DNA from: Escherichia phage Henu5_1 | Direction: 5' to 3' (one strand) | Length of the DNA stretch: 44,212 nt | Sequence record: PQ133007 | Shown here: piece after piece, positions 1-44,212 of the stretch | Numbering within the stretch: position 1 is the first letter of the stretch | Layout of the letters: each line of letters opens with the position of its first letter | The notes under the pieces: generated by a model | Databases searched by the model: none | Seen by the model: the letters and a program-made list of their open reading frames with translations, nothing else | What the model was told of the DNA's origin: nothing | Program-made: the position numbers and the translations under genes

Positions 1-330
1 ATGAATGTAAACGACGCAATCGAAATGTTAACGAAGACTGTTTGCAGTGAGACAAGCCGGTCATGGGCTTATACCGATGCCGTGGGGGCGGTGTTATTTG
101 AAATCGAACGACTGCGCAGTGTCGAAAAAGAATTACGCGCCAGGCTGGAATTGCTCAACGGCACGGCAGCAAGCAAGCTGCAAAAACACAATGAAGAAAT
201 GGAAGAATACAAAAAGCAGGTTATCCGTTTGCGCGCCGAGGGAAAATCCTGGGCGATGATTGCCGAGTTAACCGGAATTAATCAGAGCACAGTGCGCTCC
301 TGGGTACGCAATAATAAAACTTCTAAGTAA
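1..330 (+). CDS. HTH-domain DNA-binding protein (may be 5'-truncated by window edge)
   Basis: ORF begins at base 1; C-terminal helix-turn-helix-like segment SWAMIAELTGINQSTVRSWV; a GAGGG RBS lies at the window 3' end if the genome is circularly permuted. Confidence 0.5.
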   Translation: MNVNDAIEMLTKTVCSETSRSWAYTDAVGAVLFEIERLRSVEKELRARLELLNGTAASKLQKHNEEMEEYKKQVIRLRAEGKSWAMIAELTGINQSTVRSWVRNNKTSK

Positions 331-340
331 GGCCACGGCA

Positions 341-2605
341 ATGAGCTTAATTAAATTCGCTGTAACACGACCCGCTAAAAAAGGCGAAAAAGCCAGGGCG
401 GAAAACTTCCAGATGACTACCGAAGAGTTTTTCGAATTTATCAATGACGCGAAAGAAATCTCCTCGGTGCATATCAACAAAACGGAAGATAAAGCCGAGT
501 ACGCCCGCCGCAAGCGTAAGGCCGATGGCATTGTGGCTTATACCAGTGATGGGCTGCGCCGCAAGACCAGTGCGGTGGACCGTTCGATCCTGTTCTTCGA
601 TATCGACCGTACCGACACCCGCACCCTACGCCGCTGCCGTAAGGCTTTCGTCGATGCGGGGCTGGAGCACGTATTCCATACAACAACCGGCGACCGCCAC
701 CCGCTGAAAGGCGGCACGCGTTGCGCACGTTTCCTTGTGCTCACGGACAAGCCTGTCTCGGCGGAAGACCTGGGCCGTGTCCAGTATGCGCTATTACACC
801 AACTGGGTCTGTCAGATGTGGACTTCGACGATTGCACGAAAGACACAAACCGCCTGATGTACCTGCCACACCAGCAGTCTGTTATTAAGTGCCACTATGG
901 CAAGCGCGCCCGCGTCCGTCGTCTGCTCCGCCTGGCGGATAAGCTGGGCGTGGAGAAAGAGGAAGTCCGCCGCGAGCTTACTCAGGGCGACGACGCAGTG
1001 GCAGACGGCATTCTGGACTGGTGCTTCCAGGCAGGATTCGAGGAGTTATCTTCCGGTCGCGGTTATGAAGTGCCGTGCCCGAACGAACATCTGCACAGCG
1101 GCGAAGGGTCGACGGCTATCATGGTCAAGGATGGCGAGATCCGTTTCAAGTGTATGCACACCGGTAACGAGTGTTGCTCGGAACTGAATAGACACCAGCA
1201 CCTGGCGCTACGTCTTATCGGGATCCCGGACCACCTGAACGTCGAGCCACACAATATGTCCCGTAAGCAAATCGCCGCCATCCTTCCGGGGCTGGACGAC
1301 GAGGAAGTCGAATCCTTATACGAACATATTGTTGATGCGGTTGGCGACGGCGAAGAATACGGCGTGTGCACCGATGCGGATCTGGATAACGAGCCGGTCG
1401 CGCTGTTCAGTAAGCACGACCCGATTATCGAGGGGTTGATTAACTTTAAATCGACCTGGTACATGGCGGGTGAGTCGAATATCGGTAAGTCTTTCTATGT
1501 GCTGGGCCAAATGGGCGCGGTTGCCGCAGGGATCCCGTTCGGCGGTGCGAAGGTCGTCCAGTCTCATTGCTTCTATTTCGACGCGGAAGGTGGTGAAGCC
1601 TCCAACCAGCGTAAGGAAGCATTGCAGATTAAATACGAGCACGACCTGGACAAGCTGCACATTATCGATCTGCAGTCACGCGGCTGGGATATCACCAGCA
1701 AGTCCGGCTTGCGTGAAGTTATCAGCTTTATCAACCGCACCGCTAACGGCGAACCGGTTGGCCTGGTGGCGTTCGACTCACTAAACCAGACTGTTGCGTT
1801 GCGGTCCGCTGATGCTAAACCGTTCGACGAGAACAACGCCAGCGATATGGGTGAAGTGGTCAAAGCGCTGAAGGCCATTGCGGAAAATACAGGAGGCAGT
1901 GCGGGCGTAATTCACCACCCGGCAAAAGGTGCAAACGGCAGCAGAACCCCACGCGGGTCCGGCGCGCTGCATGGTGCTGTCGATTCCGCTTTCTTCCTGG
2001 AACAGCCGGACGACAACCAGCCCGGACAATTGAACCTGTATCATGAGAAGTCCCGTAACGGCATCAAACAAGCGCCGCGCGGCTTCGTCCTGCTCAAGTG
2101 CAAGGTGAAGGTGGATCTCCGCAAGTCAGAAGCGTTCGCGTCGCACCAGTCCACCAGCACCGGGCCGGACTTCGGCGACGTTGTTGCCGGTTGGGACGTC
2201 AAACCAATTGCGTCCACGCCACGCGACGAGACTCTGTACCTCGTACCGGTCGCCCTGGCACCGTTCGCTATAGAACAGGCGAAGGCCGCGGGCAAAGCAG
2301 CAGTTAAGGAAGAGAACACCGCCGGTCCGCGCAACGAAAAAGAGAAAGTGCTTTATGCGGCCCTGGAAAAACTGATGGAAGATAACCCGAACCATACCGG
2401 CTTCAGTAAATCGGCAATTGTCCGCCAGGCTGGACTCGCGAAGGGTGGCACTTCGACGAAGGCAATCGACGATATGGTGGACCGCGGCGTGATTGGTTTC
2501 TATACAGATCCGCACACCGGGGCCATCTATGGGTCGTCGAATTTAGTCATCAAATCGGATATTCCCATAACGCTTTCGGCGACCGATGACGATCTAAAAG
2601 ATTAA
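341..2605 (+). CDS. DNA primase/helicase (primase-polymerase-like N-terminus plus RecA-like P-loop ATPase)
   Basis: 754 aa ORF; P-loop GESNIGKS in C-terminal half; size and layout typical of phage primase-helicase fusions. Confidence 0.65.
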   Translation: MSLIKFAVTRPAKKGEKARAENFQMTTEEFFEFINDAKEISSVHINKTEDKAEYARRKRKADGIVAYTSDGLRRKTSAVDRSILFFDIDRTDTRTLRRCRKAFVDAGLEHVFHTTTGDRHPLKGGTRCARFLVLTDKPVSAEDLGRVQYALLHQLGLSDVDFDDCTKDTNRLMYLPHQQSVIKCHYGKRARVRRLLRLADKLGVEKEEVRRELTQGDDAVADGILDWCFQAGFEELSSGRGYEVPCPNEHLHSGEGSTAIMVKDGEIRFKCMHTGNECCSELNRHQHLALRLIGIPDHLNVEPHNMSRKQIAAILPGLDDEEVESLYEHIVDAVGDGEEYGVCTDADLDNEPVALFSKHDPIIEGLINFKSTWYMAGESNIGKSFYVLGQMGAVAAGIPFGGAKVVQSHCFYFDAEGGEASNQRKEALQIKYEHDLDKLHIIDLQSRGWDITSKSGLREVISFINRTANGEPVGLVAFDSLNQTVALRSADAKPFDENNASDMGEVVKALKAIAENTGGSAGVIHHPAKGANGSRTPRGSGALHGAVDSAFFLEQPDDNQPGQLNLYHEKSRNGIKQAPRGFVLLKCKVKVDLRKSEAFASHQSTSTGPDFGDVVAGWDVKPIASTPRDETLYLVPVALAPFAIEQAKAAGKAAVKEENTAGPRNEKEKVLYAALEKLMEDNPNHTGFSKSAIVRQAGLAKGGTSTKAIDDMVDRGVIGFYTDPHTGAIYGSSNLVIKSDIPITLSATDDDLKD

Positions 2606-2664
2606 ATTTTGCGCGCATTGGTTGCCATTTTGTGTGCTTTTAGCTGGTCGCATTGGTTGCCGTG

Positions 2665-2870
2665 TAGTGTGAATATAATGCATAGTTATGCAATAAAACT
2701 GCATAAAGTAAGCGGGACAAAAAGCGGGACAAACCATGGGCGGGACAAAGCGGGACGGCACCCCTGTCCCGCCCGGATGACGCGGCCTGGCGAGGAGCGG
2801 GACAGGCGGGACAACTCCCAGTCTTTCAGACTAGACGGGGGTCAACGGCCCCCCTCGTCTGAGACTGCAT
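2665..2870. repeat. Iteron array: 7 copies of GCGGGACA/TGTCCCGC plus conserved hairpin (copy 1 of duplicated module)
   Basis: GCGGGACA at about 2712, 2724, 2740, 2750, 2797, 2806 and inverted TGTCCCGC at 2765; about 80 percent identical to 19495-19690. Confidence 0.7.
2819..2867. promoter_or_regulatory. Conserved 49-nt imperfect palindrome / stem-loop (copy 1)
   Basis: cagtct...agacggggg-loop-cccccctcgtct...agactg; outer and inner stems complementary; no adjacent T-run so not a canonical intrinsic terminator. Confidence 0.5.
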
Positions 2871-3026
2871 AAAATCCGGGATTGCAAAATACACGGCAGC
2901 ATGTCGCGGATTGCGGTCGTCGCTGAACTAGGCAACCAATGCGAGATGCAGAAAGCGGTGTGGAAAATGCAGTTTGCAGTTGCAACGGATAGCGATCGAC
3001 TTTTTCATGCGCATGATTAATATTGG

Positions 3027-3055
3027 TTGCATTCGTGCCAGCACCCTGCTAGATT
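3027..3055 (+). promoter_or_regulatory. Putative sigma70-like promoter (TTGCAT-17-TAGATT) overlapping two ATTGGTTGCA motifs
   Basis: -35 TTGCAT lies inside ATTGGTTGCAT; second motif copy overlaps -10/+1; about 25 nt upstream of GGAGG RBS of ORF 3083. Confidence 0.4.
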
Positions 3056-3082
3056 GGTTGCACACCAACAGGAGGGCGGAAC

Positions 3083-3262
3083 ATGAAAACCGAAATGGTT
3101 GATAAGCACGAAATCAAGATCGGCGATACGGTAGTCCACAACGGGGAGCTTCGCACTGTGTGCAGGCGAGCGTTTAGCATCGATGAATTTATGGGCCTGC
3201 TACTTTGGGGCGACAGCTATCGTTTAGGGCATAAACTGGTTGAGAGGGTTACGGAACTATGA
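3083..3262 (+). CDS. Small hypothetical protein (59 aa, below ORF-track threshold)
   Basis: ATG at 3083 preceded by GGAGG RBS; hand-translated MKTEMVDKHEIKIGDTVVHNGELRTV...; stop overlaps next start (ATGA at 3259). Confidence 0.5.
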   Translation: MKTEMVDKHEIKIGDTVVHNGELRTVCRRAFSIDEFMGLLLWGDSYRLGHKLVERVTEL

Positions 3263-3450
3263 AAGCAATTATCTGGAATTACGCAATGGCTATGGCGGAG
3301 ATCCAGCCGTTGGCGAACGCTATCCAGGACTACGCGCTTGCATTTGCCCGTGAACGCCTGGCGTATCGCTTCGGAATCGGCGAGACGGCAGTGACAAACG
3401 TTGCCCGGATTAAAGCCCAGCGTGAGCTATTCGCCCAGCTTGCGAAATAA
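3259..3450 (+). CDS. Hypothetical early protein
   Basis: 63 aa track ORF; start overlaps upstream stop (ATGA). Confidence 0.55.
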   Translation: MKAIIWNYAMAMAEIQPLANAIQDYALAFARERLAYRFGIGETAVTNVARIKAQRELFAQLAK

Positions 3451-3459
3451 GAGGCCAAA

Positions 3460-3729
3460 ATGACCCGTAGACGCGCAAAACAGCTTTCGTGGCATATCCC
3501 CCTGCATTGCATACGAATATGGGCTAAGAATGCGAATGCGGGGGACTCTGTGTACTGGTGCTATCGCGACGACGTTAAGCCGTTGACGCAGACTCGCTAC
3601 TTGCACCAGTTCGCCGCGCAACATGATTTCTATGTGCGGACCTCCTTGCAACCAATGGGGATCCGTATTACATTACGCCGGAAGCCCGCAGTCGAGCGGG
3701 TAGGCAAACACTGGAGACTGAGCAAATGA
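3460..3729 (+). CDS. Hypothetical early protein
   Basis: 89 aa track ORF; AAGAGG RBS upstream of ATG 3460. Confidence 0.6.
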   Translation: MTRRRAKQLSWHIPLHCIRIWAKNANAGDSVYWCYRDDVKPLTQTRYLHQFAAQHDFYVRTSLQPMGIRITLRRKPAVERVGKHWRLSK

Positions 3730-3869
3730 CACCAGCACTAATGGCGGGATTCTCGCAGAAGTTTATTTCTGTTGATGCCTGCATAGCAGATTATGAGATG
3801 GACGGCATCGCTACTGTGTGCGATGGCGACACGAAAACTGCCGACGAGATTGAGGAGACAGAACAATGA
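3726..3869 (+). CDS. Small hypothetical acidic protein (47 aa, below threshold)
   Basis: ATG 3726 overlaps upstream stop and its own stop overlaps ATG 3866 (ATGA at both ends); hand-translated MTPALMAGFSQKFISVDACIADYEMDG... Confidence 0.45.
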   Translation: MTPALMAGFSQKFISVDACIADYEMDGIATVCDGDTKTADEIEETEQ

Positions 3870-4483
3870 AATTACTATTCCGCCGCAAGCATGATGGTCG
3901 CATCCTGAAGCCGATCCAGACCCTGGATTCCTACGTCCGCTTACAAAACGCGGCAGGCAATCGGGTGTGGCGGGCGCCGAAACACACGCTGCCGCAGTTC
4001 TTCGACGTACTCACTCACGATATCGAGCGCGGCGATGTGCTGCGTGATATTCGCGACGGCAGTATGTGGGTCGTCGAGTATGTCGGGCTTCATGGCCTGC
4101 GTATGCAAAACCGCAAGGATGGCGTCGCCGGTATGACTTACTTCGGCCTCGTAAATTACGAGCGAGTGGGTCGCAAATACAGCCTTCGTGACCGCCAGCC
4201 GCACGAGCGCGCGAACGTCATAGCGGATGCCGTTAACCGCGTAACGCATGATGTGGCGCAAAAGACGCGTGTGGAGTTCCGCAAGTCACAGCCAGCCTAT
4301 GCAACCTACGACGCGAGCAAAGTGATGGATCCGATACGCCAGGCGACGCATGCGATTATTAATCGCTTTGATGCCGTGACGAATGCACAGCGCCATGCGC
4401 AGGAATACGGTTTTGGATTCATCCGGGTGGAACGAGACGGCAGCATGAAAGCCATCGACCCGCGCTCGGTGATTCTGAAATGA
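3866..4483 (+). CDS. Hypothetical protein
   Basis: 205 aa track ORF, translationally coupled to neighbours. Confidence 0.65.
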   Translation: MKLLFRRKHDGRILKPIQTLDSYVRLQNAAGNRVWRAPKHTLPQFFDVLTHDIERGDVLRDIRDGSMWVVEYVGLHGLRMQNRKDGVAGMTYFGLVNYERVGRKYSLRDRQPHERANVIADAVNRVTHDVAQKTRVEFRKSQPAYATYDASKVMDPIRQATHAIINRFDAVTNAQRHAQEYGFGFIRVERDGSMKAIDPRSVILK

Positions 4484-4626
4484 GTGCGACGATCCGTGAT
4501 ATGCTTCAGCACAACCGCTTTGAGATAGGCGGTCGGGTATTTCGCAATTACTTCGTGGCGCGTGCATGGGCGCGCCATATTGGCAAACCGGAAGGGGCAA
4601 TTCGATGCTATACGTCTTCGCGGTAG
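4480..4626 (+). CDS. Small hypothetical protein (48 aa, below threshold)
   Basis: ATG 4480 overlaps stop of upstream gene (ATGA); hand-translated MSATIRDMLQHNRFEIGGRVFRNYFVARAW... Confidence 0.45.
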   Translation: MSATIRDMLQHNRFEIGGRVFRNYFVARAWARHIGKPEGAIRCYTSSR

Positions 4627-4706
4627 TATGTGGCGGTAGTCTGGCGGCCCTGGTGCTGTTGGCGTCGGTTATTAGTCTGGTTAAATACCTATGGGGCAGA
4701 TTATGA
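4605..4706 (+). CDS. Putative 33-aa hydrophobic membrane peptide
   Basis: ATG 4605 preceded by GAAGGGG RBS; hand-translated MLYVFAVVCGGSLAALVLLASVISLVKYLWGRL; stop overlaps ATG 4703. Confidence 0.35.
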   Translation: MLYVFAVVCGGSLAALVLLASVISLVKYLWGRL

Positions 4707-4990
4707 TTCATGATGTGATTTATTGGTTTGGTTTGATCTGGGGACTGTGCCTGCTTACTGTGGTGCTGTTGTGCCTCCTGATGTTCGTCGTATGGCCCGC
4801 CGTGGAAGCCGCCAGCATTACCCGCATGACGTTCGAAATATACAAGCGCCGTGGAATCACGGAGCACCCGACCAGGTTGCGCATGTGGTGGCTGTGGTAT
4901 CGGGATATGATAGGCGGGCGAACATTCGAAGCCGTCCGATCATCCGGGTGGGAGTGGAAAGGCGTCGGCAAGTGGTCCGTTTTCGATTAA
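4703..4990 (+). CDS. Membrane protein (single predicted TM helix)
   Basis: Track ORF 4691-4990; ATG 4703 preferred because it overlaps upstream stop (ATGA); hydrophobic N-terminal segment. Confidence 0.5.
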   Translation: MIHDVIYWFGLIWGLCLLTVVLLCLLMFVVWPAVEAASITRMTFEIYKRRGITEHPTRLRMWWLWYRDMIGGRTFEAVRSSGWEWKGVGKWSVFD

Positions 4991-5008
4991 TTATGCAAGC
5001 GTGATATA

Positions 5009-5042
5009 GTCCCAGTGAGCTAAAACTTACTGGGACTTTTTT
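5009..5042 (+). terminator. Rho-independent terminator
   Basis: 9-bp stem AGTCCCAGT/ACTGGGACT followed by TTTTTT, directly after stop at 4990. Confidence 0.6.
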
Positions 5043-5333
5043 ATGGATAAGCTAAACGAGTGGCTATTCGCCCTGGCATGTCTGGCGGGTGGCTTCGTAG
5101 GCGCACGCATTCATGGTGAGGCTACGAAGGGGCCGCTAAACTTCGTTTTGTATGTGGTAGTCGGCTTCCTGTGTGCCATATTTGGCGCACCGGCTATTGC
5201 CGAGTGGGCTGGTTTGTCGGGTGAGCGCACTGTCGCCGGTTTGGGCTTCGTAACCGCAATCTTCTGGATGCCAATCGCCGACCGGATCAGGGAGACTATT
5301 GCGTCGTTCCGACTTCCGGGGGGTGCAAAATGA
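5043..5333 (+). CDS. Holin-like membrane protein
   Basis: 96 aa with 2-3 hydrophobic helices, immediately upstream of lysozyme gene. Confidence 0.5.
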   Translation: MDKLNEWLFALACLAGGFVGARIHGEATKGPLNFVLYVVVGFLCAIFGAPAIAEWAGLSGERTVAGLGFVTAIFWMPIADRIRETIASFRLPGGAK

Positions 5334-5575
5334 TTATCTCCGTCCTGTTGTTTGTTATCATCGGGGCTTCGTCCCTGTTTAACGTGTATGCGCCGTCCGT
5401 CCAGGATGGCATTTTCGGTCGGGTGCTGTATCTGCTAACGGCAATGATCTGTATTATCGGACTGTTGCAAACAGGAGACGTATCTGATACCACCTGGACC
5501 GCGTTAATCTGGCTGTTTGCATTGCGCACCCTGCGTAATGCTGTTTTGAATGGGGTAAAACATGCGATTCAGTGA
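5330..5575 (+). CDS. Small membrane protein (holin/antiholin candidate)
   Basis: 81 aa, 2-3 hydrophobic segments, GGGGGG RBS, overlaps neighbours at both ends. Confidence 0.45.
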   Translation: MIISVLLFVIIGASSLFNVYAPSVQDGIFGRVLYLLTAMICIIGLLQTGDVSDTTWTALIWLFALRTLRNAVLNGVKHAIQ

Positions 5576-6053
5576 CAACGGTCTAAGATTCACGGCAGCA
5601 TGGGAGGCTTTCAGCCCGGTGCCGTATTTCGCGACCAAGAAAGAGCAGGCCCGCGGCCTGTACACCTGGGGTTATGGTCATACAGGCACTAATCCGCCTC
5701 GAAGCATTACCCGCGAGGAGGCGCTGGCACTGCTCAAGCGCGATGTGGCGTATGCCGAGGACTGGGTTAGCAAATACGCACATCCGAGCATTAACCAGGC
5801 GCAATTCGACGCGCTGGTGGATCTGGTAATCAACGCCGGTCCTGGTCCGATCGTACCTGATGACGTCGCGAATGATTTCGATGACGCTGTGCGGTTGGGC
5901 GACTGGGCGAAGGTCCGTGCTACGCTGCCGCTGTTCCGCAAGCAAGGCGGGGAAGTGCTTAAGGGTCTGGTACGCCGTGCAATCGGCAGACAGGCGTTGT
6001 TTGATGGTAAGCAGTGGGACGTTGCCGAGCGAATCGGTCGTAACGCAGCATAA
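5562..6053 (+). CDS. Endolysin (phage lysozyme, GH24-like)
   Basis: 163 aa; N-terminal region with E...GYGHT lysozyme-like motif; position after holin candidates. Confidence 0.7.
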   Translation: MRFSDNGLRFTAAWEAFSPVPYFATKKEQARGLYTWGYGHTGTNPPRSITREEALALLKRDVAYAEDWVSKYAHPSINQAQFDALVDLVINAGPGPIVPDDVANDFDDAVRLGDWAKVRATLPLFRKQGGEVLKGLVRRAIGRQALFDGKQWDVAERIGRNAA

Positions 6054-6069
6054 TACGAGGGGACACGAT

Positions 6070-6483
6070 ATGTTGAAAAGTATTCTTGATCATAATGCGG
6101 ACGCGCTTGCCGCACTGGCTAAAACCGAAGATCCTGACGCACGCGCTATCATCGCGGACACTATCAGCCACGCGGGGGTCTTCAATGCGAAGTTACCCAG
6201 CCCGCCGGAAAGTAAGCCGGTGGCAAGTGCGACCATAACCATCACCCCAGTGTCCGCCGCAGTTGGCGCGAAGGCCGCCGCTTCAGTTGCCGTCCTGCCA
6301 TCCGACGCAACTAACAAGGCCGGGGCGTGGGTGTCTGCAAACCCAGACTGTGCGGCAATCAATCAGGCTACCGGCGAAATCACAGCAAAATCGGAGGGTA
6401 GCGTCCACATCTTCTGGGTGGCATCCGATGGAGGCGGGGCGATGGCGTCCGCCATCTTCACCGTAACGGGAGCCGCAGAATAA
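6070..6483 (+). CDS. Ig-like (Big_2-type) domain protein
   Basis: In-frame ATG 6070 with GAGGGG RBS inside track ORF 5860-6483; C-terminal beta-rich segment resembles bacterial Ig-like domain. Confidence 0.5.
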   Translation: MLKSILDHNADALAALAKTEDPDARAIIADTISHAGVFNAKLPSPPESKPVASATITITPVSAAVGAKAAASVAVLPSDATNKAGAWVSANPDCAAINQATGEITAKSEGSVHIFWVASDGGGAMASAIFTVTGAAE

Positions 6484-6492
6484 AACCCAGCA

Positions 6493-6517
6493 AGCCCGGT
6501 TAATTCCGGGCTTTTTA
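6493..6517 (+). terminator. Rho-independent terminator
   Basis: AGCCCGG-TTAATT-CCGGGCT followed by TTTTT. Confidence 0.6.
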
Positions 6518-6521
6518 TTGC

Positions 6522-6552
6522 TTGACTTGCAACCAACATAGACGCCATACTG
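6522..6552 (+). promoter_or_regulatory. Putative promoter (TTGACT -35) with TGCAACCAAC motif in spacer
   Basis: TTGACT at 6522-6527; weak -10 CATACT; motif copies at 6527-6537 and about 6553-6561. Confidence 0.35.
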
Positions 6553-6580
6553 CGACCAATCAACGAGAGGAGTAATAAAG

Positions 6581-6661
6581 ATGGCACGTAAAGATATTTG
6601 GGTATTAGCGATCTGGACCACCGCGGCTTTTATCGGCATGGTTATTTGCGAATTGATATAG
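6581..6661 (+). CDS. Possible 26-aa hydrophobic peptide
   Basis: ATG 6581 with GAGAGGAG RBS; hand-translated MARKDIWVLAIWTTAAFIGMVICELI; very short, low confidence. Confidence 0.25.
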   Translation: MARKDIWVLAIWTTAAFIGMVICELI

Positions 6662-6674
6662 CCCGCCGCCATAC

Positions 6675-6700
6675 GGACCGTGGTATATTGTCCACGGTCC
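6675..6700. promoter_or_regulatory. Perfect 9-bp inverted repeat GGACCGTGG-N8-CCACGGTCC (operator-like)
   Basis: Palindrome with TATATT in the 8-nt spacer, 23 nt upstream of HTH-phosphoesterase gene start. Confidence 0.4.
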
Positions 6701-6722
6701 ACTAATCAGGAATTAATTAAAT

Positions 6723-7865
6723 ATGCACCCGCAAACTAAAATTACCGATGAGCAATTGATCGCAGAAATTCAGGCAGGGACTACGGTTAAAGAGATTGCG
6801 AAGAAATACGGGATTGCCCTGCGCAATGTCTATATGCGGAAAGCCCGCCTATCGAAAAAAGGAATTGGGCACGGCAACGATGCCGTAATCCGCAAGCGCG
6901 TTGCCGATGGCTTCGGCGTTAAGCGCGTATCGGCCCTGGTGCGCGGCAATGGCGAAGAGGTCATGTCGTGGGTCATCACTGAGCAGGACAAGGAGCGCCA
7001 ACTCGAAGCTATGCGCGCTGTTGTCGATGGCATGAACAGCGAAATCACACCGGCAGCGCCAGTAAAAGCCCCGCCAGTCCCGATCCAGGCGCTCGACTTG
7101 CTAAACCTGTACACCGTGTCAGACTTCCACCTGGGCATGTTGGCATGGGGCGAGGAGACTGGAGAAGACTGGGATATGGCGATCGCCGAAGACCTGTTCT
7201 ACCGCTGGTTTGTCGAAGCCTTCGCCCGCGCACCGGACGCAGGCACTGCCGTGATCAATATCCTCGGCGATATGGCGCACTTTGATAGCCTTGATGCCGT
7301 CACCCCCGCCAGCGGGCACGTACTGGATGCCGACACTCGATACCAGAAGTTGGTCCGCTATATGATACGCATGGTGCGCAACGTCGTAGACCTGGCGCTG
7401 CAAAAACACCATAAAGTCAAACTGCTAATCGTCCAGGGTAATCATGACGAGTCGGGCATGATTTGGCTTGCTGAGATGTTCAACACGCTGTACGAGAACG
7501 AGCCGCGCGTCGATGTGGATACGTCCCCGGACGTCTACAAAATGGTGCAGCACGGTAAGACCACGCTGTTTTTCCACCACGGGCACAAAGCGCGATTCGA
7601 TGCTATCGAGCAGGTTATGATCGCTAAATTCAGACAGGCGTTCGGGTCGAGCGAATACAGCTACGCGCACGTAGGTCATTTGCACCACCAGAAGATTGTC
7701 GAGTCTCGCAACATGATTGTTGAACAGCACCGGACGCTCGCAGCGAAAGACGCCTACGCCAGCCGCGGCGGCTGGATGAGCGGTCGCAGTGCCAACGTCA
7801 TTACCTACAGCGCCAACTACGGCGAAGTAGCGCGCTTAACCATTAGCCCGGAAATGTTGAAGTAA
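6723..7865 (+). CDS. HTH domain fused to calcineurin-like metallophosphoesterase
   Basis: N-terminal HTH-like TVKEIAKKYGIALRNVYMRKARL; phosphoesterase motifs DFH, GDMAHFD, GNHDE, HHGH, GHLHH. Confidence 0.6.
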   Translation: MHPQTKITDEQLIAEIQAGTTVKEIAKKYGIALRNVYMRKARLSKKGIGHGNDAVIRKRVADGFGVKRVSALVRGNGEEVMSWVITEQDKERQLEAMRAVVDGMNSEITPAAPVKAPPVPIQALDLLNLYTVSDFHLGMLAWGEETGEDWDMAIAEDLFYRWFVEAFARAPDAGTAVINILGDMAHFDSLDAVTPASGHVLDADTRYQKLVRYMIRMVRNVVDLALQKHHKVKLLIVQGNHDESGMIWLAEMFNTLYENEPRVDVDTSPDVYKMVQHGKTTLFFHHGHKARFDAIEQVMIAKFRQAFGSSEYSYAHVGHLHHQKIVESRNMIVEQHRTLAAKDAYASRGGWMSGRSANVITYSANYGEVARLTISPEMLK

Positions 7866-7870
7866 CGGCA

Positions 7871-7911
7871 ATAAGTAAGCCCCAGCCTGCCGATTTGGTG
7901 GGCTTTTTTGT
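7871..7911 (+). terminator. Possible weak terminator
   Basis: Short GC stem with large loop followed by TTTTTT. Confidence 0.35.
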
Positions 7912-7993
7912 GCCTGTTATAATCCACCTTAGATGGCAGGGCCGTCTCTTATGTTGCCGATGGTCGGCGCATATGAACAAAAGGGCTTATATC

Positions 7994-8545
7994 ATGGCAG
8001 AAATCAAAGTTAAGGGCCGACGCGCCAAACTGGACGGACGAGTAGCAGTAACCCCGCGCCGTAAACCAGGCGAGCAAACCGAGCACACCAATCTTGGACC
8101 TGAAATCGAGTACGGAAAGCGCCGTAAAGGCGGCAAATGCGGACGCCCTACTGACTACCGATCCGTTTACTGCGACCAGCTTCGCCGCTATTTTGCCGAC
8201 GCCGACGCCTGGCGGGTCAACTACTCCGATAAAGGCGCTGCGCAAGTAATCCCTCGCAACAAAATGCCAACCTTCGGTCGATTTGCCGCTGAAATCGGCG
8301 TAGGCGTCGCCTGCCTGTATCGATGGGCGCGTGCGCATGAGGAGTTTGCCGAGGCGATGGCGGACGCAATGGAACTGCAGAAAACCTTCCTGATGGAAGC
8401 TGGCGGCGTGACCATCGCGGCGGGCTTCGCTACATTCCTGCTTAAAGCAAACCACGGCGTCCGCGACGATGTACCGCTGGATGACGACGAAGATGATAAC
8501 GGTGACGTAGTTGTCGAACCTTCCGGCAAAGGCCAGGGTGAATAA
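7994..8545 (+). CDS. Terminase small subunit (putative)
   Basis: Immediately upstream of and overlapping terminase large subunit; HTH-like segment; acidic C-terminus; ATG 7994 chosen over track start 7895 on RBS grounds. Confidence 0.5.
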   Translation: MAEIKVKGRRAKLDGRVAVTPRRKPGEQTEHTNLGPEIEYGKRRKGGKCGRPTDYRSVYCDQLRRYFADADAWRVNYSDKGAAQVIPRNKMPTFGRFAAEIGVGVACLYRWARAHEEFAEAMADAMELQKTFLMEAGGVTIAAGFATFLLKANHGVRDDVPLDDDEDDNGDVVVEPSGKGQGE

Positions 8546-9930
8546 TGCGTAACTATGCGGCAGAACACCGCGCACTGGAACGCGCGATCGCAAAGCGCAA
8601 CCGACCGCCACGCCCAACACGCGTTGCGCAGGCTGTCCGCCTTTACCAACCTGATTGCCTTCCGCACCAGGTCGAACTACTGCGTGACACGAAGACTAAA
8701 ATCCTCGGCCTGTGTTCCGGCTTCGGTGGCGGAAAGTCGTGGGTCGCAGCCCGTAAGGTAATCCAGCTTCTGACACTTAACCCTGGTTATGACGGCATCG
8801 TTACAGAACCGACTATTCCCCTCCTGGTTAAAATCATGTACCCGGAATTGGAAAAGGCGTTTGATGAGGCTGGATTCCGGTGGAAGTTCAATAAGCAGGA
8901 CAAGATCTATAACGTGCTGGTGAAAGGGAAATGGACCCGCGTTATCTGTGAATCAATGGAGAACTATACCCGCCTGATCGGGGTCAACGCCGCGTGGATT
9001 GTTGCCGATGAATTCGACACTACGAAGCAAGACGTCGCGCTGGCGGCATATCACAAATTGCTCGGTCGTCTGCGTGCGGGCTTCGTCCGCCAGTTCGTCA
9101 TCGTGTCAACGCCTGAAGGCTATCGGGCGATGTACCAAATTTTCGAGGTGGAGAAAGACCGCCAGAAACGCTTGATCCGGGCGAAGACCACGGACAACCA
9201 CCATTTACCGGCAGACTTTATCGACACGCTGCGTAGTCAGTACCCAGCTAACCTGATCGACGCGTACCTGAACGGCCTGTTTGTTAACCTTACGTCGGGC
9301 GCGGTATACAAGATGTTCAACCGTGAGGAGAACGCAAGCACCGAAGAAGTGCAGCCGGAAGACACGCTGATTATCGGTATGGACTTTAACGTCACGAAGA
9401 TGGCGGCGGTTGTGTACGTTAGACGGCAGCGCATCACCGAGAACAAGGAGTTCCGCGACGAGATCCACGCAGTGGATGAATTTGTGGACCTGTTTGATAC
9501 CCCGGCTATGATTGAGGCGATCGAGGAGCGCTACCCCGATCATTGTGCTGCCGGTCGTGTTGTCGTTTACCCGGATAGCAGCGGCAAATCCCGCAAGACG
9601 GTCAACGCGTCGTCGTCCGATATCGCACAACTGGAAGACGCGGGCTTCGAGGTGGAGTATGACAGCGTTAACCCACCTGTGAAAGACCGATTGATTGCGA
9701 TGAATACGATGATGTGCAACTCGAAGGGGGTGCGCCAGTATTTTGTCAACCTGGATAAATGCCCTACACTAGCGAAATGTCTGGAACAGCAGGTGTATGA
9801 CCTGAAGAAAGGCGAACCGGATAAGACCGCCGGTGTGGACCACATGAACGACGCCGCGGGCTATCCTGTTGCGCACCTGTTCCCTGTGATTCGACCGATC
9901 GCCGTTGTTCCAACCGTAGACTTCTACTAA
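8545..9930 (+). CDS. Terminase large subunit
   Basis: Walker A GFGGGKS, Walker B IVADEFD, C-terminal nuclease-like region; 461 aa. Confidence 0.85.
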   Translation: MRNYAAEHRALERAIAKRNRPPRPTRVAQAVRLYQPDCLPHQVELLRDTKTKILGLCSGFGGGKSWVAARKVIQLLTLNPGYDGIVTEPTIPLLVKIMYPELEKAFDEAGFRWKFNKQDKIYNVLVKGKWTRVICESMENYTRLIGVNAAWIVADEFDTTKQDVALAAYHKLLGRLRAGFVRQFVIVSTPEGYRAMYQIFEVEKDRQKRLIRAKTTDNHHLPADFIDTLRSQYPANLIDAYLNGLFVNLTSGAVYKMFNREENASTEEVQPEDTLIIGMDFNVTKMAAVVYVRRQRITENKEFRDEIHAVDEFVDLFDTPAMIEAIEERYPDHCAAGRVVVYPDSSGKSRKTVNASSSDIAQLEDAGFEVEYDSVNPPVKDRLIAMNTMMCNSKGVRQYFVNLDKCPTLAKCLEQQVYDLKKGEPDKTAGVDHMNDAAGYPVAHLFPVIRPIAVVPTVDFY

Positions 9931-9941
9931 GGAAACCGACC

Positions 9942-11462
9942 ATGACCGTTAACGTTGACAACCAGCACCCGCTTTATGCGCGCATCGCGCCAGAGTGGAA
10001 AATGATCCGTGATTGTGTAGCAGGGGAGCGCGCCGTGAAGGCGTGCGGCCCATTATACCTGCCACACCCCGCAAGCGGCGACACCACCGACCCTAAATCG
10101 CGTGCGCGTTATAAGGCGTATAAGCAGCGCGCCGTCTTCCTGAACGCCACCGCCCGAACCCTTAACGCACTGTTAGGCGTGGCCTTCGCCAAGCCGGTGA
10201 GTATGGACCTTTCCGGGGCAATGGCTGACCTGATTGATGACGTAGACGGCAGCGGGATGCCGCTGGCGCAACTCCTGCGCGGCGCTATGTCGGAAGTGCT
10301 GCAATCGGGCCGCGCTGGCTTTATGGTGGACTACGACCGCCAGGCTAACTTTGATGAACTGGGTAACGTAGTGCCGCAGACAGCAGCTGAAATGGCGACA
10401 CATCGCCCGCTTATCCGCCTGTATACGGCTGAACAGATCATCAACTGGCGGCAGACCCACGGCGTCGATACGCTAATTGTGCTGAAGGAAACGGACGAAA
10501 TCAGCACTGAAGACCCGGACGACTTCGCAAACCACGAAGTTACGATCTGGACCGAGCTTCGCATGATTAACGGTGCGGCACACGCCCGCCGCTGGTTTTA
10601 CAACGCGGACACGTCCGAAGTGCAAATGGACTTGCCGCGGGGCTTCACCCGCACCGACCTTGTACCCTTGGTGGATGCTTCAGGTAATGCGCTAACTCAA
10701 CTGCCATTTTGCTGGTGTGGCGCGGTGGACAACAACGCGACACCGGACGCCGCACCGCTGGCGGATATTGCATCCATCAACATTAAGCACTACAACGCCG
10801 AAGCAGACGTCGCCGAGATTGCGCACATTGTGGGCCAACCTACACTCATTGCGACCGGTCTTACCCAATCATGGGCTGATAAAAACCTGAAGGGGGGCAT
10901 CGCACTAGGCGCGACTAAGGGCGTTATCCTTGGTCAGAACATGGACGCTAAACTGCTTCAGGCTGAGGAGAGAAACCTGTCAGTTGCGCTGTGTGAGCGG
11001 CGCGAGTTGCAAATGGCTAAACTGGGCGCGGCCCTGGTTGAGAAGGGGACCGCACCTAAGACGGCAACTGAAGCGGCCTACGATGCGCAGACTGATAACA
11101 GTATCCTGTCACTGATTGCCGGTAACGTTGAGAAAGCTTTCAACCGTGCGCTGCAAATCGTCAAGCTGTTCACTGGCGACACCGCAGATCAACGCGTAAC
11201 GCTGAATAAGTTCTACACCGAAATCACGGTTGACGCACAGCTTATGACCGCGATGATGGCGGGTGTGCAGACCGGTACGGTCCGTCTCGCGGACTTTATC
11301 AAGTGGATGATGGCCCAGGGCGTCATTGATGACTCGCAAACCGTTGAGCAGGTGGAAGACGAATTGCGAAATCAGAATCCATTGCCTCAAATGTCCCCGG
11401 ATGCGGTAGAATCTACCGAAGAAGACCCGGACAAGGTAGCGGACAATGGCGAAGACAATTAA
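9942..11462 (+). CDS. Portal protein
   Basis: 506 aa directly after terminase large subunit; acidic C-terminus; AAGGAAA RBS. Confidence 0.7.
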   Translation: MTVNVDNQHPLYARIAPEWKMIRDCVAGERAVKACGPLYLPHPASGDTTDPKSRARYKAYKQRAVFLNATARTLNALLGVAFAKPVSMDLSGAMADLIDDVDGSGMPLAQLLRGAMSEVLQSGRAGFMVDYDRQANFDELGNVVPQTAAEMATHRPLIRLYTAEQIINWRQTHGVDTLIVLKETDEISTEDPDDFANHEVTIWTELRMINGAAHARRWFYNADTSEVQMDLPRGFTRTDLVPLVDASGNALTQLPFCWCGAVDNNATPDAAPLADIASINIKHYNAEADVAEIAHIVGQPTLIATGLTQSWADKNLKGGIALGATKGVILGQNMDAKLLQAEERNLSVALCERRELQMAKLGAALVEKGTAPKTATEAAYDAQTDNSILSLIAGNVEKAFNRALQIVKLFTGDTADQRVTLNKFYTEITVDAQLMTAMMAGVQTGTVRLADFIKWMMAQGVIDDSQTVEQVEDELRNQNPLPQMSPDAVESTEEDPDKVADNGEDN

Positions 11463-12549
11463 TCAATATATGGCGGATCGAATGATTCGCCGACACATTT
11501 TCACCCAGCGCCTGAGTAATGACCAGGCGCGAAGGGTGCTGTCCATGTGGGAGAAGTTCCGGCCTACATTACTGGGGAAGCTGACCGAGTTGCTTGATGG
11601 CAAATCGTCAATGAATAACCGGGCACTTTCCACCCTGCTAACGCAAATCGACAAGACCGTTAAAGCAGAATTGCGCACCGAGTTTAAGGCGTTGGCTGAA
11701 AGCCTTCAGGAGTTTGCCGACACCGAGGCCGATTATCTCGCCGACACATTAACGGCAGCGATCCAGCCGGCGGTCGCCGTACCTGCGGTCGAGGTGGTTG
11801 GCGTAGTGACCGGTGCGCAGATCGCAGCGACGGCTATGAAAAACCCGTTCCAGGGTAATACGATGATGCAATGGCCTGACTCACTTTCTGAGTGGACCAG
11901 GACGCAGATCGGTAATCAGGTGCGAGCGGGATTCATCCAGGGCAAGCCAACGATGGAAATTATCGCGGACGTGAGGCGCGCGCTAGGTGGTCGTAGTGCG
12001 CAAGCTATCTCGAGCGTTGTTAAGTCCGCAGTCAACCACTATGCGGCTACCGCCCGCGAACTAATGGTAAAAGCAAATGACGATATTCTCGAAGGTCGCC
12101 AATGGTTATCTACATTGGACACGCATACTTCTCCCATGTGCCAGCTACGCGATCGCCTGTTTTATCCGGTTGATGTTACTCCCGATACGAAAGGGAAGCG
12201 CGGCGGGAAAGTGGTGGCTGGATCACAATATGGCGCTGGTCCGGGCAAGTTGCATTATTGTTGCCGGTCTACGGAGACGTGGAAGGTTAAAGGCATGGAA
12301 GATTGGCCCAGTGGTAAGCGTCCGGCACTGAAGGCTGACGCGGGTCGATTGCTGAGTGAGCAGGTCGACGCGCAGACTGATTTCTTCTCATGGGTGCAGC
12401 GCCAGCCGCGCCATATCCTGGAAGAATTATACGGAGTGCAACGCGCCGACCAGATTATGCGCGGCGTGAAAGTGCCAAAGATGTTTACCGATTCTGGCGA
12501 ACTGATGACTATTGCGCAGCTTAAAAACCGGGGGTTATGGCGTGATTAA
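11446..12549 (+). CDS. Head morphogenesis / minor capsid protein (Mu gpF / SPP1 gp7-like)
   Basis: 367 aa, position after portal; assignment by gene order and general resemblance. Confidence 0.45.
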   Translation: MAKTINQYMADRMIRRHIFTQRLSNDQARRVLSMWEKFRPTLLGKLTELLDGKSSMNNRALSTLLTQIDKTVKAELRTEFKALAESLQEFADTEADYLADTLTAAIQPAVAVPAVEVVGVVTGAQIAATAMKNPFQGNTMMQWPDSLSEWTRTQIGNQVRAGFIQGKPTMEIIADVRRALGGRSAQAISSVVKSAVNHYAATARELMVKANDDILEGRQWLSTLDTHTSPMCQLRDRLFYPVDVTPDTKGKRGGKVVAGSQYGAGPGKLHYCCRSTETWKVKGMEDWPSGKRPALKADAGRLLSEQVDAQTDFFSWVQRQPRHILEELYGVQRADQIMRGVKVPKMFTDSGELMTIAQLKNRGLWRD

Positions 12550-12871
12550 ATATGCAGCGATTGGACTGGGTGTCGGTCTGGCGGTAGGATTCTGGCTAGG
12601 TGACTCATATCGCGCTGGCGTAGTGGCGGAGGCGGCGCAAAAAGCGCAAGCCCAAGCCCAACGGCAGCAAACTAAAGTTGTTGAGCGCTCCGTGCAGGCC
12701 GAACAGGCCCGCGACGTGGAATACCGGACTATCACGAAAGAGGTTGTAAAATATGTTACGCGCCCTAACCGCCCTGATTGTAGTTTTGATGCTGAGCGCG
12801 TGCGGATCAAGCAACGTGCCGTTGATGCCGCTAACGGAGTCGGCACTGCGACCGCCGTGCAAGTTCGATAA
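12542..12871 (+). CDS. i-spanin candidate (Rz-like)
   Basis: GTG 12542 with GGGGG RBS; N-terminal TM IKYAAIGLGVGLAVGFWLG followed by Q/A-rich coiled-coil-like segment. Confidence 0.45.
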   Translation: MIKYAAIGLGVGLAVGFWLGDSYRAGVVAEAAQKAQAQAQRQQTKVVERSVQAEQARDVEYRTITKEVVKYVTRPNRPDCSFDAERVRIKQRAVDAANGVGTATAVQVR

Positions 12872-12983
12872 CCCGTCTGCGGACCCCGACGAGGATTTGA
12901 TGATTGACGTGAAAAATATGGAATGCGGGGCGAAGCTAAGGGCGCAGGTGCTGGAGTTGCAGCAAATAATTAAGGGGCCGTAA
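12753..12983 (+). CDS. o-spanin candidate (Rz1-like lipoprotein), overlapping i-spanin gene out of frame
   Basis: Signal peptide with lipobox LSAC, proline-rich mature region; starts inside 12542-12871 in another frame. Confidence 0.5.
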   Translation: MLRALTALIVVLMLSACGSSNVPLMPLTESALRPPCKFDNPSADPDEDLMIDVKNMECGAKLRAQVLELQQIIKGP

Positions 12984-12994
12984 TGGCCCCTTTT
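12972..12994. terminator. Bidirectional terminator hairpin
   Basis: AAGGGGCC-GTAAT-GGCCCCTT, with flanking T-run on the plus strand and A-run (T-run on minus); sits between convergent genes ending 12983 and 12997. Confidence 0.55.
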
Positions 12995-12996
12995 CG

Positions 12997-13761
12997 TTAT
13001 CGCGGAATGCCGCAAATCTCGTTGAGTGTTTTCACGTCCAGCGCCACTGCCGTGGATTTTGGCTTGTCCGGGTATGGGATGAATTGCTCAACTTCAGGCC
13101 ATGCCTTAATCAGCTTCTTGTCAGTATTGTGCAGGTCCAATACACCGGTAACGGTGAGTTTGAACGAATCATACTTCGCGCGCAACTCGCGACGGGCCTT
13201 GTCGTTGCGGTCCAGGCGCTTACAGAAGTCATGGTCCGCCGGGTAGTCTACGCGACCGCGTGGGAGATATATCGGCAGCGCTTTCCCGTCCTCGTCCACT
13301 TCGCACACTGACGCAAGCATAACCTCTTCGAACCCCGGTACGATATCGCCGAGATCGGGGGATAGCTTATTCATGTATTTATATTCCCAGTATCCGCGAT
13401 GTACGCGGTATCGGTAGCCGTCACCGCTCAAGGACAAGGTGCGAACATTTCCGCCTGCGTTGATTTCGAAAGCGGCGTCGTAAACGCTGCCGATACTTTT
13501 CGGGCGGTCGGTGTTATAACTATATGTCGCCTTGTTGGAGTAGACGCTGACGCCGTACATCTGCGACTGGTCATCGCGGATTAACAGGATATGCTCGCGT
13601 AGCGCGGCGAATGTGCGAATGCCGTCCGGCATACAGTCTAGCGTGATTGCGTACGCCAGGTCGCGAGAGTCCATCATAATTGTTTTGGCTTCGGTAGCGA
13701 TTTCGTGGTCGCGCAGGATGTTAGCCAGGATCTGATTTTTAATGTCTTTCGTCAGTCTCAT
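12997..13761 (-). CDS. Hypothetical protein, reverse-oriented gene inside the structural module (moron candidate)
   Basis: 254 aa from ATG at 13761 (GAGGA RBS) within track ORF 12997-13806; own promoter upstream; no recognisable motif. Confidence 0.6.
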   Translation of the reverse strand: MRLTKDIKNQILANILRDHEIATEAKTIMMDSRDLAYAITLDCMPDGIRTFAALREHILLIRDDQSQMYGVSVYSNKATYSYNTDRPKSIGSVYDAAFEINAGGNVRTLSLSGDGYRYRVHRGYWEYKYMNKLSPDLGDIVPGFEEVMLASVCEVDEDGKALPIYLPRGRVDYPADHDFCKRLDRNDKARRELRAKYDSFKLTVTGVLDLHNTDKKLIKAWPEVEQFIPYPDKPKSTAVALDVKTLNEICGIPR

Positions 13762-13790
13762 TTTTATGTCCTCGTTGTTGGTGTGCAACC

Positions 13791-13819
13791 AATATATTGC
13801 AACCAACCCCGCAATGCAA
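13791..13819 (-). promoter_or_regulatory. Putative promoter (TTGCAT-17-TATATT) with GCAACCAA motifs
   Basis: Minus-strand -35/-10 read from reverse complement; two motif copies at about 13784-13808. Confidence 0.4.
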
Positions 13820-13908
13820 GCGAATTTTGCGATTATTTTTATCGCTGATAATATTAAGGCGTGAAGTCAAGCGGGTGGCCCGCTTTGCCACAATCCCAGG
13901 GGGATAGC

Positions 13909-14610
13909 ATGAAACTTACTAAAGCAGAATATGACGCGTTGCCAGAGGGCATGAAGGCTTTATTTGTTGCCGATGGCGATGGGTATAAATCAACGTTCAT
14001 GACCGCCGAAGAAGTACAGGCGGAGATCAAGGGTCTGAAAGACAACAACGCGAAGCTGGTTAGCGAGAAGAAAGCAGAAGCCGAACGTCGCGCCGAAGCC
14101 GAGCGCCTTGCGAAAGAGAAAGAGGAAGCCGCCGCGCGCAAAAATGGCGACCTCGAAGCGATCGACAAGTCCTGGAAAGATAAGTTTGCGAAACACGAAG
14201 CAGACACATCGGGGAAAATCGAAGCCTACCGCAAGCAGATCCACGACCTAACCATCGGCAGCGCTGCCAAAGATTTGGCCTCGAAGCTGTTCGGCAAGAA
14301 TGCTGGCATCATGCAGCGCCACGTTATGGACCGCCTCACTCTGGAAGACGGCGAAGACGGCAGCCTGAAAGTGCGAGTATTGAAGGACGGCAAACCATCC
14401 GCGCTGACTATGGACGAACTGGAAAAAGAGTTCCGTAGTAACGCCGATTTTGCATCTGTCCTGGCTGGCACGCCAGCCGGTGGTGCTCCGAGCAAACCGA
14501 CGCAGGTCGTAGAAGATGTGAAGTCAAAAATCACTATGGGCCACAGCTTCGGTATCACTGACTTGACGAAACAGGCCGGGGATATCATTGCTAAAATGGG
14601 CGACGAGTAA
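13909..14610 (+). CDS. Scaffolding protein (putative)
   Basis: ATG 13909 with GGGGGA RBS; highly charged coiled-coil-like sequence (KAEAERRAEAERLAKEKEEAAARK); directly upstream of major capsid gene. Confidence 0.55.
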   Translation: MKLTKAEYDALPEGMKALFVADGDGYKSTFMTAEEVQAEIKGLKDNNAKLVSEKKAEAERRAEAERLAKEKEEAAARKNGDLEAIDKSWKDKFAKHEADTSGKIEAYRKQIHDLTIGSAAKDLASKLFGKNAGIMQRHVMDRLTLEDGEDGSLKVRVLKDGKPSALTMDELEKEFRSNADFASVLAGTPAGGAPSKPTQVVEDVKSKITMGHSFGITDLTKQAGDIIAKMGDE

Positions 14611-14616
14611 GCAGGC

Positions 14617-14640
14617 CGCCCGCGAAAGCGGGCGATTTTG
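14617..14640 (+). terminator. Terminator/attenuator between scaffold and capsid genes
   Basis: CGCCCGC-GAAA-GCGGGCG followed by ATTTTG. Confidence 0.5.
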
Positions 14641-14707
14641 CGAGCGCGTAAATCTAAGGTAACATTAACGGCACTGGGCGAATGCTCACAACTCAAAGGA
14701 TTCTAAT

Positions 14708-15802
14708 ATGTCATTAACAGTGTTCCAGCGTAAACTCGTCACCGCGGTTACGCAAATGATCCCCGACAACCTGAACGTGTTCAACGCTGCCGCTAATGGC
14801 GCTGTTGTTCTCGGCACCGGTGAAGTGCTGAAGGACGTTGTCGAGAAAATGTCCGTAGGCTTGATCGCCAACCTCGTTACCGACCGTAACGCCTATGCCC
14901 CTGTCGGTACTCCGGCGACCGCAAAAGTGCTGGCGCGTATGCTGACCAACTCGGTTAACCTTTCCGCGAAAGTGGGTCCGGTAGCAATCACTAAGGCCAT
15001 GATGGCTAAGATCGAAACCAACGTTAACAGCGTTGCGGCTGAGATTGCGGCACAGGCTACTCAAGCGATTATGCTGCACTACCTTAAAGCGGGTATCGGT
15101 GCTGGCAAAGCGGCTATCGAAAGCAACACAGCGGCAAACTACACCCAACCGGCGCGCGTTGACGGCGTTGGCGGTCGTACCTTCCCGACCCTGGCAGACT
15201 TCCCGCTGGCGGCTTCTAAGTTCGGCGATCAGGCGTCTTTGATTAAATCCTGGTTTATGGACGGCGTTACCTGGGCAAACTTCATCGCTTACCAGGCGCT
15301 GCCATCTGCCGAGCAGGTATTCGCGATCGGCGATCTGCAGGTAATGGGCGATGGCCTGGGCCGCCGTTTCATTATCTCGGATGCCGCTGCCGATGCCATG
15401 GGCGCGGGTAAAATGCTGGGCCTGGTCCCTGGCGCGGTTGCAGTTACCACCAACGGCCTTGATATGCTGGCGCAGGAAAAAGGCGGTAACGAGAACATTG
15501 AGCGCTGGTGGCAGGGCGAGTTCGACTTCAACGTAGCGGTTAAAGGCTATCGTCTGAAGGCGTCCGCTCGTACTCCGGTCGAAGGCATTCGCTCGTTCAA
15601 ACTGGACGACATTACCACCAAGGATAACTGGGAACTAGACCAGGGCCAGGTAGACAACGCTCCGGCAACCGTGCAGGATGTTGGCGGCGATAGCGATACT
15701 AAAGGCCGTCGTAAGACCCAGGCCGCGCAGGCAGTGCCGACCCGTCACATCAAGGAAACCGCGGGCGTACTGGTTACGCTGACTGCTACCACCGCGTCGT
15801 AA
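14708..15802 (+). CDS. Major capsid protein
   Basis: 364 aa after scaffold gene, followed by strong terminator; AAAGGA RBS. Confidence 0.7.
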   Translation: MSLTVFQRKLVTAVTQMIPDNLNVFNAAANGAVVLGTGEVLKDVVEKMSVGLIANLVTDRNAYAPVGTPATAKVLARMLTNSVNLSAKVGPVAITKAMMAKIETNVNSVAAEIAAQATQAIMLHYLKAGIGAGKAAIESNTAANYTQPARVDGVGGRTFPTLADFPLAASKFGDQASLIKSWFMDGVTWANFIAYQALPSAEQVFAIGDLQVMGDGLGRRFIISDAAADAMGAGKMLGLVPGAVAVTTNGLDMLAQEKGGNENIERWWQGEFDFNVAVKGYRLKASARTPVEGIRSFKLDDITTKDNWELDQGQVDNAPATVQDVGGDSDTKGRRKTQAAQAVPTRHIKETAGVLVTLTATTAS

Positions 15803-15821
15803 CAGGCGCACATCCCAAAGG

Positions 15822-15845
15822 GGCGGGCTTATGCCCGCCTTTTTT
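15822..15845 (+). terminator. Rho-independent terminator after capsid gene
   Basis: GGCGGGC-TTAT-GCCCGCC followed by TTTTTT. Confidence 0.7.
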
Positions 15846-15860
15846 ATAGGAGTGAATACA

Positions 15861-16361
15861 ATGTATGGCGACCCGCAAACCTTTATTGATTATGCCGCTG
15901 CGCGAGGCGTTGAAGTCACACTGAGCGATGCGACGCGACACCTTGTCGTCGTTAATGACTTCCTTAATGGAATCAACTGGATCGGCGAACCCGCAGACCA
16001 GACAGGCATCGACGCATGGCCTCGCATCAATTACCCATCGGATGGTAAGCCGGTGCGCGACACGCTCACTGAAGTTGTGGCAGTAGTGCCTGCAGGGCAA
16101 ATCGTAGACTTCGCATCAATCCCCGTTGCCGTTGAGCAAGCCGTTTACAGGTTGGCGCTGTTGGTGGCTGACGAGGTCGATATTTCTCCTGTGGGCAGTG
16201 GTAAGGAGACTATCCGCGAAACTGTTGGCCCGATCACGATGGAATATGACCCTGCGACGATTGGTAGCGGTGTCTCGTTCCCGTGGTGGGATGGCTTGCT
16301 AGGCCACTGGATTGACTCAGCCGGCAACGCAGCGGGCAATTTTGACGTATTCCGGGGGTGA
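15861..16361 (+). CDS. Hypothetical structural protein (head-tail connector region)
   Basis: ATG 15861 with AGGAG RBS inside track ORF 15831-16361. Confidence 0.55.
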   Translation: MYGDPQTFIDYAAARGVEVTLSDATRHLVVVNDFLNGINWIGEPADQTGIDAWPRINYPSDGKPVRDTLTEVVAVVPAGQIVDFASIPVAVEQAVYRLALLVADEVDISPVGSGKETIRETVGPITMEYDPATIGSGVSFPWWDGLLGHWIDSAGNAAGNFDVFRG

Positions 16362-16465
16362 TATGAATCCTGCATTACTGGCGGCTATTATCGCCGCAAA
16401 TACTAAACGACAACCCGAACCGGAACCAGAGCCAGAACCGGAACCACCGGTGCAGGAGGGTGAAA

Positions 16466-16819
16466 ATGGCGGGCTTTAATTACGCGGGCTTAAAGCGGAA
16501 AGTTAATCCGCTGATTAAAAAGTACGGCATGACGGCTGCGGTGACGCGTCCCGGTACAGTCGACCGCGTAGACGGCGACGAAGTGGTCATCCCTCCGACC
16601 TCGTTTGATGTCATCGGACTTCGCGAGGAGTACGAGCCAAGCGAGATCGACGGGACGCGTATCGTTGCCGGGGATGTGAAGTTTTTGTGTCAGGCAGTAA
16701 AGCCGGTGCAGGTCGGGGATTTGGTTAGACTGAACAATACAGACTACAGGGTCATCAATCCCAACCCCCTGCAACCGGCGGGCACAACCATGCTGTTTCA
16801 ACTACAGCTAAGGGGCTAA
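16466..16819 (+). CDS. Hypothetical structural protein (head completion/neck)
   Basis: ATG 16466 with GGAGGG RBS; track ORF begins at GTG 16460. Confidence 0.55.
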   Translation: MAGFNYAGLKRKVNPLIKKYGMTAAVTRPGTVDRVDGDEVVIPPTSFDVIGLREEYEPSEIDGTRIVAGDVKFLCQAVKPVQVGDLVRLNNTDYRVINPNPLQPAGTTMLFQLQLRG

Positions 16820-16820
16820 T

Positions 16821-17414
16821 GTGGCTGAAGTCTACTCATTCGCCGCCACTATTGCTACGTGGGTGGATAAGACGAAGGAGAACAACGACAAGGCGGTGCG
16901 GGCGTACGGTATGCAAATACTCGGACGCCTGATCGAGATCTCCCCGGTGGGCGACCCTCGCCGGTGGAAAATTAACAGGGCTTACGCGCTTGCCCGCCAG
17001 CACGCGAACAAGGTGAACGCCGCACAGCGTCGCAAGAATGGTGGCAAACTGAAGCGTGGACAGAAGAAGCACGCCAGTGTGCTGGTATCATTCAAAACTA
17101 AAAACGGCAACGTCACGTTCCGCCAGCGTGGCTGGGCTGCGAAGAATTACACCGGCGGACGCTTCCGGGGAAACTGGCAGGTTACGTTCGACCGCCCGGC
17201 TGTTGGCGCTATTGACCGCGTGGACAAGGCCGGAACGGCAACATTAGCCGCGGGGCGTGAAGTGCTGGCGCATTACGATTCGAGTGAATACGGGTCGATC
17301 TGGTTTACTAACAACGTGCCATACGCGCAGCGCCTGGAGTATGGCTGGAGTAAACAAGCGCCCGCGGGGATTGTTCGCGTCGTAGCGGCAGAAATTAATT
17401 CGAAGGTGAAATAA
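16821..17414 (+). CDS. Hypothetical structural protein (head-tail joining)
   Basis: 197 aa, GTG start with AAGGGG RBS, tightly packed in structural operon. Confidence 0.5.
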   Translation: MAEVYSFAATIATWVDKTKENNDKAVRAYGMQILGRLIEISPVGDPRRWKINRAYALARQHANKVNAAQRRKNGGKLKRGQKKHASVLVSFKTKNGNVTFRQRGWAAKNYTGGRFRGNWQVTFDRPAVGAIDRVDKAGTATLAAGREVLAHYDSSEYGSIWFTNNVPYAQRLEYGWSKQAPAGIVRVVAAEINSKVK

Positions 17415-17836
17415 TGAGCAATACCGTAATCCGCAAAGCGCTTAACAGCGTGGTTGAAGAGTTATCGGCAAGCCTGAGCACAAGCCAGCGTCCGATTAGG
17501 GTTAACTGGGAGAACGTGAGTGGCGACCACGCAAACGGCAGCGGGGTCTACCTGGAACCGTACCTGCTACCGGCCCCGACCCAGTTTGTGGGCTTACAGC
17601 AGAAAGGCCGGATCTATGCTGGCGTATATCAGGTTGCCGTGGTGTTCCCTGCGGGCACTGGCACACAGTACGCGAGCGAACTGGCGGACGCCATCGCTAC
17701 GTCGGATAAGTGGCTGGCGGTAAAGATTTCCGGAGCGACCTTCCAGCTTCAGGACGCGCCATACACCAGTTCCGTGATTGAGGACGTCGATCGTGCTCGC
17801 ATCGTTGTTACAGTCCCCTACACCTGTTGCGCCTGA
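17414..17836 (+). CDS. Hypothetical structural protein (tail completion/neck)
   Basis: 140 aa, start overlaps upstream stop (ATGA). Confidence 0.5.
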   Translation: MSNTVIRKALNSVVEELSASLSTSQRPIRVNWENVSGDHANGSGVYLEPYLLPAPTQFVGLQQKGRIYAGVYQVAVVFPAGTGTQYASELADAIATSDKWLAVKISGATFQLQDAPYTSSVIEDVDRARIVVTVPYTCCA

Positions 17837-17897
17837 TTTGGCGCAATTCTGCGCGTGCTGTATCATTAAACCGTATATCTAAACAGGAGCGTTCATT

Positions 17898-18623
17898 ATG
17901 GGTTATCAACTTCCTAACGGGTCCAGCGTCCAGATTGGGTCCGTACTGGGCAGCGGCATCGCTGTTACGGCAGCTACCAACGCTGCCGCGCCGATCTCTG
18001 ACCTTACGCAAGGTTGCGTAATTACCTGCGCGGCTTCGCATGGCCTGGTTGTAGGCGACGTTGTTATGTTCACTAAAACCCCGTGGGTCCGTGCGCTGAA
18101 CCGCGCGTTCATCGTGGGTAAAGTAGCCGAGAACGCTGTTACGCTGGCGCGTTTCGACACCTCGGACGTCACCAAATACCCGACCGGTGCTTTCGGCGTA
18201 GGCACACCAGGCGAAGTGGTGAAGGTGTCGAACTTTATCGATTTCCCGTTTATCACTAACGTCGCCGTGTCTGGGGGCGACCAGCAGACCACCACTTTCC
18301 AGCCGTTGCAGGTGAATACCGCGATCAGTCTGAATACCACGAAAAACCCGTTGGTCCAGACCTACACTTTCACCCACGACGAAGAAGACCCGATCCGCCC
18401 GATTCTGGAAGACCTGGACGACACACAGAAAACCACTGTGATTAAGTTCACTAACCCGGCAGCGGCAAGCGGCAAAGGTGAGATCCGCATTTACCCGGCT
18501 AAGGTGTCTTTCCAGAAGATTCCATCTGCTGAAGTAAACAACGTGGAGACGGTGGAGTCCACCCTCACTATGCAGTCCGATATGGTTATCTACCGTAAGG
18601 ACTTGGTCGAGGCGCTGTCGTAA
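17898..18623 (+). CDS. Major tail protein (putative)
   Basis: 241 aa, AGGAG RBS, followed by strong terminator and chaperone/tape-measure genes. Confidence 0.6.
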   Translation: MGYQLPNGSSVQIGSVLGSGIAVTAATNAAAPISDLTQGCVITCAASHGLVVGDVVMFTKTPWVRALNRAFIVGKVAENAVTLARFDTSDVTKYPTGAFGVGTPGEVVKVSNFIDFPFITNVAVSGGDQQTTTFQPLQVNTAISLNTTKNPLVQTYTFTHDEEDPIRPILEDLDDTQKTTVIKFTNPAAASGKGEIRIYPAKVSFQKIPSAEVNNVETVESTLTMQSDMVIYRKDLVEALS

Positions 18624-18653
18624 TTTGGTCGCTTAAATAGCGGGTGTTAATAT

Positions 18654-18677
18654 GGGGCCAGTACGGCCCCTTTTTTT
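18654..18677 (+). terminator. Rho-independent terminator after major tail gene
   Basis: GGGGCC-AGTAC-GGCCCC followed by TTTTTTT. Confidence 0.7.
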
Positions 18678-18693
18678 ATTGGAGAATACCACA

Positions 18694-19056
18694 ATGGCTA
18701 AAGCACCACTCTTTACACTTGACCCTAAGCCGACTTTTAAGCTACCGATTGAGATCCCGCGCCCCGGAGAAAACGAACCTGGCAAAATGACGTTTACCGT
18801 GCGCCACCGTCCGATCGACGAGTTTTCGCAGACCATGCAGGATACTGAGCGCAAGTTGTCAGAATATGACGACAATGACCCGGACGGCTTTAATGTTATG
18901 GTCGAGGCCATCATGCACGTCGCTGAAGGCTGGAATTTGCCGGACGAATTTAATGCAGCCAACGTCCGCCGCCTGGTAGTCAACTACCCGCGCGCGTTCG
19001 GCGTGTTCCATACGTCGTACTACCTCGAATTGATGGGGTTGCGTGAAAAAAACTAA
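18694..19056 (+). CDS. Tail assembly chaperone (G-like)
   Basis: ATG 18694 with GGAGA RBS; position just upstream of tape measure; ends at slippery A7 run. Confidence 0.6.
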   Translation: MAKAPLFTLDPKPTFKLPIEIPRPGENEPGKMTFTVRHRPIDEFSQTMQDTERKLSEYDDNDPDGFNVMVEAIMHVAEGWNLPDEFNAANVRRLVVNYPRAFGVFHTSYYLELMGLREKN

Positions 19057-19370
19057 TTGAGGCGGCGCGGCGCTTTTACGGCCCGCCGCCACCCTCCGAA
19101 GATTTAGCCGCTAGTTTATGGGGCGCGACACCTGAAGACGTGTGTCCCCCCGTTGCGCTGTGGCCCGACAACGCGAAGGTAGTCGCAGTCTTCACAGATT
19201 GCTCCACGCAATGGCGTACCGGATTCGGTGGCGCATACGGCATCGACTACGGCGTACTGGAATGGCTATTTAAGATGCACGGCATCGAAAACGCGCAGCG
19301 TGCGTTTAAAGATATCAAGCTAATGGAACGCGTTGCGCTGGATGAAATGGCGCGGAAGAACCCCGCATAA
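18694..19370 (+). CDS. Tail assembly chaperone -1 frameshift fusion product (GT-like, predicted)
   Basis: Slippery heptamer A AAA AAC at 19047-19053 just before stop; -1 frame open from 19047 into track ORF 19140-19370. Confidence 0.5.
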
Positions 19371-19374
19371 CGAA

Positions 19375-19690
19375 GCGGGACAGGCGGGATGTCCCGTTTT
19401 GTCCCGCCACCATTAAACCGCATATATACTCACTTTCATTGCATAAACTAAAAGCGGGACGAGGGTGCTGTCCCGATCTGTCCCGCACCTTAAAAGTGAA
19501 TAGCTATGTGGTTTTTCTGCATAAAACAAACGGGACAGAAAGCGGGACAGAATGAGGCGGGACAAAGCGGGACAGCACCCCTGTCCCCGTCAGTGCTGCC
19601 GCGGGTTTTAGCCGATCGGGACAGGCGGGACAAAGCCCAGTCTTTCAGACTAGACGGGGGTCGATAGCCCCCCTCGTCTGAGACTGAATA
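19375..19690. repeat. GGGACA/TGTCCC repeat module (copy 2), about 12 copies plus conserved hairpin 19638-19686
   Basis: Direct and inverted GCGGGACA copies; 19495-19690 aligns with 2665-2870. Confidence 0.7.
19376..19400 (+). terminator. Rho-independent terminator built from GGGACA inverted repeat
   Basis: CGGGACA-GGCGGGA-TGTCCCG followed by TTTT directly after stop at 19370. Confidence 0.5.
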
Positions 19691-19754
19691 AGGTTTGTTT
19701 TAAATTCGCTGATACAATGACCGACGGCAACTGCATAAAAAGGGGGACTGCATA

Positions 19755-22397
19755 ATGGCAGATCAGGCAGCGGGCATCACGCTCAAGGCGGACGTCGCGC
19801 AAATCAAAACGGCTAATACTGTGCTGGACACATTTGCGCAGAAATCCGAGAACACAGAACAGAAAGTAAAAAAATTAAACGACACCCTCGGCAAGTCGAA
19901 AAAGGTCACTGGTGACGCCGCGGGCGGAATGGAAAAGTTAGCGACTGAATCGCAGCGCGCCGCCGACGGCATGACGAAACAGGAGCGACTCGCCAGCCGA
20001 TTAGGCATGTCGACCAAAAACCTGGGATTCGCATCGCGTAACGCCGCATTCCAGTTACAGGATATCGCTGTTACGCTTGAGATGGGTATGCCGGTGCACC
20101 GCGTTATGCTTCAGCAGCTACCGCAGCTTACTGGGGCGTTTGGCGGACTGGGAAACACGCTGCGTTATGTCGTTGGCACACTCGGCCCGTTAGGGATCGG
20201 CATCGCTGCCGTAACGGCAACGCTCGGCGTAGGGGTGGCAATTACGACACGCGCAGAGAACCAGGTGGCGGCGCTTAATAAGACACTGGCGTTGTCCGGT
20301 AATATTTCAGGCCTCACCGCTAACCAGATCCTGGTGCTATCAGAGAACGCCGAGCGGATGGGCGGATCATTTCGCAAGACGCGTGACACAATCCAGGCGC
20401 TGGCGGCGGCGGGTGTGAAAGCGGGTGGTGACTTCGGCGCATTGGCTAAGGTAGTGAATGACTTTGCGAAGGTGTCCAGCCAGCCGATCGAAGATGTGGT
20501 CGCGGCGGTGGCGAAGCTGTCAACCGACCCGGTAGGCGGCTTGCGCGCACTGGCGGATAAGTATCACGTTGTAAACGAAGCGCAGATCCAGCAGGTGCAG
20601 TCGTTGGTGGATATGGGGCGCGAGACAGATGCGGTTGCGTTGGCTAACAAAACCGCCGCCGCGTCGTTCACCACTATGACCAACGATATCAAGGCGAACA
20701 TGGGTACGCTTGAGCGATCTATGAACGTCGTCACATCGGCAGCTAAATCCGTGTGGGACGCCATCCTGGATGTGGGTCGCGCGCAGTCCTCCAATGAGTC
20801 AGAGATGAAAGCGCGTGAATCCTTGCAGCGCATGACCACTGCTTACTATGCCGAGATGAAAGCGGTAAACGCTGCCGGTGGGGTTATGACCGAAGCGCAG
20901 AAAGCACGTATTAACATGCTTTACAGCGAACTGGTCGCCCAGGAGAAAGTAGTGGCGTCGCTCACCCTGCGCAACCGCGCCGAGCGTGACAACGCCCGCG
21001 CCGCAGACGAATCCGCAAAGGCGAACGAGGAGGCCAACCGCACCGCCCGCGACCGCTCTGCGTTCGAGAAGGAGTACGCAACCAACGCGAAGAAGCGCGC
21101 AGACGAGATCGCCCGCCTCAATTTGCTGAATAAGCGCGGCGTTATTGACGAGAAAGAGCTTGCTGAGGCGGTTAAGCAGGTAAACGCGCGTTACAAAGAC
21201 CCGGCCCCGAAGAAGGCCGCGGCTGTTCGCGTGGATGCCGGTATGAAAATGCTGGAAGTCGCACGGAGCGAACTGGCCCAGCTTCGAGAATCCGGCAAGC
21301 AGATCGAAGCCAACGCGTCTACGCAGACCCGCACGCAACGCGCTCAAGCGGCCTTAAACAAGCTGATCGCCGACAATGAGCAGTTAATCGCTGCGAGCAA
21401 AGAAAGAGCGCTAACGGCAGCCGAAAAGCAGCAGATGGTCGAATTCGGACGCGTGAAGGAAGTGCGCGAGCAGATCGTCGAAGAAGCCAAATTGCTGGAC
21501 GCGAAAGAGAAGCAGGTTAAGGCGCACGCGCAGATCGATGCCTTCGTCAAGAACCAGAACGCTGAACTAAAAGCCACCGCCGCGGGCTATGCGCTTTCCA
21601 CTCGCGAAGCGGCAAACCTGCGCGAAGAATTGCAGCTAATTGACCGCCTGAAGCGGGTTGGCGCTAACGATACCGATATTGACAAGGCGGTGTCTAAGCT
21701 GCGCGAAGTGCAGGAAGCACAGACCGGCGCTAACGCCTCGCTATGGGATGGCTTCAGCCGCGGGCTTAAGGATAGCGTGGATGATATTGGTAATGGATAT
21801 ACGCAGATGGCGTCGCTCACAAAATTCACGTTCAGCGCTATGCAAGACACGATGAACGAGTTTTTCGAGACGGGCAAGCTGAACGCAAAGGATATGGTTA
21901 AGTCCATCCTTAGCGAATTAATCAAGCTGGCTACCTCGCAGGCGTTCAAGTCGATCGTTAGCGCTTTTGGTGGCGACGGCGGCAAAAACGGATTGTTCGG
22001 CGCTATCTTCTCGGGCCTCACCAAGAATGCGGACGGCGGAGCGTACGCAGGAGGCAATCTAGCGGCCTATTCTGGGAAAGTGGTAAGCCAGCCTACCTTT
22101 TTTAGTTATGGCGTCCAGGCGTTCGCTAAGGGCGCAGGATTGATGGGTGAGGCTGGACCCGAGGCCATCATGCCACTGAAGCGCGGGCCGGACGGGAAAC
22201 TTGGCGTTGCCGCGTCGGGTGCGGGCGGTGGTATGGTCGTGACGACTAACGTTTACACTGGGGCCGGCAAAACAGACACCAGTGTGAGCGGCCCAGACCC
22301 CCGTACAGCGCAGGCGTTCGGCAAGCAAATCACCGAGGCGGTCAAGGCCGAGATCGTGAAGGCAACGAAACCGGGTGGTGTACTTTACAAACGATGA
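19755..22397 (+). CDS. Tail tape measure protein
   Basis: 880 aa, alpha-helical Ala/Gln/Lys-rich with coiled-coil character, C-terminal Gly-rich segment; AGGGGGA RBS. Confidence 0.85.
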   Translation: MADQAAGITLKADVAQIKTANTVLDTFAQKSENTEQKVKKLNDTLGKSKKVTGDAAGGMEKLATESQRAADGMTKQERLASRLGMSTKNLGFASRNAAFQLQDIAVTLEMGMPVHRVMLQQLPQLTGAFGGLGNTLRYVVGTLGPLGIGIAAVTATLGVGVAITTRAENQVAALNKTLALSGNISGLTANQILVLSENAERMGGSFRKTRDTIQALAAAGVKAGGDFGALAKVVNDFAKVSSQPIEDVVAAVAKLSTDPVGGLRALADKYHVVNEAQIQQVQSLVDMGRETDAVALANKTAAASFTTMTNDIKANMGTLERSMNVVTSAAKSVWDAILDVGRAQSSNESEMKARESLQRMTTAYYAEMKAVNAAGGVMTEAQKARINMLYSELVAQEKVVASLTLRNRAERDNARAADESAKANEEANRTARDRSAFEKEYATNAKKRADEIARLNLLNKRGVIDEKELAEAVKQVNARYKDPAPKKAAAVRVDAGMKMLEVARSELAQLRESGKQIEANASTQTRTQRAQAALNKLIADNEQLIAASKERALTAAEKQQMVEFGRVKEVREQIVEEAKLLDAKEKQVKAHAQIDAFVKNQNAELKATAAGYALSTREAANLREELQLIDRLKRVGANDTDIDKAVSKLREVQEAQTGANASLWDGFSRGLKDSVDDIGNGYTQMASLTKFTFSAMQDTMNEFFETGKLNAKDMVKSILSELIKLATSQAFKSIVSAFGGDGGKNGLFGAIFSGLTKNADGGAYAGGNLAAYSGKVVSQPTFFSYGVQAFAKGAGLMGEAGPEAIMPLKRGPDGKLGVAASGAGGGMVVTTNVYTGAGKTDTSVSGPDPRTAQAFGKQITEAVKAEIVKATKPGGVLYKR

Positions 22398-22404
22398 TAA
22401 AATG

Positions 22405-22432
22405 GCCCTCACTACAGCGTGGGGGCTTTTTT
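22405..22432 (+). terminator. Possible terminator/attenuator after tape measure
   Basis: Imperfect 8-bp stem followed by TTTTTT; RBS of next gene lies in the stem. Confidence 0.35.
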
Positions 22433-23032
22433 ATGTCACAAGGTACAATCACACTAACGAAAGGAAGTAAGACCGTCACGGGCGCGGGAACGGCGTTCTT
22501 GAGCGAGGTCGGGAAGGTACGCGTATTCGCCCGCATCGACGGCAACGACTACACCGGCAAAATTGCGGCGTTCAACTCGAACACGGTCATTACCCTGGAA
22601 GATAACTGGGCAGGTCCGACAAAAGCCGGTGCGGCTTATGAGTTGATCGAAGCGCACGACCCGAGGTCAAACGAATGGCCCTATTACTGGCACATGCAAT
22701 TGCAGGGCGGTGGCGACGTGCAGTTAGCTTTCCGGTCGGAGGAATTGCAATTCGGTAATGGCTACGGGCAGAACATAGCGGACGGCCCGAACGCCGAAAC
22801 GAAACAGTTCCCCGTGCAATTCGTCGGGCTGACTACCGACAAATGGTGCAACCCTAAACTGGTTTACAACTTCCTTCGTGGGCACTTCGTCAAGCCGTTT
22901 GTCGTTACCGCGCCGGATGGCGAAACAGGTTTATTCGTGGTCGAGCGTTCGAGCTTGTCGTACACTGACAACGGGCACTACACGGCAACGGTATCCGCCA
23001 CCCTGAAAACGGCTATTGGATTCGTAAGATGA
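22433..23032 (+). CDS. Minor tail protein (lambda gpM-like position)
   Basis: ATG 22433 inside track ORF 22394-23032 (22394 is an alternative start); first gene after tape measure. Confidence 0.5.
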   Translation: MSQGTITLTKGSKTVTGAGTAFLSEVGKVRVFARIDGNDYTGKIAAFNSNTVITLEDNWAGPTKAGAAYELIEAHDPRSNEWPYYWHMQLQGGGDVQLAFRSEELQFGNGYGQNIADGPNAETKQFPVQFVGLTTDKWCNPKLVYNFLRGHFVKPFVVTAPDGETGLFVVERSSLSYTDNGHYTATVSATLKTAIGFVR

Positions 23033-23817
23033 ATAAACTCTATAGTGAAGCGACGCGCTTTGACCCCTCTGGACGCGTTCGCCTGATTCACATTGACGCG
23101 CAGGACGTGGAACCCGGCGACGGCGCGATCGGCGCGGGCCACCACTATTTTCATTACTGCTTCATTCCACACACTGCGGAGGATATTGCTGCCGCTGGTG
23201 GTGACGAGGACAAGCTAAAACCTAAATCCATCTTCTTCGGCGGGCAGGAGTTTGAATTTTGGCCCTTCGATTTGTCCGGCCTCAACTTCTCCACATCAAC
23301 GGCAGCAGAACCGCAGCTGACCATTGTCGATATTGGCGGAATAATCACCAGGCTGTCGCTGAATCACGACCAGCTACTGGGCGCGAAGGTTGAGATCATT
23401 GATACGTTCGCGAAGTTCCTGGACAACGGGACAGACCCAGACCCGACGCAGAAACGAGTCCAGGAGTATTACATCGACTCGCAGGTCGGGCGCAATCCGG
23501 GCAAGCAAATCACCTTCGCACTATCCTCACCTGCGGATATGGAAGGGCAGGTCGTTCCACGTCGCCAAATCATGAACATGTGCGAATGGGCGCTCAACGG
23601 GAAGTACGCCAGCGGGGACGGTTGCACTTGGAACCTTGCGCAGCCAGGCATCAAGTATTACGACGAACGCGGAAACGAAGTCATCGCAATGAATATGGAC
23701 AGATGCGGTGGCTGTTTGTCAGATTGTTATCTTCGTTTTGGTCAGGGGCTTGCCGACCCGAAAGCTGCGGTGCTGGACTTCGGTGGTTTTCCAGGGTCCA
23801 AATTGATTAAGGGGTAG
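23029..23817 (+). CDS. Minor tail protein L-like
   Basis: 262 aa with C-terminal Cys cluster (C..C, CGGC..C) as in lambda gpL family; gene order M-L-K-I-J. Confidence 0.6.
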   Translation: MNKLYSEATRFDPSGRVRLIHIDAQDVEPGDGAIGAGHHYFHYCFIPHTAEDIAAAGGDEDKLKPKSIFFGGQEFEFWPFDLSGLNFSTSTAAEPQLTIVDIGGIITRLSLNHDQLLGAKVEIIDTFAKFLDNGTDPDPTQKRVQEYYIDSQVGRNPGKQITFALSSPADMEGQVVPRRQIMNMCEWALNGKYASGDGCTWNLAQPGIKYYDERGNEVIAMNMDRCGGCLSDCYLRFGQGLADPKAAVLDFGGFPGSKLIKG

Positions 23818-23819
23818 CC

Positions 23820-24554
23820 ATGTTAACGAAAAAGGTTAAAAGCGATATCGCCGCGCACGTTGCGGCATGTCTGCCGGAAGAAGCCTGTGGGCTGGTCGTC
23901 ATGGTGGGCCGCAAACAAGTATTTGTCCCGTGCATGAACGTATTCGAAGACCCAACCGGCGTGCGCTCACGCAAAGACGCGTTTACGATTAGTGATATGG
24001 CCTGGATGGATGCGGAGGATATGGGCGACGTCGTGCGCGTAGTCCACTCGCATCCAGGCCAGCGAGAGCTTACCCCCTCACTGGGCGACGTTAACGGATG
24101 CAACGGCAGCGGCGTAGTCTGGACCATCACTAACGAATATGGCGACTTTATCGAGATCGACCCTGAAGACCCGCCGCTGGTGGGGCGTCGATTTGTTCTC
24201 GGAATTACGGATTGTTACGGCCTCGTCATGGACTGGCACAAAAAGCAGGGCGTAAACCTGCCAGACTTCCGCGTGCCGTATAACTGGTGGGAGACAGGCG
24301 AAAATCTGTATATGGATAATTGGTACGGCGCAGGCTTCAGGGAATGCGAGGAGAATACGCCGGGGGCAATGGTCATCATGCAGATTAGCGCTCCAGTGCC
24401 TAACCATGCCGGGATATTCCTTCCGGGCAACCAATTACTGCACCATATCTACGGCAGTCTGTCGAGCGTTATACCCTTCCGGTCAGGATTTTTCCGCGAC
24501 AATGTGGTTAAATGGGTACGTCATAAAGACCTACCGGGGAATATCACAGAATGA
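23820..24554 (+). CDS. Tail assembly protein K-like (JAB/MPN plus NlpC/P60)
   Basis: HSHP metalloprotease-like motif and downstream Cys/His NlpC/P60-like residues; AAGGGG RBS. Confidence 0.65.
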   Translation: MLTKKVKSDIAAHVAACLPEEACGLVVMVGRKQVFVPCMNVFEDPTGVRSRKDAFTISDMAWMDAEDMGDVVRVVHSHPGQRELTPSLGDVNGCNGSGVVWTITNEYGDFIEIDPEDPPLVGRRFVLGITDCYGLVMDWHKKQGVNLPDFRVPYNWWETGENLYMDNWYGAGFRECEENTPGAMVIMQISAPVPNHAGIFLPGNQLLHHIYGSLSSVIPFRSGFFRDNVVKWVRHKDLPGNITE

Positions 24555-25162
24555 CAACGTTTAAATTGTACGGCGTCTTAGGGCGTCGTTTTGGTAAAGT
24601 GCATAAGCTGGACTGCTTCACACCGGGAGAAGGCATCACCGGCCTGTGTGTGAAGTTGCCAGGGTTACAAGACTTTTTAATGTCGGCCCACTTGGACAAT
24701 ATGATGTTCAAGGTGCGCAAAGGCAACCACACGATGACCGGTTATGATGAGCTTGGCGAGTTCCACGGCAACCGCGTCGTTACCATCGCGCCGGTTATGA
24801 CGGGGGCAAAAAGCGGACTGGGCCAATTGCTGGCGGGTGTCGCGATTGTAGTGGCGTCGTTCTATACGGGCGGACTTGCTACTGCCGCTTTCGGGGCTTC
24901 GGCGGCAACCGCTGCCGCTATCGGGACGGCTACGTTTTCGTTCGGCATGTCGCTTGCGCTGGGCGGGGCAATGCAATTGCTGTCGCCACAGCCGAAAGGA
25001 TTGCAGACACGGCAGGACGTGGATAACAAAGCGTCGTATGCGTTCGGCGTACCGGTAAACACGACCGCACAAGGTACGGCACTTGGTGTATTATGGGGCG
25101 AGCGTGAGATCGGCGGCGCTATTATTTCAGCCGGAATCGTAACCGAGGACTTGAACGAATGA
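24551..25162 (+). CDS. Tail assembly protein I-like
   Basis: 203 aa with Gly/Ala-rich hydrophobic C-terminal region; position between K-like and J-like genes. Confidence 0.55.
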   Translation: MTTFKLYGVLGRRFGKVHKLDCFTPGEGITGLCVKLPGLQDFLMSAHLDNMMFKVRKGNHTMTGYDELGEFHGNRVVTIAPVMTGAKSGLGQLLAGVAIVVASFYTGGLATAAFGASAATAAAIGTATFSFGMSLALGGAMQLLSPQPKGLQTRQDVDNKASYAFGVPVNTTAQGTALGVLWGEREIGGAIISAGIVTEDLNE

Positions 25163-28100
25163 CGATTGTATACGACGTCACAGGCCATAAAGGCGGCGGG
25201 GGGAAACAGCACACCCCACAGGAGACGCCTGATAGCCTGCATTCGCTGGCTAAAATCCGCATCTTGCTTGCGCTTGGTGAAGGGGAATTCGAAGGCATTA
25301 CGAGCGCCAGCGAATTGCGGCAGCGTGTATACCTGGACGGAACACCGATCCAGAACGCAGACCTGTCTGAAAACTTCCCCGGAGCGCGCGTGGAGTTCCG
25401 CCCCGGCACACAGCACCAGGATGTGATCCACGGATTTTCAGCGGTGGAAAGTGAGCAATCCGTTGGGGTAAAACTGGAGAACGGCACGCCGTGGGTGCGC
25501 CAGATTAACGACACCAGTCTTGACGCCGTGCGAATTCGCATCGGCATTCCGGCCCTGTACACAAACGAAGATAATGGCGACCTGGTGGGCGGGCGCATCG
25601 ACTATAAGATCGTTGTATATACGGATAACGCAGACCCGCGTGAGTTTACATTCGCTGCCGTTGGTAAAACAATGTCGCTGTACGAGCGCGATCACCGCAT
25701 CGAGCTACCGCCGAACGTTAACACCGGCTGGCGCGTGGAGGTGCACCGCATAACGGCAGACTCCACATCGGCGAAAGTGGTTAATGATATCCGGGTGCAA
25801 TCCATCACTGAGATTATCGACGCCCGCCTGCGTTACCCGCTAACCGCGCTGTTGTTCGTGGAGTTCGACGCTAAAGCGTTCCAGAACATCCCGCGCGTGT
25901 CCATTAAGTGCAAAGGTCGCAAGGTGTTGATCCCGAACAACTACGACCCGATTAATCATACCTATTCCGGGGACTGGGACGGCACGTTTAAACGCGCATG
26001 GACGGATAACCCTGCGTGGCACTGGTACGATATTTGTATTACTGAGCGCTTCGGCCTCGGTCGGCGTATCAAACCGCAAATGCTAAACCGATACGCGCTC
26101 TACCAGATTGCGCAGCGCTGCGATCAACTGGTCAGCGACGGCAACGGTGGTCGAGAGATCCGCTTTAAGAATGATATGTACATTCAGTCACAGACGGATG
26201 CCTGGACCGTGCTTAAGGATTTGGCTGCCATCTTCGCCGGAATGACCTGGTGGGGTAACCAGATGTTGAATATCGTCAGTGACCAACCGGTCGCAGCAGT
26301 GTCGCACACTATAACCAACGCATCGGTAATTGATGGGCGATTCGACTACGCATCCGGTAGCCAGAAAACGCGGTACTCCACTTTCGCGGTAGCCTACGGC
26401 AACCCGAAAAACCACTATGAGGACGCTATCGCAACGGGCCAGCGCGTCGAACTGGTGCGCCGCCATAAGATTAACCGTCTCGACATCACGGCTATCGGCT
26501 GTACGCGCGAATCCGAAGCGCAACGCCGCGGACACTGGGCGCTAATCTCAAACCAGCTTGACCAGCAGGTCAGCTTCAAGGTTGGCATGGAAGGTCTATT
26601 CTTTATTCCGGGTAGCGTAGTCGCGATCGCAGATACTAATATTTCTGGCGGATTCGAGACTCGCGGCGGTCGCCTGTTGTCAGACCCCGGCACGCGTACC
26701 GTGCTTAACACAGACAGCGAAATCACATTCCGCCCTGGTGATAAGTTCCTGGTACGCACCGATAGCGGAAATGTGGAGACTCGCGAGATCGCCAGCGTCA
26801 ACGGCAACAAGGTCACGCTAAAAACCGCACTGGATGCCGACCCGATTCCCAACCAGCCGTTTTGCGTTGATGGCGATGATATCCAGTTGCAGAAATTCCG
26901 CATCACCGATCTGGAATATGACGACTCTACCAGCACTTTCTCGGTGCGCGGGATTGAATACAACGATAGCAAGTATGATGCCGTTGATAATGGCGCTCGC
27001 CTTGATCCTGGTATCTTCACGCAAGTGCCAGACGGTGTAATGAAGGGGCCGGAATCCGTTACCATCACCCCGTCGCAGATCTCATCGCAGGGCCAGCTAA
27101 TCACCAACGTGGATATTGTTTTCCCGCCGGTGAAAGATGCCGTGGTGTATGAAATCCAGTGGCGGCGTACAAGCCTGCAGAATATGGAAATACAGTGGGG
27201 TAACGACTGGGTGAATATCCCACGCACGGCGTCGAATGGGGCGCACATCCCTAACGTGTTCTCCGGCAACTACCAGGCACGCGTCCGCGCAATTGGCATG
27301 GGCGAAATCTCGTCCCCATGGGTGTCTTCCGCGATCACGCCGGTGGAAGGTCGCCTCGGTGGGCTTAACGCACCAATCATCACCAACGCTATCTCGGGTC
27401 TGCACCAGATTCTATGGAAGTGGAATCACAACAACGCTGCGACTGATATCTCATACACCGAGCTTGAAGTGCGCAAGACTGGTGAGACGGAATGGAAGTT
27501 CTTAACAAACGTCCCGTATCCTGGCGCGGAGTACGCGCAAACGTCGCTGGAGTTCGGCATATACCAGCAGTTGCGCGCCCGTGTAGCGGATAAAATCGGC
27601 AACCTGTCGGACTGGTCGGCCCCGTTTGAAGGGCAGGTGAGTGACAAAGTTGACGAGTACATGAAGGGGCTTGATGACGAGTTCTTGACTTCCGAGGATG
27701 GTAAACGCTTCCAGGAAGCCATCGACACGATCCCGCAGGGTATTTACGAGGCGATGCTCACCGACGCGCAGCAATTGTTCAACGCCCGCGCCGAGTACAA
27801 GGGCATTTATGCGGAAATCAAGGTGGCGTATAACGTGGCGGCGGACGCCCACAAGGCGGTCGCTCAACTGGAGACGTTGATCGGCACGCGACTTGACGAT
27901 GCGGAAGCGGCGATCCACACGTTGCAGACAGCGCAAAGCACGCACGAGCAAGCCTTCGCCCAGTACCAGCAAACTGTTGCCGCTAAGTTCGGGGAACAGG
28001 AAGCTGCCATCCAGCAGGTACAAACGGCAACGGCAGACGTAGCGGGCGCGCTGGCGGAGTACAAGACCCAGGTAGCGGCACAGTTCGATCAGCAGTCTGC

Positions 28101-28578
28101 AGCTATCGAGCAGAAGATGACGTCTTCGTTTAACCATGCTGGTGGCAGCGCCACATATAGCCTTAAGGCTGGCGTGACGTATAACGGGGCTTACTACGAC
28201 GCCGGTATGCAGCTTTCCGTCGTTGCGGAAGGCGGCGCGGTTAAATCCCGTATCGCGTTCAAGGCGGACCAGTTCTATATCATGCACCCATCTAACGGGT
28301 CGCTTTCGTCCGCGTTTATCGTTGACGGCGGTCAGGTGTATATTGACACGGCACGCATCAAAGACGCGACTATCAACTTCGCGCAGATCACGGACACGCT
28401 GCAATCGAATAACTATGCCGGCAACACGCGTGGTTGGCGCTTAGGGAAAGACGGAACGTTTATCAACCTGGGAACCGGTAACGGTGGCGGGATGAAACAG
28501 ACAAACACGCAAATCAGCGTCAGGGACGGAAACGGCGTGCTCCGCGTGCAGATTGGTGAAATCACAGGTTATTGGTAA
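25159..28578 (+). CDS. Central tail fibre / host specificity protein J-like (tail tip)
   Basis: 1139 aa; size and gene order match lambda gpJ-type tail tip proteins. Confidence 0.75.
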   Translation: MTIVYDVTGHKGGGGKQHTPQETPDSLHSLAKIRILLALGEGEFEGITSASELRQRVYLDGTPIQNADLSENFPGARVEFRPGTQHQDVIHGFSAVESEQSVGVKLENGTPWVRQINDTSLDAVRIRIGIPALYTNEDNGDLVGGRIDYKIVVYTDNADPREFTFAAVGKTMSLYERDHRIELPPNVNTGWRVEVHRITADSTSAKVVNDIRVQSITEIIDARLRYPLTALLFVEFDAKAFQNIPRVSIKCKGRKVLIPNNYDPINHTYSGDWDGTFKRAWTDNPAWHWYDICITERFGLGRRIKPQMLNRYALYQIAQRCDQLVSDGNGGREIRFKNDMYIQSQTDAWTVLKDLAAIFAGMTWWGNQMLNIVSDQPVAAVSHTITNASVIDGRFDYASGSQKTRYSTFAVAYGNPKNHYEDAIATGQRVELVRRHKINRLDITAIGCTRESEAQRRGHWALISNQLDQQVSFKVGMEGLFFIPGSVVAIADTNISGGFETRGGRLLSDPGTRTVLNTDSEITFRPGDKFLVRTDSGNVETREIASVNGNKVTLKTALDADPIPNQPFCVDGDDIQLQKFRITDLEYDDSTSTFSVRGIEYNDSKYDAVDNGARLDPGIFTQVPDGVMKGPESVTITPSQISSQGQLITNVDIVFPPVKDAVVYEIQWRRTSLQNMEIQWGNDWVNIPRTASNGAHIPNVFSGNYQARVRAIGMGEISSPWVSSAITPVEGRLGGLNAPIITNAISGLHQILWKWNHNNAATDISYTELEVRKTGETEWKFLTNVPYPGAEYAQTSLEFGIYQQLRARVADKIGNLSDWSAPFEGQVSDKVDEYMKGLDDEFLTSEDGKRFQEAIDTIPQGIYEAMLTDAQQLFNARAEYKGIYAEIKVAYNVAADAHKAVAQLETLIGTRLDDAEAAIHTLQTAQSTHEQAFAQYQQTVAAKFGEQEAAIQQVQTATADVAGALAEYKTQVAAQFDQQSAAIEQKMTSSFNHAGGSATYSLKAGVTYNGAYYDAGMQLSVVAEGGAVKSRIAFKADQFYIMHPSNGSLSSAFIVDGGQVYIDTARIKDATINFAQITDTLQSNNYAGNTRGWRLGKDGTFINLGTGNGGGMKQTNTQISVRDGNGVLRVQIGEITGYW

Positions 28579-28581
28579 CAC

Positions 28582-28602
28582 AGGGGCTTCGGCCCCTTTC
28601 TT
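28582..28602 (+). terminator. Possible terminator after J-like gene
   Basis: AGGGGC-TTCG-GCCCCT followed by T-rich TTCTT. Confidence 0.4.
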
Positions 28603-28615
28603 AGGGAGGTATTGC

Positions 28616-28918
28616 ATGGCTTTCGGTGTAGCAACATGGGACGCGCAAGGGCGACCAAACAACTACGGGATCAAGCCCGTTTCGGTTGTCGGAATTATTA
28701 AACTGACACAAGGTCAAACATCGGGGGCGTGGTCGTTCGATATTCCGTCGGGTATGAAAGTAGGTTTTGCGGTTACGCTGGACGCAGGCGGCACTACGGT
28801 CGGTAGGGCGATCCGTGCCAGCGGGAACACGATAACAGTATCTGCCGCAAACAGCGTCGGTATTGGAAACTACCCGGCGTCAGAATGTGAAGTAGTAGTT
28901 TTTGTGGAGAAAGCGTAA
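28616..28918 (+). CDS. Hypothetical tail-associated protein
   Basis: ATG 28616 with AGGGAGG RBS inside track ORF 28553-28918. Confidence 0.5.
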   Translation: MAFGVATWDAQGRPNNYGIKPVSVVGIIKLTQGQTSGAWSFDIPSGMKVGFAVTLDAGGTTVGRAIRASGNTITVSAANSVGIGNYPASECEVVVFVEKA

Positions 28919-28920
28919 AA

Positions 28921-29592
28921 ATGGCAAACTTCGGCGCGTTAATCGATAACAACAACGGCAACCCATTCGTCACGCCAAACTCAACGCCGTTCGTCCTCTA
29001 CGCTAAGGTGTCGGCAAATTCAGTGGACGCCGGTGCTGATTATAAAACAGCAAGCGGGGGCGTGGATATCCCCTCGAACTATCCGGCAATGGTTTTCATG
29101 CGGTCAAACAACCGTTGCGTCCTGGCGGCGTCACGATCAGGTAACCGGATTATATTTAGCGGAAGCATTCAGGGGCAGAATAACCCACATTTTACCGTCA
29201 CGGCGTACATATTCGCGCGATTCCCGCAACCGCTGCCGAAATGGGGCTTTGCGATTTGGGACGCCAGCGGGACGTGCATACTCACCAACGAGAGCAAGGT
29301 ACTCACTGATTTAGTCACAGTTGGCAGCTTCGGCAATAACGGCGGGATCAACATAGACCAGACGCTTCCGGGTAAGTACGCAGTATCACCTATGTTAATG
29401 GGCGCTACTCTGATTCAGATCTTTGTACAGGGGCAGCCGCAGATTATACAGATCACGGCGGGGGCCGGTGCTTACGACAACGGAAGCGGAACACGGATTA
29501 ACGCCGTGGCAACACAAGCGGGGTCTGGTAGCGTCGCGGGGTATCAAAACACTGGGGTTGCTTTGACCGCGATTAACGTGGACGGGATATGA
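28921..29592 (+). CDS. Hypothetical tail-associated protein
   Basis: 223 aa, GTGGAGA RBS, between J-like gene and fibre. Confidence 0.5.
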   Translation: MANFGALIDNNNGNPFVTPNSTPFVLYAKVSANSVDAGADYKTASGGVDIPSNYPAMVFMRSNNRCVLAASRSGNRIIFSGSIQGQNNPHFTVTAYIFARFPQPLPKWGFAIWDASGTCILTNESKVLTDLVTVGSFGNNGGINIDQTLPGKYAVSPMLMGATLIQIFVQGQPQIIQITAGAGAYDNGSGTRINAVATQAGSGSVAGYQNTGVALTAINVDGI

Positions 29593-29593
29593 A

Positions 29594-29611
29594 AAGCCCC
29601 TTTCGGGGCTT
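29594..29611. terminator. Bidirectional terminator hairpin
   Basis: AAGCCCC-TTTC-GGGGCTT between convergent genes; T-run on minus-strand side. Confidence 0.5.
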
Positions 29612-29828
29612 ATTTACAGGTTGTGCTTTTGAAGTGGTCAACCGACACATACTGGAAGTTGAAGGGGTATCCCGCCCGTAACATTTTATGACCGCTAACG
29701 TCTGCAACCCCAAACACAGGGACGGAATACTCCATACCACTATTCATGTATGTTGCGTCGCAGATTTTAGACGGCATGTCGGCACAACCAGCCAACAGAA
29801 CCGCACAAATCATAATTAAAGTTTTCAT
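29610..29828 (-). CDS. Small lipoprotein, superinfection-exclusion candidate (Cor/Llp-like by context)
   Basis: ATG at 29828 (GGAGA RBS); signal peptide MKTLIMICAVLLAGC with lipobox LAGC; 72 aa; opposite strand between receptor-binding tail genes. Confidence 0.55.
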   Translation of the reverse strand: MKTLIMICAVLLAGCADMPSKICDATYMNSGMEYSVPVFGVADVSGHKMLRAGYPFNFQYVSVDHFKSTTCK

Positions 29829-29858
29829 GGTATCATCTCCTATATTCGGTTGGGTTTT

Positions 29859-29887
29859 AGTATTGCACCGCTCAACCAAGAATGCAA
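29859..29887 (-). promoter_or_regulatory. Putative promoter (TTGCAT-17-AATACT) with ATTGGTTGCAT motif
   Basis: -35 formed by motif copy at 29882-29893 read on minus strand. Confidence 0.4.
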
Positions 29888-29908
29888 CCAATTCATGAGG
29901 ATTCAGCT

Positions 29909-31702
29909 ATGGCAGCGGGTACACTATCCGTAACGAATAACAGCAAGGCGGTAGTCGGTGTCGGCACGACGTTCACCGCGTTTAAAGCTGGCGACTTCTT
30001 AACGCTGGTGGTGGGGCAAGTCCCTTACACTGTTGCTATCGCGTCCGTCGAAAGCGACACCGCGCTTACGCTGGTGCTGCCGTTCGACGGCCCCACGGCA
30101 ACCGGCCTTGCCTGGGATGGCGTTAAGCGCGATACCATGTCACTGGCAACGATGGGCGTAACAGTACAGGCACAGAAAGCGTTGCGCTTGATGCTCGCGG
30201 ATGAAAACAACTGGCGTGCAATCTTCGGCGACGCTGAAGAGATCACCGTTACGCTGCCCAACGGGCAAGTTATGCAGGGTATGTCATGGGGCTACCTGTC
30301 GCAATTGATGAAGCAAATTGACCCCGTCGAGATGCGCAACCTGCAACAACAAGCCGCTGCATCTGAAGCCGCCGCGCAAGGATACCGGAGCGAGGCCGAA
30401 GGATTCAAGAATGAGACGGCTGGTATTCGCGACGCCACCAATCAGATTAAGGCGGATACGCTGGCGATCCACGACGCTACCGATGCGATCAAGACGCAAA
30501 CCAACCAGATTAAGACTGATACGCAGGCCATCAAGGACCAGACGAACCAGATCAAGACTGACACCGGCCTTATCCGCGACGAGGCCAATACGGCGAAGGC
30601 GGACGCGCAAGCGGCGCGCGACGCGGCGCGGGGATTTCGCGACGAGGCCGAACAATTCAAGAATGAGATCGACCCGTCGAAATTTTTGGTAAAGGGCAAC
30701 AACCTTAGCGATGTTACCGACCCCGCGGCAGCGCGTAGCCACTTAGGCATCGGGCCAGACGATTCCATTAACTTAGCGGGTCTGGTAACGGAAGGCGGCA
30801 TATCCGCAGGCCGTAACACATGGGATGGGTCTAACTGGGGCAGCAGCGCCATTACATCGGCGTTTGCTGTCATGTCCCCCGATGGGAATTCCCAGCCGGG
30901 AATATACGTGCGCCCAAGCAACGGCGCGCCGGGGTACGCCGGTATGTGGTTGTATGATGAGGGTCTAAATAAATGGGGCACAGCGTCGAGGATAGCGGGT
31001 CAGCGTCTTATCGCAGAAGGCTACCAAACCGGCTGGGATATACCAAATAACTACGGGGAAAGCGGCGTATGGCTGACAGGCGTCGGTAATAACGACGGCG
31101 GCTGGGTCCCGGCTATTTCTTGGCTATCCCAATCAAGCGGCGGTTATCCGATCCGGGCTACGTGGGGGCTAATCGCACAAGGCACGACGAACTGGCCCCG
31201 CGCAGTATTGCGTTGCCGAGGGGATGGCGAAAACTGGACAAACTTTGAATTTGTTGTAAACGCCTGTGATATTCAGGTCAGTGGTACATTTGGCGCGTAC
31301 ACGTTCCAGAAAGCGCCTACGTCCGACCGCGACTTAAAGCATGACATTAAGTACACGGAAGGGAAGGAAAGCTACGACCGGGTTATGCAGTGGCTGCCAA
31401 CAATGTTTAAGTATAAGGGGTCCGAAATCCAGCGCTACGGCCTTATCGCGCAGGATCTGGTTAAAATCGACCCACAATACGTGAAGATTATTCCCGGCGC
31501 GCTTAAAGACCCGGATCTGGTAGGTACGGAAGGATTCAACGCGGATGACGGCGACTACTACGACGATACACTGGCACTTGACGGTAATGTCATATTAACC
31601 GACATGGCATGTGCGATGGTGTTCATGGGGCGTAAGGTGGAAGATATGCAGAAAGAACTGGAGGAATTGAAAGCTGCCGTAGCTGCGCTGACTAAAGCGT
31701 GA
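29909..31702 (+). CDS. Tail fibre with C-terminal intramolecular chaperone (peptidase S74-like) domain
   Basis: C-terminal SDRDLKHDIKY...GLIAQDL signature of self-cleaving chaperone domain; central heptad-like repeats IKxDTxAIxDxTNQ; ATG 29909 with GAGGA RBS. Confidence 0.7.
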   Translation: MAAGTLSVTNNSKAVVGVGTTFTAFKAGDFLTLVVGQVPYTVAIASVESDTALTLVLPFDGPTATGLAWDGVKRDTMSLATMGVTVQAQKALRLMLADENNWRAIFGDAEEITVTLPNGQVMQGMSWGYLSQLMKQIDPVEMRNLQQQAAASEAAAQGYRSEAEGFKNETAGIRDATNQIKADTLAIHDATDAIKTQTNQIKTDTQAIKDQTNQIKTDTGLIRDEANTAKADAQAARDAARGFRDEAEQFKNEIDPSKFLVKGNNLSDVTDPAAARSHLGIGPDDSINLAGLVTEGGISAGRNTWDGSNWGSSAITSAFAVMSPDGNSQPGIYVRPSNGAPGYAGMWLYDEGLNKWGTASRIAGQRLIAEGYQTGWDIPNNYGESGVWLTGVGNNDGGWVPAISWLSQSSGGYPIRATWGLIAQGTTNWPRAVLRCRGDGENWTNFEFVVNACDIQVSGTFGAYTFQKAPTSDRDLKHDIKYTEGKESYDRVMQWLPTMFKYKGSEIQRYGLIAQDLVKIDPQYVKIIPGALKDPDLVGTEGFNADDGDYYDDTLALDGNVILTDMACAMVFMGRKVEDMQKELEELKAAVAALTKA

Positions 31703-31706
31703 TGCG

Positions 31707-31730
31707 AAGGGGCCGCACGGCCCCTTTTTT
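31707..31730 (+). terminator. Rho-independent terminator at the junction of the two arms
   Basis: GGGGCCG-CAC-GGCCCC followed by TTTTTT; overlaps stop of convergent minus gene. Confidence 0.6.
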
Positions 31731-32304
31731 AGTTTGAGTTTTCCCAGTCCATTTTGCGCCGAACCAGCGGGCTTTCGTAGTATTCCTTTCCTTCCACTTC
31801 CACTAATGGCCAATCGTTCACGATCACGTATGGCTCTGCTATATCCTCAATAACACCGTGCGCACTATGCTGCCCGAACGACACACCGACCCGGATAACA
31901 CCGGCAACTCGACGGGCTAGATACTCGCGGGCACAACGTGCTTCCACCAGTCCGCGACGGATGCCGCTGGTAGCTTTTACCTCGTATGTCCAGACGGCAT
32001 CAATCATATGTTCGCGGAAGTCAGGGCCGGACTTAACCTTGCGCTTGCCAACCATGATAATATCGCCGCGGTCGATAGTGTTAGCGCTAAACAGGCCGGT
32101 ACGCATTAGCAAACCTTGCGGGATACAGCTACGCCCGCCCGCCTGCCCTTCGAGGTACATGCCTGCAAACATTTCACCCAGCACACCGACGAGTCTGCTT
32201 TGCTTGCACGCGTCGGACTTTAAGCGCCACTGGTCAAACTCGATGCTTGCAATCATTGCCGCCAGGTGGAATTGTTTACCGGTTATTTCATATTCGCCGT
32301 ACAT
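31729..32304 (-). CDS. Hypothetical protein
   Basis: 191 aa, ATG 32304 with GAGGGA RBS. Confidence 0.6.
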   Translation of the reverse strand: MYGEYEITGKQFHLAAMIASIEFDQWRLKSDACKQSRLVGVLGEMFAGMYLEGQAGGRSCIPQGLLMRTGLFSANTIDRGDIIMVGKRKVKSGPDFREHMIDAVWTYEVKATSGIRRGLVEARCAREYLARRVAGVIRVGVSFGQHSAHGVIEDIAEPYVIVNDWPLVEVEGKEYYESPLVRRKMDWENSN

Positions 32305-32345
32305 TGTGAATCCCTCATTGATGCGGGCCGAAGCCCGCGATTAAA

Positions 32346-32837
32346 TTATTTAAGTGCGCCAGTCACCAGTGTTTTTTCCATGTTACGGAAATCTTCCTGC
32401 GTCATGCAGATTTTCGATCCGTCTTCGCCCATGAGCACGACCATAGGTTGGACGTCCTGGGCTACAACTCCAAAATTGGCGGCGTTAACCGTCTTGCCCG
32501 CGGAAGAATGCCCGCCTTTTAGGCTGTCGAATTGTGCTGCCGTTGTATCGATCTGAATTTCGTCATGCACAGTCATGTAAGACTCGCCCAGCAGGGCGGC
32601 ATACGCCACCAGATCCACGATGTTATCTTCCTGGTGTTTACGGTGCTGGCGCACCAGCTTCAGGCAGATCAGGAAGGTCCAGGCTTCTTGCTCGGACAGG
32701 TCGCGCCCGGTAAGCGCGTTAAACACGGCAGCGATTTGTTTAGCGCTGCGTTCTTCTTTCGCGTTGTCATAGCCGTTTTCTTTCCCGCGCTGTTCCATAG
32801 TGGTGGCGGCGTTTTTGCAGTATTCGTATGCTTTCAC
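32346..32837 (-). CDS. Hypothetical protein
   Basis: Track ORF 32346-32915; GTG at 32837 with AAGGG RBS preferred (ATG 32798 is an alternative). Confidence 0.45.
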   Translation of the reverse strand: MKAYEYCKNAATTMEQRGKENGYDNAKEERSAKQIAAVFNALTGRDLSEQEAWTFLICLKLVRQHRKHQEDNIVDLVAYAALLGESYMTVHDEIQIDTTAAQFDSLKGGHSSAGKTVNAANFGVVAQDVQPMVVLMGEDGSKICMTQEDFRNMEKTLVTGALK

Positions 32838-32892
32838 AGTATTACCCTTTTTAGAGAGGGGGCTGTATTGCCCCCCGACACGTTTACTATAG

Positions 32893-32916
32893 TGCAACCA
32901 ACCTATTGGTTGCAAG
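32893..32916. promoter_or_regulatory. Palindromic double motif GCAACCAA-N4-TTGGTTGC
   Basis: Two motif copies as a perfect inverted repeat overlapping the 3' end of the HAD-like gene, upstream of gene 32837. Confidence 0.5.
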
Positions 32917-33373
32917 TGAATTTTGCAACGTTTATTGCGTAAATTTTCGGGACCAAATCACCACACGCCCGACGAATTGCCGCGATGTTCTTCTCGCAAT
33001 CTTCAATGATGACCAGTTCAGACACGTCCGCGTAGCAGACCATTTTGAACACGGCGCACGCCTTAAACTCTGGCGGCGGGGTGTCGTCCAGCATGTGGCG
33101 CATAAACAACCTGCCTACGGGGAAGACTTCCAGTTGTTCGGCGGTGGTGTCCCAACATTCACGCTGCCGGTTTGTCAGATACGCGATCTCGAAGCCTTGC
33201 TCTTTATACATGCGCAGTAGCGGCAGCATATCCATGTTCAGGTCTTCGCGGACGTGCGCCTTGTGCCACTTTGCCCAAAAGGTGGATTTCGTTTTTATCC
33301 CCGGCACCAGGTCGGCGCGCGCATCGCTTGATCCATTAATAACGCCATCCAGATCACAAATCAGTAATTTCAT
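32903..33373 (-). CDS. HAD-superfamily hydrolase-like protein
   Basis: N-terminal DLDGV (HAD motif I DxDG), downstream LTN (motif II); GAGGA RBS. Confidence 0.55.
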   Translation of the reverse strand: MKLLICDLDGVINGSSDARADLVPGIKTKSTFWAKWHKAHVREDLNMDMLPLLRMYKEQGFEIAYLTNRQRECWDTTAEQLEVFPVGRLFMRHMLDDTPPPEFKACAVFKMVCYADVSELVIIEDCEKNIAAIRRACGDLVPKIYAINVAKFTCNQ

Positions 33374-33594
33374 TTCAATTCCTCAATCAAATTTGCACGA
33401 ACACTACGGGCGGAAAACGTGTCACACACAAGATGACAGCGGGCAGTCATTACAAGCCAGCCAGTAAGGTCCATGCCCAGGAGGTGTTCCGGACGTGACA
33501 CACGACGCACTTTGTTCTCCCTCGGGTTGATTTGGTAGCGTTTAACAATTTCGTCCACGACGCGCATACTGCGGTCAACGATTAAGATATTCAC
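33370..33594 (-). CDS. Hypothetical protein
   Basis: 74 aa; GTG start with GGAGA RBS; overlaps both neighbours. Confidence 0.45.
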   Translation of the reverse strand: MNILIVDRSMRVVDEIVKRYQINPRENKVRRVSRPEHLLGMDLTGWLVMTARCHLVCDTFSARSVRANLIEELK

Positions 33595-34060
33595 GTAGTT
33601 CTCCTTCGCTCATTATTTCAATTTGTGCGCTGCCGATGGGCGGCGCTTCGTCAAAGACTATCAATTGCTGGCACTTGTTATTGCTCGGCCCGACTTCGCC
33701 GGTTACAGCATGTATAAATCGGATCCGCCAGTCCAGAAGAATTATCAGGTTTGCAGTCTTCCGGGCCAGCTTCGCCCACTTCGTCGACGTGTCCTGATTC
33801 AGTAGCATGACGGTCCGGCGTCCGTGCGCTGCGCACTCGACCCACGGCAGCGGATCGGAATACGGCGGGTTGCACCACTTCCACCCTTTCAACTCTGACC
33901 AGTCCACCTCAAGCGCGCTGTGCTCTGCCGTGAAGTAACGCGGTAGCAGATGGTTGGCGTCGCTTGCCGCCATATCGTAACGGAATCGGTACTTACGGCG
34001 CAGCGGTTTAAATAAAGCTGGCGGCGTGCGCCAGCTATCTTTTTGCTCACTCTTCTGCAT
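33575..34060 (-). CDS. DNA N6-adenine methyltransferase (phage Dam-type)
   Basis: 161 aa with NPPY catalytic motif (CNPPYS) and upstream DMAASD segment. Confidence 0.65.
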   Translation of the reverse strand: MQKSEQKDSWRTPPALFKPLRRKYRFRYDMAASDANHLLPRYFTAEHSALEVDWSELKGWKWCNPPYSDPLPWVECAAHGRRTVMLLNQDTSTKWAKLARKTANLIILLDWRIRFIHAVTGEVGPSNNKCQQLIVFDEAPPIGSAQIEIMSEGELREYLNR

Positions 34061-34511
34061 GATCTGGATCTATCGCGTACAGGGCGATTTTATTGCCGGT
34101 CTTGAGAATGCGTTGCACGCGCTTTGTCTCCTCGACACTAAGCGGGCGCGCGTCCGGGTAGAAGCTGCCGTTTGTAGGGTTGCGCCACGCCATGAGCACA
34201 AGGTCTTTCCGGGCGATCGAAGACTGGCGACCCTTCAGACGCGCGTGCTCCTCCGCACGTTTGCAATGCTCACGCAAACCATCGGCAGTGATGCGGTTTA
34301 GTGCAACGCTGGTGGTGTATCCGGTGCGCTGCATAATACCCATCAATTCGAAAAGCAGTTCGAAGCGCTCCTCTAACTCCTGGCGCACTTTCTTCTCCCC
34401 TTCATATAGCGACTGGTTGGCGGACGCCAACGCGTTCGCACGTTTGGCCTGATCGCGGGCTTCGAGGCATTGCGCGGCCCAGTAATTTTTCTCTTCTTGT
34501 AAAATTTTCAT
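34047..34511 (-). CDS. Hypothetical protein
   Basis: ATG 34511 with GGAGA RBS inside track ORF 34047-34559; charged helical sequence. Confidence 0.55.
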   Translation of the reverse strand: MKILQEEKNYWAAQCLEARDQAKRANALASANQSLYEGEKKVRQELEERFELLFELMGIMQRTGYTTSVALNRITADGLREHCKRAEEHARLKGRQSSIARKDLVLMAWRNPTNGSFYPDARPLSVEETKRVQRILKTGNKIALYAIDPDHAEE

Positions 34512-34530
34512 CGTGTTGTCTCCAGGTATT

Positions 34531-34556
34531 AAAAAGGGCGTCCAACCGGACACCCT
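34531..34556 (-). terminator. Terminator-like hairpin on minus strand
   Basis: Minus-strand RNA AGGGUGUCC-GGUU-GGACGCCCU followed by UUUUU. Confidence 0.4.
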
Positions 34557-34557
34557 C

Positions 34558-34586
34558 AATATAATGCAACCAATCTAGTTATGCAA
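34558..34586 (-). promoter_or_regulatory. Putative promoter (TTGCAT-17-TATATT) built on two ATTGGTTGCAT motifs
   Basis: -35 inside motif at 34581-34592; second motif 34564-34574 overlaps spacer and -10. Confidence 0.5.
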
Positions 34587-34590
34587 CCAA

Positions 34591-34914
34591 TTACGCATAA
34601 AAATTTGGGTCGCGCGCTACGTCTACCAGATACAGGTTACTAATGCGGTTGCCGTAGTGGCCTGGTGTGCGCTGACGGCACACTACGGCATAGCCTGGAG
34701 GGATTGTATTGCCAGTCTCAATAATCCACGCCACGCGTGCGCCAGACAGCGTCTTGCCGTTGCATTCGATACGAGTACCGCCATCGGCAGTATTGAGGTT
34801 GCCAATCTTGCAGCCGGTTGACTTCAGGCGGATAACGCCGGTCTTGCTGTCGTAGGAAAAAAGCTGATTGGTCATTGCCACTGAAAAGTCGATGGCGTCG
34901 AATGTAGTATTCAT
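34591..34914 (-). CDS. HNH homing-endonuclease-like protein (NUMOD4/HNH_3-like, possibly degenerate)
   Basis: N-terminal FSYDSKTG..IRLK motif and GNRISNLYLV resembling the DNR..NL element; catalytic His not obvious. Confidence 0.4.
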   Translation of the reverse strand: MNTTFDAIDFSVAMTNQLFSYDSKTGVIRLKSTGCKIGNLNTADGGTRIECNGKTLSGARVAWIIETGNTIPPGYAVVCRQRTPGHYGNRISNLYLVDVARDPNFYA

Positions 34915-35606
34915 TTTAAATTTTCCTCGTTAACCGCTATCGCGAAGCCGCGCGGGGTGAGTGAGCGGATTAATTTTGTACGAGCGGATTTACCACCGAG
35001 GCGACTATACTGTTTCGAGTACCCTTTTTCAACGAAAACAGGTTTCTTCTCTGGCATACGGAAGCCGTTGCCGGTCCATAAGCAGGTCAGCTTCGGATAT
35101 GAATCGCGGGCGTTGATGTATTCCGGGAAGAGCGGGTGTACGTCATCCTCCGGCAGATATCCGCCATACTCCCACGGGTCAAACGAGTGGTCCGGCTTAC
35201 GCCATTGAGTTGATAGCACGCTGCGCGGATTCTCAATCATATACGGCACTTCAAAGAAATCACCCAGGTAAGCGGCGATCTTCGCGGTGCGCACTGCCTT
35301 AAGCTGGAAGGCAGGGTCGCGGGCGCGCTTGCGCGGGAAAGCTGGCGCACCGCTCACCGCCAGATCCGTACACGGCGGGAATGCGTAAATGATATCCGGC
35401 GTGCCGAAATCGCCATTCATCGCACGGTCCACGAAGTCCAGATCGATAAACTCATTACGATAGCGGATCCCGCGACCATAAATCCTGTAGTCCAGGTACG
35501 ACCCGTGATCGGCTTCGGAGTAGTTGAAGCAATAACACTTATGCCCCATCTCGGCAGCACGCTCAATCATCAAGCCGCTGCCGTCAAATAATGACCAGAT
35601 AATCAT
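34911..35606 (-). CDS. DNA cytosine-C5 methyltransferase-like protein (short)
   Basis: FDGSG (motif I-like), AFPPCTDLAVSG (motif IV PC-like), ENP (motif VI ENV-like); 231 aa, shorter than typical Dcm. Confidence 0.55.
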   Translation of the reverse strand: MIIWSLFDGSGLMIERAAEMGHKCYCFNYSEADHGSYLDYRIYGRGIRYRNEFIDLDFVDRAMNGDFGTPDIIYAFPPCTDLAVSGAPAFPRKRARDPAFQLKAVRTAKIAAYLGDFFEVPYMIENPRSVLSTQWRKPDHSFDPWEYGGYLPEDDVHPLFPEYINARDSYPKLTCLWTGNGFRMPEKKPVFVEKGYSKQYSRLGGKSARTKLIRSLTPRGFAIAVNEENLK

Positions 35607-37027
35607 TTGCGCGCCTTTTTAGCTTTCATGTATTCCATTAAATCGTCCTGAATATCTCGCTTACTGTCGCGGCGCTCTGCGACCAGTTCATCAAGTGTGC
35701 CGCGCGCCTGGATAATGTAGACGAATACCGGGCGAGGGTGTCCGGCTTGCATCTGGCGAACTGGCCCGATACGCTCCACGATCTGCGCAAAGTGCTCATA
35801 GTTCCAGGTGTCTGAGAAGATGGCAAGGTGGTGTCCCCCATCCTGCAAGTTAAGGCCGTGACCCGCCGATGCCGGGTGCGCAAACATGATGGGGATCTCG
35901 CCCCTGTTCCACGCTTCCATATCCTTATTGCCTTGCTTACCCTTACCCATCGCTACGCCGTGAGGGAATTTCTTCTTAAGACGTGCCAGATCATGCTTGT
36001 ACTGGTACGCGACGAGCAACGGTGCGCCGTTCAACTCCTCCACGATACTTTCTAGCGCGTCCAGTTTAGCGTCGTGAATTTTCACCCATTCGTCGGTGCG
36101 CTCGCCGTCTTCGTCGACTTTATACACGGCCCCGGAAGCAAGCTGAAGGCACTTAATAGTCTTCGACGCAGCGTTCGCCGCCTCCACAGTTCCGCTTTCC
36201 AGTTCGGCAAATAGCTCCGCTTCGAACTGGTCATAAATCTTGCGGGCTTTCTTCGGCAGGTCCACAACAACCGGCGTATAGATTGGCTTGTCACATCCGA
36301 AGTATTCAGCCGCATCAACTGTGAGCGACACGTCGGACAGGCGTTGTTGTATTTCTTTCTCGGAGTTCTTAAGCGGGGCGTGCTGCATAGTGAAGCTGCC
36401 AGGCTTAACGGGCTTGCTAATAAACCAGCGATCCGTGAATGCCTTATAGCTGCTGCCGAGGCGTTCGCCACCATCGACAAACCACGTCTGACCCCACAGG
36501 TCTTTCAGTCCGTTTGGTGCGGGTGTGCCGGTCAGGTTAATCCAGCGCTTGACGTGCTTATGGGCGATCGCCGCCAGTGCGCGGGCGCGCTTACTCCCCT
36601 GCTTGCTTCTATAACCTTTCAGCTTAGTGGATTCATCGGCAACCACGACCGTAAAGGGCCACTCGTCGCCGCAATACTCGACGAGCCACTCAACCACATC
36701 ATAGTTAACACAAACCACGTTGGCGTCGCTCTCAATCGCCGCAATACGGGCCTTCTCGGATCCGGTGCCGTCTACTACCAGCAAGGCGGGGAAGCGCCAT
36801 TTTTCTTGCTCCGGGGGCCATGTACCAGATGCAACGCGCAGCGGGGCCAGCACCAGTACGCGGTCCTCCTGGTTGGACAGGATGCCGGTCTGGAACATTT
36901 TATTCAGCGCCCACATGGTCGCGCCAGTTTTACCCGACCCCATTGTCGCCCAAATATTGCAGCGCTTATGCTTGAGGATGAACGCGGTTATCAACTTCTG
37001 ATATTCGCGACGTCGGAATCTTGCCAT
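35603..37027 (-). CDS. SNF2-family helicase/ATPase
   Basis: Walker A GSGKTG, DEST (DExx) box, C-terminal helicase motif; ATG 37027 inside track ORF 35603-37117. Confidence 0.7.
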   Translation of the reverse strand: MARFRRREYQKLITAFILKHKRCNIWATMGSGKTGATMWALNKMFQTGILSNQEDRVLVLAPLRVASGTWPPEQEKWRFPALLVVDGTGSEKARIAAIESDANVVCVNYDVVEWLVEYCGDEWPFTVVVADESTKLKGYRSKQGSKRARALAAIAHKHVKRWINLTGTPAPNGLKDLWGQTWFVDGGERLGSSYKAFTDRWFISKPVKPGSFTMQHAPLKNSEKEIQQRLSDVSLTVDAAEYFGCDKPIYTPVVVDLPKKARKIYDQFEAELFAELESGTVEAANAASKTIKCLQLASGAVYKVDEDGERTDEWVKIHDAKLDALESIVEELNGAPLLVAYQYKHDLARLKKKFPHGVAMGKGKQGNKDMEAWNRGEIPIMFAHPASAGHGLNLQDGGHHLAIFSDTWNYEHFAQIVERIGPVRQMQAGHPRPVFVYIIQARGTLDELVAERRDSKRDIQDDLMEYMKAKKARK

Positions 37028-37031
37028 ATCT

Positions 37032-37250
37032 TTATTCCGCCTTTTTCCAGACTTCTGTCTCACTGTTCCAGTTCCTTTTTGTAGCGTCGTAGTTGGTGGC
37101 GTGTCCGATGTGCACACCAGTCGCCCGGAAGCTCTTAAATTTTTGCCAGCACACCGTCAACGGCATCGGGTCATTCATGCCTGCAATAAACCATACGCGA
37201 TCGCCTGGTTTGCATTCGCCCAGCTTGGTGAGTCGGTAATGTTCTTTCAT
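37032..37250 (-). CDS. Small hypothetical protein
   Basis: ATG 37250 with GGGAGA RBS inside track ORF 37032-37265. Confidence 0.45.
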   Translation of the reverse strand: MKEHYRLTKLGECKPGDRVWFIAGMNDPMPLTVCWQKFKSFRATGVHIGHATNYDATKRNWNSETEVWKKAE

Positions 37251-37293
37251 CGTCATGTCTCCCAAAAATGGCGGGACAAGCCCGCCGTCTTAA

Positions 37294-37467
37294 TTATTTT
37301 TGCTCGGCGCGGTAGCGGCGCTGCCGTTCACGCTCTTTTTTATTTCGGCACGATTTGCACTCGGCCCGATACCCGTCGGGGCTGCGCGCGGTTTTGCCGG
37401 TGTATTTGTGGAACTGGGATAGCGGTTTAACACAACCGCAATTACTACAGCGTTTTTCTTCAACCAT
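37294..37467 (-). CDS. Small zinc-ribbon-like protein
   Basis: 57 aa from ATG 37467 (GAGGA RBS); CxxC...CxxC cysteine pairs. Confidence 0.45.
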   Translation of the reverse strand: MVEEKRCSNCGCVKPLSQFHKYTGKTARSPDGYRAECKSCRNKKERERQRRYRAEQK

Positions 37468-37507
37468 TTCTAAAATCCTCGATAGGGCTAACCTGCTAAC
37501 TATACTG

Positions 37508-37786
37508 TTAAGCGACCAATTCAGCAACCAATAAATCACAGTCGGCTATGCTGTCGATAACGCGAACGTCCGCACCGCGGCGGGCCATTCGCTCATGTTC
37601 TCGTACCTGGTGCGGCTTAGGTTTACCGCCTGGGCGCTTCACTTCGACGAAAACTATCTTGCCGTTGATGATGATTATAAGGTCGGGCGCTCCCGCGCGC
37701 CCCTCCCATGCCACTTTACGGCAGAATCCGCCGACGGCTTTAACCAACTTCATAAGGTGACTTTGGATCTTGCCTTCTGGTGTCAT
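37508..37786 (-). CDS. VRR-NUC domain nuclease
   Basis: GAPDLIIIINGKIVFVEVKRPGGKPKPHQ matches the PD-(D/E)xK VRR-NUC signature; start overlaps DNA polymerase stop. Confidence 0.6.
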   Translation of the reverse strand: MTPEGKIQSHLMKLVKAVGGFCRKVAWEGRAGAPDLIIIINGKIVFVEVKRPGGKPKPHQVREHERMARRGADVRVIDSIADCDLLVAELVA

Positions 37787-40077
37787 TATTTTCTGTACCT
37801 GTACATAATGTCGCCTTCCGCGGCAAGCGGGAAGCCTTTCGCCCAAACCGGCAGGTCGCACATCAGCGCGCACAACTCCTCGGTTGTGTAGTCGTCAGTA
37901 TCCGGCACTTCGGTTATCAGTTCATCGTGCACTGACAGGACGATCTCATATCCCGCGGCTTCAACGCCCGGCATGGACCATGCGAGAATATCGCGGCACA
38001 GCGCCTGCACGATGTTCTCCGTAAGTTTGCCACCGTAGGTGTACTGGAAGCCCCACTGGCGGGTCGTCTGATTCTCGCCCTGATATTTAATGCGGGTGCT
38101 GGTGCGCTTCTTGCCGGTATCTTCGTCGATCTCGGTCGTGACAGACAGCGCGATGCCGGGGTAGCTCATGATGCGCCCCGACGGTAACTCAATTTTCAAC
38201 CACCACCCCGCGGCGTTAGGGTCGTCGCGCTCCTCGTCGAAGGTTGGGTCATGCTTCGCCTTCGTGCGGACTATCTTGAGCGCTTTCTTACCATCCGGGC
38301 GAACGTTCGCGCCGGCCCAGTACGCTTTGCCCGGATTGCGGATTGCACACAACACCGCGTCTTCCAGTTCAGCCCAAAATGCTACCGTCTTCGGGTGGGC
38401 CTCGCGCCACATACGTTTAATCGCATCACATGTAAGCCATACGTTTTTCGGCAGTATGTAAGTTGGGCGCTCGTCCTTCTTGCCAGGCTTCGGCGGGCGC
38501 TTCGCCTCGTTAATGCGGGCGTACTCATAACCCCGTTTCGCCGCGGCCCAAATGTGATCGGGAAATGTGCCCTTCATGACGTCCGCCATCGCGTAAAGGT
38601 CGAGGCCCAGGTTTTTAGCGAACTGCAAGAACGCCGCCACGCCACCACCATAGCCCAGGCCCAATTCGCACGCCTTACCGATCTGGCGTAAGTCTTTGCG
38701 GTTGGCTTTAATGTATTCTGGGTCAAGGCCGAACATCTTACCGGCAGTTTCACAATAGATATCGCGACCGGCCCTAAACACCATGAGCGCTGTTTTCTCG
38801 CCAGCGATCCAGGCAAGTCCACGCCCTTCCACGTTGGAGTAGTCCGCTACGACAAACTTCTTACCCTTCGCCGGAATAATGCACCCGCGGACAGTCGAGG
38901 CCGTTAGCTTCGATATGTCATACGCCCAGTGCGCTGTCCCACGTAACAGGGAGTTGATGCCGTTGGTGAGCATGTGCGACCGCACCCAAAAAGCGACGTC
39001 GCTCTCGCCTTCACGGCGTTTAATCTTCCCTTCGTGGTCGTCGCTATATTCGCCGCGTGCCAGGTTTTGCGGCTGGAAGCCTTTACCGGCCCAGCGTAGC
39101 GTGCGCTTTGCGCCGCCATACTGAAGACACCCACGGCGGCGACCATCGGCGGATAGGCCATTAACGAGCGGATTGTACTTAGTCGACGCCGTGGATGACG
39201 CACCGAGGCGCATCTCGATAAGCACTTTGCCTTCGTCCGGGAAGTCTGGATCTTCCAGCAGGTCGTTAAGCGTGGATTTCTGCGCGTTGTGGATTGTGAA
39301 CGCAGGCGCGAGGTCGCGCAGCGCGGGCAGGAAGTCATTGCCGGTTAGCTTACCGCCGAAGCGCTCCCAGGCTTCTTCCTTTAATTCTTCCTTATGCGCC
39401 TGTACCGCTTTGATCGCAGCGCGTGCCAGGTCAACGTCCACATAGAAGCCGCGGTCGTTAATCAACTGGTCAATAAGCAGGATTTCGTCTTCCTTCGGCG
39501 TATTACCCCAGTCCGGTATGCGCCAATAGACTTCCCTCATCGCGATGATATCCAGCGCGGCATAGCGCAGGAATTTAGCCCATTCTTCAGGGTGAGTCTC
39601 GCGGGTGTAGCGGCGGATTTTGTAGGTCTTAGGGGTTGGCTTACAGAAGCGTTTGATCAGCGCCTTGCCAGCCTTATCCTTCGCGTGTTCTGCGTCAACG
39701 CCCAGCACCTGGCATTGCATATCGAGGCTACCTGGCAGCGCGTGTCGGAAGGCCATAATCATGGTGTCTTCGATCTGGCCTACCGGCAGGTCAATGCCCC
39801 ACTTCTCGCGAATAACCAGGCGGTCAAACAGGAGGCCGTTAGCCATCACGATTTTTGCTTTCTTGCGAGATACCCGGCGGAGCGCCTTGCGCAGTTCACG
39901 CGGCATTGTGGGGGACTCGGTGCAATCCCATGTCTGCACGCGGCCCTCGTCGATGGCGTAGGTGCAAATCATAATCTCGGTGGTTGGGTGCTCTGCGTAG
40001 GCGTATGCGCCCACTTTCTTCAGGTCTACCCCGCTAAATGTTTCGGTGTCGAGAAACAGGCGTTCAAAGTCTTTCAT
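37786..40077 (-). CDS. DNA polymerase, family A, with 3'-5' exonuclease domain
   Basis: 763 aa; exo motif LFLDTETF, motif A DYSNVEGR, motif C VHDE. Confidence 0.9.
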   Translation of the reverse strand: MKDFERLFLDTETFSGVDLKKVGAYAYAEHPTTEIMICTYAIDEGRVQTWDCTESPTMPRELRKALRRVSRKKAKIVMANGLLFDRLVIREKWGIDLPVGQIEDTMIMAFRHALPGSLDMQCQVLGVDAEHAKDKAGKALIKRFCKPTPKTYKIRRYTRETHPEEWAKFLRYAALDIIAMREVYWRIPDWGNTPKEDEILLIDQLINDRGFYVDVDLARAAIKAVQAHKEELKEEAWERFGGKLTGNDFLPALRDLAPAFTIHNAQKSTLNDLLEDPDFPDEGKVLIEMRLGASSTASTKYNPLVNGLSADGRRRGCLQYGGAKRTLRWAGKGFQPQNLARGEYSDDHEGKIKRREGESDVAFWVRSHMLTNGINSLLRGTAHWAYDISKLTASTVRGCIIPAKGKKFVVADYSNVEGRGLAWIAGEKTALMVFRAGRDIYCETAGKMFGLDPEYIKANRKDLRQIGKACELGLGYGGGVAAFLQFAKNLGLDLYAMADVMKGTFPDHIWAAAKRGYEYARINEAKRPPKPGKKDERPTYILPKNVWLTCDAIKRMWREAHPKTVAFWAELEDAVLCAIRNPGKAYWAGANVRPDGKKALKIVRTKAKHDPTFDEERDDPNAAGWWLKIELPSGRIMSYPGIALSVTTEIDEDTGKKRTSTRIKYQGENQTTRQWGFQYTYGGKLTENIVQALCRDILAWSMPGVEAAGYEIVLSVHDELITEVPDTDDYTTEELCALMCDLPVWAKGFPLAAEGDIMYRYRK

Positions 40078-40244
40078 TGCTTAATCCTCACCACGGCGTC
40101 AGCACTGCCGATCATGGAGAAGATACCGTCGGAAAGGGTAATCTCCTCACCGTTGTTGCGAATCTCGGCAACTGTGAAATATTCGCCCAGCATTTTGGAC
40201 CATACTTGCATTCCGACTTTTACTTCGCTGGCTTTAATACGCAT
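40074..40244 (-). CDS. Small hypothetical protein (56 aa, below threshold), translationally coupled to DNA polymerase
   Basis: Hand-translated MRIKASEVKVGMQVWSKMLGEYFTVAEIRNNGEEITLSDGIFSMIGSADAVVRIKQ; stop overlaps polymerase ATG (ATGA); AGGA RBS. Confidence 0.4.
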   Translation of the reverse strand: MRIKASEVKVGMQVWSKMLGEYFTVAEIRNNGEEITLSDGIFSMIGSADAVVRIKQ

Positions 40245-40261
40245 TTTTCATTGTCCTATTA

Positions 40262-40284
40262 AAAAGCCCGCATTAAGCGGGCTT
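40262..40284 (-). terminator. Rho-independent terminator on minus strand
   Basis: Minus RNA AAGCCCGC-UUAA-UGCGGGCUU followed by UUUUU, downstream of gene 40303-41034. Confidence 0.5.
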
Positions 40285-40302
40285 GAATAGTGGGCTTTGC
40301 CC

Positions 40303-41034
40303 TTAACGGCGGCGACGTTTACGTGGTGCTTCGTCTTCGTCGTCTTCGTCCTCATCTTCGTCATCGCGTGGCTTTCGACGTTTACGAGGTTTCTCGTCTT
40401 CGTCATCATCGTCGTCATCGCGGCGCTTGGACTTTTTGGACTTGCGCGGGCTTTCATCTTCGTCATCGTTATCCAGGTCTTCGTCTGAGCACGAAGACCC
40501 GCCACCGCCGAAGGCTTCGCCGTCATCACGGAAGCGCAGACCCAAAAGACCAGCACCGAGTCCCTTGCCGTTGGTATTGTTCCACGCCCAGATATCGAGT
40601 GACACGTTGCAATAACAACCGGAGTAGATCTCCTGGCCTTCGATCTCGTCGCCTTCTACGGTCAGACCTTGTTCCGTCTGCTTCTCGCCGAGTGACGTTT
40701 GAATGATCGGCTGTTTGAACGATTTGGCGTTGATGTACAACATGCCTTCGAATTCTTCGGTTACTTCGTCGCGCTCGTCACCATCGCGAACTGCGCATTC
40801 CTTAGAATCCTGGGCGTAGTGGCGGTCCATCCACTTATCAGCATTCTTCTCGGATTTCAGCTTGTCGGTGAGCACTGCGCGCGCTGCCGCTTCCACTTTG
40901 TCCACCTGCGGATCTTCTTTATCCAGAAGAATCACTGCACGGTATGCCGGTTTTTGACCATCCTGTTTAGGGGTATCGCGTTCCCAAATTTTAAGGAAAC
41001 ATACGCGCACATTTTTCAGGTTGACTTTAGCCAT
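40303..41034 (-). CDS. Putative ssDNA-binding protein (DUF2815-like) with extreme acidic/basic C-terminal tail
   Basis: ATG 41034 with GAGGA RBS; N-terminus MAKVNLKNVRV; C-terminal 60 aa alternate D/E runs with KR clusters; family assignment from memory. Confidence 0.45.
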   Translation of the reverse strand: MAKVNLKNVRVCFLKIWERDTPKQDGQKPAYRAVILLDKEDPQVDKVEAAARAVLTDKLKSEKNADKWMDRHYAQDSKECAVRDGDERDEVTEEFEGMLYINAKSFKQPIIQTSLGEKQTEQGLTVEGDEIEGQEIYSGCYCNVSLDIWAWNNTNGKGLGAGLLGLRFRDDGEAFGGGGSSCSDEDLDNDDEDESPRKSKKSKRRDDDDDDEDEKPRKRRKPRDDEDEDEDDEDEAPRKRRRR

Positions 41035-41099
41035 TTTCCAATTCCTCATTTTCACATGTATCGGGGTTATTATGAGCCGCCCCGTTCGGCTTGGTTGCC

Positions 41100-41128
41100 A
41101 ATTTACTTGGTTGCGCCTAAGCGGTCAA
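41100..41128 (-). promoter_or_regulatory. Putative promoter (TTGACC-17-TAAATT) with CAACCAAG motifs
   Basis: Motif copies 41091-41100 and 41107-41115 in spacer and just downstream of -10. Confidence 0.4.
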
Positions 41129-41367
41129 GCACTTTCATTAAAAAGATTTCTGGTCACGTAGTTGATGGCGTTCTCGATCCAGCTTAACGGCGGTCGGTCG
41201 ATGTTCTTCTCCACCCAGTCGACGGCAGCGTCACTATAACCGTCATCCAGCCAGCGGGTCGGATGACGAATCATCCACGCCACCATTAACACGCCTTGCA
41301 CGCAATGCAGGATAAAGCCCAGCGCGCCGAGCAAAAACATCAATAAGATCGCAAATACTTTATTCAT
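41125..41367 (-). CDS. Small membrane protein
   Basis: 80 aa, hydrophobic N-terminal half; GAGGA RBS. Confidence 0.5.
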   Translation of the reverse strand: MNKVFAILLMFLLGALGFILHCVQGVLMVAWMIRHPTRWLDDGYSDAAVDWVEKNIDRPPLSWIENAINYVTRNLFNESA

Positions 41368-42790
41368 TGCTTAAGTCCTCGTCAGTGGCCTCCGACCACG
41401 CGGGGCGCGGGTCGTCGATAGGTGCTAACACCGGTTTAGCGGGTGCGCGTGTGATTTTAGCACACAGCTTCGCCCACACTTTCGGTTTTTCGTCCTTCAG
41501 TACCTTCTCGGCATCTGTCGGGCTGAGCAATGTTTCTTTGTACATCACATCGCGCTTGACCCGTGCCTTAGTGAAGATTTCAATCACTTCGCTCTCGTCC
41601 GCCCACTTACGGATCCCTTCCTTACCGGCAACCATCTTGAGGCCCAGCGATTCGCCATCGCCCGCCATGACCGCCTTGAATACCGCGGACTCGATAGCCT
41701 TGATGTGCTGGCGCATTGCGTCCAGACCTTCATAAGCCTTGCGCAGTTCCGCCGCGCTCATAGCGCCTGGTGTGGATTCCTTCTTGCCTCGTTTAGCACG
41801 TCGGGCAGCCTTCCTGGCTTCGCGGGCCATATTGCGATCGTGGTTGGCGCATTCTTCCTCGGTCGCCACGCTCACGTCGTCGCCCAGGTCTTCGTCGGTT
41901 GCCGTTGGTTGGGCCATCGTATCGATTGCAGCCTTAGCGCGGGCGCTACACTGATCCGCAAATCGGCACCACTGACACGCATCAACGCCCGGTCGGAAGT
42001 CGGCACGGGTGAGTCCTTTCTTACCGCGGGCGTACGCTTCCAGGGCGGCGATAGCACGCTTGGACGCAAACTTCGCGAATATCTCCAGGGCTTCTACCGA
42101 AATATCCCACTCTGACGCCCCGCCGCAATACGGCTGGAAGATAACCAGGCGCACCGTCGTAATGTCGTACATGGTTTTCAGCTTGCGCAGTAAGCCCAGC
42201 GCGTACAACATAAGCTGTTTGTTTTCTTTTGCCTCGACCTTATGCCGCCCGGTCTTCAGGTCGCCAACGATCAGCATGTACGTTCCGTCGGTCTTTTTCA
42301 TGACCATGACCATATCGGCAGTACCGAACGTTTTAATCCTGTTGCCGTCGACCTCGAAGCCAGAGTGTAGGACGCGGGTAAGATCGGCGCGCATCTCAAG
42401 CTGAACAAACTCCGCCACTTCGAGGAGCGGTCGCCAGTGGTCGATGTACGCATCGCACTGCTTCACCATATCGTCGTTGACCAGTACGCCGCCTTTCGGT
42501 GCTTTTGGGTGGGCCTTTACCGGCCCCCTGCCTTCGTTCTCGACGTAACATCCTTTATACGTCTTCGCGGTTATTTTCTTCTCACCGGCGATAATGCGGT
42601 TTAGCACCACTTCAGATACGGTGTGCATACTCGTACCGTTAATCGCGGCTTGCCCGGATTCGTTCGGGATATCTTTTTCTACCACCAGGGCGGCGGGACA
42701 CCCCATCCATTTTTTAGCACCGGATGGGCCAAGTAATGAGTGTTCCGTATTACTACCGGATTGCGTTTTACGTTTTGGTTTAATCGCCAT
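41360..42790 (-). CDS. PD-(D/E)xK exonuclease, Cas4-like with 4-Cys cluster (DUF2800-like)
   Basis: 476 aa; N-terminal Cys (MGCPA) and C-terminal C-x2-C-x5-C (DACQWCRFADQC) typical of Cas4/RecB-family Fe-S nucleases. Confidence 0.6.
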   Translation of the reverse strand: MAIKPKRKTQSGSNTEHSLLGPSGAKKWMGCPAALVVEKDIPNESGQAAINGTSMHTVSEVVLNRIIAGEKKITAKTYKGCYVENEGRGPVKAHPKAPKGGVLVNDDMVKQCDAYIDHWRPLLEVAEFVQLEMRADLTRVLHSGFEVDGNRIKTFGTADMVMVMKKTDGTYMLIVGDLKTGRHKVEAKENKQLMLYALGLLRKLKTMYDITTVRLVIFQPYCGGASEWDISVEALEIFAKFASKRAIAALEAYARGKKGLTRADFRPGVDACQWCRFADQCSARAKAAIDTMAQPTATDEDLGDDVSVATEEECANHDRNMAREARKAARRAKRGKKESTPGAMSAAELRKAYEGLDAMRQHIKAIESAVFKAVMAGDGESLGLKMVAGKEGIRKWADESEVIEIFTKARVKRDVMYKETLLSPTDAEKVLKDEKPKVWAKLCAKITRAPAKPVLAPIDDPRPAWSEATDEDLSNE

Positions 42791-42969
42791 TATTCCACCC
42801 GTGTAAACTGGACAATTACATATTTCACATTTGCCAGGCCAGCTTTTTCGACTCGGCGCTTAACTTCATTTTGCGCGTCCACAAAGCAATTGCTTGCGTT
42901 GGTGTTTTCAACAATAAAAGAAGTGTGATCGTTTAATTCGTGGCATGTTGCCAGGACGAAGAATTTCAT
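42790..42969 (-). CDS. Small hypothetical protein (59 aa)
   Basis: ATG 42969 overlaps upstream stop (TAATG); within track ORF 42790-42984. Confidence 0.4.
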   Translation of the reverse strand: MKFFVLATCHELNDHTSFIVENTNASNCFVDAQNEVKRRVEKAGLANVKYVIVQFTRVE

Positions 42970-43220
42970 TATTTCGTCTCCCATCGGTCAATTGTTTTTG
43001 CTTCGGATGCAACTGCGAAGCGAACATATTCCAGGTTGGAATCGGCCCAAATATAAAAGTCTGGATTGGTAAAGGTGGTGCGCTTAATTTGCGCGGGTGT
43101 AGTGCGGCGTTTATCAATTACGGCAACGCGTGACTGAAAGCTGCCGATGCGTTCGAATAGCCAATAGTACGGGCGCTGGTCGCGGGAATCCACCGCCTCG
43201 ATTAGCGTGAAGCGTGCCAT
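42969..43220 (-). CDS. Hypothetical protein
   Basis: 83 aa, ATG 43220 with GAGGA RBS. Confidence 0.55.
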   Translation of the reverse strand: MARFTLIEAVDSRDQRPYYWLFERIGSFQSRVAVIDKRRTTPAQIKRTTFTNPDFYIWADSNLEYVRFAVASEAKTIDRWETK

Positions 43221-43231
43221 TGTCTCGTCCT

Positions 43232-43260
43232 CTAAAAATAGGCCCGCTAATCTGCGGGCC
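43232..43260 (-). terminator. Terminator-like hairpin on minus strand
   Basis: GGCCCGC-AGAUUA-GCGGGCC followed by U-rich tract, after stop of gene 43269-43811. Confidence 0.45.
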
Positions 43261-43268
43261 GGATAATA

Positions 43269-43811
43269 TTAATCTTCCAGTTCGAAATACGTTTCTACGA
43301 TTTCTTTCAATTCGGTGTGGAAGTCCGCCACGTCGTCGTCTTCCAGTTTAGCGATTGATTTGATCTCGAACGATTCCAGCAGGTCGTCGAATTCGTCGTT
43401 CGCATCATCATCATCGCCGCCTGCGATAATAGCGGCATACTGTTTGATTTCGTCGCGCATCTCTGCCAGCGGGTCGGCATCTTTCTTACCTTTGCCTTTC
43501 GCTGGTGCTTTTTTACCCTTCGCCGGTTTTTCGTCTTCGGCTTCATCATCCTCGTCGTCATCCTCTACGACTTCTTTTTTGGCCTTTCCTTTAGACTTGG
43601 TTTCTTTTGCCGCGCCTTTTTTCGCCTTTGGCGTATCTTCGACTTCGTCCTGATCGTCGTCTTCGACTTCGGTCTCCGGCTTGGCCTTGCCTTTCTTAGC
43701 GGTGCCGTTTGCTTTTTGGTCTACGGCAGCGCCCACAGTTTCATAATGTTTAGCGATGGTTTCCAGTGCTACTACGCCGCGAGTGATCAGGTTTACGATT
43801 TGCTCAAACAT
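43269..43811 (-). CDS. Lys/Asp/Glu-rich low-complexity protein, first gene of minus arm
   Basis: ATG 43811 with GGAGA RBS inside track ORF 43269-44039; alternating K-rich and D/E-rich blocks, strongly acidic C-terminus. Confidence 0.55.
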   Translation of the reverse strand: MFEQIVNLITRGVVALETIAKHYETVGAAVDQKANGTAKKGKAKPETEVEDDDQDEVEDTPKAKKGAAKETKSKGKAKKEVVEDDDEDDEAEDEKPAKGKKAPAKGKGKKDADPLAEMRDEIKQYAAIIAGGDDDDANDEFDDLLESFEIKSIAKLEDDDVADFHTELKEIVETYFELED

Positions 43812-44007
43812 GGTATATCTCCGATTGGTTAAGTTTAGGTGTCGACCATTAACTTCGTCGGTGGCCTTAACATAGAGCCAGGTTACGCGTTCTCCCTTTC
43901 GGGTAGTGGACCTGGTTATATAATCACGGTTGGGAATCCTGACACTTCGATCCGGCCCCTGCGTTGCCCCTCTCCAGTTTGCGTACTGCATCCTGTCGAC
44001 GAGGTGA

Positions 44008-44036
44008 ATATTAGATTGGTTGCAGAAGGGAGTCAA
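44008..44036 (-). promoter_or_regulatory. Strong sigma70-like promoter (TTGACT-17-TAATAT) for the minus arm
   Basis: Near-consensus hexamers with 17-bp spacer containing TGCAACCAAT; about 200 nt upstream of ATG 43811. Confidence 0.5.
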
Positions 44037-44046
44037 CAACTAATTT

Positions 44047-44081
44047 AAAAAAAAAAGCGCCGAAGCAAAATGCGACGGCGC
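44047..44081 (-). terminator. Rho-independent terminator on minus strand
   Basis: A10 run on plus strand (U10 on minus) adjacent to imperfect 10-bp GC stem. Confidence 0.5.
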
Positions 44082-44152
44082 TAACCAATAAGAGACAATG
44101 AGACGGGAGTTATTATTACACGCGTGCGCGCCCGTTTCAATATCCAAAGGAT

Positions 44153-44181
44153 TTGACACCGTGCAGTTTTGGGTGTAGTTT
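44153..44181 (+). promoter_or_regulatory. Putative promoter (TTGACA-17-TAGTTT) reading toward the window end
   Basis: Consensus -35 TTGACA; followed by palindrome GTTGGT-N5-ACCAAC and GAGGG RBS at the last bases of the window. Confidence 0.3.
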
Positions 44182-44212
44182 CGTTGGTCATTAACCAACT
44201 GAGGGCAGAGCA

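Follow-up and report, generated by a model that had tools for sequence, protein, structure and literature searches.

In phage lambda, a programmed -1 shift of the ribosome yields the G-T fusion alongside tail protein G (Levin, Hendrix and Casjens, 1993; Xu, Hendrix and Duda, 2004, 2013, 2014; as cited in PMC5009743). The two products are made at a G:GT ratio of 30:1 that is needed for tail assembly, and both proteins are required for assembly, with G binding the tape measure protein and T the major tail protein, and both are absent from the virion (PMC5009743). A haloarchaeal virus expresses its g-t product through the heptamer A_AAA_AAC (PMC5009743). In E. coli this heptamer counts as one of the poorer ones (PMC5009743, PMC4066793), but it is a low-efficiency yet proven bacterial shift site in IS1 (PMC4066793). 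Among the T1-like phages, the paper on phage Stevie states a 'conserved translational frameshift' (PMC4319613), and the Stevie and Sushi records annotate the homologous gene pair as a joined CDS. A literature search for a frameshift in Dhillonvirus or HK578 found nothing relevant, and none of the Dhillonvirus records inspected carried a joined or fused CDS annotation.

Here we analyzed a 44,212-nt stretch of DNA (the window) from phage Henu5_1, a Dhillonvirus, i.e., an HK578/SSL-2009a-like siphophage of E. coli. Pfam matches gave the gene order Phage_tail_3, Phage_TAC_4 (G), DUF1799 (the -1 ORF, T) and TMP_2, followed further downstream by lambda-like tail genes (Phage_min_tail and others). 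The genes and the intergenic element of the locus are as follows:

17898-18623, plus strand, major tail (tube) protein gene, the 5′ neighbor (Pfam Phage_tail_3, E = 3.6e-33; major tail protein in the annotation of relatives)
18654-18680, plus strand, terminator-like hairpin followed by a T-run, in the gap that separates G from the major tail gene (consensus scan: six G-C pairs, then TTTTTTT)
18694-19056, plus strand, gene G, encoding the 120-aa tail assembly chaperone that standard decoding yields (translation; Pfam PF08748 Phage_TAC_4)
19053-19370, plus strand, T segment in the -1 frame, 105 codons and TAA, DUF1799 (Pfam, PHROG, codon-position variation)
19755-22397, plus strand, tape measure protein gene, the 3′ neighbor (Pfam TMP_2, 6.8e-43; Tape_meas_lam_C, 7.1e-14)

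Based on the sequence and its conservation, the heptamer A_AAA_AAC at 19047-19053 is very probably a programmed -1 ribosomal frameshift site in the Dhillonvirus tail assembly chaperone gene. A sequence-only reading of the window had matched the locus to the conserved G/GT frameshift of tailed phages, a match supported by the gene order, the register of the heptamer, the startless -1 ORF and the conservation in relatives. That reading had also placed the element just upstream of the tape measure gene; the major tail and tape measure genes do flank it, but it does not directly adjoin the latter, which begins at 19755, 384 nt past the T stop.

G starts at ATG 18694, with GGAG 9 nt upstream; an alternative start at ATG 18652 was rejected since it lies inside the terminator-like hairpin, and a terminator is annotated at the equivalent place in phages Stevie and Sushi. 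Residues 1-120 of G matched positions 1-124 of the 124-position Phage_TAC_4 profile with 82.6 bits (cut-off 21.1), and in the alignment of close relatives the variable sites of G fell 12/7/79 on the three codon positions. A profile comparison of G with lambda gpG by hhalign gave a probability of 0.3%, i.e., no detectable sequence similarity, and an AF2 model of G from a 3-sequence alignment, of too low a quality to judge the fold by (pLDDT 62.7), had no Foldseek match with E < 1 in the PDB. We infer the function of G from the Pfam naming, the gene order and the analogy with lambda, and by the same analogy the G/T element would work like lambda G/GT; the hhalign result does not support membership of the lambda sequence family.

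The 3′ end of G (19039-19056) reads TTG CGT GAA AAA AAC TAA in the G frame, with a run of seven A at 19046-19052, and contains the following features:

19044-19046, plus strand, TGA stop of the -1 frame, the upstream limit of the productive shift window (sequence)
19047-19053, plus strand, slippery heptamer A_AAA_AAC in X_XXY_YYZ register, with AAA (Lys) as P-site codon and AAC (Asn) as A-site codon
19054-19056, plus strand, TAA stop of G, adjoining the 3′ end of the heptamer, a possible 'shifty stop' contributor (sequence)

The heptamer makes up the last two sense codons of G, AAC being the final one. Because the overlap between G and the -1 frame, as bracketed by the stops at 19044-19046 and 19054-19056, is exactly the seven heptamer bases, the heptamer is the sole place where a productive -1 shift could occur. 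The sequence-only reading had reported A AAA AAC at 19045-19053, two codons before the stop; the heptamer is indeed present at the end of G, but its true span excludes 19045-19046 (GA), and it covers the last two sense codons with the stop directly adjacent rather than two codons away. The same reading had the -1 frame opening at 19047, as it does, and this frame runs through the 19140-19370 ORF to TAA 19368-19370; the fusion of about 225 aa that it predicted comes to 119 + 1 + 105 = 225. By themselves, the heptamer and the A-run are no more than chance would give: there are 27 in-frame X_XXY_YYZ heptamers in the 53 ORFs of the window, and seven A7 runs were observed against 9.1 expected. Their combination with the context exceeds chance, because here they coincide with a startless 105-codon -1 ORF, bracketing stops in the two frames, a location with the major tail gene on one side and the tape measure gene on the other, and conservation in relatives. 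Elsewhere in the window, a heptamer with a long -1 extension at 34914-34923 (minus strand) was rejected as an ordinary ATGA-type gene overlap (34911-34914) with its own ATG, and two further heptamers that likewise open into long -1 extensions (5240 and 5318) fall within a 96-aa ORF chosen by crude gene picking.

The A-run was found to be seven A long in every one of the 24 close relatives examined and in all three contigs carrying a G about 60% identical, and in the close relatives it is invariant while the adjoining wobble sites vary. Thus the length polymorphism among isolates that the earlier reading had named as a point against a frameshift was not seen in any relative read. A search for homologous proteins with the fusion returned three proteins only, two of which led to contigs with a G of about 60% identity. 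A tblastn search matched the fusion in 1153 phage records, mostly as two pieces, G and T lying in different frames. A single-piece tblastn match in SSL-2009a (H38) was considered as a length change and rejected as a BLAST extension artefact, the A7 run and the open -1 frame being intact there. Among 65 distant relatives (30-41% identity, mostly T1-like), A_AAA_AAC with the stop was present in 48 and G_GGA_AAC with the stop in four, and each of these 52 has a -1 extension of 101-110 codons. The stop adjoins the heptamer in 52 of the 53 distant relatives that have a canonical one, as TAA or TGA among the 52; in phage Baybae the adjacent stop is TAG, and Webervirus relatives have GCA AAA GTT TAA at the equivalent place.

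The sequence-only reading had pointed to 19054-19110 as the place for a downstream stimulatory structure, and in this region a hairpin is predicted:

19061-19090, plus strand, predicted stimulatory hairpin (RNA fold -21.9 kcal/mol, conservation, compensatory changes)

Its outer stem pairs 19061-19067 with 19084-19090 through seven G-C pairs (GGCGGCG/CGCCGCC), its inner stem pairs 19069-19071 with 19081-19083 (3 bp), the loop is 19072-19080, and the spacer from the heptamer to the hairpin is 7 nt. The fold has a z-score of only -1.25, with 24 of 200 shuffles folding as well, in this G+C-rich stretch. In close relatives the outer stem is invariant, including five synonymous sites; third positions vary at 2 of 16 sites in 19042-19090 and at 134 of 193 elsewhere (Fisher p = 1e-5, which is approximate because the sites share a phylogeny). 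One relative (L035) carries a compensatory change from G-C to A-U, two others (L118 and L119) form different inner helices, and compensatory changes are also seen between the Dhillonvirus and T1-like stems. Family-wide, pairing at the hairpin is found in 62.6% of cells versus 24-48% in slid controls, with modest covariation, and roughly one in three distant relatives has no such hairpin. As the arms encode conserved Ala and Pro, the protein may account for some of the nucleotide conservation. A complement of loop 19072-19080 that could form a pseudoknot was sought by eye in 19091-19140 and none was found, and an Rfam scan of the region gave only sub-threshold miRNA-like chance matches. The GGGG at 19036-19039 was rejected as an upstream SD-like stimulator since this position varies (GGG/GGA/GGC) among relatives.

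From this anatomy we infer the following course of events. Most ribosomes that translate G would stop at TAA 19054, leaving the 120-aa chaperone as their product. In a minority, the P-site tRNA-Lys (codon AAA, 19048-19050) and the A-site tRNA-Asn (codon AAC, 19051-19053) would together slip one base back and re-pair with AAA AAA at 19047-19052. The next codon would then be CTA 19053-19055 and the -1 frame would be read to 19370, giving a 225-aa G-T fusion with the junction ...R-E-K-N-L-I-E... and the expected junction peptide ...GLREKNLIEAAR... The G+C-rich hairpin at 19061-19090 may well assist this shift, a delay in decoding the stop next to the heptamer may contribute as well, and the efficiency is likely to be a few percent.

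We weighed this tandem slippage against three other explanations. The most improbable of them is that no recoding occurs and that the downstream ORF is an independent gene starting at GTG 19140, as in many GenBank records, or at ATT 19056, as in the record of Sodalis phage SO-1. The ORF listing gives GTG 19140, two relatives (L001 and L002) annotate a CDS equivalent to 19140-19370, and SO-1 gp16 begins at the final base of the G stop. However, in 12 of 17 other distinct aligned sequences GTG 19140 is replaced (by GTT in 11 and ATT in one) with the frame open throughout, and no Shine-Dalgarno sequence precedes it. The 87 nt upstream of it (19053-19139) vary 6/0/14 by -1-frame codon position, as compared with 18/9/55 in 19140-19367, and the T protein alignment is conserved from residue 1 in relatives down to about 30% identity. 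T residues 23-99 matched the whole DUF1799 profile (PF08809, positions 1-80 of 80; 76 bits, cut-off 26), and both the DUF1799 and PHROG 680 matches start upstream of 19140, while the conceptual G-T fusion matched phrog_17368 in one stretch (residues 1-223 on profile 1-212 of 213). NCBIfam holds no family for the G-T fusion, and a PDB sequence search gave no match. ATT is no credible start, an independent gene would leave the conservation of the heptamer unexplained, and the contrasting junction at 34911-34914 shows an ordinary overlap, in which the downstream gene has its own ATG. Because GTG 19140 is unconserved and lacks a Shine-Dalgarno sequence, and because the preceding 87 nt evolve as -1-frame coding sequence, the sequence comparisons support a T segment that has no start of its own and would be read only after a shift.

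The two remaining explanations lead to the same change of frame by other means. Transcriptional slippage, in which RNA polymerase would insert one A in the A7 run and ordinary translation would give the junction ...E-K-K-L-I-E..., suits a homopolymeric run, as one added A produces the identical reading-frame change. Examples are known from some bacterial IS elements and from type III secretion genes (PMC5009743). We nevertheless consider it very unlikely, given that the G_GGA_AAC (A3) and GCA_AAA_GTT (A4) of relatives keep the frame and the logic of tRNA re-pairing but cannot support polymerase slippage, and that a conserved downstream structure at a 7-nt spacer is typical of ribosomal stimulators. 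In addition, efficient slippage by bacterial RNA polymerase usually needs about nine or more A/T, of which seven A fall short. A 'shifty stop', an established concept (Weiss et al., 1987, as cited in PMC5009743), is a mechanistic variant with an identical product and not a separate feature: with AAC in the P site and TAA in the A site, termination would be slow, peptidyl-tRNA-Asn would slip from AAC to AAA, and CTA would be decoded. The stop adjoins the heptamer in those 52 of 53 relatives more strictly than ending G requires, whereas in lambda it comes five codons past the heptamer. Moreover, Leu in the -1 frame is always encoded by CTA or CTG with A or G as the next base; CTT and CTC never occur there, and the zero-frame stop is thus itself under selection. 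Against this variant, tRNA-Asn on AAA would form a wobble mismatch; the full X_XXA_AAC (XXX = AAA or GGG) is conserved, as tandem but not P-site-only slippage needs; and in the Webervirus GCA AAA GTT TAA the GTT before the stop is unable to re-pair at -1. We therefore regard it as unlikely, and retain tandem slippage on the heptamer as the preferred mechanism. Heptamers of the X_XXA_AAC type are efficient in eukaryotes and poor in E. coli, and we tentatively put forward, without regarding it as the likelier case, that the Phage_TAC_4/DUF1799 chaperones of Dhillonvirus, Drexlerviridae and others share a composite cassette of X_XXA_AAC, an obligatory adjacent stop and a hairpin 6-7 nt on, where a 'shifty stop' termination pause would offset the weak AAC A-site codon and set the G:GT ratio. 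If so, this ratio would respond to release-factor activity in the infected cell.

By analogy with lambda, G and the G moiety of GT would form a coat on the tape measure protein, to which the DUF1799 domain of T would bring the major tail protein, and neither G nor GT would end up in the virion. Virion mass spectrometry, which had been suggested for detecting the fusion, is thus unsuited, and infected-cell lysate is the right material, because lambda G and GT are absent from the virion (PMC5009743). The predicted frameshift is of an ordinary, well-known kind and largely unannotated in Dhillonvirus, and the main value of the finding is for annotation: between 126 and 158 Dhillonvirus records in the phage collection match the region, G is usually labeled there as 'hypothetical protein' or, wrongly, as 'tail length tape measure protein', and T is missing or has an arbitrary start. 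The correct gene model for the 225-aa fusion CDS is join(18694..19053,19053..19370). A large family of enterobacterial phages thus appears to rely consistently on A_AAA_AAC with a stop and not on heptamers ending in AAG, the best-performing kind in E. coli. It offers a convenient natural system for studying how the frameshift rate would be set to a low, fixed value by a weak heptamer in combination with a neighboring stop and a hairpin.

Compared with known systems, the locus resembles lambda in several respects: the major tail and tape measure genes flank two ORFs, of which the downstream one is startless and in the -1 frame, an X_XXY_YYZ heptamer stands at the very end of G, and a minor fusion product is expected. 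It differs from lambda in its heptamer (A_AAA_AAC versus G_GGA_AAG), in the stop being directly adjacent instead of five codons later, in a T of the DUF1799 instead of the Phage_tail_T family, in a G with no detectable similarity to gpG, and in the predicted downstream hairpin; lambda is reported to need no stimulator. With E. coli dnaX (A_AAA_AAG) it shares an A-rich heptamer, tRNA-Lys in the P site and a stem-loop a few nt downstream. dnaX has a highly efficient AAG A-site codon, an upstream SD-like stimulator and a shift of about 50% that yields a shorter product, whereas here the A-site codon is AAC, there is no conserved SD-like element and the product is longer. As in IS1 insA-insB', a low-efficiency A_AAA_AAC would give a minor fusion protein in E. 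coli, but the proteins and the biology (transposase regulation in IS1) are unrelated and no stimulator has been established for IS1 (PMC4066793). The true homologues are the T1-like pairs of Drexlerviridae (TLS TfmS/TfmB, Citrobacter phage Stevie gp15/gp16 and Klebsiella phage Sushi gp14/gp15), which share the Pfam and PHROG families at 30-41% identity, A_AAA_AAC with the stop at an equal alignment position, a -1 extension of about 105 codons and, in many of these phages, a hairpin at the equivalent codons. Relative to them, Henu5_1 G carries a 15-aa insertion and the stem is stronger and all G-C (GGCGGCG/CGCCGCC versus GGCGGTT/AACCGCC). Unlike the classic tight arrangement, a repeat-filled gap of 384 nt separates the T stop from the tape measure start in Henu5_1, as against about 40 nt in the T1-like phages.

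A megablast search with the region 17800-20000 returned 158 phage records at 80-96% identity, nearly all of them Dhillonvirus phages that infect Escherichia or Shigella, including HK578, SSL-2009a, JL1, EP23 and Sodalis phage SO-1. With the tail assembly chaperone ORF denoted G, the downstream -1-frame segment T and their conceptual fusion GT, the region is arranged as follows:

17414-17836, tail terminator gene (Phage_tail_terminator_5)
17898-18623, major tail protein gene (Phage_tail_3)
18654-18680, terminator-like hairpin between the major tail gene and G (GGGGCC...GGCCCC, then T7)
18694-19056, G, a 120-aa ORF (Phage_TAC_4, 82.6 bits)
to 19370, T, the -1-frame ORF (DUF1799, 76 bits)
19371-19754, non-coding gap of 384 nt separating the T stop from the tape measure gene
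19755-22397, tape measure gene (TMP_2 and Tape_meas_lam_C)
3' of the tape measure gene, lambda-like distal tail genes

The sequence-only reading had placed a frameshift in the chaperone gene just upstream of the tape measure gene; the gene order is indeed canonical, with the qualification that the 384-nt gap intervenes. G starts at ATG 18694, which has GGAG 9 nt upstream, and the ATG at 18652 in the ORF list was rejected, as it lies inside the terminator-like hairpin. Terminators are annotated at the equivalent place in phages Stevie (Citrobacter) and Sushi (Klebsiella), and this strong hairpin may make the chaperone and tape measure genes less transcribed than that of the abundant tube protein. 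Elsewhere, at 44040-44085, an A10 run (44047-44056) adjoins a GCGCCG...CGGCGC hairpin. This intergenic element lies upstream of an ORF on the minus strand and, read on that strand, where the hairpin is followed by T10, resembles an intrinsic terminator. In the gap at 19371-19754 the motif GCGGGACAR occurs at least 10 times, in both orientations (19375-19633), together with longer direct and inverted repeats; 7 further copies are clustered at 2712-2814, following a 754-aa ORF. The motif has 31 matches with at most one mismatch, against 12.4 +/- 4.1 expected, a number reached by 0 of 100 shuffles, and these repeats may be regulator binding sites; the SO-1 record labels the equivalent gap 'region A ... 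sequence similarity with region B'.

In the chaperone ORF frame, 19039-19056 reads TTG CGT GAA AAA AAC TAA, with an A7 run at 19046-19052. The slippery heptamer A_AAA_AAC had been assigned to 19045-19053; it is present, in the correct X_XXY_YYZ register, and its true span is 19047-19053, the GA being two extra bases. AAC is the last sense codon of G and the stop directly adjoins the heptamer. The -1 frame has a TGA at 19044-19046 and is thereafter open until TAA 19368-19370, so that it runs, as claimed, from 19047 into the ORF at 19140-19370, and the conceptual product (119 + 1 + 105 = 225 aa) has the length predicted for the fusion. The seven heptamer bases make up the entire overlap of the zero-frame and -1-frame ORFs, so that no -1 shift elsewhere would be productive. 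The heptamer alone is not beyond chance, with 27 in-frame X_XXY_YYZ heptamers in a crude gene set of the window (53 ORFs, 41 kb), 4 of which have a -1 extension of at least 100 codons, and A7 runs are not enriched in the window (7 observed, 9.1 expected). What sets 19047 apart from the window's other heptamers is the startless T, conservation and the downstream structure.

Several other heptamers were noted. On the minus strand, A_AAT_TTA and T_TTA_AAA (34911-34923) close a 231-aa ORF and have a -1 extension of 107 codons, and a frameshift was rejected there because 34911-34914 is an ordinary 4-nt ATGA-type overlap and the next gene (34591-34914) has its own ATG. A second A7 run (19868-19874) forms an in-frame A_AAA_AAA near the tape measure gene start, with a -1 extension of 13 codons; it is probably incidental, being present in some relatives (L003, L004, L011 and L014) and missing from others. 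T_TTG_GGC at 5240 (-1 extension of 109 codons) and G_GGG_GGT at 5318 (83 codons) are in-frame in a 96-aa ORF, which was chosen by a crude longest-ORF picker and is possibly not a true gene.

The only candidate start of T, GTG 19140, has no Shine-Dalgarno sequence upstream on inspection, and among the 17 other distinct aligned Dhillonvirus sequences it is GTT in 11 and ATT in 1; the T frame stays open in all 17. The 87 nt from the slip site to 19140 evolve like coding sequence in the -1 frame, with 6/0/14 variable sites at the three codon positions; G has 12/7/79 and the remainder of T 18/9/55. Both domain matches begin upstream of T residue 30 (= 19140), DUF1799 from residue 23 and PHROG 680 from residue 11, and alignment with relatives of about 30% identity shows T conserved from the first post-shift residue (L1, A4, Y9, G24, D29). 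GenBank gene models in the genus place the T start at the GTG, at an ATG further on or at an ATT overlapping the stop (SO-1), or leave T out, and none of them accounts for these data. On this comparative evidence, T is a frame without a start of its own.

Conservation of the signal extends beyond the genus. All 24 Dhillonvirus sequences have an A-run of 7 and an unchanged GTGAAAAAAACTAATT, with variation at the wobble positions flanking it (GGG/GGA/GGC and TTG/ATG/CTA); a run polymorphic in length, which had been named as grounds for dismissing the frameshift, is thus not what is seen. Three metagenomic contigs with G about 60% identical keep GAA AAA AAC followed by TAA or TGA, plus the -1 ORF. 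By tblastn, the conceptual fusion matches 1153 phage records (833 at 80% query coverage or more), mostly Drexlerviridae (T1-like) of Escherichia and Klebsiella, with Ralstonia, Vibrio and other phages, and almost every one of the matches listed is split in two, in keeping with G and T lying in separate frames. A_AAA_AAC abuts the G stop at 8 of 12 inspected loci, where the -1 ORF has about 105 codons; the motif in Vibrio phage Baybae is G_GGA_AAC followed by TAG, and the other 3 have non-canonical AAA- or AAG-containing ends. Among 65 distinct IMG/VR relatives at 30-41% identity, for 6 of which a simple script made no call, 48 have A_AAA_AAC and 4 have G_GGA_AAC before the stop, 6 have GCA AAA GTT TAA, and 1 has the heptamer one codon earlier. 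A joined CDS is annotated for the homologous pair in phages Stevie and Sushi, the paper on Stevie describes a translational frameshift that is conserved (PMC4319613), and the 213-position profile PHROG 17368 covers fusion residues 1-223 in one stretch, so the fused architecture is already among annotated phage proteins. In Enterobacter phage N5822 (L022; MW032452.1, a 78-kb T1-like record, 601-1230) the tblastn match is a single piece and the G homologue is interrupted (89 codons), which suggests indels or assembly errors in the record rather than a natural in-frame fusion.

A search for a downstream stimulatory structure had been proposed, and a candidate hairpin was found at 19061-19090. Its outer stem, GGCGGCG (19061-19067) with CGCCGCC (19084-19090), begins 7 nt after the heptamer, and an inner GGC/GCC helix (19069-71 with 19081-83) closes a 9-nt loop. 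The folding free energy of 19040-19100, -21.9 kcal/mol, is not unusual for a stretch so rich in G+C (z -1.25; equalled by 24 of 200 shuffles), and support for the hairpin comes from comparison between sequences. Only 2 of 16 third-codon positions vary over 19042-19090, against 134 of 193 elsewhere in G and T (Fisher p = 1e-5, a rough value because sites share a phylogeny), and the outer stem shows no variation at any of its 5 synonymous sites. Compensatory changes are seen in the inner helix, which is GGC/GCC in the window and GAC/GTC, CCG/CGG and GCCG/UGGC in three relatives (L035, L118 and L119, respectively), and T1-like phages have a hairpin on the same codons in an ungapped alignment, GGCGGTT/AACCGCC, which differs from the window's stem by two compensatory pairs. 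Across 39 diverse sequences 62.6% of cells are paired, against 24-48% with the 3' arm slid by 1-3 columns; covariation is modest (0.136 versus 0.106 in shuffles, reached by 11 of 500), and the helix is missing from roughly a third of lineages. The hairpin is probably a stimulator and not essential. No conserved Shine-Dalgarno-like element was seen upstream, and no obvious pseudoknot partner.

Classical tandem -1 slippage is the best-supported mechanism by these comparisons: tRNA-Lys would re-pair from AAA to AAA and tRNA-Asn from AAC to AAA, after which CTA (Leu) would be decoded to give the junction ...REK-N-LIEAAR.... In E. coli A_AAA_AAC is far less shift-prone than A_AAA_AAG, yet it shifts above background without stimulators and is the proven IS1 shift site (PMC5009743; PMC4066793); it also serves g-t expression in a haloarchaeal virus (PMC5009743). 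A weak heptamer fits the biology, since lambda requires a G:GT ratio of about 30:1 (PMC5009743). Transcriptional slippage on the A7 run is unlikely as the main route, as the run is short and the G_GGA_AAC or A4 motif of relatives permits tRNA re-pairing and not polymerase slippage. The stop directly adjoins the heptamer in 52 of 53 canonical relatives (TAA or TGA, with TAG in phage Baybae) and neither CTT nor CTC ever serves as the Leu codon of the -1 frame, which suggests that the adjacent stop is part of the signal (a 'shifty stop'). The stop could instead act through single P-site slippage of tRNA-Asn, whose product is identical to that of tandem slippage, so that only mutagenesis would separate the two. 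A tentative and rather doubtful further reading unites the heptamer, the adjacent stop and the hairpin in a composite cassette, where a termination pause would set the G:GT ratio.

Strong comparative evidence thus supports a conserved G/GT reading, as originally proposed, and with it the interpretation of 19047-19053 as a predicted programmed -1 frameshift site. G/GT-type frameshifts are a textbook feature (Levin 1993; Xu 2004). None of 12 opened Dhillonvirus records has a joined CDS at this junction, none of 60 records among the matches listed has two chaperone-named features there, and no paper linking Dhillonvirus with frameshifting was found; the site is previously unannotated in the Dhillonvirus records inspected, though the feature type is already known. 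In Dhillonvirus records G mostly goes under 'hypothetical protein' or 'tail length tape measure protein'; the latter is a misnomer that many RefSeq records carry and that also stands in PHROG descriptions. The host labels of 'Campylobacter phage A144/A136/A121' and 'Acinetobacter phage NJ01', which either share about 90-94% identity with E. coli Dhillonvirus phages or have T1-like chaperone genes, look doubtful (contamination or mislabelling).

From the Pfam name, canonical gene order and lambda analogy, we infer that the G/T pair are tail assembly chaperones. Lambda G and GT both attach to the tape measure through their G sequence, and GT also attaches to the major tail protein through its T domain; neither G nor GT is in the virion (PMC5009743). 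Homology of G to lambda gpG was not demonstrated (hhalign probability 0.3%), and a fold search gave no Foldseek hit from a low-quality AF2 model (pLDDT 62.7); the window's pair would work like lambda G/GT without shown membership in the gpG/gpT sequence families. The lambda G stop lies five codons after G_GGA_AAG, whereas in the window it is directly adjacent to A_AAA_AAC. The T1-like pair, in contrast, is a true homologue for which the frameshift is already annotated, and it differs in that its T stop is only about 40 nt from the tape measure gene, compared with 384 nt in the window.

Follow-up and report, generated by a model that had tools for sequence, protein, structure and literature searches.

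Two paralogous non-coding modules built around GGGACA repeats were identified in the genome of Escherichia phage Henu5_1 (PQ133007), and on balance both are judged to be origin-type sites at which the phage's own helicase-primase loads itself, a reading that draws on sequence comparison. The window, i.e. the whole stretch of 44,212 nt that was analysed, is that of a Dhillonvirus, an HK578/SO-1-like coliphage. Module 1 directly follows the helicase-primase gene, whilst module 2 fills the gap upstream of the tape-measure gene (Table 1). The order of elements was the same in both, namely an AT-rich box, an array of GCGGGACA iterons, a long GC-rich hairpin and a σ70-like promoter.

Table 1. Features of the two repeat modules and of the helicase-primase gene (., no strand assigned)
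Feature	Position	Strand	Remarks
Helicase-primase, 754 aa	341..2605	+	N-terminal primase region; CxxxxxH..C.H..C Zn-finger-like motif; AAA_25 RecA-type helicase, residues 357-531
Helicase-primase, last ~110 codons	2273..2602	+	Predicted winged helix (residues ~666-737) and acidic tail DDDLKD
Module 1, non-coding	2606..3082	+	Begins right after helicase-primase gene (end 2605)
Module 1 AT-rich box	2672..2711	+	AATATAATGCATAGTTATGCAATAAAACTGCATAAAGTAA; 78% AT; most AT-rich 40-bp window of the genome
Module 1 iteron array	2712..2815	+	Four direct, one inverted (2766, -), two direct (2797, 2806)
Module 1 long hairpin	2819..2867	.	Paralogue of 19638-19686; z -3.6 (+), -3.8 (-)
Module 1 σ70-like promoter	3027..3055	+	TTGCAT-17-TAGATT; in front of gene at 3083
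Module 2, entire non-coding gap	19371..19754	+	Between end of DUF1799 tail-chaperone ORF (19370) and tape-measure start (19755)
Iteron quartet	19375..19408	.	Two direct, then two inverted: GCGGGACA GGCGGGAT / GTCCCG TTTT GTCCCGC
AT-rich box 1	19411..19453	+	3' end TGCATAAA (19440); 72% AT; top 0.13% of 40-bp windows
Iteron triplet	19454..19487	.	One direct GCGGGACG, two inverted (19470, -; 19480, -); oriented away from AT-rich box 2
AT-rich box 2	19489..19530	+	GTGAATAGCTATG...CTGCATAAA; paralogue of 2672-2711
Four direct RCGGGACA iterons	19530..19576	+	Starts 19530, 19542, 19557, 19567; invariant in 36 unique module sequences
Small hairpin	19569..19588	.	Fourth iteron and degenerate inverted iteron, GGGACAGCACCCCTGTCCC
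Two further direct iterons	19616..19634	+	9 nt apart, TCGGGACAGGCGGGACAA
Long imperfect GC-rich hairpin	19638..19686	.	CAGTCTTTCAGACTAGACGGGGGTC..GCCCCCCTCGTCTGAGACTG; 49 nt
Extended -10 promoter-like element	19710..19718	+	TGATACAAT; 37 nt 5' of tape-measure start codon

Anatomy and paralogy of the modules

An earlier note on this DNA had described a 385-bp gap in the tail operon carrying about 12 direct and inverted GGGACA copies. The repeat-rich gap was recovered, at a length of 384 nt, and the exact copies within it numbered 12 (19377-19632), seven on the + strand and five on the - strand; the longer unit RCGGGACR occurred seven times on + and three times on -. Six exact copies were present in module 1 (2714-2813). 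Counted as GGGAC-core units there were 13 in module 2 and seven in module 1, that is, at least the six short repeats required of an iteron origin. The whole window contained 30 GGGACA hexamers compared with 18 ± 4 expected, a number reached in none of 100 shuffles.

When the gap was queried against the window using blastn, positions 19517-19691 matched 2699-2872 with 83.6% identity over 177 columns (E 1.5e-46). This match spanned the AT-rich box, the four direct iterons, spaced alike in the two copies (12, 15/16 and 10 nt), the iteron/inverted-iteron hairpin, the two iterons 9 nt apart and the 49-nt hairpin (19638-19686 corresponding to 2819-2867). The earlier note had thus described the anatomy correctly, with an iteron block and a large hairpin in two paralogous copies 16.8 kb apart, and the pairwise alignment that it called for revealed a similarity that extends beyond short low-complexity GC stretches to the AT box, the spaced iterons and the hairpins. 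Its figure of about 80% identity between 19495-19690 and 2665-2870 required adjustment: the paralogy held, with 163 identities in 211 columns (77%), and the paralogous part begins at about 19517 rather than at 19495.

AT-rich box 2 of module 2, a candidate DNA-unwinding element, lies between iterons of opposite orientation (inverted at 19470 and 19480, direct from 19530), and the box of module 1 is bordered by iterons on a single side. The sequence of the GAATAGTTATGCA box was unchanged across distant lineages. In the iteron quartet, the inner palindrome together with the TTTT looks like an intrinsic terminator that could also serve the upstream tail genes. The inverted arm of the small hairpin was weakly conserved among relatives. 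The long hairpin of module 2 had predicted DNA folding energies of -12.8 kcal/mol (+) and -14.1 kcal/mol (-), with z of -3.6 and -4.0, respectively. Its stems were invariant and its loop variable among Dhillonviruses, and in six other lineages the same shape was formed by a different sequence. The minus-strand form was favoured in seven of eight cases with DNA parameters and in 12 of 13 with RNA parameters.

The promoter-like element TGATACAAT occurred once in the whole window and was found in 15 of the 16 unique module-2 variants. Two TTGGTTGC boxes (3023 and 3054) overlapped the module-1 promoter, and pairs of this motif recurred in other intergenic gaps. A consensus promoter/terminator scan of both module regions yielded no σ70 site at threshold, its sole call being a minus-strand terminator-like signal; strong σ70 promoters were scarce throughout in a genome-wide scan. 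The GC skew of the genome followed gene orientation and transcription and gave no origin signal. ORFs within the gap (e.g. 19506-19667) were not kept as ORFs in relatives, in which the start codon was missing and indels were not multiples of three. Database records often place 'hypothetical proteins' over the modules, which represents mis-annotation.

Occurrence in related phages

Modules 1 and 2 were both found in all Dhillonvirus relatives examined, and the pair was also present in Eiauvirus and in one metagenomic lineage. The comparison of relatives suggested by the earlier note therefore showed conservation throughout Dhillonvirus, and its description of the pair as unusual was overstated, all the more since the two loci had been flagged before. 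In the record of Sodalis phage SO-1 (GQ502199), repeat_region features named 'region A' (module 2 locus) and 'region B' (module 1 locus) are given as direct, inverted and palindromic repeats resembling each other. These entries are annotation only, the text of the feature note, as available up to the word 'possible', giving no mechanism, binding protein or comparative analysis, and a search of the Dhillonvirus, HK578 and SO-1 literature found no description of the repeats.

A module directly following the helicase-primase gene was also detected in nine distant lineages (St162, L166, L173, L174, L186, L188, L199, L200 and L201), the helicase-primases of which were only 44-49% identical to that of the window. 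Across distant relatives the architecture was the same and the iterons differed, comprising GGGGGAGA, CGGACAA, CCGACA, AGGGATA, TTGCGAGT and GTGTGGCA. In relatives L167-L172 a terminator and convergent genes follow the helicase-primase gene and no module was present there, and no comparable module was found in the Kagunavirus Schulenburg, whose helicase is 34% identical and lies in an inverted segment, and which was compared in order to tell a module tied to the helicase gene from one placed ahead of the late genes. A search of E. coli genomes and plasmids for satellites or prophages sharing the module gave none, and an exact scan of IMG/VR for CGGGACA-N5-CGGGACA returned mostly chance matches.

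Co-variation of the iterons with the helicase-primase C-terminus

The iteron type followed the last ~110 residues of the helicase-primase and not the remainder of the protein, in comparisons that took in at least eight iteron types. The proteins of St162 (GGGGGAGA) and L173 (CGGACAA) were 92-100% identical over the first ~650 alignment columns and only 39-44% identical over the last ~80 (columns 700-782), whilst St162 and L188, which share an iteron, were 94-100% identical in columns 700-782. At the DNA level the divergence between St162 and L173 fell into two segments, one comprising the C-terminal codons and the other the iterons and hairpin; the conserved AT box separates the two, indicating that they did not hitch-hike as one block. 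Among 119 homologues, discrete C-terminal types recurred on bodies that were 95-97% identical. Predictions of the iteron from the C-terminus were tested in three cases and all three were confirmed: L281 (type-C-like C-terminus, 77% body) had CGGACAA, L282 (type-A-like C-terminus) had GGGGGAGA, and L283, with a C-terminus 98% and a body 77% identical to those of the window, had GCGGGACA.

Both modules changed iteron together in three lineages, with GTGTGGCA in both modules of the L198/L278 contig, GGGAT-type iterons in both modules of the L200/L280 contig and CGCCCC(G) iterons in both modules of eiAU-183. As module 2 lies 17 kb from the helicase-primase gene, physical linkage cannot explain this joint switch. 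Within the Dhillon-like clade the identity rule was fuzzy: L198, with a C-terminus ~54% identical to that of the window, had GTGTGGCA, and L163 retained GCGGGACA with a C-terminus that was only ~53-60% identical. Upstream helix-turn-helix (HTH) proteins were also considered as iteron binders and were rejected because they did not track the iteron type, the Cro-like gene being ~90% identical across iteron types and gp12 being absent in L188.

The C-terminal ~110 residues are therefore proposed as an iteron-recognition domain. The AF2 model predicted a helix-helix-helix-strand-wing-strand fold, with pLDDT 78-88 over ~70 residues and a mean pLDDT of only 69. All top Foldseek matches were winged-helix proteins, at weak E values (0.03-0.5, none ≤0.001), and Pfam gave a weak match to S25, a winged-helix protein (E 0.019). 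Pfam assigned only AAA_25 (RecA/RepA-like) in the helicase-primase as a whole, and a PDB sequence search with this protein gave zero matches. The Schulenburg record notes an HHpred likeness of its helicase homologue to RepA (1NLF). A protein search with the C-terminal 154 aa as query returned a single fragment match; the homologues were obtained with the full-length query.

Proposed role of the modules

Binding, melting and initiation at the modules would proceed as follows. The C-terminal winged helix of the 754-aa protein would read the GCGGGACA iterons, several protomers would collect on the array and assemble the ring helicase, and the adjacent AT-rich box would melt. The long GC-rich hairpin, probably that of the bottom strand, may then extrude and provide the N-terminal primase with a signal for loading or priming. 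Module 1, directly 3' of the putative initiator gene, would occupy the usual place for such origins, and module 2 would be a complete ancient duplicate between the tail chaperone and tape-measure genes that functions as a second origin or, in the manner of P4 ori/crr, as a partner site for the same protein. A host-type promoter follows each module, so the region may also restart transcription of the downstream genes. Of the three suggestions in the earlier note, that of two origins or paired binding loci is thus favoured by the co-variation of iterons with the predicted winged helix and by the joint switching of the modules.

A bolder version of the origin reading is possible, though doubtful. 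In these virulent siphoviruses the modules might form an obligatory pair of complete origins, long kept in at least Dhillonvirus, Eiauvirus and a metagenomic lineage and co-evolving with one protein domain; occupancy or firing of module 2 by the helicase-primase might gate the tail genes, with the hairpin as bottom-strand loading signal for a new class of initiator combining a primase, a RecA-type helicase and a winged helix. If this were true, an origin in the tail operon would couple genome replication directly to late morphogenesis, and the proposed gating would act on the promoter for the tape-measure and other tail genes, which follows immediately downstream of this origin.

The modules would provide the first map of origins and initiator specificity for Dhillonviruses and their relatives, which are common coliphages in phage-therapy and phage-defence studies. 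Swappable C-terminal domains matched to 6-8-bp iterons would represent a natural specificity code, of use for orthogonal phage replicons or for foreseeing which co-infecting phages or satellites are able to exploit one another's replication proteins. A duplicated origin inside the tail operon that changes iterons together with the first would also prompt one to ask how a 44-kb genome coordinates two origins with late transcription.

Alternative explanations

The modules might instead control transcription, the repeats being operators or activator-binding sites that set the timing of the promoters at 3027-3055 (lysis/structural genes) and 19710-19718 (tape-measure/tail genes), with no role in replication. 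Late operons typically have regulatory sites in pairs, as at the P2 and Mu late promoters, and here a σ70-like promoter follows each module and module 1 is located at the early/late boundary. In addition, module 2 of L279 is preceded by a convergent gene and a bidirectional terminator, so that the tail genes of L279 depend on a separate promoter. This explanation is nevertheless unlikely, since it is the helicase-primase C-terminus, and not the HTH regulators, that changes with the iterons, and since the last iteron is ~210 nt away from the promoter in module 1 but ~75 nt away in module 2, unlike the fixed short distance of an activator-dependent late promoter. It also gives the AT box and the hairpin no role, and TTGGTTGC, a separate motif over the module-1 promoter, suits an operator better than the iterons do.

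It is very unlikely that the functional unit is RNA, with the hairpins acting as terminator, antiterminator or processing signals in the rightward transcript in the manner of lambdoid nut/put sites. Two paralogous structured elements do head long operons, the shape of the hairpin is retained while its sequence changes between lineages, and the first unit of module 2 (19376-19396) is a stem followed by TTTT; however, this is the sole terminator-like unit, and the long hairpin has no U-tract or T-run in either Dhillonvirus module. Being located 5' of the promoter-like sites, the hairpin would be transcribed by read-through only, whereas nut/put sites are downstream of the promoter that they serve. 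The greater stability of the minus-strand form in most cases and the match of the iterons to a DNA-binding-type protein domain also argue against RNA, and Rfam gave no match at gathering thresholds, only chance miRNA-type matches (E 0.08-0.9).

Packaging (pac/cos) or recombination sites, with the repeats bound by terminase or recombinase, are scarcely credible. Some records do begin or end near the modules (the first nucleotide of eiAU falls within module 2 and that of PNS1 45 nt ahead of it, and 101114B2, 22664B1 and PTXU06 stop shortly past module 1), and recombination between two direct repeats of 175 nt is conceivable in principle. However, the Logan contig L198/L278 has an identical repeat at both ends, which suggests that assembly broke off at the repeat, 5 kb separate the small terminase gene from module 1, and no recombinase co-varied with the iterons. 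Such assembler breaks are the only sign related to the recombination hotspot that the earlier note had offered as its third suggestion. PhageTerm analyses have indicated headful packaging in Dhillonvirus BF9 (PMC10059673) and the cos sequence ATCTTAAGGG in Dhillonvirus EE09 (PMC10673088). The EE09 cos sequence was absent from the window and is unrelated to the iterons.

Comparison with known systems

With the modules read as origins, their closest analogues appear to be the Rep/ori systems of SaPIs, plasmid pRN1 and phage P4 ori/crr. In SaPIs, the C-terminal winged helix of Rep/PriRep binds the iterons of an ori that lies immediately downstream of rep and has an AT-rich centre; there are six to twelve iterons, specificity differs between elements, and the initiator-helicase of SaPI5 is fused to a primase (PMC9371898). 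The AT-rich centre between opposite iterons is matched at 19470-19576 in module 2, and the C-terminal domain and iterons likewise seem to be matched in specificity, as judged from comparative co-variation. The position of ori directly 3' of the initiator gene is shared by module 1, but not by module 2, which is 17 kb away. SaPIs have one ori without a long hairpin, whereas two full modules are present here, one of them far from the gene. The SaPI Rep helicase is of the AAA+ superfamily-3 type, in contrast to the RecA-type AAA_25 (RepA/DnaB-like) core of the phage protein, and no sequence relation of the helicase-primase to SaPI Rep was detected. Given that AAA_25 was the only Pfam family found and that there was no PDB match, the system would work like the SaPI Rep-ori type without being a member of it by descent.

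The pRN1 protein ORF904, which combines a primase-polymerase, a helicase and a winged helix, needs a downstream stem-loop whose structure, though not its sequence, is conserved and which is flanked by conserved sequence, and the same layout was seen by the authors in phage BIP-1 (PMC4234260). The likeness lies in the multidomain primase-helicase-winged-helix protein, the winged helix being predicted in the phage, and in the stem-loop directly downstream of its gene. The pRN1 system differs in having a superfamily-3 helicase, no iteron array and a single origin, and in belonging to an archaeal plasmid.

The P4 α protein reportedly combines primase and helicase with a winged helix at its C-terminus that binds the origin, and ori and crr are said to be two clusters of octamer iterons several kb apart, one of them beside the gene and both needed in cis. 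Two separated iteron clusters with the same repeat are also found here (2712-2815 and 19375-19634). The α helicase is of superfamily 3, and ori and crr share iterons only, whereas the modules described here are paralogous in full, including the AT box and the hairpin as well as the iterons.

The oriV of IncQ plasmids (RSF1010) brings together, within a single origin, iterons, an AT-rich region and hairpins that act as priming signals, and the IncQ helicase RepA belongs to AAA_25, the family matched by Pfam in the phage helicase-primase. IncQ plasmids differ in using separate RepA, RepB' and RepC proteins, 20-bp iterons and two ssi hairpins on opposite strands, compared with a single fused protein, iterons of 8 bp and only one hairpin in each module of the phage.

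Genome setting

Region 19300–19800 of the window matched 158 phage records, nearly all of them Escherichia or Shigella Dhillonvirus genomes (best match 97 % identical), and by sequence the window is assigned to Dhillonvirus (HK578/SO-1-like siphoviruses). It appears to represent an entire, circularly arranged genome opened at the helix–turn–helix (HTH) gene of position 1, just 5' of which lie a candidate rightward early promoter (TTGACA-17-TAGTTT) and then the palindrome TTGGTCATTAACCAAC.

Coordinates of genes and sequence elements in the window; (-) denotes the minus strand
Feature	Position	Remarks
HTH protein	1–330	
Helicase-primase	341–2605	
Acidic tail codons	2588–2602	end of helicase-primase
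Module 1	2606–3082	non-coding; 'region B' of SO-1
ORF across module 1	2609–2872	plus strand
Core paralogous to module 2	2699–2872	
GGGACA cluster	2714–2813	6 copies
TTGCAT-17-TAGATT	3027–3055	
Small genes, lysis genes, terminase, head and tail genes	after 3082	before tail chaperones
Tail chaperones	18652–19370	
Module 2	19371–19754	non-coding; 'region A' of SO-1
First unit of module 2	19376–19396	then TTTT
GGGACA cluster	19377–19632	12 copies
Iterons around AT box 2	19470, 19480; from 19530	inverted; direct
ORF across module 2	19506–19667	plus strand
Core paralogous to module 1	19517–19691	
TGATACAAT	19710–19718	3' of module 2
Tape-measure gene	19755–22397	further tail genes after
Replication genes	31729–44039	minus strand
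Candidate early promoter, then palindrome	44153–44187 and 44172–44195	
TTGGTTGC, first half	2618, 2653, 2932(-), 3023, 3054, 3648(-), 6529(-), 13785(-), 13799(-), 21078(-)	
TTGGTTGC, second half	24427(-), 29884(-), 32894(-), 32906, 34566(-), 34583(-), 37524(-), 41091, 41107, 44016	

Structure and conservation of the two modules

GGGACA occurred 30 times in the window (18 ± 4 expected), with clusters in the two modules. A blastn comparison of the module 2 gap with the whole window gave one strong paralogue, in module 1 (83.6 % identity over 177 columns, E 1.5e-46), which confirmed the claim of the earlier note that a second, paralogous GGGACA module precedes the tape-measure gene. The identity of about 80 % given there for 19495–19690 against 2665–2870 was measured as 77 % of 211 columns. 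The similarity was not of low complexity. The modules shared an ordered series of parts: a box rich in AT with CTGCATAAA at its end, then four direct GCGGGACA units (spacing 12, 15/16 and 10 nt), a hairpin of iteron and inverted iteron, a module-specific spacer, two further iterons 9 nt apart and a 49-nt hairpin. Module 2 possessed in addition two 5' sets of direct and inverted units, with a separate AT-rich box after each. No other 40-bp window of the genome was as rich in AT as the module 1 box (78 %, compared with a genome mean of 45 %), and both module 2 boxes were within the top 0.13 % of such windows. The second of these was flanked by iterons in opposite orientation, a layout known around the AT-rich centre of SaPI origins (PMC9371898). 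By DNA parameters the minus strand gave the more stable form of the long hairpin in seven of eight cases, and by RNA parameters in 12 of 13; this asymmetry is a hint, short of proof, that the hairpin functions as bottom-strand DNA rather than within a rightward mRNA.

Conservation and position were compared in related phages, as the earlier note had suggested, and both modules were present in every Dhillonvirus locus retrieved. Among 36 unique module sequences the iterons and hairpin stems were invariant or nearly so, and the spacers and hairpin loop were variable. The feature is real and strongly conserved. Both loci are annotated as repeat_region ('region A' and 'region B') in the GenBank record of Sodalis phage SO-1, and the available part of the record text describes the repeats as direct, inverted and palindromic, with region A similar in sequence to region B. 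Other database records leave the loci blank or cover them with hypothetical CDSs, and no paper discussing the two repeat loci was found. ORFs across the modules are called as hypothetical proteins in several GenBank records (e.g. PQ850604 Bas83_0056); their reading frames were not conserved, and these are probably false gene calls.

Co-variation of iterons with the helicase-primase

Phages with a helicase-primase only 44–49 % identical to that of the window carried a module of the same build directly 3' of the gene, with other repeats. The key comparative result is that, on this evidence, the module belongs with the helicase-primase. The iteron was GGGGGAGA in St162, L166, L188 and L282 (L-numbers denote relatives' DNA), CGGACAA in L173, L174 and L281, CCGACA in L186, AGGGATA in L201, TTGCGAGT in L199, GGGGATC in L200 and GTGTGGCA in L198, which is more closely related (identity 68 % overall, 71 % in the body and 54 % at the C-terminus). 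Two boxes kept their sequence across these lineages, the AT-rich GTGAATAGTTATGCA and one 3' of the hairpin (TTATTCA...CACGGCAGCA); iterons and hairpin differed in sequence and were constant in place and shape (hairpins −10 to −21 kcal/mol, z −1.2 to −5.2, DNA parameters). Compensatory changes were seen within the Dhillon-like clade, e.g. AGACGGGGG/CCCCCCTCGTCT to GGACGGGGGG/CCCCCTCCGTCC in L279.

The helicase-primases of St162 and L173, whose iterons differ, were 92–100 % identical over the first ~650 alignment columns and only 39–44 % identical over the last ~80 (columns 700–782), whereas St162 and L188, which have their iteron in common, were 94–100 % identical in this tail. The DNA similarity of L173 and St162 broke twice, at the C-terminal codons and at the iterons plus hairpin, with a conserved AT box between, which speaks against a single hitch-hiking block. 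The Cro-like HTH gene 5' of the helicase-primase gene was ~90 % identical regardless of iteron, and the small gene beside it was absent in L188. Among 119 full-length homologues, bodies that were nearly identical bore discrete C-terminal types; the converse also occurred, some Dhillon-clade proteins having a C-terminus 94–98 % identical to the window's and a body 77 % identical. The iteron was predicted correctly from C-terminal type in all three further contigs. The rule is imperfect: L163 keeps GCGGGACA at a C-terminus ~53–60 % identical to the window's, whereas L198, at similar distance, has switched. The iterons are very probably, judging from this co-variation, recognition sites of the helicase-primase.

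Module 2 switched with module 1. On the Logan contig carrying L198, which starts and stops in one and the same repeat sequence, the pre-tape-measure gap (L278) had GTGTGGCA iterons, the hairpin and TGATACAAT. In the L200 lineage, whose helicase-primase and tape measure were 46 % and 51 % identical to those of the window, the corresponding gap (L280) had iterons of the GGGAT type, as did module 1 there, with a hairpin of the same shape, and Edwardsiella phage eiAU-183 (tape measure 38 % identical) had CGCCCC(G) clusters before the tape-measure and after the helicase-primase genes. Given these pairs, the two-module layout is old and widespread; St162-type phages had one module only. Joint iteron change in modules 17 kb apart means that physical linkage to the C-terminal codons is no explanation.

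Contigs L167–L172 (IMG/VR; helicase-primase 43–44 % identical) had no iteron module directly after the helicase-primase gene, where a terminator and convergent genes were found; an AAGGCCC cluster ~1.5 kb beyond, in L168 and L171, could be a displaced origin. A TGATTTATAAGG motif, absent from the window's modules, occupied the same relative place, in the spacer that separates the small hairpin from the final two iterons, in L173, L200, L279, L284 (eiAU) and L199, lineages that differ in iterons; it may be a host-factor site.

Domains of the helicase-primase

The whole protein matched replicative helicase-primases in PHROGs, with primase-family matches at residues 16–177, and Pfam placed an AAA_25 (RecA-type) helicase at residues 357–531. 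Invariant DxD, His and Cys/His residues in the aligned N-terminal half would fit a primase with a zinc finger. In the C-terminal alignment two helices preceded a basic/polar recognition helix (GGTSTKAIDDM in the window, GGDRYKILKDL in St162, GGRRRPAIMAL in L186), after which came a beta hairpin and an acidic tail that was invariant (..DDL..). AlphaFold2 on this alignment predicted helix-helix-helix-strand-wing-strand (pLDDT 78–88; overall mean 69). The best PDB matches to the model were all winged-helix proteins (MarR/PcaV, Rio2, histone H1 and ORC subunits), at E values of only 0.03–0.5, and a weak Pfam match was to winged-helix protein S25. In the acidic tail (..TDDDLKD in the window) one D was invariant and the L nearly so among all 26 aligned homologues. 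This tail recalls those by which T7 gp4 and gp2.5 contact DNA polymerase.

Transcription signals and alternative functions

The extended -10 element TGATACAAT had no second copy in the window and was found in 15 of the 16 module 2 variants. In L279 a terminator and an inserted convergent gene precede module 2, so that transcription of the tail genes must begin at a promoter within this gap. The first unit of module 2 resembles a terminator, which would serve the tail genes 5' of it. With terminator-like unit, origin-like core and promoter elements, the gaps are thus compound, joining the end of one transcription unit to the start of the next.

TTGCAT-17-TAGATT, a sigma70-like promoter, lay ~160 nt past the module 1 hairpin, its -35 and start region overlapped by the TTGGTTGC boxes at 3023 and 3054. 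TTGGTTGC occurred 20 times in the window (2.1 ± 1.4 expected), mostly as pairs 12–35 bp apart in intergenic gaps, and related boxes (AATTGGTTGCC, ATGTTGGCTGC and GCAACCAAC) were found in relatives. It resembles an operator/promoter motif used genome-wide by a phage regulator and is distinct from the iterons; the HTH protein is a candidate for this regulator. A purely transcriptional control function of the modules is unlikely, as the iterons co-vary with the helicase-primase and lie at unequal distances from the promoters, and TTGGTTGC is the better operator candidate. That they are RNA terminator or antiterminator elements is very improbable, given the missing U-tract, the position 5' of promoters, the strand asymmetry of hairpin stability and the lack of an Rfam match. 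Least credible of all are packaging or recombination sites: several deposited genomes and metagenomic contigs begin or end inside or beside modules (L198 end and L278 start in Logan contig ERR11172925_9173, whose two ends share an identical 27 nt; position 1 of KF772233 and KF772234 (eiAU); position 45 of MK138527), but published terminus calls point elsewhere and these ends are most simply explained by assemblers breaking at the repeat, which cautions against reading them as physical termini.

Another set of paralogous intergenic elements was seen in Escherichia phage Schulenburg (Kagunavirus, L149, MK931438), where a ~45-nt CACCTGAGCTTGTGAAGTATGAACAAGCGACCGCGGCGCG..GGCAGG element occurs twice in non-coding DNA, 31 kb apart (about 6330–6375 and 37906–37950).

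Proposed mechanism and known systems

An origin function of the modules can be inferred with good support, and on balance we favour, with some reserve, the full mechanism in which they are origin-type loading sites bound by the helicase-primase at the iterons. The protein would bind through its predicted C-terminal winged helix, assemble on the iteron array and open the AT box, and the extruded hairpin would be used for loading or priming; module 2 would be a second origin, or a partner site as in P4 crr. A database record had already flagged the repeats, and systems of this kind are known; what is new is that a putative reader domain has been identified, that an iteron 'code' spans the lineages and that an ancient duplicate in the tail operon evolves in concert with the first module.

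P4 alpha with ori and crr is one of the closest known systems, as is IncQ oriV, the IncQ RepA helicase belonging to the same Pfam family (AAA_25) as the phage helicase. SaPI Rep/PriRep with its origin (PMC9371898) and pRN1 ORF904 with a stem–loop 3' of the gene (PMC4234260) are equally among them. The phage system would work like all four, but does not belong by descent to the SaPI or P4 helicase families, because its motor is RecA-type and not of superfamily 3.

Follow-up and report, generated by a model that had tools for sequence, protein, structure and literature searches.

The Cor proteins of the temperate phages phi80 and N15 are the classical lysogenic conversion proteins that inactivate FhuA (PMC11436027). 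In the periplasm, Llp of phage T5 engages the FhuA plug in a non-native conformation, which causes loops EL7 and EL8 to close inward on the site where the receptor-binding protein pb5 docks (PMC9586334). Cor proteins likely act like Llp, according to the authors of that study, and an AF3 model of a T1-like Cor has it bound to FhuA at the plug and on the periplasmic side, with EL7 and EL8 inward (PMC13164509). In small siphoviruses, the loci downstream of gpJ were described by Maffei et al. as bona fide receptor-binding-protein loci whose allele type agrees with the terminal receptor with zero exceptions (PMC8594841). The full three-gene cor cassette was found in the KanT1 study in 10 BASEL Drexlerviridae/Dhillonvirus phages, all of which use FhuA (PMC13164509). 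The phages bob and Envy have been cited as FhuA dependent, and JLBYU37, JLBYU60, and Teewinot need FhuA, loop 8 in particular (PMC10373560).

The window considered here, the whole 44,212-nucleotide stretch of Escherichia phage Henu5_1 (PQ133007), is a Dhillonvirus genome. Its first 25 kb are 93-94% identical over 97-98% of their length to Dhillonviruses such as PC2, 011D5, SECphi4, and YD-2008.s, and gene order is unchanged in the annotated relative SSL-2009a, where cor is labelled 'Cor superinfection exclusion protein'. The cor gene of Henu5_1 is unremarkable: it is of a known type, sits in the cassette usual for it, and is annotated in many close relatives (features are collected in the table). 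Its product is very probably a superinfection-exclusion lipoprotein of the Cor family, in a Dhillonvirus, that would block FhuA in an Llp-like manner. The BASEL, KanT1, and T5 Llp papers already cover Cor proteins and their cassette as well as the FhuA link and the Llp-type mechanism, and the locus offers no new biology. What it allows is a confident in silico FhuA call for Henu5_1, which is of practical use in the design of phage cocktails and in annotation, given that cor was missed in at least two close GenBank relatives.

Features in and around the cor locus of Henu5_1 (positions in the 44,212-nucleotide window)
Feature	Coordinates	Strand	Basis or remark
Inner-membrane spanin-like ORF	12542-12871		Directly after head morphogenesis gene
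Overlapping lipoprotein ORF	12753-12983		Begins MLRALTALIVVLMLSAC
J-like central tail tip, 1139 aa	25159..28578	+	FNIII-A_GpJ, Phage-tail_3, Phage_Tail_Tip
100-aa protein, N15 gp22 homologue	28616..28918	+	PHROG 557, E 4.2e-32; first cassette gene after J
223-aa protein, N15 gp23 homologue	28921..29592	+	PHROG 425, E 4.2e-67; second cassette gene
GC-rich hairpin AAGCCCC-GAAA-GGGGCTT	29594..29611	.	Between convergent stops of 223-aa gene and cor
cor	29610..29828	-	72-aa prolipoprotein; PHROG 1119 and NF047972 matches, dN/dS
Signal peptide and lipobox of cor	29784..29828	-	MKTLIMICAVL-LAGC, read from sequence
Shine-Dalgarno of cor	29837..29840	-	GGAG, 8 nt 5' of ATG
Candidate sigma-70 promoter of cor	29859..29887	-	Conservation; absent from consensus-scan calls
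Lateral tail fibre	29909..31702	+	C-terminal Peptidase_S74 chaperone domain; divergent from cor
Strong hairpin terminator	31706-31727	U-tract on + strand only	GAAGGGGCCGCACGGCCCCTTT then TTTAGTTT

An original prediction had placed a 72-aa lipoprotein ORF of the Cor/Llp type here, antisense to the flanking tail genes between the J-like region and the fibre, and had taken it to point to a specific outer-membrane receptor. Its coordinates were exact and its LAGC lipobox is present, and the arrangement was confirmed, with two small genes separating J and cor. The Cor/Llp-type reading is supported by matches to PHROG 1119 and NF047972, by the cassette context, and by a predicted Llp-like fold. The receptor indicated by the bob-like cassette and the literature would be FhuA (PMC10373560, PMC8594841, PMC13164509).

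The cor ORF runs from the ATG at 29828 to the TAA at 29612-29610. A mechanical ORF list starts the frame at a TTG (29891; 93 aa), but the alignments of all homologues begin at the ATG, and the Shine-Dalgarno sequence is kept as GGAG, GGGG, or AGAG across seven Dhillonviruses. PHROG 1119, 'Cor superinfection exclusion protein', matched residues 1-72 (E 6.5e-28). With NF047972, an NCBIfam equivalog entitled 'phage exclusion lipoprotein Cor', residues 2-71 scored 60.9 bits, where the curated cut-off is 31. There were zero Pfam matches for the Cor lipoprotein or the two proteins upstream. With tblastn, cor was detected in 242 phage records, and protein identity was 100% for NHEP3, 82-96% for other Dhillonviruses, about 50-56% for T1-like phages, and about 40-44% for N15 and HK/mEp lambdoids. 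A single-sequence homology search with Cor recovered only six close relatives, and a profile search was therefore needed. It returned 215 proteins from phages and enterobacterial genomes (presumably prophages); for many of them NCBI and UniRef use the name 'phage exclusion lipoprotein Cor'.

The N-terminus of Cor, MKTLIMICAVLLAGC followed by ADMPSK, has one basic residue (Lys, in the n-region) and an 11-residue hydrophobic core, and ends in the lipobox L12-A13-G14-C15 (codons 29795-29784, with the Cys15 codon at 29786-29784). Judged by eye, this sequence fits the [LVI][ASTVI][GAS]C rule. The mature protein is 58 aa, counted from Cys15, and the residue at +2 is Ala, not Asp. In E. coli lipoproteins, Ala after the Cys directs sorting to the outer membrane, and outer-membrane sorting of Cor is predicted on that ground. 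L12, G14, and C15 were invariant in an alignment of 12 Cor sequences. Among 60 diverse members of the family, C15, C23, G53, and C71 were invariant, and G14, G31, G40, A52, Y54, P55, F56, V61, and F66 were at least 90% conserved; the AGYPF core motif and the Cys pair of the mature part (C23, C71) are both present in the Henu5_1 protein. Cys23 and Cys71 probably form a disulfide. One lipid-anchor Cys and one Cys pair agree with the account of van den Berg et al., in which Llp and Cor have an intramolecular disulfide in common (PMC9586334).

The AlphaFold2 model of Cor, made with the family alignment, had a mean pLDDT of 84.8 (block means of 92-94 over residues 21-70) and was a small all-beta domain with strands at residues 23-29, 32-44, 47-52, and 60-62. 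The top-ranked Foldseek match was 8a60_B, which is T5 Llp (PDB 8A60 chain B; also 7QJF), with TM scores of 0.54/0.61. The fold is the same as that of the Cor model in a match that is statistically weak (E 0.039). The same chain was the top match of the Cor profile against PDB sequences, but this link is statistically weak as well (E 0.009) and owes part of its score to the signal peptide, since the alignment spans residues 1-40 only, the signal peptide and first strand. T5 Llp differs from Cor in sequence, with an identity of only about 24% in structural alignments and no significant single-sequence similarity, and it falls outside the Cor HMM families. Considering the family scores against the structural match, the Henu5_1 protein is Cor by membership and Llp-like by predicted fold, but not Llp by sequence. 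The receptor-binding protein with which Llp is partnered in T5, pb5, has a size of about 640 aa; in Henu5_1, the ORF list, judged by gene size, held no large gene of this type between J and the fibre gene.

We infer the lipidation, localisation, FhuA target, periplasmic allosteric mechanism, and early expression of Cor. In the proposed sequence of events, cor would be transcribed alone soon after infection, against the direction of the late tail genes and from a promoter of the host type. The precursor would be exported, lipidated at Cys15, and cleaved by signal peptidase II, and Ala at +2 would direct it to the outer membrane, where it would sit in the inner leaflet. If T5 Llp is a guide, the mature beta-sheet domain may bind FhuA, a TonB-dependent transporter, at its plug and periplasmic face, and FhuA would then be locked in a state in which its extracellular loops refuse the phage receptor-binding protein. 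Inward folding of loop 8 would explain the exclusion of Henu5_1, because FhuA-dependent Dhillonviruses need that loop (PMC10373560). The infected cell and the debris left after lysis would cease to adsorb Henu5_1 and other FhuA-dependent phages, and infected cells are predicted to be refractory to phages such as T1, T5, and phi80. Even without a lysogeny module, Cor is likely to be of benefit in excluding competitors during the latent period and in sparing progeny from FhuA on debris; the second of these benefits has been stated for Sie proteins (PMC13164509, PMC9586334).

It is also conceivable, although unlikely, that Cor excludes FhuA phages indirectly, through or together with other outer-membrane proteins, rather than by jamming FhuA itself. 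The title of Arguijo-Hernandez et al. (2018) speaks of Cor acting through other outer-membrane proteins, and the sequence similarity between Cor and Llp is only about 20-24% (PMC9586334). However, the predicted fold of Cor is closest to that of FhuA-bound Llp, and Llp and FhuA alone were enough in vitro (PMC9586334).

The context of cor bears on the identity of the receptor. The gene points toward the two small genes downstream of J and away from the lateral tail fibre gene, and the order J, ~100 aa, ~225 aa, cor is common to T1, JLBYU41, N15, HK106, and Aeromonas phage pAEv1818. The 100-aa protein is 97.0% identical to that of bob, 74% to N15 gp22, 72% to the JLBYU37 protein, and 48.5% to the T1 protein. 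The corresponding values for the 223-aa protein are 96.9% (bob), 54% (N15 gp23), 54% (JLBYU37), and 47% (T1), and those for Cor are 94.4% (bob) and 85% (JLBYU37). Neither small upstream protein had a match in NCBIfam; the 223-aa protein is a candidate receptor-binding protein, a role taken from previous work (PMC8594841). With a cassette 94-97% identical to that of bob and a layout as in T1 and N15, the terminal receptor of Henu5_1 is predicted to be FhuA.

The Cor family is not strictly FhuA specific, because Cor-like proteins also occur in BtuB-using phages, namely, Markadamsvirinae and one Tempevirinae phage (PMC13164509). The Henu5_1 allele might on this precedent block another receptor, such as BtuB or a further TonB-dependent transporter. 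This seems very improbable: the BtuB-linked cases are without one or both of the upstream genes (PMC13164509), whereas Henu5_1 has the full three-gene cassette, and that cassette is nearly identical to the one in FhuA-dependent bob and homologous in all three genes to that of FhuA-dependent JLBYU37.

T1 and T1-like Drexlerviridae (JLBYU41, KanT1) use FhuA (PMC8594841, PMC10373560), as is predicted for Henu5_1. Their Cor proteins have the lipobox, the Cys pair, and AGYPF in common with the Henu5_1 protein, to which they are 49-56% identical, and they have the same cassette, in which cor is inverted and convergent with a hairpin between the stops. T1 differs in belonging to another genus and in having a recombination module after cor, where Henu5_1 has the lateral fibre gene 80 nt away. 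The Cor proteins of N15, phi80, HK022, and HK106, although only about 40-44% identical, belong to the same family by the curated NF047972 threshold, and in N15 and HK106 cor has the same position, after gp22- and gp23-like genes. These temperate phages carry cor in the same direction as the tail genes, and there it acts in the prophage state, whereas in Henu5_1 it is inverted. No integrase is annotated in the relative SSL-2009a, and Cor of Henu5_1 should therefore act in lytic growth. Inversion of cor relative to the tail genes was found in T1, in JLBYU41 (Hanrivervirus), and in all Dhillonviruses examined, and co-orientation in N15, HK106, pAEv1818, and Stx2 phage 86. In these phages, orientation tracks lifestyle, with three apparently virulent lineages inverted and four temperate or temperate-type phages co-oriented. 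This suggests that inversion uncouples exclusion from late tail expression.

The candidate promoter lies in the 80 nt that separate cor from the start of the fibre gene and consists of a -35 TTGCAT (29887-29882), a 17-nt spacer, and a -10 AATACT (29864-29859), with a TG (29868-29867) two bases upstream of the -10. The block is kept in seven FhuA-type and four other Dhillonviruses; the -35 is TTGCAA in most of the Dhillonviruses compared, and the -10 is AATACT in all except SECphi4 (GATACT). In T1, the corresponding position upstream of cor reads TTGCAA-17-TACAAT. A consensus scan did not call the candidate (3/6 and 4/6 matches), and its sole promoter-like match near cor (29836-29809) lies across the start codon and can be disregarded. 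The hairpin at the other end of cor was likewise uncalled as a terminator in the consensus scan, so promoter and terminator both rest on conservation and folding energy. On the cor strand, the hairpin has a folding energy of -13 kcal/mol (z -3.3), with UUUUC directly after it; on the plus strand, z is -2.0 and the tail, UAUUUAC, is poor in U. In Opt212, a compensatory change of G-C to T-A in the stem supports the structure. The original prediction had given the gene its own promoter and a bidirectional terminator. The promoter is plausible in view of its conservation, although the scan made no call. A terminator for cor itself is consistent with the stable hairpin and its UUUUC, but 'bidirectional' is generous because the plus-strand tail is U poor.

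The palindromic stem of the hairpin is kept (alignment columns 385-400) around a loop that reads GAAA in Henu5_1, SECphi4, and Opt212, whereas SECphi18, Sloth, SM_S22, and EE09 have the reverse complement, TTTC. The strong terminator at 31706-31727 lies between the fibre gene and a convergent minus-strand gene (31729-32304, PHROG 10558). Because this hairpin is without a U-tract on the minus strand, read-through is conceivable, and early-gene transcripts on that strand may continue into cor. The start of the fibre gene is likely at 29909 (MAAGTLSV...) and not at the ATG at 29882, since that ATG is missing in Sloth, Opt212, SM_S22, and EE09, a GAGGA Shine-Dalgarno sequence precedes 29909, and relatives are annotated with the equivalent fibre start. 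An ORF finder starts the fibre gene at the ATG at 29882, a sequence that on the other strand forms part of the -35 hexamer of cor.

A second type of lipoprotein occupies this slot in other Dhillonviruses. Oekolampad, TheodorHerzl, and many others match Henu5_1 in this region only from 29780 or 29815 to 29900, and the receptor of Oekolampad and TheodorHerzl is LptD (PMC8594841, PMC12685063). Their lipoproteins (Oekolampad bas18_0026, TheodorHerzl bas14_0026) have the same slot, strand, promoter region, and 5'UTR as cor, in the place where Rtp carries its exclusion protein Rtp45. The signal peptide in Oekolampad, StarDew, and WF5505 is the same as that of Cor (MKTLIMICAVLLSGCA); the 16 N-terminal residues of the Oekolampad lipoprotein are those of Cor except for Ala13/Ser, whereas the TheodorHerzl lipoprotein has only MKTLI in common with the Cor signal peptide. 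The mature domains of the LptD-type lipoproteins are unrelated to Cor, and these phages differ further in having a gene for a ~320-aa receptor-binding protein after the lipoprotein gene on the same strand. Since the sharing stops with the signal peptide and the mature lipoproteins are unrelated, one boundary of the exchangeable receptor module lies at this point. The balance of evidence leans toward a model in which promoter, 5'UTR, and signal peptide form a fixed 'expression socket' in Dhillonviruses, into which exclusion domains (Cor for FhuA, others for LptD) are swapped together with receptor-binding genes. The sharing of sequence at the socket was seen directly; recurrent recombination there, and its functional relevance, would follow from the model. 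If the model is correct, a receptor switch would amount to an exchange of the cassette, one breakpoint falling within the lipoprotein signal peptide or immediately behind it.

cor is a real gene of the Cor family under purifying selection. In the alignment of seven Dhillonviruses, read in the minus-strand frame, variable sites were distributed 16/10/37 over the three codon positions, and pairwise dN/dS was 0.06-0.23. The records of NHEP3 and SM_S22, which have small tail-strand ORFs annotated at this site and no cor, would suit a reading of cor as a chance ORF and of the small plus-strand ORFs as the true genes, but with third positions dominating the variation in the minus-strand frame, low dN/dS, full-length matches to both curated Cor models, and a lipobox and cysteines kept over 60 diverse sequences, that reading has a negligible probability and was discarded on the codon-position and dN/dS analysis. 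As the cor frame is a real gene, the plus-strand mini-ORFs are probably misannotations. The sites concerned are 4931-5248 in the stretch compared from NHEP3, whose unannotated cor is identical to that of Henu5_1, and 410-646 in that from SM_S22, whose unannotated cor is 82% identical.

Outer-membrane spanin subunits are likewise very small outer-membrane lipoproteins, but a role of the cor product as such a lysis protein is hardly credible and was discarded, because Henu5_1 has a separate spanin pair elsewhere in its genome and Cor matches Cor models and no spanin models. The equivalents of that pair are annotated in SSL-2009a as Rz-like spanins.

The Rz/Rz1-type pair provides the second lipoprotein gene of Henu5_1. 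In SSL-2009a, the distance from the spanin pair to the holin/endolysin genes is about 37 kb on the linear map and about 7 kb in the circular record. Several records named 'Campylobacter phage' with C. jejuni as host (A144, A16a, and A110b; MG065648.1, MG065636.1, and MG065688.1) also matched the cor region. A144 has about 90% nucleotide identity to the Henu5_1 region, and the cor homologues of A16a and A110b have 46-55% protein identity; these records look like mislabelled entries or contaminants.

Follow-up and report, generated by a model that had tools for sequence, protein, structure and literature searches.

Two copies of an 8-base word cover a predicted promoter core in an Escherichia phage of the genus Dhillonvirus, and their palindromic arrangement is one of several

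The palindrome at 32893-32916 in the Escherichia phage Henu5_1 sequence (PQ133007; the whole stretch of 44,212 nucleotides that was analysed is called the window below) is probably a pair of adjacent sites for a phage-encoded, sequence-specific DNA-binding protein, laid over a predicted promoter core and, judging from the sequence, likely to repress it. The 8-base motif of which it is built is enriched in the window, tends to be paired, overlaps promoter-like hexamers and changes its orientation among relatives.

A 6-kb query around the palindrome returned 159 phage records with 80-95% identity, nearly all of them Escherichia phages of the genus Dhillonvirus (HK578, JL1, SSL-2009a, YD-2008.s, B2, WFI), and the window is a Dhillonvirus, an HK578-like virulent siphophage of E. 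coli. Its genes are arranged as is usual in the genus: the plus strand up to 31.7 kb carries a small HTH gene (1-330), the primase-helicase gene (341-2605) and small early, lysis and structural genes, and the minus strand from 31.7 to 44 kb carries the DNA-metabolism genes. Dhillonviruses are in wide use in phage-defence work and therapy collections (BASEL phages, SECphi18, SECphi4); the searchable literature yielded nothing on the regulation of their transcription. A note on SECphi4 concerning cohesive ends near the palindrome region says only that the ends are unknown. The genes on both sides of the palindrome are as follows.

32903-33373, minus strand: HAD / polynucleotide-kinase-phosphatase-like gene, 156 aa, upstream of the palindrome (Pfam, PHROG)
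32346-32837, minus strand: DUF6378 protein gene with a GTG start at 32837, downstream of the palindrome

In Pfam, the HAD-like product matched PF03767 at 3.6e-5 without reaching the gathering score; its PHROG match was to 415 (polynucleotide kinase), at 1.9e-36.

Positions 32893-32916 read TGCAACCAACCTATTGGTTGCAAG. Within them, GCAACCAA-CCTA-TTGGTTGC is exact at 32894-32913, giving the perfect 20-bp inverted repeat with a 4-bp centre that a sequence-only reading had described, and the arms can even be extended to 9 bp (32893-32914, TGCAACCAA-CCTA-TTGGTTGCA). The same reading was right about its location, just upstream of the gene that starts at 32837 and overlapping the 3' end of the HAD-like gene, since the TAG stop of the latter (32905-32903) lies in the palindrome centre; its last codons (C-N-Q) are encoded within the promoter-distal motif copy. 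The gene (minus) strand across the palindrome and promoter reads cacTTGCAACCAAtaggTTGGTTGCacTATAGTaaacgtg, on which the following elements were placed.

32910-32915, minus strand: -35-like hexamer TTGCAA (consensus matching, weight matrix)
32906-32913, minus strand: promoter-distal motif copy, GCAACCAA on the gene strand
32902-32905, no strand: 4-bp centre of the palindrome, CCTA on the plus and TAGG on the minus strand
32894-32901, plus strand: promoter-proximal motif copy, GCAACCAA on the plus strand and TTGGTTGC on the gene strand
32886-32891, minus strand: -10-like hexamer TATAGT, in relatives TATATT or TACATT (consensus matching, weight matrix)
32857-32876, minus strand: GC-rich stem-loop, putative 5'-UTR hairpin of the DUF6378 mRNA (folding)

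The hexamers TTGCAA-18-TATAGT are of the sigma-70 type and match the consensus at 9 of 12 positions, and the palindrome fills the -35 region and the spacer: the distal copy corresponds to -34..-27 and provides most of the -35 hexamer, and the proximal copy corresponds to -22..-15, with the -10 hexamer 2 bp downstream. This promoter scored 10.6 and ranked 9 among all sites of the window on both strands, by a simple weight matrix whose approximate values follow published compilations; the call is one of consensus matching, and its -35 score is partly due to the motif itself. The putatively active promoter would read into the DUF6378 gene (start 32837) and the next gene. The stem-loop begins about 3 nt past the predicted transcription start (~32879), and the 48-nt stretch that contains it (32838-32885) folds with -16.2 kcal/mol (z = -2.3); among relatives the stem sequence varies, with the pairing mostly kept. 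It fits a 5'-UTR hairpin, which would place the start of transcription near 32879.

The word itself is strongly over-represented. GCAACCAA occurs 20 times in the window versus 1.94 ± 1.45 times in shuffled sequences (0 of 100 shuffles reach 20), and non-coding DNA, which makes up 8.2% of the window, contains 15 of them (binomial P = 6e-13; coding and non-coding DNA were separated with gene positions taken over from phage WFI). Variants with one mismatch are close to the background level (44 matches for 24 variants) with the exceptions of GCGACCAA and TCAACCAA, each of which adjoins exact copies. Each of seven Dhillonvirus genomes, one of them incomplete (39.5 of 44.2 kb), has 18-21 copies, and in contigs only ~71% identical to the window the word is still the top or a near-top 8-mer. 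A logo of 140 distinct sites from ten genomes or loci gave 8 invariant bases with a weak T on each side, and it revealed no flanking element at a fixed distance. Close pairing of the copies also exceeds chance (P = 0.0016 for at least four close pairs). No description of the motif was found in the searchable literature, where searches with the sequence gave only primers. A scan of viral contigs for the direct 12-bp pair was swamped by apparently unrelated tandem repeats, a call based solely on multi-copy matches spaced by 24 bp in unrelated contigs.

The further sites of the set in the window are these.

2606-3082, no strand: five copies (2618 minus, 2653 minus, 2932 plus, 3023 minus, 3054 minus), non-coding, right after the primase-helicase gene
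3648-3655, plus strand: single copy that makes up the -35 of TTGCAA-17-TACATT, ahead of gene 3866
6529-6559, plus strand: exact copy beside a -35 (TTGACT) and variant GCGACCAA just past the -10 (CATACT)
13785-13806, plus strand: direct pair, 14-bp offset, over the spacer and -10/+1 of the Nmad5 minus-strand promoter TTGCAT-17-TATATT
29872-29891, plus strand: variant TCAACCAA and exact copy, direct, 12-bp offset, in the divergent intergenic region before the tail-fibre gene
34566-34590, plus strand: direct pair, 17-bp offset, covering -35 and spacer of TTGCAT-17-TATATT, a minus-strand promoter
37512-37531, plus strand: variant GCGACCAA and exact copy, direct, 12-bp offset, upstream of a minus-strand TATAGT
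41091-41114, minus strand: direct pair, 16-bp offset, over the spacer and +1 of the promoter TTGACC-17-TAAATT
44016-44023, minus strand: single copy within the spacer of TTGACT-17-TAATAT, the leftward early promoter (44008-44036)

The 477-bp gap at 2606-3082 holds the densest motif cluster of the window, which is iteron-like and a candidate origin and/or promoter cluster. The pair at 41091-41114 lies upstream of the genes for the ssDNA-binding protein and DNA polymerase, and the GCGACCAA variant at 6529-6559 is an exact copy in WFI and Bas84. Nmad5, whose promoter carries the pair at 13785-13806, is deletable (PMC11846954). Some late genes are also preceded by the motif (6529, 13785/13799, 29884), and a simple model of early shut-off does not explain these copies.

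Seven of the best 12 sigma-70-like sites in the window overlap a motif copy, which bears out the tie to promoters implied when the sequence-only reading called the word a promoter motif. In five of the seven strong motif-bearing promoters, a copy holds the -22..-15 register in either orientation, and other copies are found at -39..-32, -34..-27, -29..-22, -8..-1 and across +1. Because both register and orientation vary and no element lies at a fixed distance, the word should be regarded as a binding site overlapping promoters and not as a promoter element in the sense of that label. On this placement, the word is a compact asymmetric site laid over predicted promoter cores, which is an operator layout.

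By comparing the close pairs in ten genomes or loci (the window, another five complete and one incomplete Dhillonvirus genome, and three contigs that are more divergent), we found 31 direct and 5 convergent ones, and all 5 convergent pairs represent the palindrome locus; the earlier observation that the half-site elsewhere occurs as direct repeats thus applies to every other close pair, and no dyad was seen at the other sites of the set. The offsets range from 9 to 17 bp, and the 12-bp centre-to-centre offset of the palindrome is also found in the direct pairs 29872/29884 and 37512/37524. Perfect inverted repeats with arms of at least 8 bp are not enriched in the window (14 registers versus 9.9 ± 3.8 simulated), and with 15 motif copies in 3.6 kb of non-coding DNA the chance of one convergent pair at an offset of 8-18 bp is ~0.14. 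The motif, its pairing and the conservation of the palindrome site are above chance, and the palindromic geometry is not.

The orthologous sites lead to the same view. The palindrome is exact in YD-2008.s, WFI, SECphi18, Kente, HK578 and 13 of 14 IMG/VR relatives (18 of 21 related sequences), in two of which, of the Envy/Gluttony type, the centre is inverted, so that the gene strand reads CCTA there and not TAGG. In Bas84 and slur05 one arm is flipped, leaving the direct repeat GCAACCAA-taat-GCAACCAA followed by TACATT or TATATT, and LM40P1 has TTGGTTGC-N9-TTGGTTGC-ac-TATATT, a direct pair of the opposite orientation with a 17-bp offset, so that dyad symmetry is not maintained in these three phages. 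In all three architectures, TTGCAA stands at a distance of 17-18 bp from TATAGT, TATATT or TACATT (17 bp upstream of the -10 in Bas84, slur05 and LM40P1). The gene upstream has been replaced in LM40P1 and the motif pair retained, indicating that the pair belongs with the downstream promoter. What is conserved at the locus is, as far as these alignments tell, two copies at a promoter; the mirror symmetry is not conserved and appears incidental. Since two copies are kept and symmetry is not, the chain from palindrome to dimer to best operator is unsupported: neither the proposal that the geometry is the functional point, as for a symmetric dimer, nor the suggestion that this site is the strongest operator of the set agrees with relatives that lack the symmetry and have the promoter hexamers, or with the direct order of all other close pairs.

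Two products encoded near the left end of the window are candidates for the protein that reads the word, and the genes of both belong to the first rightward early operon.

1-330, plus strand: candidate binder 1, 109-aa protein with a long helix and a C-terminal HTH (Pfam, structure model)
341-2605, plus strand: candidate binder 2, primase-helicase (AAA_25), with the densest motif cluster directly 3' of the gene

The 109-aa protein, encoded by the first gene of that operon, matched HTH_23, HTH_28 and Sigma70_r4_2 in Pfam, all above the gathering cut-offs, and is the only recognisable sequence-specific DNA-binding protein in the window; the other small window proteins that were tested gave nothing comparable to these HTH matches. 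Its model (pLDDT 83.7) consists of a 59-residue helix followed by a three-helix HTH, and a Foldseek search of the PDB returned generic HTH matches only (resolvase, LuxR/GerE, DeoR, sigma-4; E of at least 0.7), so that no family could be assigned. Homologues are limited to Dhillonvirus-like genomes, and in them the C-terminal ~60 residues are nearly invariant and the N-terminal ~45 hypervariable; even the 142-aa homologue of HK578, 40% identical overall, is still almost invariant in its C-terminal part. This pattern fits a protein with a fixed DNA target. The divergent L025, L027 and L028 have a motif copy in the interval from the -10 to the ATG of their own HTH gene; in them, two copies fill the whole spacer of a TTGAC-type promoter (e.g., TTGAC[GCAACCAA]c[GCAACCAA]tcTAGTAT), and 4-5 copies are clustered after the primase-helicase gene.

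Co-occurrence fails as proof for the 109-aa protein. Edwardsiella phage eiAU-183 (Eiauvirus), whose primase-helicase is 47% identical to that of the window, has 23 exact copies of GCAACCAA, 9 of them within ~770 bp directly after the primase-helicase gene and further ones in promoter-like contexts of the same design (e.g., GCAACCAAcaatGCAACCAAttt-TATAGT), and it has no detectable homologue of the 109-aa protein, whose place is taken by a Cro/XRE-type HTH. Hafnia phage TS33 and Salmonella phage SE1 (Guernseyvirinae), with primase-helicases 43-44% identical to that of the window, are without GCAACCAA and carry the one-base variant CAGCCAAC(AT) at the 3' end of and just after the primase-helicase gene, where 5 of 9 variant copies in TS33 and 3 of 4 in SE1 are clustered (genome or locus copies); the variant word of the TS33 type is GCAGCCAA. 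GCA(A/G)CCAA resembles a family of iterons linked to the replication module, and in Dhillonvirus and Eiauvirus this family seems to have been planted in promoters as well. The motif base specific to each lineage suggests a co-evolving phage protein rather than a host factor. The C-terminal winged-helix-like region of the primase-helicase was rejected as the determinant of the motif, because it is conserved with the variant-motif phages and not with eiAU-183, and phyletic profiling against eiAU-183 and TS33, with three taxa too few for the purpose, left only Dam, HNH, Nmad5 and structural proteins matching the motif distribution. Subjectively, we give about one third of the weight to the primase-helicase or another conserved replication protein as the binder, about one third to the 109-aa HTH protein, and the rest to another phage protein or the host.

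Several known systems resemble parts of this picture. The operators of lambda OR/OL (cI, Cro), P22 Arc/Mnt and tetO/TetR overlap sigma-70 promoter cores, and the sites described here are likewise short and specific, lie over the -35, spacer, -10 or +1, often form adjacent pairs and recur at several promoters of one phage. However, those operators are dyads for symmetric dimers, whereas the word here is an asymmetric ~10 bp, mostly in direct repeats, and differs from these operators in its offsets of 9-17 bp, its use in either orientation, its dozen or more loci and its occurrence in a virulent phage. In pPS10 RepA, F RepE and R6K pi, one half-site is repeated directly at the origin and occurs as an inverted pair in a promoter, and the alpha primase-helicase of phage P4 has 8-bp type I iterons (TGTTCACC). 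The Dhillonvirus word resembles these in forming clustered direct repeats of 8 bp beside a replication-initiator gene with an inverted pair in a promoter elsewhere, and in having a variant that follows replication-module lineage. Here, however, the inverted pair lies away from the promoter of the initiator gene, copies are scattered over most of the early and middle promoters, and the C-terminal domain of the candidate primase-helicase does not track the motif. The DNA-binding domains of AraC and CytR are flexibly tethered and can bind half-sites in direct or inverted order, and MarA/SoxS/Rob bind as monomers in either orientation. Flipped orientation and variable spacing are similarly tolerated here at functionally equivalent sites, but the 109-aa candidate has no sequence relationship to these proteins and only the generic structural matches given above. 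A phage-specific word near -30 of post-earliest promoters, together with an HTH protein from an early gene, recalls the T4 MotA box and Mu Mor/C; the MotA box, though, takes the place of the -35 and is constant in position and orientation, while here both vary and -35 hexamers are present.

The alternatives differ first in whether the symmetry matters. The palindrome could be the optimal, highest-affinity operator of a symmetric dimeric repressor, single and direct copies being weaker; the perfect dyad with its 9-bp arms, its retention in most of the related sequences and the long helix of the HTH candidate, which in the model could form a coiled-coil dimer, speak for this. We consider it improbable, because Bas84/slur05 (one arm flipped) and LM40P1 (changes in both arms) retain the promoter geometry, because the 31 other close pairs are direct with varied offsets, because the direct repeats at 29872/29884 and 37512/37524 share the 12-bp offset, and because one convergent pair is unsurprising at this motif density. 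The symmetry could also act in RNA, as a stem-loop ending the HAD-gene message (stabiliser, processing site or terminator). A 9-bp hairpin is indeed predicted (-11.7 kcal/mol, z = -3.1) and a consensus scan lists the palindrome as terminator-like on the plus strand, yet no plus-strand gene ends there, the gene strand continues after the stem with CUAUAGUAAACG, which has no U-run, and only 4 of 9 stem pairs are GC, short of an intrinsic terminator. The hairpin is impossible in Bas84, slur05 and LM40P1, where the arms are direct, the arm word recurs elsewhere without a partner, and an Rfam 15 scan of 32300-33500 gave 0 matches at E ≤ 1. Orientation turnover, the missing U-run and the lack of an Rfam match together argue against a function as an RNA hairpin, which we regard as extremely unlikely.

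Other alternatives accept the word as a protein site and change what the protein does or where it comes from. If the word were a replication iteron, the site would mainly be a replisome-loading or secondary-origin element with its effect on transcription a by-product. The densest clusters always follow the primase-helicase gene (2606-3082, eiAU-183, and L025, L027 and L028), the one-base variant of TS33/SE1 clusters at the same place, and direct repeats predominate as in iterons, so the motif family as a whole shows direct copies clustered in non-coding DNA beside an initiator gene. The palindrome locus, 30 kb away, lacks this clustering and has no AT-rich unwinding element beside it; it and most dispersed copies sit precisely in promoter cores with a recurrent -22..-15 register, and a dozen origins in a 44-kb genome are implausible. 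A purely replicative role thus seems plausible for the 2606-3082 cluster and unlikely for the dozen promoter-embedded loci, and we take the iteron explanation of the palindrome to be unlikely. The motif may instead be a positive promoter element through which a phage activator recruits or re-targets host RNA polymerase and turns on middle and late promoters. In the GenBank record of HK578, the annotated near-consensus sigma-70 promoters are confined to the divergent early region, Sigma70_r4_2 is among the Pfam matches of the candidate protein, and the motif precedes replication-gene operons and some structural-gene operons. Nevertheless, its position and orientation relative to the -10 vary (-39..-32 to +1), which makes activation of the MotA or Mor type less likely; the motif-bearing promoters already own a good -35 at 17-18 bp (TTGACC, TTGACT, TTGCAA), and the two-copy filled spacer of L025, L027 and L028 is a repressor-like layout. 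An activator is unlikely here. Finally, a host (Enterobacterales) transcription factor might bind the word, as the motif is common to E. coli and Edwardsiella phages that differ in their early HTH gene. Against this, Salmonella and Hafnia phages have the lineage-specific one-base variant, and a search of bacterial genomes (596 Gb) for the palindrome gave scattered matches only, by our estimate roughly at the chance level for a 16-base pattern, with no sign of a host operator and no Escherichia records among the 80 listed of 120 retrieved bacterial stretches. We know of no E. coli factor with the consensus tGCAACCAAt, and a host binder is very unlikely. The sigma-54 promoter and the NtrC, GntR-type (PdhR/ExuR) and CytR sites were set aside by inspection for misfit of sequence or geometry.

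According to the above-described comparison, we prefer two adjacent operator-like sites for a phage protein. The recognition word would be the compact asymmetric tGCAACCAAt, read at a dozen or more loci of the genome, and at 32894-32913 its two copies would cover the -35 and spacer (-34..-27, -22..-15) of the minus-strand sigma-70-type promoter. That the site binds a protein at all is very probable; we infer the phage origin of this protein and its repressing action from the sequence. A bound protein would compete with RNA polymerase, so its likeliest effect would be repression, a timed shut-off of an early or middle operon, and with good -35/-10 hexamers at 17-18 bp and sites over the -35, spacer or start, occlusion is the simplest reading. 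The direction of regulation is deduced from position only, and some spacer-binding proteins, such as those of the MerR type, activate. Each copy would be read singly or by a flexibly linked oligomer, so that the head-to-head order would not be needed and would have arisen by accident in one lineage. Negative feedback and timed shut-off may come from the copy that the leftward early promoter (44008-44036) carries in its spacer. If the binder is the primase-helicase or another protein of the replication module, the word would be an iteron doubling as an operator.

A bolder form of the latter idea, which we offer as a speculation with little weight, is that GCAACCAA is the word recognised by the replication-initiation machinery (the primase-helicase or a partner encoded next to it) and that this protein also acts as a global transcription switch. 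The origin iterons and the copies in nearly every early and middle promoter would then link replication onset with promoter shut-off, or else with transcription-primed initiation, and another oligomeric form than the one at the direct repeats would read the head-to-head pair at 32894-32913, as in iteron plasmids.

The regulon appears undescribed, yet of a familiar kind. The palindrome itself adds little, being one of several equivalent arrangements. The cluster at the primase-helicase gene and the variant in the sister subfamily hint at a shared origin/operator code in three enterobacterial siphophage groups. An 8-base word on most early and middle promoters is a ready map of Dhillonvirus transcription units, and it offers a regulator-operator pair and an engineering handle for tuning or silencing operons and for orthogonal switches.

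Directly 3' of the primase-helicase gene lies an iteron-like cluster of the 8-base motif GCAACCAA, a putative protein-binding word, and such a cluster is present in all lineages examined (Dhillonvirus, Eiauvirus and Guernseyvirinae). The clusters lie at the following positions (L-numbers are handles of fetched sequences):

2606-3082, the window
L188:26870-27635, Edwardsiella phage eiAU-183
L185:10816-11187, Hafnia phage TS33
L186:5263-5591, Salmonella phage SE1

The cluster word is GCAACCAA in Dhillonvirus and Eiauvirus and CAGCCAAC, one base different, in Guernseyvirinae. The cluster behind the primase-helicase gene is a candidate replication origin.

The HTH gene (1-330, +) has its own promoter, directly behind which lies TTGGTcattAACCAA (44182-44212 joined to 1):

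44153-44181, HTH gene promoter, TTGACA-17-TAGTTT

TTGGTcattAACCAA consists of two degenerate half-words in inverted order, and divergent relatives carry an exact GCAACCAA at the matching position; the half-words may mediate autoregulation of the HTH gene. In the 109-aa product, the C-terminal ~60 residues are nearly invariant in all relatives and the N-terminal ~45 are hypervariable, the N-terminus of HK578-type phages being longer and unrelated. GenBank labels for this gene conflict (transposase, resolvase, "Gam nuclease inhibitor").

A strong intrinsic terminator at 34530-34557 (- strand; 10-bp stem plus UUUUU, -17.3 kcal/mol) starts right behind the -10 hexamer of the motif-bearing promoter at 34558-34586. 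Transcripts initiating at this promoter would have their 5' end inside the 5' arm of the terminator and so escape termination, while read-through arriving from upstream of the promoter would be halted there. Two other promoters have a longer block in common, TTGGTGTGCAACCAAT (3046-3061 and 13777-13792), whose transcribed strand reads TTGGTTGCACACCAACA and then continues into a Shine-Dalgarno sequence; with its internal TTGGT/ACCAA inverted repeat, the block would be expected to form a small hairpin at the mRNA 5' end.

At the palindrome formed by two convergent motif copies (32894-32913), the 4-bp centre (32902-32905) is flipped from TAGG to CCTA in one lineage, the Envy/Gluttony type (L022 and L024). 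There the stop codon of the HAD gene is lost and its reading frame is longer by ~16 codons. The flip resembles an inversion mediated by a hairpin more than it does four independent base changes.

Two minus-strand genes deserve mention:

13000-13761, -, Nmad5 (nucleotide-modification-associated) gene
43269-43811, -, first gene of the leftward early operon, 180-aa protein, PHROG 3127

The Nmad5 gene is the lone minus-strand gene within the structural module, and its promoter holds two motif copies; according to a published study, the gene can be deleted, and phages with point mutations in it escape the Tmn defence system (PMC11846954). The 180-aa protein has an extremely high Asp, Glu and Lys content; its gene starts ~190 nt downstream of its promoter and therefore has a long leader.

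A second 8-mer unrelated to GCAACCAA, ACGGCARC, occurs 51 times across the window (4.8 +/- 2.2 expected), or ~1 per 870 bp. Six example positions are:

163, 1935, 9423, 17104, 26138, 43723

Nearly all copies (47/51) are intragenic, 34 sense and 13 antisense, with all three reading frames represented. TS33 (Guernseyvirinae) holds 52 copies; eiAU-183, where ACGGCAAC alone was counted, holds 18. ACGGCARC is no promoter word; possible functions are as a signal for a primase or helicase, as a target of DNA modification or as a Chi-like signal.

Follow-up and report, generated by a model that had tools for sequence, protein, structure and literature searches.

The genome of Escherichia phage Henu5_1 (sequence record PQ133007; the whole stretch of 44,212 nucleotides analyzed here is referred to as the window) carries two candidate DNA methyltransferase genes, one with the NPPY motif of Dam-type enzymes and the other with the motifs of a Dcm-like C5-cytosine enzyme. 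This raises the question of whether the phage doubly methylates its DNA as an anti-restriction strategy or whether, as the first-pass annotation had also considered, the short C5 enzyme and the HNH-like protein encoded beside it are degenerate. The analysis establishes what the genes are, how the C5 protein folds in prediction, how well the motifs are conserved, how selection acts and how the family is distributed; the activity of the enzymes in Henu5_1, their site specificity and their anti-restriction role are inferred. Taken as a whole, the likely explanation of the locus is a complete short Dcm and a minimal Dam, both active and serving anti-restriction, accompanied by a repurposed HNH-like protein.

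Henu5_1 is a Dhillonvirus (HK578-like) coliphage. Its identity to about 160 phages in GenBank is 92–94%, the nucleotide matches of 160 phage records span 80–95% identity, and the gene order of the methyltransferase locus is common to these records. The locus lies in the conserved arm of the Dhillonvirus genome that serves replication and DNA metabolism, with all its ORFs on the minus strand, and the Dam-like and C5-like genes, which lie 2 kb apart, proved to be real homologs at exactly the coordinates first proposed (Table 1). Their conservation across the roughly 160 records and the purifying selection on them place the pair beyond chance. It is an already known, fixed and annotated feature of Dhillonvirus, real but ordinary: the BASEL phage KarlBarth bears the labels “Dcm-like C5 cytosine methyltransferase”, “putative homing endonuclease” and “Dam-like N6-adenine methyltransferase”. 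Upstream of the Dcm gene in one operon is an SNF2-family helicase of the same length as in the SSL-2009a annotation (dN/dS 0.01–0.04; ORF integrity and dN/dS were assessed by comparing five genomes), the stop codon of which overlaps the Dcm start (ATGA). At the other end, a conserved hypothetical ORF that is annotated in SSL-2009a, WF5505 and KarlBarth overlaps the 3' end of the Dam gene by 20 nt, and next to it is a HAD-like gene whose product matches Pfam Acid_phosphat_B under the cut-off (3.6e-05). Rfam and tRNA scans across the whole window found no RNA genes. The “Lar-like” assignment considered for a 57-aa CxxC protein was without domain support and was rejected.

Table 1. Features of the methyltransferase locus of Henu5_1, with positions in the window
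Feature	Position	Strand	Evidence
HAD-superfamily phosphatase-like protein, 156 aa (context gene)	32903..33373	-	phrog_415 1.9e-36 (phrog label “polynucleotide kinase”)
Conserved hypothetical ORF, 74 aa	33370..33594	-	phrog_10685 1.4e-46
Dam-family N6-adenine DNA methyltransferase (PF05869), 161 aa	33575..34060	-	Pfam PF05869 2.9e-35
NPPY, Dam residues 64-67	33860-33871	-	
D-M-A-A-S, Dam residues 29-33	33962-33976	-	
Conserved ORF, 154 aa	34047..34511 (ATG at 34511)	-	phrog_10530 2e-91
Intrinsic-terminator-like hairpin, then U5	34531..34555 (hairpin 34536-34555)	-	RNA fold
HNH_3-derived protein, 107 aa	34591..34914	-	phrog_99 “HNH endonuclease” 1.4e-16
GNRxSNL, HNH-like protein	34633-34653	-	
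Val78-Cys79, HNH-like protein	34678-34683	-	Alignment
Short Dcm-family C5-cytosine DNA methyltransferase, 231 aa	34911..35606	-	phrog_757 and motifs
RSLTPRG, Dcm, motif IX-like	34947-34967	-	By eye
Lys172, Dcm	35091-35093	-	
Motif VI ENP, Dcm residues 125-127	35226-35234	-	Glu125 paired with M.HhaI E119
Motif IV PPC, Dcm residues 77-79	35370-35378	-	Cys79 paired with M.HhaI C81 (hhalign)
Motif I FDGSG, Dcm residues 7-11	35574-35588	-	Paired with M.HhaI F18-G22 (hhalign)
SNF2-family DNA helicase, 474 aa	35603..37027 (ATG at 37027)	-	Pfam SNF2-rel_dom 3.8e-11

The C5-like protein aligns along residues 1–229 with the “DNA methyltransferase” family phrog_757 (2e-82). The window protein itself recovers no match in Pfam (E<=0.1; PF00145 included) or NCBIfam; 32 of its 57 close homologs (57–84% identity) match PF00145 across motifs I–IV (profile positions 4–94), the best of the 57 scoring 28.5 bits (cut-off 22). 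Of the C5 motifs I–X against which an alignment had been suggested, motifs I, IV and VI were recovered and paired with their counterparts in M.HhaI, while profile alignment identified neither VIII (QxRxR) nor X (GN); a further segment resembles motif IX. The profile alignment of the C-terminal part with M.HhaI was insignificant, as were the scores for motifs IX and X when the short-Dcm family profile was compared with M.HhaI and the 330-aa Eiauvirus methyltransferase. Cys79, Glu125 and Lys172 are invariant in 61 diverse members of the family (33–55% identity), and so is Tyr170. Searches of the PDB by sequence, with the single sequence and with a profile, found no match, and fold comparison alone succeeded: the protein is predicted to adopt the class-I SAM-methyltransferase fold, with the C5 enzymes DNMT3B and M.HhaI as its closest structural relatives. 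In the predicted structure, the Rossmann core is most like the DNMT3 catalytic domain, with almost no target-recognition domain (TRD); about 50 residues lie beyond the last core strand and hence there is no canonical TRD.

The impression that an enzyme of 231 aa is unusually short did not survive comparison with its family: nearly all of the 150 best representatives measure 210–260 aa. We found 2880 homologs and, at 50% identity, 816 clusters, and the short Dcm is encoded in 1511 of 50,697 phage records, including Drexlerviridae, Vequintavirinae, Dhillonvirus and others. Its dN/dS of 0.005–0.05 is as low as that of the neighboring helicase. A natural in-frame deletion removes motifs I–VI in the Dhillonvirus Opt212, and the enzyme is therefore dispensable and not essential for replication or packaging. 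A characterized member, the Dcm of K42, makes 5mC in vivo, as measured by LC-MS on msDNA, and the C82A/E128A/K175A/K176A mutant abolishes 5mC; it is active alone from a plasmid and is reportedly toxic to E. coli (bioRxiv 10.1101/2023.08.16.553469). Later papers restate the 5mC result. The sole basis for a CCWGG specificity of the short Dcm is msDNA mutagenesis in one preprint (bioRxiv 10.1101/2023.08.16.553469). The supposed degeneracy of the C5 enzyme is thus contradicted by its invariant catalytic residues, its low dN/dS and the activity of its homolog: it is compact yet complete and belongs to the short Dcm enzymes, a large family specific to phages.

The Dam protein scores 121.9 bits against PF05869 over residues 3–139 (cut-off 28.1) and matches phrog_111 at 6.1e-55. 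At 85.5 bits, it lies under the 97.05 equivalog cut-off of NCBIfam TIGR01712, making it a member of the PF05869 family but not one at the equivalog level. With a dN/dS of 0.09–0.13, the gene is intact and not decaying. We also considered, and rejected, a non-specific adenine methylase of the Hia5 type. Hia5, of 281 aa, was aligned with M1.DpnII and EcoDam in its own paper, which does not mention PF05869, and the sensitivity of Dhillonviruses to type II restriction reported in BASEL also speaks against this reading.

Between the methyltransferase genes, where a single NUMOD4/HNH-like ORF had been noted, such an ORF is indeed present but is one of two, the HNH_3-like one being 107 aa and the other 154 aa. 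The HNH part of the label is upheld by phrog_99; the NUMOD4 part is not, since PF07463 has no match in the protein at E<=0.1, and the Eiauvirus homolog yields a sub-threshold I-HmuI NUMOD-like match (E=0.0019). Against Pfam HNH_3 (PF13392), the protein scores 13.7 bits (cut-off 24.8), with residues 60–77 covering profile positions 5–21 only, versus 69–79 bits for T1 HNH_3 controls. The suspected absence of the catalytic His was confirmed by alignment with three genuine HNH_3 endonucleases of T1, in which Val78-Cys79 takes the place of the catalytic Asp-His; the GNRxSNL motif is kept. A profile search of the PDB with this protein found no match, and single-sequence AlphaFold2 gave an unusable model (pLDDT 42.7). 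The gene, the start of which overlaps the Dcm stop (ATGA), occurs among phage records only in Dhillonvirus (157) and Eiauvirus (4), and a search of 5.8 billion proteins returned five clusters, Dhillonvirus throughout. The notion that it is decaying is refuted by its dN/dS of 0.02–0.08. As the protein has lost the catalytic dyad and yet is strongly conserved, it is repurposed rather than decaying. The loss of both the dyad and the AP2 domain means that it does not act as a homing nuclease; strong selection keeps it in another role, probably DNA-binding. Calling the 107-aa gene an “HNH endonuclease” or “homing endonuclease” therefore probably misstates its function.

The phrog_10530 alignment of the second intervening ORF begins at residue 17 of a TTG-initiated 170-aa ORF; the 3' end of the 154-aa ORF shares 14 nt with the start of the Dam gene, and its dN/dS is 0.21–0.30. 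The “DNA ligase” label that it carries in some records is probably wrong: Pfam and NCBIfam searches found no ligase domain, and the annotation of phage Envy reads “Possible DNA ligase but no evidence”. Between this ORF and the HNH-like gene is a hairpin, GGGUGUCC-GGUU-GGACGCCC, with a folding energy of -17.7 kcal/mol (z=-5.3; 0/200 shuffles as stable). The WF5505 record has an annotated terminator at this position; a consensus scan did not report the hairpin. This terminator-like element puts the two methyltransferases in separate or attenuated transcription units.

Counts of the presumed target sites against expectation, which had been suggested as a check on double methylation, showed that neither site is depleted: GATC occurs 182 times versus 207 expected (z=-2.4), and the z-scores of CCAGG and CCTGG are -1.3 and -0.5, respectively, whereas many 6-bp palindromes and GGCC lie between -4 and -6. 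The genome avoids many other palindromes but not GATC or CCWGG, and this lack of depletion fits double methylation as an anti-restriction strategy, which is plausible. On the other side, BASEL found that Dhillonviruses, compared with Queuovirinae, are sensitive to restriction systems of types I and II, and that in Drexlerviridae the presence of methyltransferase genes was not simply linked to resistance to restriction. Neither methylomes nor restriction digests of Dhillonvirus virion DNA turned up in the literature searched.

By homology with the K42/KarlJaspers enzyme, the Dcm would move a methyl group from SAM to the C5 of cytosine in double-stranded DNA, probably at CCWGG-type sites, while the Dam, as a minimal N6-adenine methyltransferase of the T1/HP1 type, would presumably target GATC like others of its family. 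Made early along with the helicase and polymerase, the two could keep the fast-replicating phage DNA fully methylated where host Dam or Dcm is absent or rate-limiting, and the methylated sites would be shielded from cognate type II restriction (e.g., EcoRII-like and MboI/DpnII-like). Because E. coli K-12, the usual host, is already Dam+ and Dcm+, any benefit of the phage methyltransferases would depend on the host. The retron literature describes endogenous Dam as rate-limiting when DNA is present in high copy number, and it views phage Dam as serving anti-restriction. A known cost is that retrons can sense phage methyltransferases: the KarlJaspers/K42 Dcm triggers retron Ec86 (Eco1) (bioRxiv 10.1101/2023.08.16.553469) and overexpressed Dam triggers retron-Sen2. 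Retron papers describe Ec86 (Eco1) as native to E. coli BL21.

That one or both methyltransferases are inactive relics is very improbable. The lack of a Pfam or NCBIfam match for the window C5 protein alone, the want of a clear motif VIII or X in it, the sub-cut-off TIGR01712 score of the Dam and the viability of the Dcm deletion in Opt212 might all be read that way; however, the ORFs are intact in 5/5 compared genomes with dN/dS of 0.005–0.05 for the Dcm and about 0.1 for the Dam, the catalytic Cys and Glu are invariant across the 61 family members, the length is typical, and a 54%-identical homolog is experimentally active. More weight, though still on the unlikely side, attaches to the proposal that the enzymes are active but serve mainly elsewhere: they might modify host DNA, or mark phage DNA in connection with replication, packaging, gene regulation or the control of mismatch repair. 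The genes sit inside a replication operon and are translationally coupled to the helicase, K-12 hosts methylate GATC and CCWGG anyway, and the expression of the K42 Dcm is reportedly toxic to E. coli. The restriction sensitivity of Dhillonviruses in BASEL also points this way. Yet the systems discussed there (type I, II and III, with EcoKI and EcoRI named in the accessible text) were not shown to target GATC or CCWGG, the escape of both sites from palindrome avoidance is the pattern expected of protected sites, and Opt212, which lacks the Dcm, indicates that replication and packaging do not require it.

A related proposal is that the TRD-less Dcm needs a targeting partner, with the dead HNH-like protein as its DNA-binding or regulatory subunit, or that it has a specificity other than CCWGG. 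We consider this to have a slim chance of being correct, even though the HNH-like start overlaps the Dcm stop, the protein is under strong purifying selection despite its missing active site, the Dcm core is nearly devoid of a TRD, and Eiauvirus encodes, between its helicase and its methyltransferases, a homolog in which Cys likewise replaces the His. Over 1300 phage records outside Dhillonvirus have the short Dcm, and the HNH-like protein was not detected in them; none of the neighboring genes in KarlJaspers is annotated as HNH; and the K42 Dcm is active by itself. In the Eiauvirus phage eiAU-183, the neighboring C5 enzyme is an unrelated 330-aa PF00145 protein, and the identity of its helicase (70%) and Dam (46%) to those of Dhillonvirus implies that the shared gene order stems from common ancestry of the module. 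The idea that the HNH-like protein supplies the TRD that the Dcm lacks is not supported, as the short Dcm occurs elsewhere without it and the K42 enzyme works alone. There is a similarly small likelihood that it assists the module for methylation and replication in the phage as a factor that binds DNA or regulates; if so, it could, for example, steer or restrain the TRD-less Dcm, or mask its activity from methylation-sensing defenses such as retron Eco1.

The short Dcm is not to be dismissed as truncated. Its presence suggests that Henu5_1 probably triggers retron Ec86 (Eco1), and this bears on host choice and the design of phage therapy. As the short Dcm family already has a characterized member, the locus is otherwise of little import beyond correct annotation; which sites this minimal and very common C5-methyltransferase family recognizes genome-wide could easily be tested.

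Among known systems, the 236-aa Dcm of K42 and KarlJaspers (Bas06, Drexlerviridae) belongs to the same phrog_757 family and aligns at full length with the Dhillonvirus Dcm (54% identity over 231 aa for the KarlJaspers enzyme). C82, E128 and K175 of K42 correspond to C79, E125 and K172 and are kept in both, whereas K42 Lys176 is replaced by Leu173; the predicted folds of both match the DNMT3A/B catalytic domain. The lineage and gene neighborhood of KarlJaspers are unlike those of Dhillonvirus. The PF00145 enzymes M.HhaI, M.HaeIII and E. coli Dcm are about 100–240 residues longer than the short Dcm, which has no recognizable TRD, no identified QxRxR or GN, and lies below Pfam detection; “Dcm-like” describes its name and presumed site, and it is not an ortholog of E. 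coli Dcm.

The coliphage T1 Dam (M.EcoT1Dam), which methylates GATC, is of the same PF05869 family as the Dhillonvirus Dam, and their D-x-A-A-S (DAAAS in T1) and NPPY motifs align with 30% identity across the core. At 161 aa versus 237 aa, the Dhillonvirus protein is without the N-terminal extension of about 50 aa, the internal insertion and the C-terminal tail of T1 Dam. T1 also encodes the HNH_3-AP2 endonucleases ST63, ST15 and ST8 (PF13392 and PF00847), which share with the HNH-like protein the layout of an N-terminal hairpin region followed by the HNH_3 core and the motifs R-V-A-W, I-P-x-G and N-R-I-x-N-L; the latter protein lacks their downstream Asn-rich segment and AP2 DNA-binding domain and, unlike these homing-type endonucleases, is the product of a fixed core gene of the genus rather than of a sporadic mobile element. 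The nearest counterpart of the locus is that of Edwardsiella phage eiAU-183, whose HNH-like protein (40% identity) has R-C at the D-H position, with Cys in place of His as in Dhillonvirus; its C5 gene follows the HNH-like gene, whereas in Dhillonvirus the Dcm gene precedes it, and the 154-aa ORF is found in Dhillonvirus but not in eiAU-183.

A 4.2-kb query around the methyltransferase locus matches 160 phage records at 80–95% nucleotide identity, with at least 80% of the query covered in 149 of them. Nearly all belong to the genus Dhillonvirus (HK578-like) with Escherichia or Shigella hosts, examples among the matches being HK1, B2, SSL-2009a, Sodalis phage SO-1 and phages of the BASEL collection; the 44.2-kb window fits the 43–46 kb reported for Dhillonvirus genomes (BASEL). 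Its right arm is transcribed from the minus strand and encodes a DUF2800/PD-(D/E)XK nuclease, an Enc34-type ssDNA-binding protein, a family A DNA polymerase and a VRR-NUC protein, followed by an SNF2 helicase and then the genes of the methyltransferase region. The segment 33575–35606 spans exactly from the stop of the 161-aa amino-methyltransferase (Dam) to the start of the 231-aa C5-methyltransferase (Dcm). The first-pass annotation had read this segment as two methyltransferases flanking an HNH-like gene. The pair is real, as judged by the PF05869 match of the former and the phrog_757 match and motifs of the latter (see below), and an HNH-like ORF is indeed present; however, two ORFs rather than one lie in between.

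Features of the methyltransferase region and its surroundings
Feature	Coordinates	Strand	Evidence or annotation
57-aa CxxC...CxxC protein	37294–37467	minus	'Lar-like restriction alleviation protein' in the SSL-2009a and Envy records
Terminator-like hairpin	37270–37286	minus	clean
SNF2 helicase	35603–37027	minus	
Dcm, 231 aa	34911–35606	minus	phrog_757 'DNA methyltransferase', 2e-82
HNH-like ORF, 107 aa	34591–34914	minus	phrog_99, 1.4e-16; HNH_3 13.7 bits vs cut-off 24.8
Direct repeat and hairpin	34531–34590	minus	TTGGTTGCAT twice, start-to-start 17 nt, before hairpin
Terminator-like hairpin, then U5	34531–34555	minus	-17.7 kcal/mol, z=-5.3
154-aa ORF	34047–34511	minus	phrog_10530, labelled 'DNA ligase' in PHROGs and several GenBank records
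Dam, 161 aa	33575–34060	minus	PF05869, E=2.9e-35, 121.9 bits vs cut-off 28.1; phrog_111
74-aa ORF	33370–33594	minus	
Phosphatase-like gene	32903–33373	minus	

The Dcm has no Pfam or NCBIfam match of its own; it displays FDGSG at 7–11, PPC at 77–79 and ENP at 125–127, and PF00145 matches over motifs I–IV in 32 of 57 homologues (57–84% identity). It had been considered unusually short and hence possibly degenerate. A word-indexed search recovers 2880 homologues, and in an exhaustive HMMER scan the family forms 816 clusters at 50% identity, in which nearly all full-length matches are 210–260 aa; its length is thus the family norm. Of 50,697 phage records, 1511 carry a member, among them Drexlerviridae, Vequintavirinae, Seunavirus, Webervirus and others. 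The fold predicted by AlphaFold2 from an alignment of 57 sequences (pLDDT 91.2) is that of a C5-methyltransferase, the top PDB matches by Foldseek being the DNMT3A/3B catalytic domains. In an hhalign comparison with M.HhaI (reference sequence identical to PDB 10mh), motifs I, IV and VI are paired (FDGSG with F-A-G-L-G, Cys79 with Cys81 and Glu125 with Glu119); the canonical motifs VIII (QxRxR) and X (GN) were not identified by conserved-residue and profile comparisons, and the likeness of an R-S-L-T-P-R-G segment to motif IX is visual only. Beyond the final core strand the model has only ~50 residues, leaving essentially no target-recognition domain. The residues invariant across 61 members (33–55% identity) include Cys79, Glu125, Tyr170 and Lys172, and dN/dS against five other Dhillonviruses is 0.005–0.05, in the same range as the helicase (0.013–0.037). 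Length, fold, catalytic residues and selection agree that the Dcm is not degenerate but intact and typical of its family. Among oddly host-labelled records of coliphage lineages, Acinetobacter phage NJ01 and a Campylobacter phage group with near-identical Dhillonviruses, while the short Dcm is present in ~140-kb and 47–50-kb genomes of Campylobacter phages A142, A16a and A134; such cases probably reflect mislabelled or contaminant isolates.

The Dam shows NPPY at 64–67 and D-M-A-A-S at 29–33, and aligns at 30% identity, through both motifs, with the Dam of phage T1 (237 aa; PF05869, 1.7e-70), relative to which it lacks the N-terminal extension, one insertion and the C-terminal tail. Its score lies below the TIGR01712 equivalog cut-off, and its dN/dS against other Dhillonviruses is 0.09–0.13. 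T1 Dam methylates GATC, and by analogy only the window Dam may share this specificity. A non-specific activity like that of Hia5 was dropped, Hia5 being a 281-aa enzyme that aligns with DpnII/EcoDam.

The intervening gene, earlier labelled NUMOD4/HNH-like, matches phrog_99; NUMOD4 finds no match in Pfam and HNH_3 stays below its cut-off. In an alignment to three bona fide T1 endonucleases of the HNH_3-AP2 type (69–79 bits on PF13392), the protein keeps R-V-A-W, I-P-x-G and N-R-I-x-N-L, whereas it lacks their downstream segment and AP2 domain and has V78-C79 at the catalytic D-H position; the catalytic His is therefore missing, as first suspected. The sole homologue outside Dhillonvirus, from Eiauvirus, likewise has Cys at this position. 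Present nevertheless in 157 Dhillonvirus records, with a dN/dS of 0.02–0.08, the gene is neither a mobile homing nuclease nor a decaying pseudogene but a domesticated derivative, non-catalytic, that belongs to the genus core. The dN/dS outlier (0.48) is SSL-2009a (NC_012223.2, 4818–5153), whose 111-aa copy differs at the C-terminus from residue ~72, probably through a frameshift or sequencing error. A role as partner of the Dcm is not supported by the evidence: the HNH-like protein was not detected in >1300 phage records outside Dhillonvirus with a short Dcm, the neighbours of the short Dcm of KarlJaspers lack an HNH annotation, and the Dcm of phage K42 works alone (bioRxiv 10.1101/2023.08.16.553469). 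In Edwardsiella phage eiAU-183 (Eiauvirus; NC_023555.1, 852–4382), the HNH-like gene adjoins an unrelated 330-aa PF00145 enzyme. The proteins of this module are 70% (helicase), 40% (HNH-like) and 46% (Dam) identical to those of Dhillonvirus; given the helicase identity, the shared gene order reflects common descent of the module, and the unrelated enzyme in place of the short Dcm suggests that the C5-methyltransferase slot has been swapped.

The helicase stop and Dcm start, as well as the Dcm stop and HNH-like start, overlap as ATGA; further overlaps are 14 nt between the 154-aa ORF and Dam and 20 nt between Dam and the next ORF. Positioned after the HNH-like gene and before the 154-aa ORF, the terminator-like hairpin with its U5 may divide the two methyltransferase genes into separate or attenuated transcription units. 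The hairpin was not picked up by a consensus terminator scan; the annotated terminator of phage WF5505 is at the same place. The gap between these two genes measures 79 nt and also holds the direct repeat. The 'DNA ligase' label of the 154-aa ORF is unsupported: neither Pfam nor NCBIfam yields a ligase domain, and the phage Envy record states 'no evidence' for it. This ORF evolves faster than its neighbours (dN/dS 0.21–0.30). The 57-aa CxxC protein upstream is without a Pfam match, and its gene is followed by the second hairpin. SSL-2009a, Envy and Opt212 have an extra 243-nt ORF absent from the window. The annotation of phage Ioannina (OQ589852.1, 3924–5149) has a downstream second 'DNA N-6-adenine-methyltransferase' of 471 nt and a longer 'acid phosphatase' ORF across the positions of the 74-aa ORF and the phosphatase-like gene.

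Site counts across the whole window were compared with expectations from a maximal-order Markov model. GATC (182 observed vs 207 expected, z=-2.4), CCAGG (70 vs 78, z=-1.3) and CCTGG (76 vs 79, z=-0.5) are near expectation, while GGCC (168/242), AAGCTT (1/15), GGCGCC (1/20), GGGCCC (0/13), CGGCCG (0/11), CAGCTG (2/13.5), GCCGGC, AGGCCT and TCCGGA are depleted (z -4.2 to -6.3), a classic restriction-avoidance signature. These counts fit protection of GATC and CCWGG by host or phage methylation and suggest no general protection of C-containing sites by the C5 enzyme, though neither point is decisive. An anti-restriction role of the pair is plausible but unproven. Work on retron-Sen2 notes that endogenous Dam is limiting for high-copy DNA and that phage Dams are regarded as anti-restriction functions; against such a role, BASEL reported Dhillonviruses to be sensitive, relative to Queuovirinae, to restriction systems of types I and II, and in Drexlerviridae methyltransferase genes had no simple relation to resistance.

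The closest guide to Dcm function comes from K42, which is 95% identical to BASEL phage KarlJaspers (Bas06). In four of four K42 escapers of retron Ec86 the 711-bp gene for this Dcm was disrupted; LC-MS showed raised 5mC on msDNA upon expression of K42 Dcm but not of a C82A/E128A/K175A/K176A mutant, defence was lost once CCTGG in the stem of the msDNA was mutated, and 34 of 35 Ec86-sensitive phages encode such a Dcm (bioRxiv 10.1101/2023.08.16.553469). Activation of retron Eco1 (Ec86) filaments by phage Dcm is repeated in later papers. The KarlJaspers homologue (711 bp, annotated 'Dcm-like C5 cytosine methyltransferase') is 54% identical to the window Dcm over its full length; C79, E125 and K172 of the latter correspond to K42 C82, E128 and K175, whereas K176 is replaced by Leu173. 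By this relationship, the window Dcm most likely catalyzes SAM-dependent C5 methylation of cytosine in duplex DNA; we infer its CCWGG specificity from the one msDNA experiment rather than a methylome. The gene is dispensable in Dhillonvirus, since Opt212 (vB_EcoD_Opt212, NC_073055.1, 2507–2707) has a natural in-frame deletion of ~165 codons that removes motifs I–VI, leaving 66 aa that match residues 166–231 of the window Dcm and retaining both overlapping gene junctions. As speculation, a defence that senses Dcm, for instance retron Eco1, might have selected this deletion.

The gene set as such is already annotated in KarlBarth (BASEL) as 'Dcm-like', 'homing endonuclease' and 'Dam-like', and likewise in many other records; the short Dcm family already includes a characterised enzyme, and PF05869 has long been known. 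To this we add that the Dcm is intact and family-typical, that the 'DNA ligase' label lacks support, that a terminator-like hairpin separates the two methyltransferase genes, and that the HNH-like gene remains under selective constraint despite its dead active site.

Follow-up and report, generated by a model that had tools for sequence, protein, structure and literature searches.

The window, a stretch of 44,212 nucleotides from Escherichia phage Henu5_1 (sequence record PQ133007) belongs to a Dhillonvirus genome and contains a complete gene for an SSB (ssDNA-binding protein), with a DUF2800 exonuclease gene on one side and a family-A DNA polymerase gene on the other. The features of the locus, in window coordinates, are the following:

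37786-40077, minus strand: family-A DNA polymerase, candidate tail partner (PF00476; phrog_17, E=4e-131)
40264-40284, minus strand: GC-rich, terminator-like hairpin with a U-run after it, 19 nt past the SSB stop codon
40303-41034, minus strand: complete SSB gene, 243 codons plus TAA (ORF list and translation; PF10991, 109 bits; phrog_112)
40306-40365, minus strand: tail unit 3, residues 224-243, DDEDEDEDDEDE-APRK-RRRR, the basic C-terminus (direct reading)
40366-40419, minus strand: tail unit 2, residues 206-223, DDDDDDEDE-KPRK-RRKPR (direct reading)
40420-40485, minus strand: tail unit 1, residues 184-205, DEDLDNDDEDE-SPRK-SKKSKRR (direct reading)
40486-40506, minus strand: Gly/Ser hinge GGGSSCS, residues 177-183 (pLDDT drop; alignment)
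40507-41034, minus strand: predicted OB-fold ssDNA-binding domain, residues 1-176 (AF2; Foldseek against PDB; counterparts of Enc34 contact residues)
41100-41128, minus strand: candidate promoter-like site upstream of the SSB gene, TTGACC-17-TAAATT (consensus scan)
41360-42790, minus strand: DUF2800 / PD-(D/E)XK exonuclease, candidate partner (PF10926, E=3e-67; PF12705; phrog_69)

The SSB reading frame starts at an ATG (41034-41032) with a GAGGA Shine-Dalgarno sequence upstream and stops at a TAA (40305-40303), giving a product of 243 amino acids. The hairpin beyond the stop codon has an 8-bp stem (AAGCCCGC/GCGGGCUU), and RNA folding of the stretch 40240-40310 on the minus strand gave -24.6 kcal/mol (z=-3.3); the hairpin at 40264-40284 was not called by a consensus terminator scan, and a search of both strands against Rfam returned no match above threshold, the only sub-threshold one (Trp_leader) falling on this same hairpin. 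Evidence for the promoter-like site is weak, the consensus scan having found one site against 1.2 expected by chance; indirect support comes from SECphi4, where one mutation that escapes Retron-Eco8 falls in the intergenic stretch ahead of the SSB orthologue. The highly charged C-terminal tail of the protein is almost certainly not an artefact of a wrong frame or of an untranslated segment. A second frame is open across the tail repeat (ORF 40248-40556, minus strand) and is used by two database proteins, but the T-poor composition of the repeat leads one to expect an open second frame. The tail frame itself runs on unbroken from the OB domain, stops ahead of the terminator-like hairpin, and is shared by the 537-member protein cluster P0001, every one of the 15 complete IMG/VR relatives and over 100 homologues. 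Programmed frameshifting in the tail repeat found no support beyond two singleton database proteins. Three ORFs over the repeat, at 40290-40706 (plus strand), 40297-40488 (plus strand) and 40248-40556 (minus strand), were rejected as composition artefacts.

The protein was identified with confidence as the SSB that serves replication/recombination in an E. coli siphophage of the Dhillonvirus type, with a single OB fold of the T7-gp2.5/Enc34 type (family PF10991). PF10991 (Enc34_ssDNA-bd) was the only Pfam family matched, with a score of 109 bits (cut-off 26; E=2.8e-31), SSB residues 3-193 being aligned with profile positions 2-173 of 176, and the match to phrog_112 ('Gp2.5-like ssDNA binding and annealing protein') had an E-value of 6e-56. 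A profile made from the homologue alignment matched 4jg2, 5odj and 4klk with E-values between 1e-30 and 1e-35. In the AF2 model (mean pLDDT 82.6 overall), the domain scored above 90, with values of 92-98 per 10-residue block up to residue 170, and Foldseek searches against the PDB returned 4klk (E=3e-12), the Enc34 SSB-ssDNA complex 5odl (E=7e-12, TM 0.76) and T7 gp2.5 (1je5, E=1e-6), the top folds 4klk, 5odl, 5odj, 4jg2 and 1je5 all having a probability of 1.00. Canonical bacterial SSBs were tested as well, with no match to PF00436 and a Foldseek E-value of 1 or more against E. coli SSB. Among the ssDNA contact residues of Enc34, Trp150, Asn154, Arg112 and Tyr30 aligned with W149, N153, K104 and F13, respectively, while Lys46 aligned with A30 (K28 is two residues off) and Tyr156 with N155 (with W151 close by, an arrangement shared with 4jg2 and 4klk); three of the four residues named as conserved in the Enc34 paper (Trp150, Asn154, Arg112 and Lys46) were thus matched. 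The domain is 98-100% identical to those of HK578, SO-1 and SECphi18, all of the genus Dhillonvirus. Within PF10991, preferential binding of ssDNA has been demonstrated biochemically for Enc34 ORF6 only (PMC5686142). A preliminary description of this DNA had proposed an SSB-like replication protein and named DUF2815 as its family, and both proposals were borne out, the family being PF10991. DUF2815 is the former name of PF10991, and PDB entry 4klk and several JGI names keep it. The same description had singled out the N-terminal 150 amino acids for a domain search; the folded domain instead reaches about residue 176, and the sequence together with the model supports a division into an ssDNA-binding OB domain (residues 1-176) and an intrinsically disordered tail (residues 177-243).

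The end of the domain is marked by a nearly invariant F175-G-G in the alignment of homologues, after which the predicted order is lost: pLDDT is below 50 from residue 178, for most of 178-235, the means of 10-residue blocks lie at 45-56 from residue 181 to the C-terminus, and the AF2 model contains no contact between tail and OB domain. The whole tail comprises 67 amino acids, with 20 basic residues in three blocks and an RRRR end. Its last 60 residues (184-243) read DEDLDNDDEDESPRKSKKSKRR / DDDDDDEDEKPRKRRKPR / DDEDEDEDDEDEAPRKRRRR and include 30 D/E, 20 K/R and 10 other residues (charged fraction 0.83; net charge -10). The charges form six strictly segregated blocks, far beyond chance expectation, with a kappa of 0.62 against 0.11 +/- 0.05 in shuffled sequences (0 of 2000 reached 0.62) and 6 charge-sign runs against 25 +/- 3.3 (0 of 5000 as low). 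Charged fraction, kappa and low pLDDT all fit a blocky polyampholyte, that is, a predicted disordered region of high kappa. Seen at the protein level and by a gapless repeat search, the tail consists of three diverged copies of one unit (acidic run, x-Pro-Arg-Lys, basic run), the DNA copies of which are 60-84% identical (84% over 44 nt for units 2 and 3, 40313-40356 versus 40376-40419); TRF reported weak period-6/9 repeats with 68% matches. Unit 1 contains the proximal acidic-hydrophobic motif (DEDL) that is found family-wide. The unit boundaries were compared with two minor-groove motifs, SPKK (a Ser/Thr-Pro-Lys/Arg-Lys/Arg turn) and the AT-hook (with an Arg-Gly-Arg-Pro core); the window tail has one exact SPRK (residues 195-198) in addition to KPRK and APRK, and no RGRP core. 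The extreme zwitterionic character that the preliminary description had ascribed to the last 60 residues therefore holds. The longest D/E run, given there as 9, is actually 12 uninterrupted residues (224-235), and the alternation of charge runs is real as far as the acidic and basic blocks are concerned, but reflects three copies of one unit rather than random alternation.

The tail was then compared across homologues. A survey with the whole protein as query gave 105 zwitterionic tails among 116 matches, a proportion treated as biased because the word index enriches similar tails, and the survey was redone with a domain-only query against 50%-identity cluster representatives. Since tblastn masks the tail (matches end at residue 179), tails were read from fetched loci. 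Among the 149 nearest cluster representatives the median tail was 25 amino acids long, with 1 basic and 9 acidic residues, and 10 of the 149 were zwitterionic; the window tail, with its 67 residues of which 20 are basic, is thus unlike the simple acidic tip, as had been noted from the sequence at the outset. Of 116 zwitterionic tails, 113 were net negative (acid/basic ratio, interquartile range 1.37-1.69) and 114 had a charge-run z below -3. Pro occupied position 2 in 80% of 418 basic segments in the homologues, such segments beginning x-Pro-[R/K]-[R/K]; position 1 was R, K or A, with T in 3% and S outside the five commonest residues. An acidic-[F/L]-acidic motif was present within the first 20 tail residues in 219 of 263 family tails. 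Over 100 homologues, some with as little as about 30% identity, have kept the acid/basic block pattern, the x-Pro-Arg/Lys boundary and the net acidity. The block pattern is conserved across a clade that includes Dhillonvirus and the sampled members of four Guernseyvirinae lineages. It recurs in a second clade, where an acidic-hydrophobic tip is kept after the charge repeats, and a few PF10991 members outside this second clade end in an E. coli-like DDDLPF or DDDEIPF. Two origins of the block tail are suggested by a neighbour-joining tree, and only suggested, the tree carrying no support values.

The number of units forms a series: Jerseyvirus tails have one, Dhillonvirus tails 2-4 and those of metagenomic relatives 5-9. 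In each of the 15 complete IMG/VR relatives the frame is preserved and the units, 2-4 in number, are whole; the terminal APRKRRRR is identical in the window and in 14 of 14 same-genus IMG/VR relatives compared, the last 12 codons of which (window included) hold 4 synonymous variants and 1 non-synonymous one. The notion of a variable, unconserved linker therefore captures part of the picture: length and unit number are highly variable, but conservation extends to the block pattern, to the Pro boundary and net acidity and, in the genus, to APRKRRRR, so that the tail is not an unconserved linker. Judged from these comparisons, charge segregation (z), net acidity, the Pro, the whole units, the terminal codons and the second clade together indicate that the tail pattern has probably been selected rather than drifting.

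The closest comparisons are with sister phages, SECphi4, SECphi18 and HK578, in which the SSB is the same gene, with an OB domain 98-100% identical and units that end in PRKRRRR, but which differ in their units (3 of other composition in SECphi4, 4 in SECphi18 and 3 in HK578, against 3 in the window allele). In E. coli SSB, a disordered linker of variable length after the OB domain governs cooperativity and condensation and is followed by a DDDIPF tip. The window SSB resembles it in having a variable-length disordered segment past the OB domain, but the linker of the E. coli protein has a Gly/Gln/Pro-rich, almost uncharged composition, and the window protein ends in PRKRRRR in place of a DDDIPF-type tip. 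T4 gp32 carries a basic N-terminal 'LAST' arm (Lys/Arg-Ser/Thr) for cooperativity and an acidic C-terminal arm that autoinhibits and recruits partners. The likeness to the window SSB is a functional analogy only, since the gp32 arms lie at opposite ends and are unrepeated, while the window tail has both charge types in one arm, and the two proteins are related neither in sequence nor in fold (the Foldseek matches do not include gp32). T7 gp2.5, the C-terminal Phe of whose acidic tail is essential, is a structural homologue (Foldseek E=1e-6) and likewise a single-OB SSB of the monomer/dimer type with a disordered regulatory tail; identity is 10-15%, and its tail is acidic (...EEADEDGDF), whereas that of the window SSB has basic blocks and no terminal aromatic or hydrophobic residue. 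The ORF6 SSB of the Enterobacter/Hafnia phage Enc34 (5odj/5odk/5odl) shares with the window protein the PF10991 family, the modified OB fold (TM 0.76 to the ssDNA complex), a disordered C-terminal tail past an F-G-x-G hinge and a similar replication module. It differs in its tail of about 29 residues, which is purely acidic (16 D/E) and ends in ...EWDEDEV, against 67 residues with 20 K/R and an RRRR end in the window, and domain identity is only about 22%. The short, purely acidic PF10991-type tail with a hydrophobic end is thus not found in the window SSB, where the proximal acidic-Leu motif is still present and the net charge still negative. Enc34 SSB without its tail binds dsDNA, and in the crystal the tail packs into the OB groove of a neighbour (PMC5686142). 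The T7 gp2.5 tail binds T7 polymerase and primase-helicase (PMC5686142) and, as cited in that paper from Marintcheva 2008, competes with ssDNA.

The order exonuclease-SSB also occurs in Tsm2, SETP13, Shashou, BPP-1, UF_RH7, APSE-2 and a metagenomic locus (L025), while in Xfas53 and VSiP an unannotated hypothetical protein occupies the exonuclease position. On the other side, a family-A polymerase lies beside or near the SSB gene in the fetched stretches of Tsm2, SETP13, Shashou, BPP-1 and UF_RH7, but not within those of VSiP, Xfas53 and APSE-2; in the metagenomic locus, DUF2800 and SSB are followed by a 694-aa protein with no Pfam match on record. No obvious complementary charged tails were found on the other replication proteins of the window, except on a second zwitterionic protein. 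This Dhillonvirus-specific protein of 180 amino acids (43269-43811) also has an acid/basic block design.

The tail is perhaps best understood as a regulatory tail of the gp2.5 kind to which multivalent basic blocks have been added, a reading we hold to be moderately probable. The tail would retain gp2.5-type function in that its net-acidic blocks, from the proximal acidic-Leu motif on, mimic ssDNA; they would fill the basic DNA cleft of the OB domain and so enforce specificity for ssDNA, and would dock on replisome partners (such as the adjacent polymerase, the helicase at 35603-37117 and the exonuclease). The x-Pro-Arg/Lys-rich basic blocks and the Arg-rich C-terminus would provide a second valence, pairing with acidic blocks of the same or neighbouring SSBs and possibly with the DNA backbone, and through this pairing of charge blocks autoinhibition would be tuned and SSB molecules would associate with one another on ssDNA in a cooperative, multivalent way. 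The preliminary description had suggested that such tails might recruit proteins or show phase-separation-like behaviour. The number of units would shift fast by recombination or slippage between the repeated DNA units, with selection holding the block pattern, the terminal unit and a ratio of acidic to basic residues near 1.5. The AF2 model, in which the tail makes no contact with the domain, counts against this mechanism. No precise tail length would be required, given that unit number is not fixed (2-4), and because purine-rich repeats are prone to slippage, part of the expansion could be neutral.

It is possible, if on the unlikely side, that all of the expansion is neutral, the net-acidic tail acting as an ordinary gp2.5/Enc34 tail and the basic blocks and unit copies being functionless by-products of slippage. 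Near-identical phages (domains 94-100% identical) differ in unit number (2-4). In L001 and similar relatives, unit 1 occurs twice in tandem (54 nt per copy, 85% identity), a duplication that explains how L001 differs from the window. A collection of about 15 billion proteins did not contain the exact 243-aa window allele, a sign of high allelic turnover, and frameshifted, non-zwitterionic tails occur in P0005 (from an isolated phage genome) and P0008, so that the tail repeats may be dispensable if these frameshifts are not sequencing errors; the tails also remain net acidic, as a neutral origin of the basic blocks would allow. Against this, the block pattern, the boundary Pro and the acid:basic ratio last from 100% to about 30% domain identity and in two clades, the divergence in DNA of the units within one gene (60-84%) implies that the protein pattern is not merely a recent DNA copy, the terminal APRKRRRR is held despite synonymous changes, and the Jerseyvirus and Kagunavirus tails have a single unit with an Arg cluster at the end, with nothing repeated to slip. 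An unlikely reading, which is compatible with the multivalent tail favoured here, has the Pro-Arg/Lys segments as a second nucleic-acid module, loosely SPKK/AT-hook-like, that contacts the backbone or minor groove of adjacent duplex; it would aid strand bridging for annealing or anchoring at ss/ds junctions, the acidic blocks masking it until the OB domain engages ssDNA. The x-Pro-[R/K]-[R/K] opening of 80% of basic segments and the SPRK of unit 1 would fit such a role, as would the PHROG annotation as an SSB and annealing protein, the exonuclease neighbour (the usual recombination pairing) and the altered dsDNA binding of tailless Enc34 SSB, by which tail charge controls DNA selectivity in the family. 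The rarity of Ser/Thr at motif position 1 speaks against a true SPKK motif, however, and the excess of acidic over basic residues in 113 of 116 tails should disfavour DNA binding by the whole tail. We regard as similarly doubtful a stronger form of the multivalent-tail proposal, a selected, modular 'electrostatic zipper' with at least two origins in PF10991, by which SSB would self-associate or condense on ssDNA and organise a replication/recombination focus, with the 43269-43811 protein as a possible co-partner and unit number as an evolvable tuning knob.

Near-identical orthologues of the protein, the SECphi4 and SECphi18 SSBs, are genetically defined triggers of Retron-Eco8, and several defences (Retron-Eco8, ShosTA and type III Sir2-HerA) sense Dhillonvirus SSBs or have been linked to them. 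This, and the fact that no other part of the protein changes as fast as the tail, would fit a counter-defence or decoy role, in which the tail alters how SSB-sensing immune systems see the SSB and an arms race drives its variation, but such a role is very improbable. SECphi4 SSB still triggers Retron-Eco8 with its tail present, T7 gp2.5 and the Dhillonvirus orthologue both do so via the OB domain, and deletion of the gp2.5 tail leaves Eco8 activation unaffected; the same tail type is also found in phages of unrelated hosts and in metagenomes. The published orthologue escape substitutions (T21P, T56P, F95L, F106V and N152H) without exception map to the OB domain, the tail being free of them, so that escape genetics is silent on tail function. 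In the papers covered on Retron-Eco8, ShosTA and Sir2-HerA triggers, the tail is undiscussed or left out of the structural figure, and no prior description of it or experimental data on it was found; two Mol Cell 2025 papers on Retron-Eco8 lay outside this coverage.

An acidic C-terminal tail is regarded as near-universal in bacterial and phage SSBs, where it is the handle for autoinhibition and replisome recruitment. Here a whole clade swaps it for a repeated acid/basic polyampholyte, often Arg-ended, and at least one further lineage does likewise. If the basic blocks give cooperativity, DNA bridging or condensation, these tails would offer a tractable natural series for how charge patterning controls SSB behaviour, in proteins that already serve as model triggers (Retron-Eco8, ShosTA-related escape and type III Sir2-HerA); if the blocks are inert, they would be merely a compositional curiosity in a known protein. 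The genus Dhillonvirus, which includes HK578 and SECphi4/18, is represented in the BASEL collection.

The last 60 residues of the SSB (residues 184-243, DEDLDNDDEDESPRKSKKSKRR-DDDDDDEDEKPRKRRKPR-DDEDEDEDDEDEAPRKRRRR) comprised 30 acidic and 20 basic residues and 10 others, arranged in 6 charge-sign runs as compared with 25 ± 3.3 in 5,000 shuffled sequences, none of which was that low. The kappa value of the same region was 0.62 (0.11 ± 0.05 in 2,000 shuffles, none reaching 0.62). Since no shuffle attained either value, the near-perfect segregation of opposite charges is real and far from chance. One unit, made up of an acidic run, x-Pro-Arg-Lys and a basic run, occurs three times in the tail in diverged form, with 60-84% identity between the DNA copies. 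The preliminary description of an alternating zwitterionic tail was real, correctly located and assigned to the correct family, except that the longest D/E run is 12 residues and not 9. The gene and the features around it were as follows:

40303-41034, minus strand: SSB ORF, 243 aa; ATG at 41034 with a GAGGA ribosome-binding site upstream; TAA at 40305-40303
41360-42790: DUF2800/PD-(D/E)XK exonuclease, flanking the SSB gene on one side
37786-40077: family-A DNA polymerase, flanking the SSB gene on the side opposite the exonuclease
19 nt past the SSB stop: terminator-like hairpin
Upstream of the SSB gene: weak promoter-like match

Genes for a helicase, a methyltransferase and an HNH protein lie beyond the exonuclease-SSB-polymerase stretch. 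Between exonuclease and SSB is an 80-aa ORF (41125-41367, minus strand; phrog_11211, unknown function) whose N-terminus is hydrophobic (MNKVFAILLMFLLGALGFILH...), and phages VSiP, Shashou and BPP-1 have a small ORF at the matching position. Between SSB and polymerase is a 56-aa ORF (40074-40244, minus strand; phrog_10102, unknown function), the SECphi18 orthologue of which is frameshifted at E21 in a mutant that escapes defence and adjoins a polymerase R171L escaper in the supplementary table of Stokar-Avihail.

The N-terminal part is almost certainly that of an Enc34/gp2.5-type phage SSB. The sole Pfam family detected was PF10991 ('Enc34_ssDNA-bd', formerly DUF2815; 109 bits, cut-off 26), bearing out the preliminary family assignment, and the PHROGs match was phrog_112 ('Gp2.5-like ssDNA binding protein and ssDNA annealing protein'). 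Searching the PDB by sequence returned only 4klk and 4jg2 (structural-genomics DUF2815 proteins) and the Enc34 SSB (5odj, 5odk and 5odl). An AlphaFold2 model based on 51 homologues was very confident for residues 1-170 (pLDDT 92-98), and from residue 178 most of the tail had pLDDT below 50 (block means 45-56); the folded region reaches about residue 176, beyond the roughly 150 aa first proposed. The best PDB neighbours of the model were 4klk, the Enc34 SSB-ssDNA complex (TM 0.76), 4jg2 and T7 gp2.5, in keeping with the SSB-like identity, and canonical tetrameric SSBs gave E-values of about 0.4 or worse (at least 1 for E. coli SSB). Among the conserved Enc34 contacts singled out in PMC5686142, Trp150, Asn154 and Arg112 align with W149, N153 and K104, respectively, and Lys46 with A30, with K28 nearby. 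Sequence and model together point to an Enc34/gp2.5-type OB domain, in which most published DNA-contact residues are kept in type, followed by a tail predicted to be a disordered, strongly blocky, net-acidic polyampholyte.

The OB domain was 98-100% identical to that of proteins from HK578 and SECphi18 (both genus Dhillonvirus), SO-1 and about 150 other phage records. The protein itself is already known: its family is established, and an orthologue has been studied as a defence trigger. Expression of the SECphi4/6/18 orthologue ('predicted SSB (Gp2.5 family)') triggers Retron-Eco8 and its mutation leads to escape; the same escape table holds further SSB substitutions and primase-helicase mutations, and the paper's text credits SSB/primase-helicase escapes to ShosTA. 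Type III Sir2-HerA is also triggered by a Dhillonvirus SSB. The Retron-Eco8 trigger paper explicitly omits the flexible SSB C-terminus from its structural figure, and no description of the tail was found in the literature searched, which took in part of the recent Retron-Eco8 work. What is new is how the tail is built: it is a conserved acid/basic polyampholyte made of repeats, in which, in this genus, an arginine cluster takes the place of the canonical acidic-hydrophobic tip.

A first homologue search with the whole protein used word-based preselection and was enriched for similar tails, and the survey was therefore repeated with residues 1-178 alone against 1.84 billion cluster representatives, yielding 1,851 family members (E ≤0.001). 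For the best 149 representatives in which the domain is complete, the median tail counted 25 residues, 1 of them basic and 9 acidic, and only 10 tails had at least two acidic and at least two basic blocks. A plain acidic tail with a hydrophobic end is carried by the named phages that fall outside the clade, namely BPP-1, Xfas53, a Casjensviridae Pseudomonas phage, APSE-2 and Enc34. The reported difference from the canonical acidic tip thus holds within PF10991 itself, and not only relative to E. coli-type SSBs. Some family members, such as the distant proteins P0093, P0116, P0223 and P0256, end in DDDLPF or DDDEIPF, resembling the E. coli SSB tip (DDDIPF), which suggests that they connect to the SSB-partner networks of the host; such a tip is lacking in the Dhillonvirus protein. 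A proximal acidic-[F/L]-acidic motif (S-D-E-D-L-D in the window) was present in 219 of 263 family tails and appears, from this distribution, to be the ancestral tail part, to which repeats were added distally.

Fifteen IMG/VR relatives had a complete gene (domain identity 94-100% in 14, 86% in one). The suggestion that the tail might be a variable, unconserved linker held for length and unit number (proteins of 224-261 aa; 2, 3 or 4 units) but not for block pattern, net acidity and proline boundary, which are kept. In the common four-unit form, the PRKSKKSKRRDD unit, single in the window, is duplicated in tandem (54 nt; copies 85% identical). The exact allele of the window was absent from a collection of about 15 billion proteins. 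All 14 same-genus copies end in APRKRRRR, and the last 12 codons contained 4 synonymous and 1 non-synonymous variants (107 and 21 in the domain). Among homologues sharing 30-100% domain identity, 116 zwitterionic tails were compared: the charge-run z-score was below -3 in 114 and the net charge negative in 113 (acid:basic ratio interquartile range 1.37-1.69), and proline was second in 80% of 418 basic segments (consensus [R/K/A]-P-[R/K/S]-[R/K]...).

Isolated phages form a graded series, with one unit (DDLEDDEDETPRRERRRNR) in Jerseyvirus SETP13 and Kagunavirus Shashou, two units and an acidic end in Cornellvirus VSiP, three in Serratia phage Tsm2 and two to four in Dhillonvirus. In a neighbour-joining tree of domains, the trait filled an 88-leaf clade containing the window protein, a separate 25-leaf clade (5-9 basic blocks) and a few singletons; acid-only lineages lay between these groups and were as similar to the window protein as the second clade. 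As the tree is without support values, it is only suggestive of at least two gains. The second clade includes an SSB with about seven acid/basic units on 62-66 kb metagenomic phage contigs (L025/L026, 6001-6837), so that tails of this kind also occur outside enterobacterial siphophages. These contigs share the DUF2800-SSB order of the window, after which comes a 694-aa protein for which no Pfam hit is recorded, with a Prim-Pol/DUF3987 primase and an SNF2 helicase adjoining, and second-clade tails keep an acidic-hydrophobic tip (for example, DDDVA).

From these comparisons, the pattern is conserved while unit number turns over, probably through repeat recombination. Removal of the Enc34 tail allows binding of dsDNA besides ssDNA, and in crystals the tail sits in the OB groove of a neighbouring molecule (PMC5686142). 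The T7 gp2.5 tail binds polymerase and primase-helicase (PMC5686142) and, according to Marintcheva 2008 as cited there, competes with ssDNA for the cleft. Our best explanation, offered tentatively, is that the acidic blocks retain this DNA-mimic and recruitment role, while the basic Pro-Arg/Lys blocks and Arg-rich end would supply complementary valences that pair with acidic blocks of the same or other molecules and perhaps with DNA. Such pairing would tune autoinhibition and favour cooperative SSB self-association on ssDNA. The closest functional analogy is T4 gp32, whose basic arm is needed for cooperativity and whose acidic arm serves autoinhibition and recruitment, although in gp32 the two arms sit at opposite ends. 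With a natural series running from 1 to 9 units, the tail is easy to test.

It is rather unlikely that the repeats are a tolerated slippage product and net acidity alone matters. The basic blocks could instead form a second DNA-binding or annealing element, an improbable reading by itself but one compatible with the valence-pairing explanation. A role in immune evasion is very improbable, as all five distinct escape substitutions (T21P, T56P, F95L, F106V and N152H) fall in the OB domain and T7 gp2.5 activates Eco8 independently of its tail. Next to no probability attaches to the charged tail being a frame artefact, all complete copies among the IMG/VR relatives being in frame. Two database proteins, P0005 and P0008 (one from phage vB_EcoS-22664B1), shift inside the repeat into another open frame (40248-40556, minus strand) and run beyond the usual stop to ...KGKAHYSSPLNAGFLIGQ; both are singletons, as opposed to a 537-member cluster in the normal frame, and represent either sequencing errors or viable tail-less mutants, the latter hinting at dispensable repeats.

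A second protein of the same design is encoded in the same early/replication arm (43269-43811, minus strand, starting at Met77 of a 256-aa ORF at 43269-44039), with a helical N-terminus, acidic blocks that alternate with Lys-rich ones, with x-Pro-Lys at the boundaries (...EDDDQDEVEDTPKAKKGAAKETKSKGKAKKEVVEDDDEDDEAEDEKPAKGKKAPAKGKGKK...), and an acidic C-terminus. It matched phrog_3127 (unknown function) and no Pfam family, and was found in 154 phage records, all at ≥80% identity and nearly all from named E. coli or Dhillonvirus phages; the SSB was likewise found in 154 records at ≥90% identity. Its charged region probably varies in length too, because the match span ranged from 426 to 540 nt across records.
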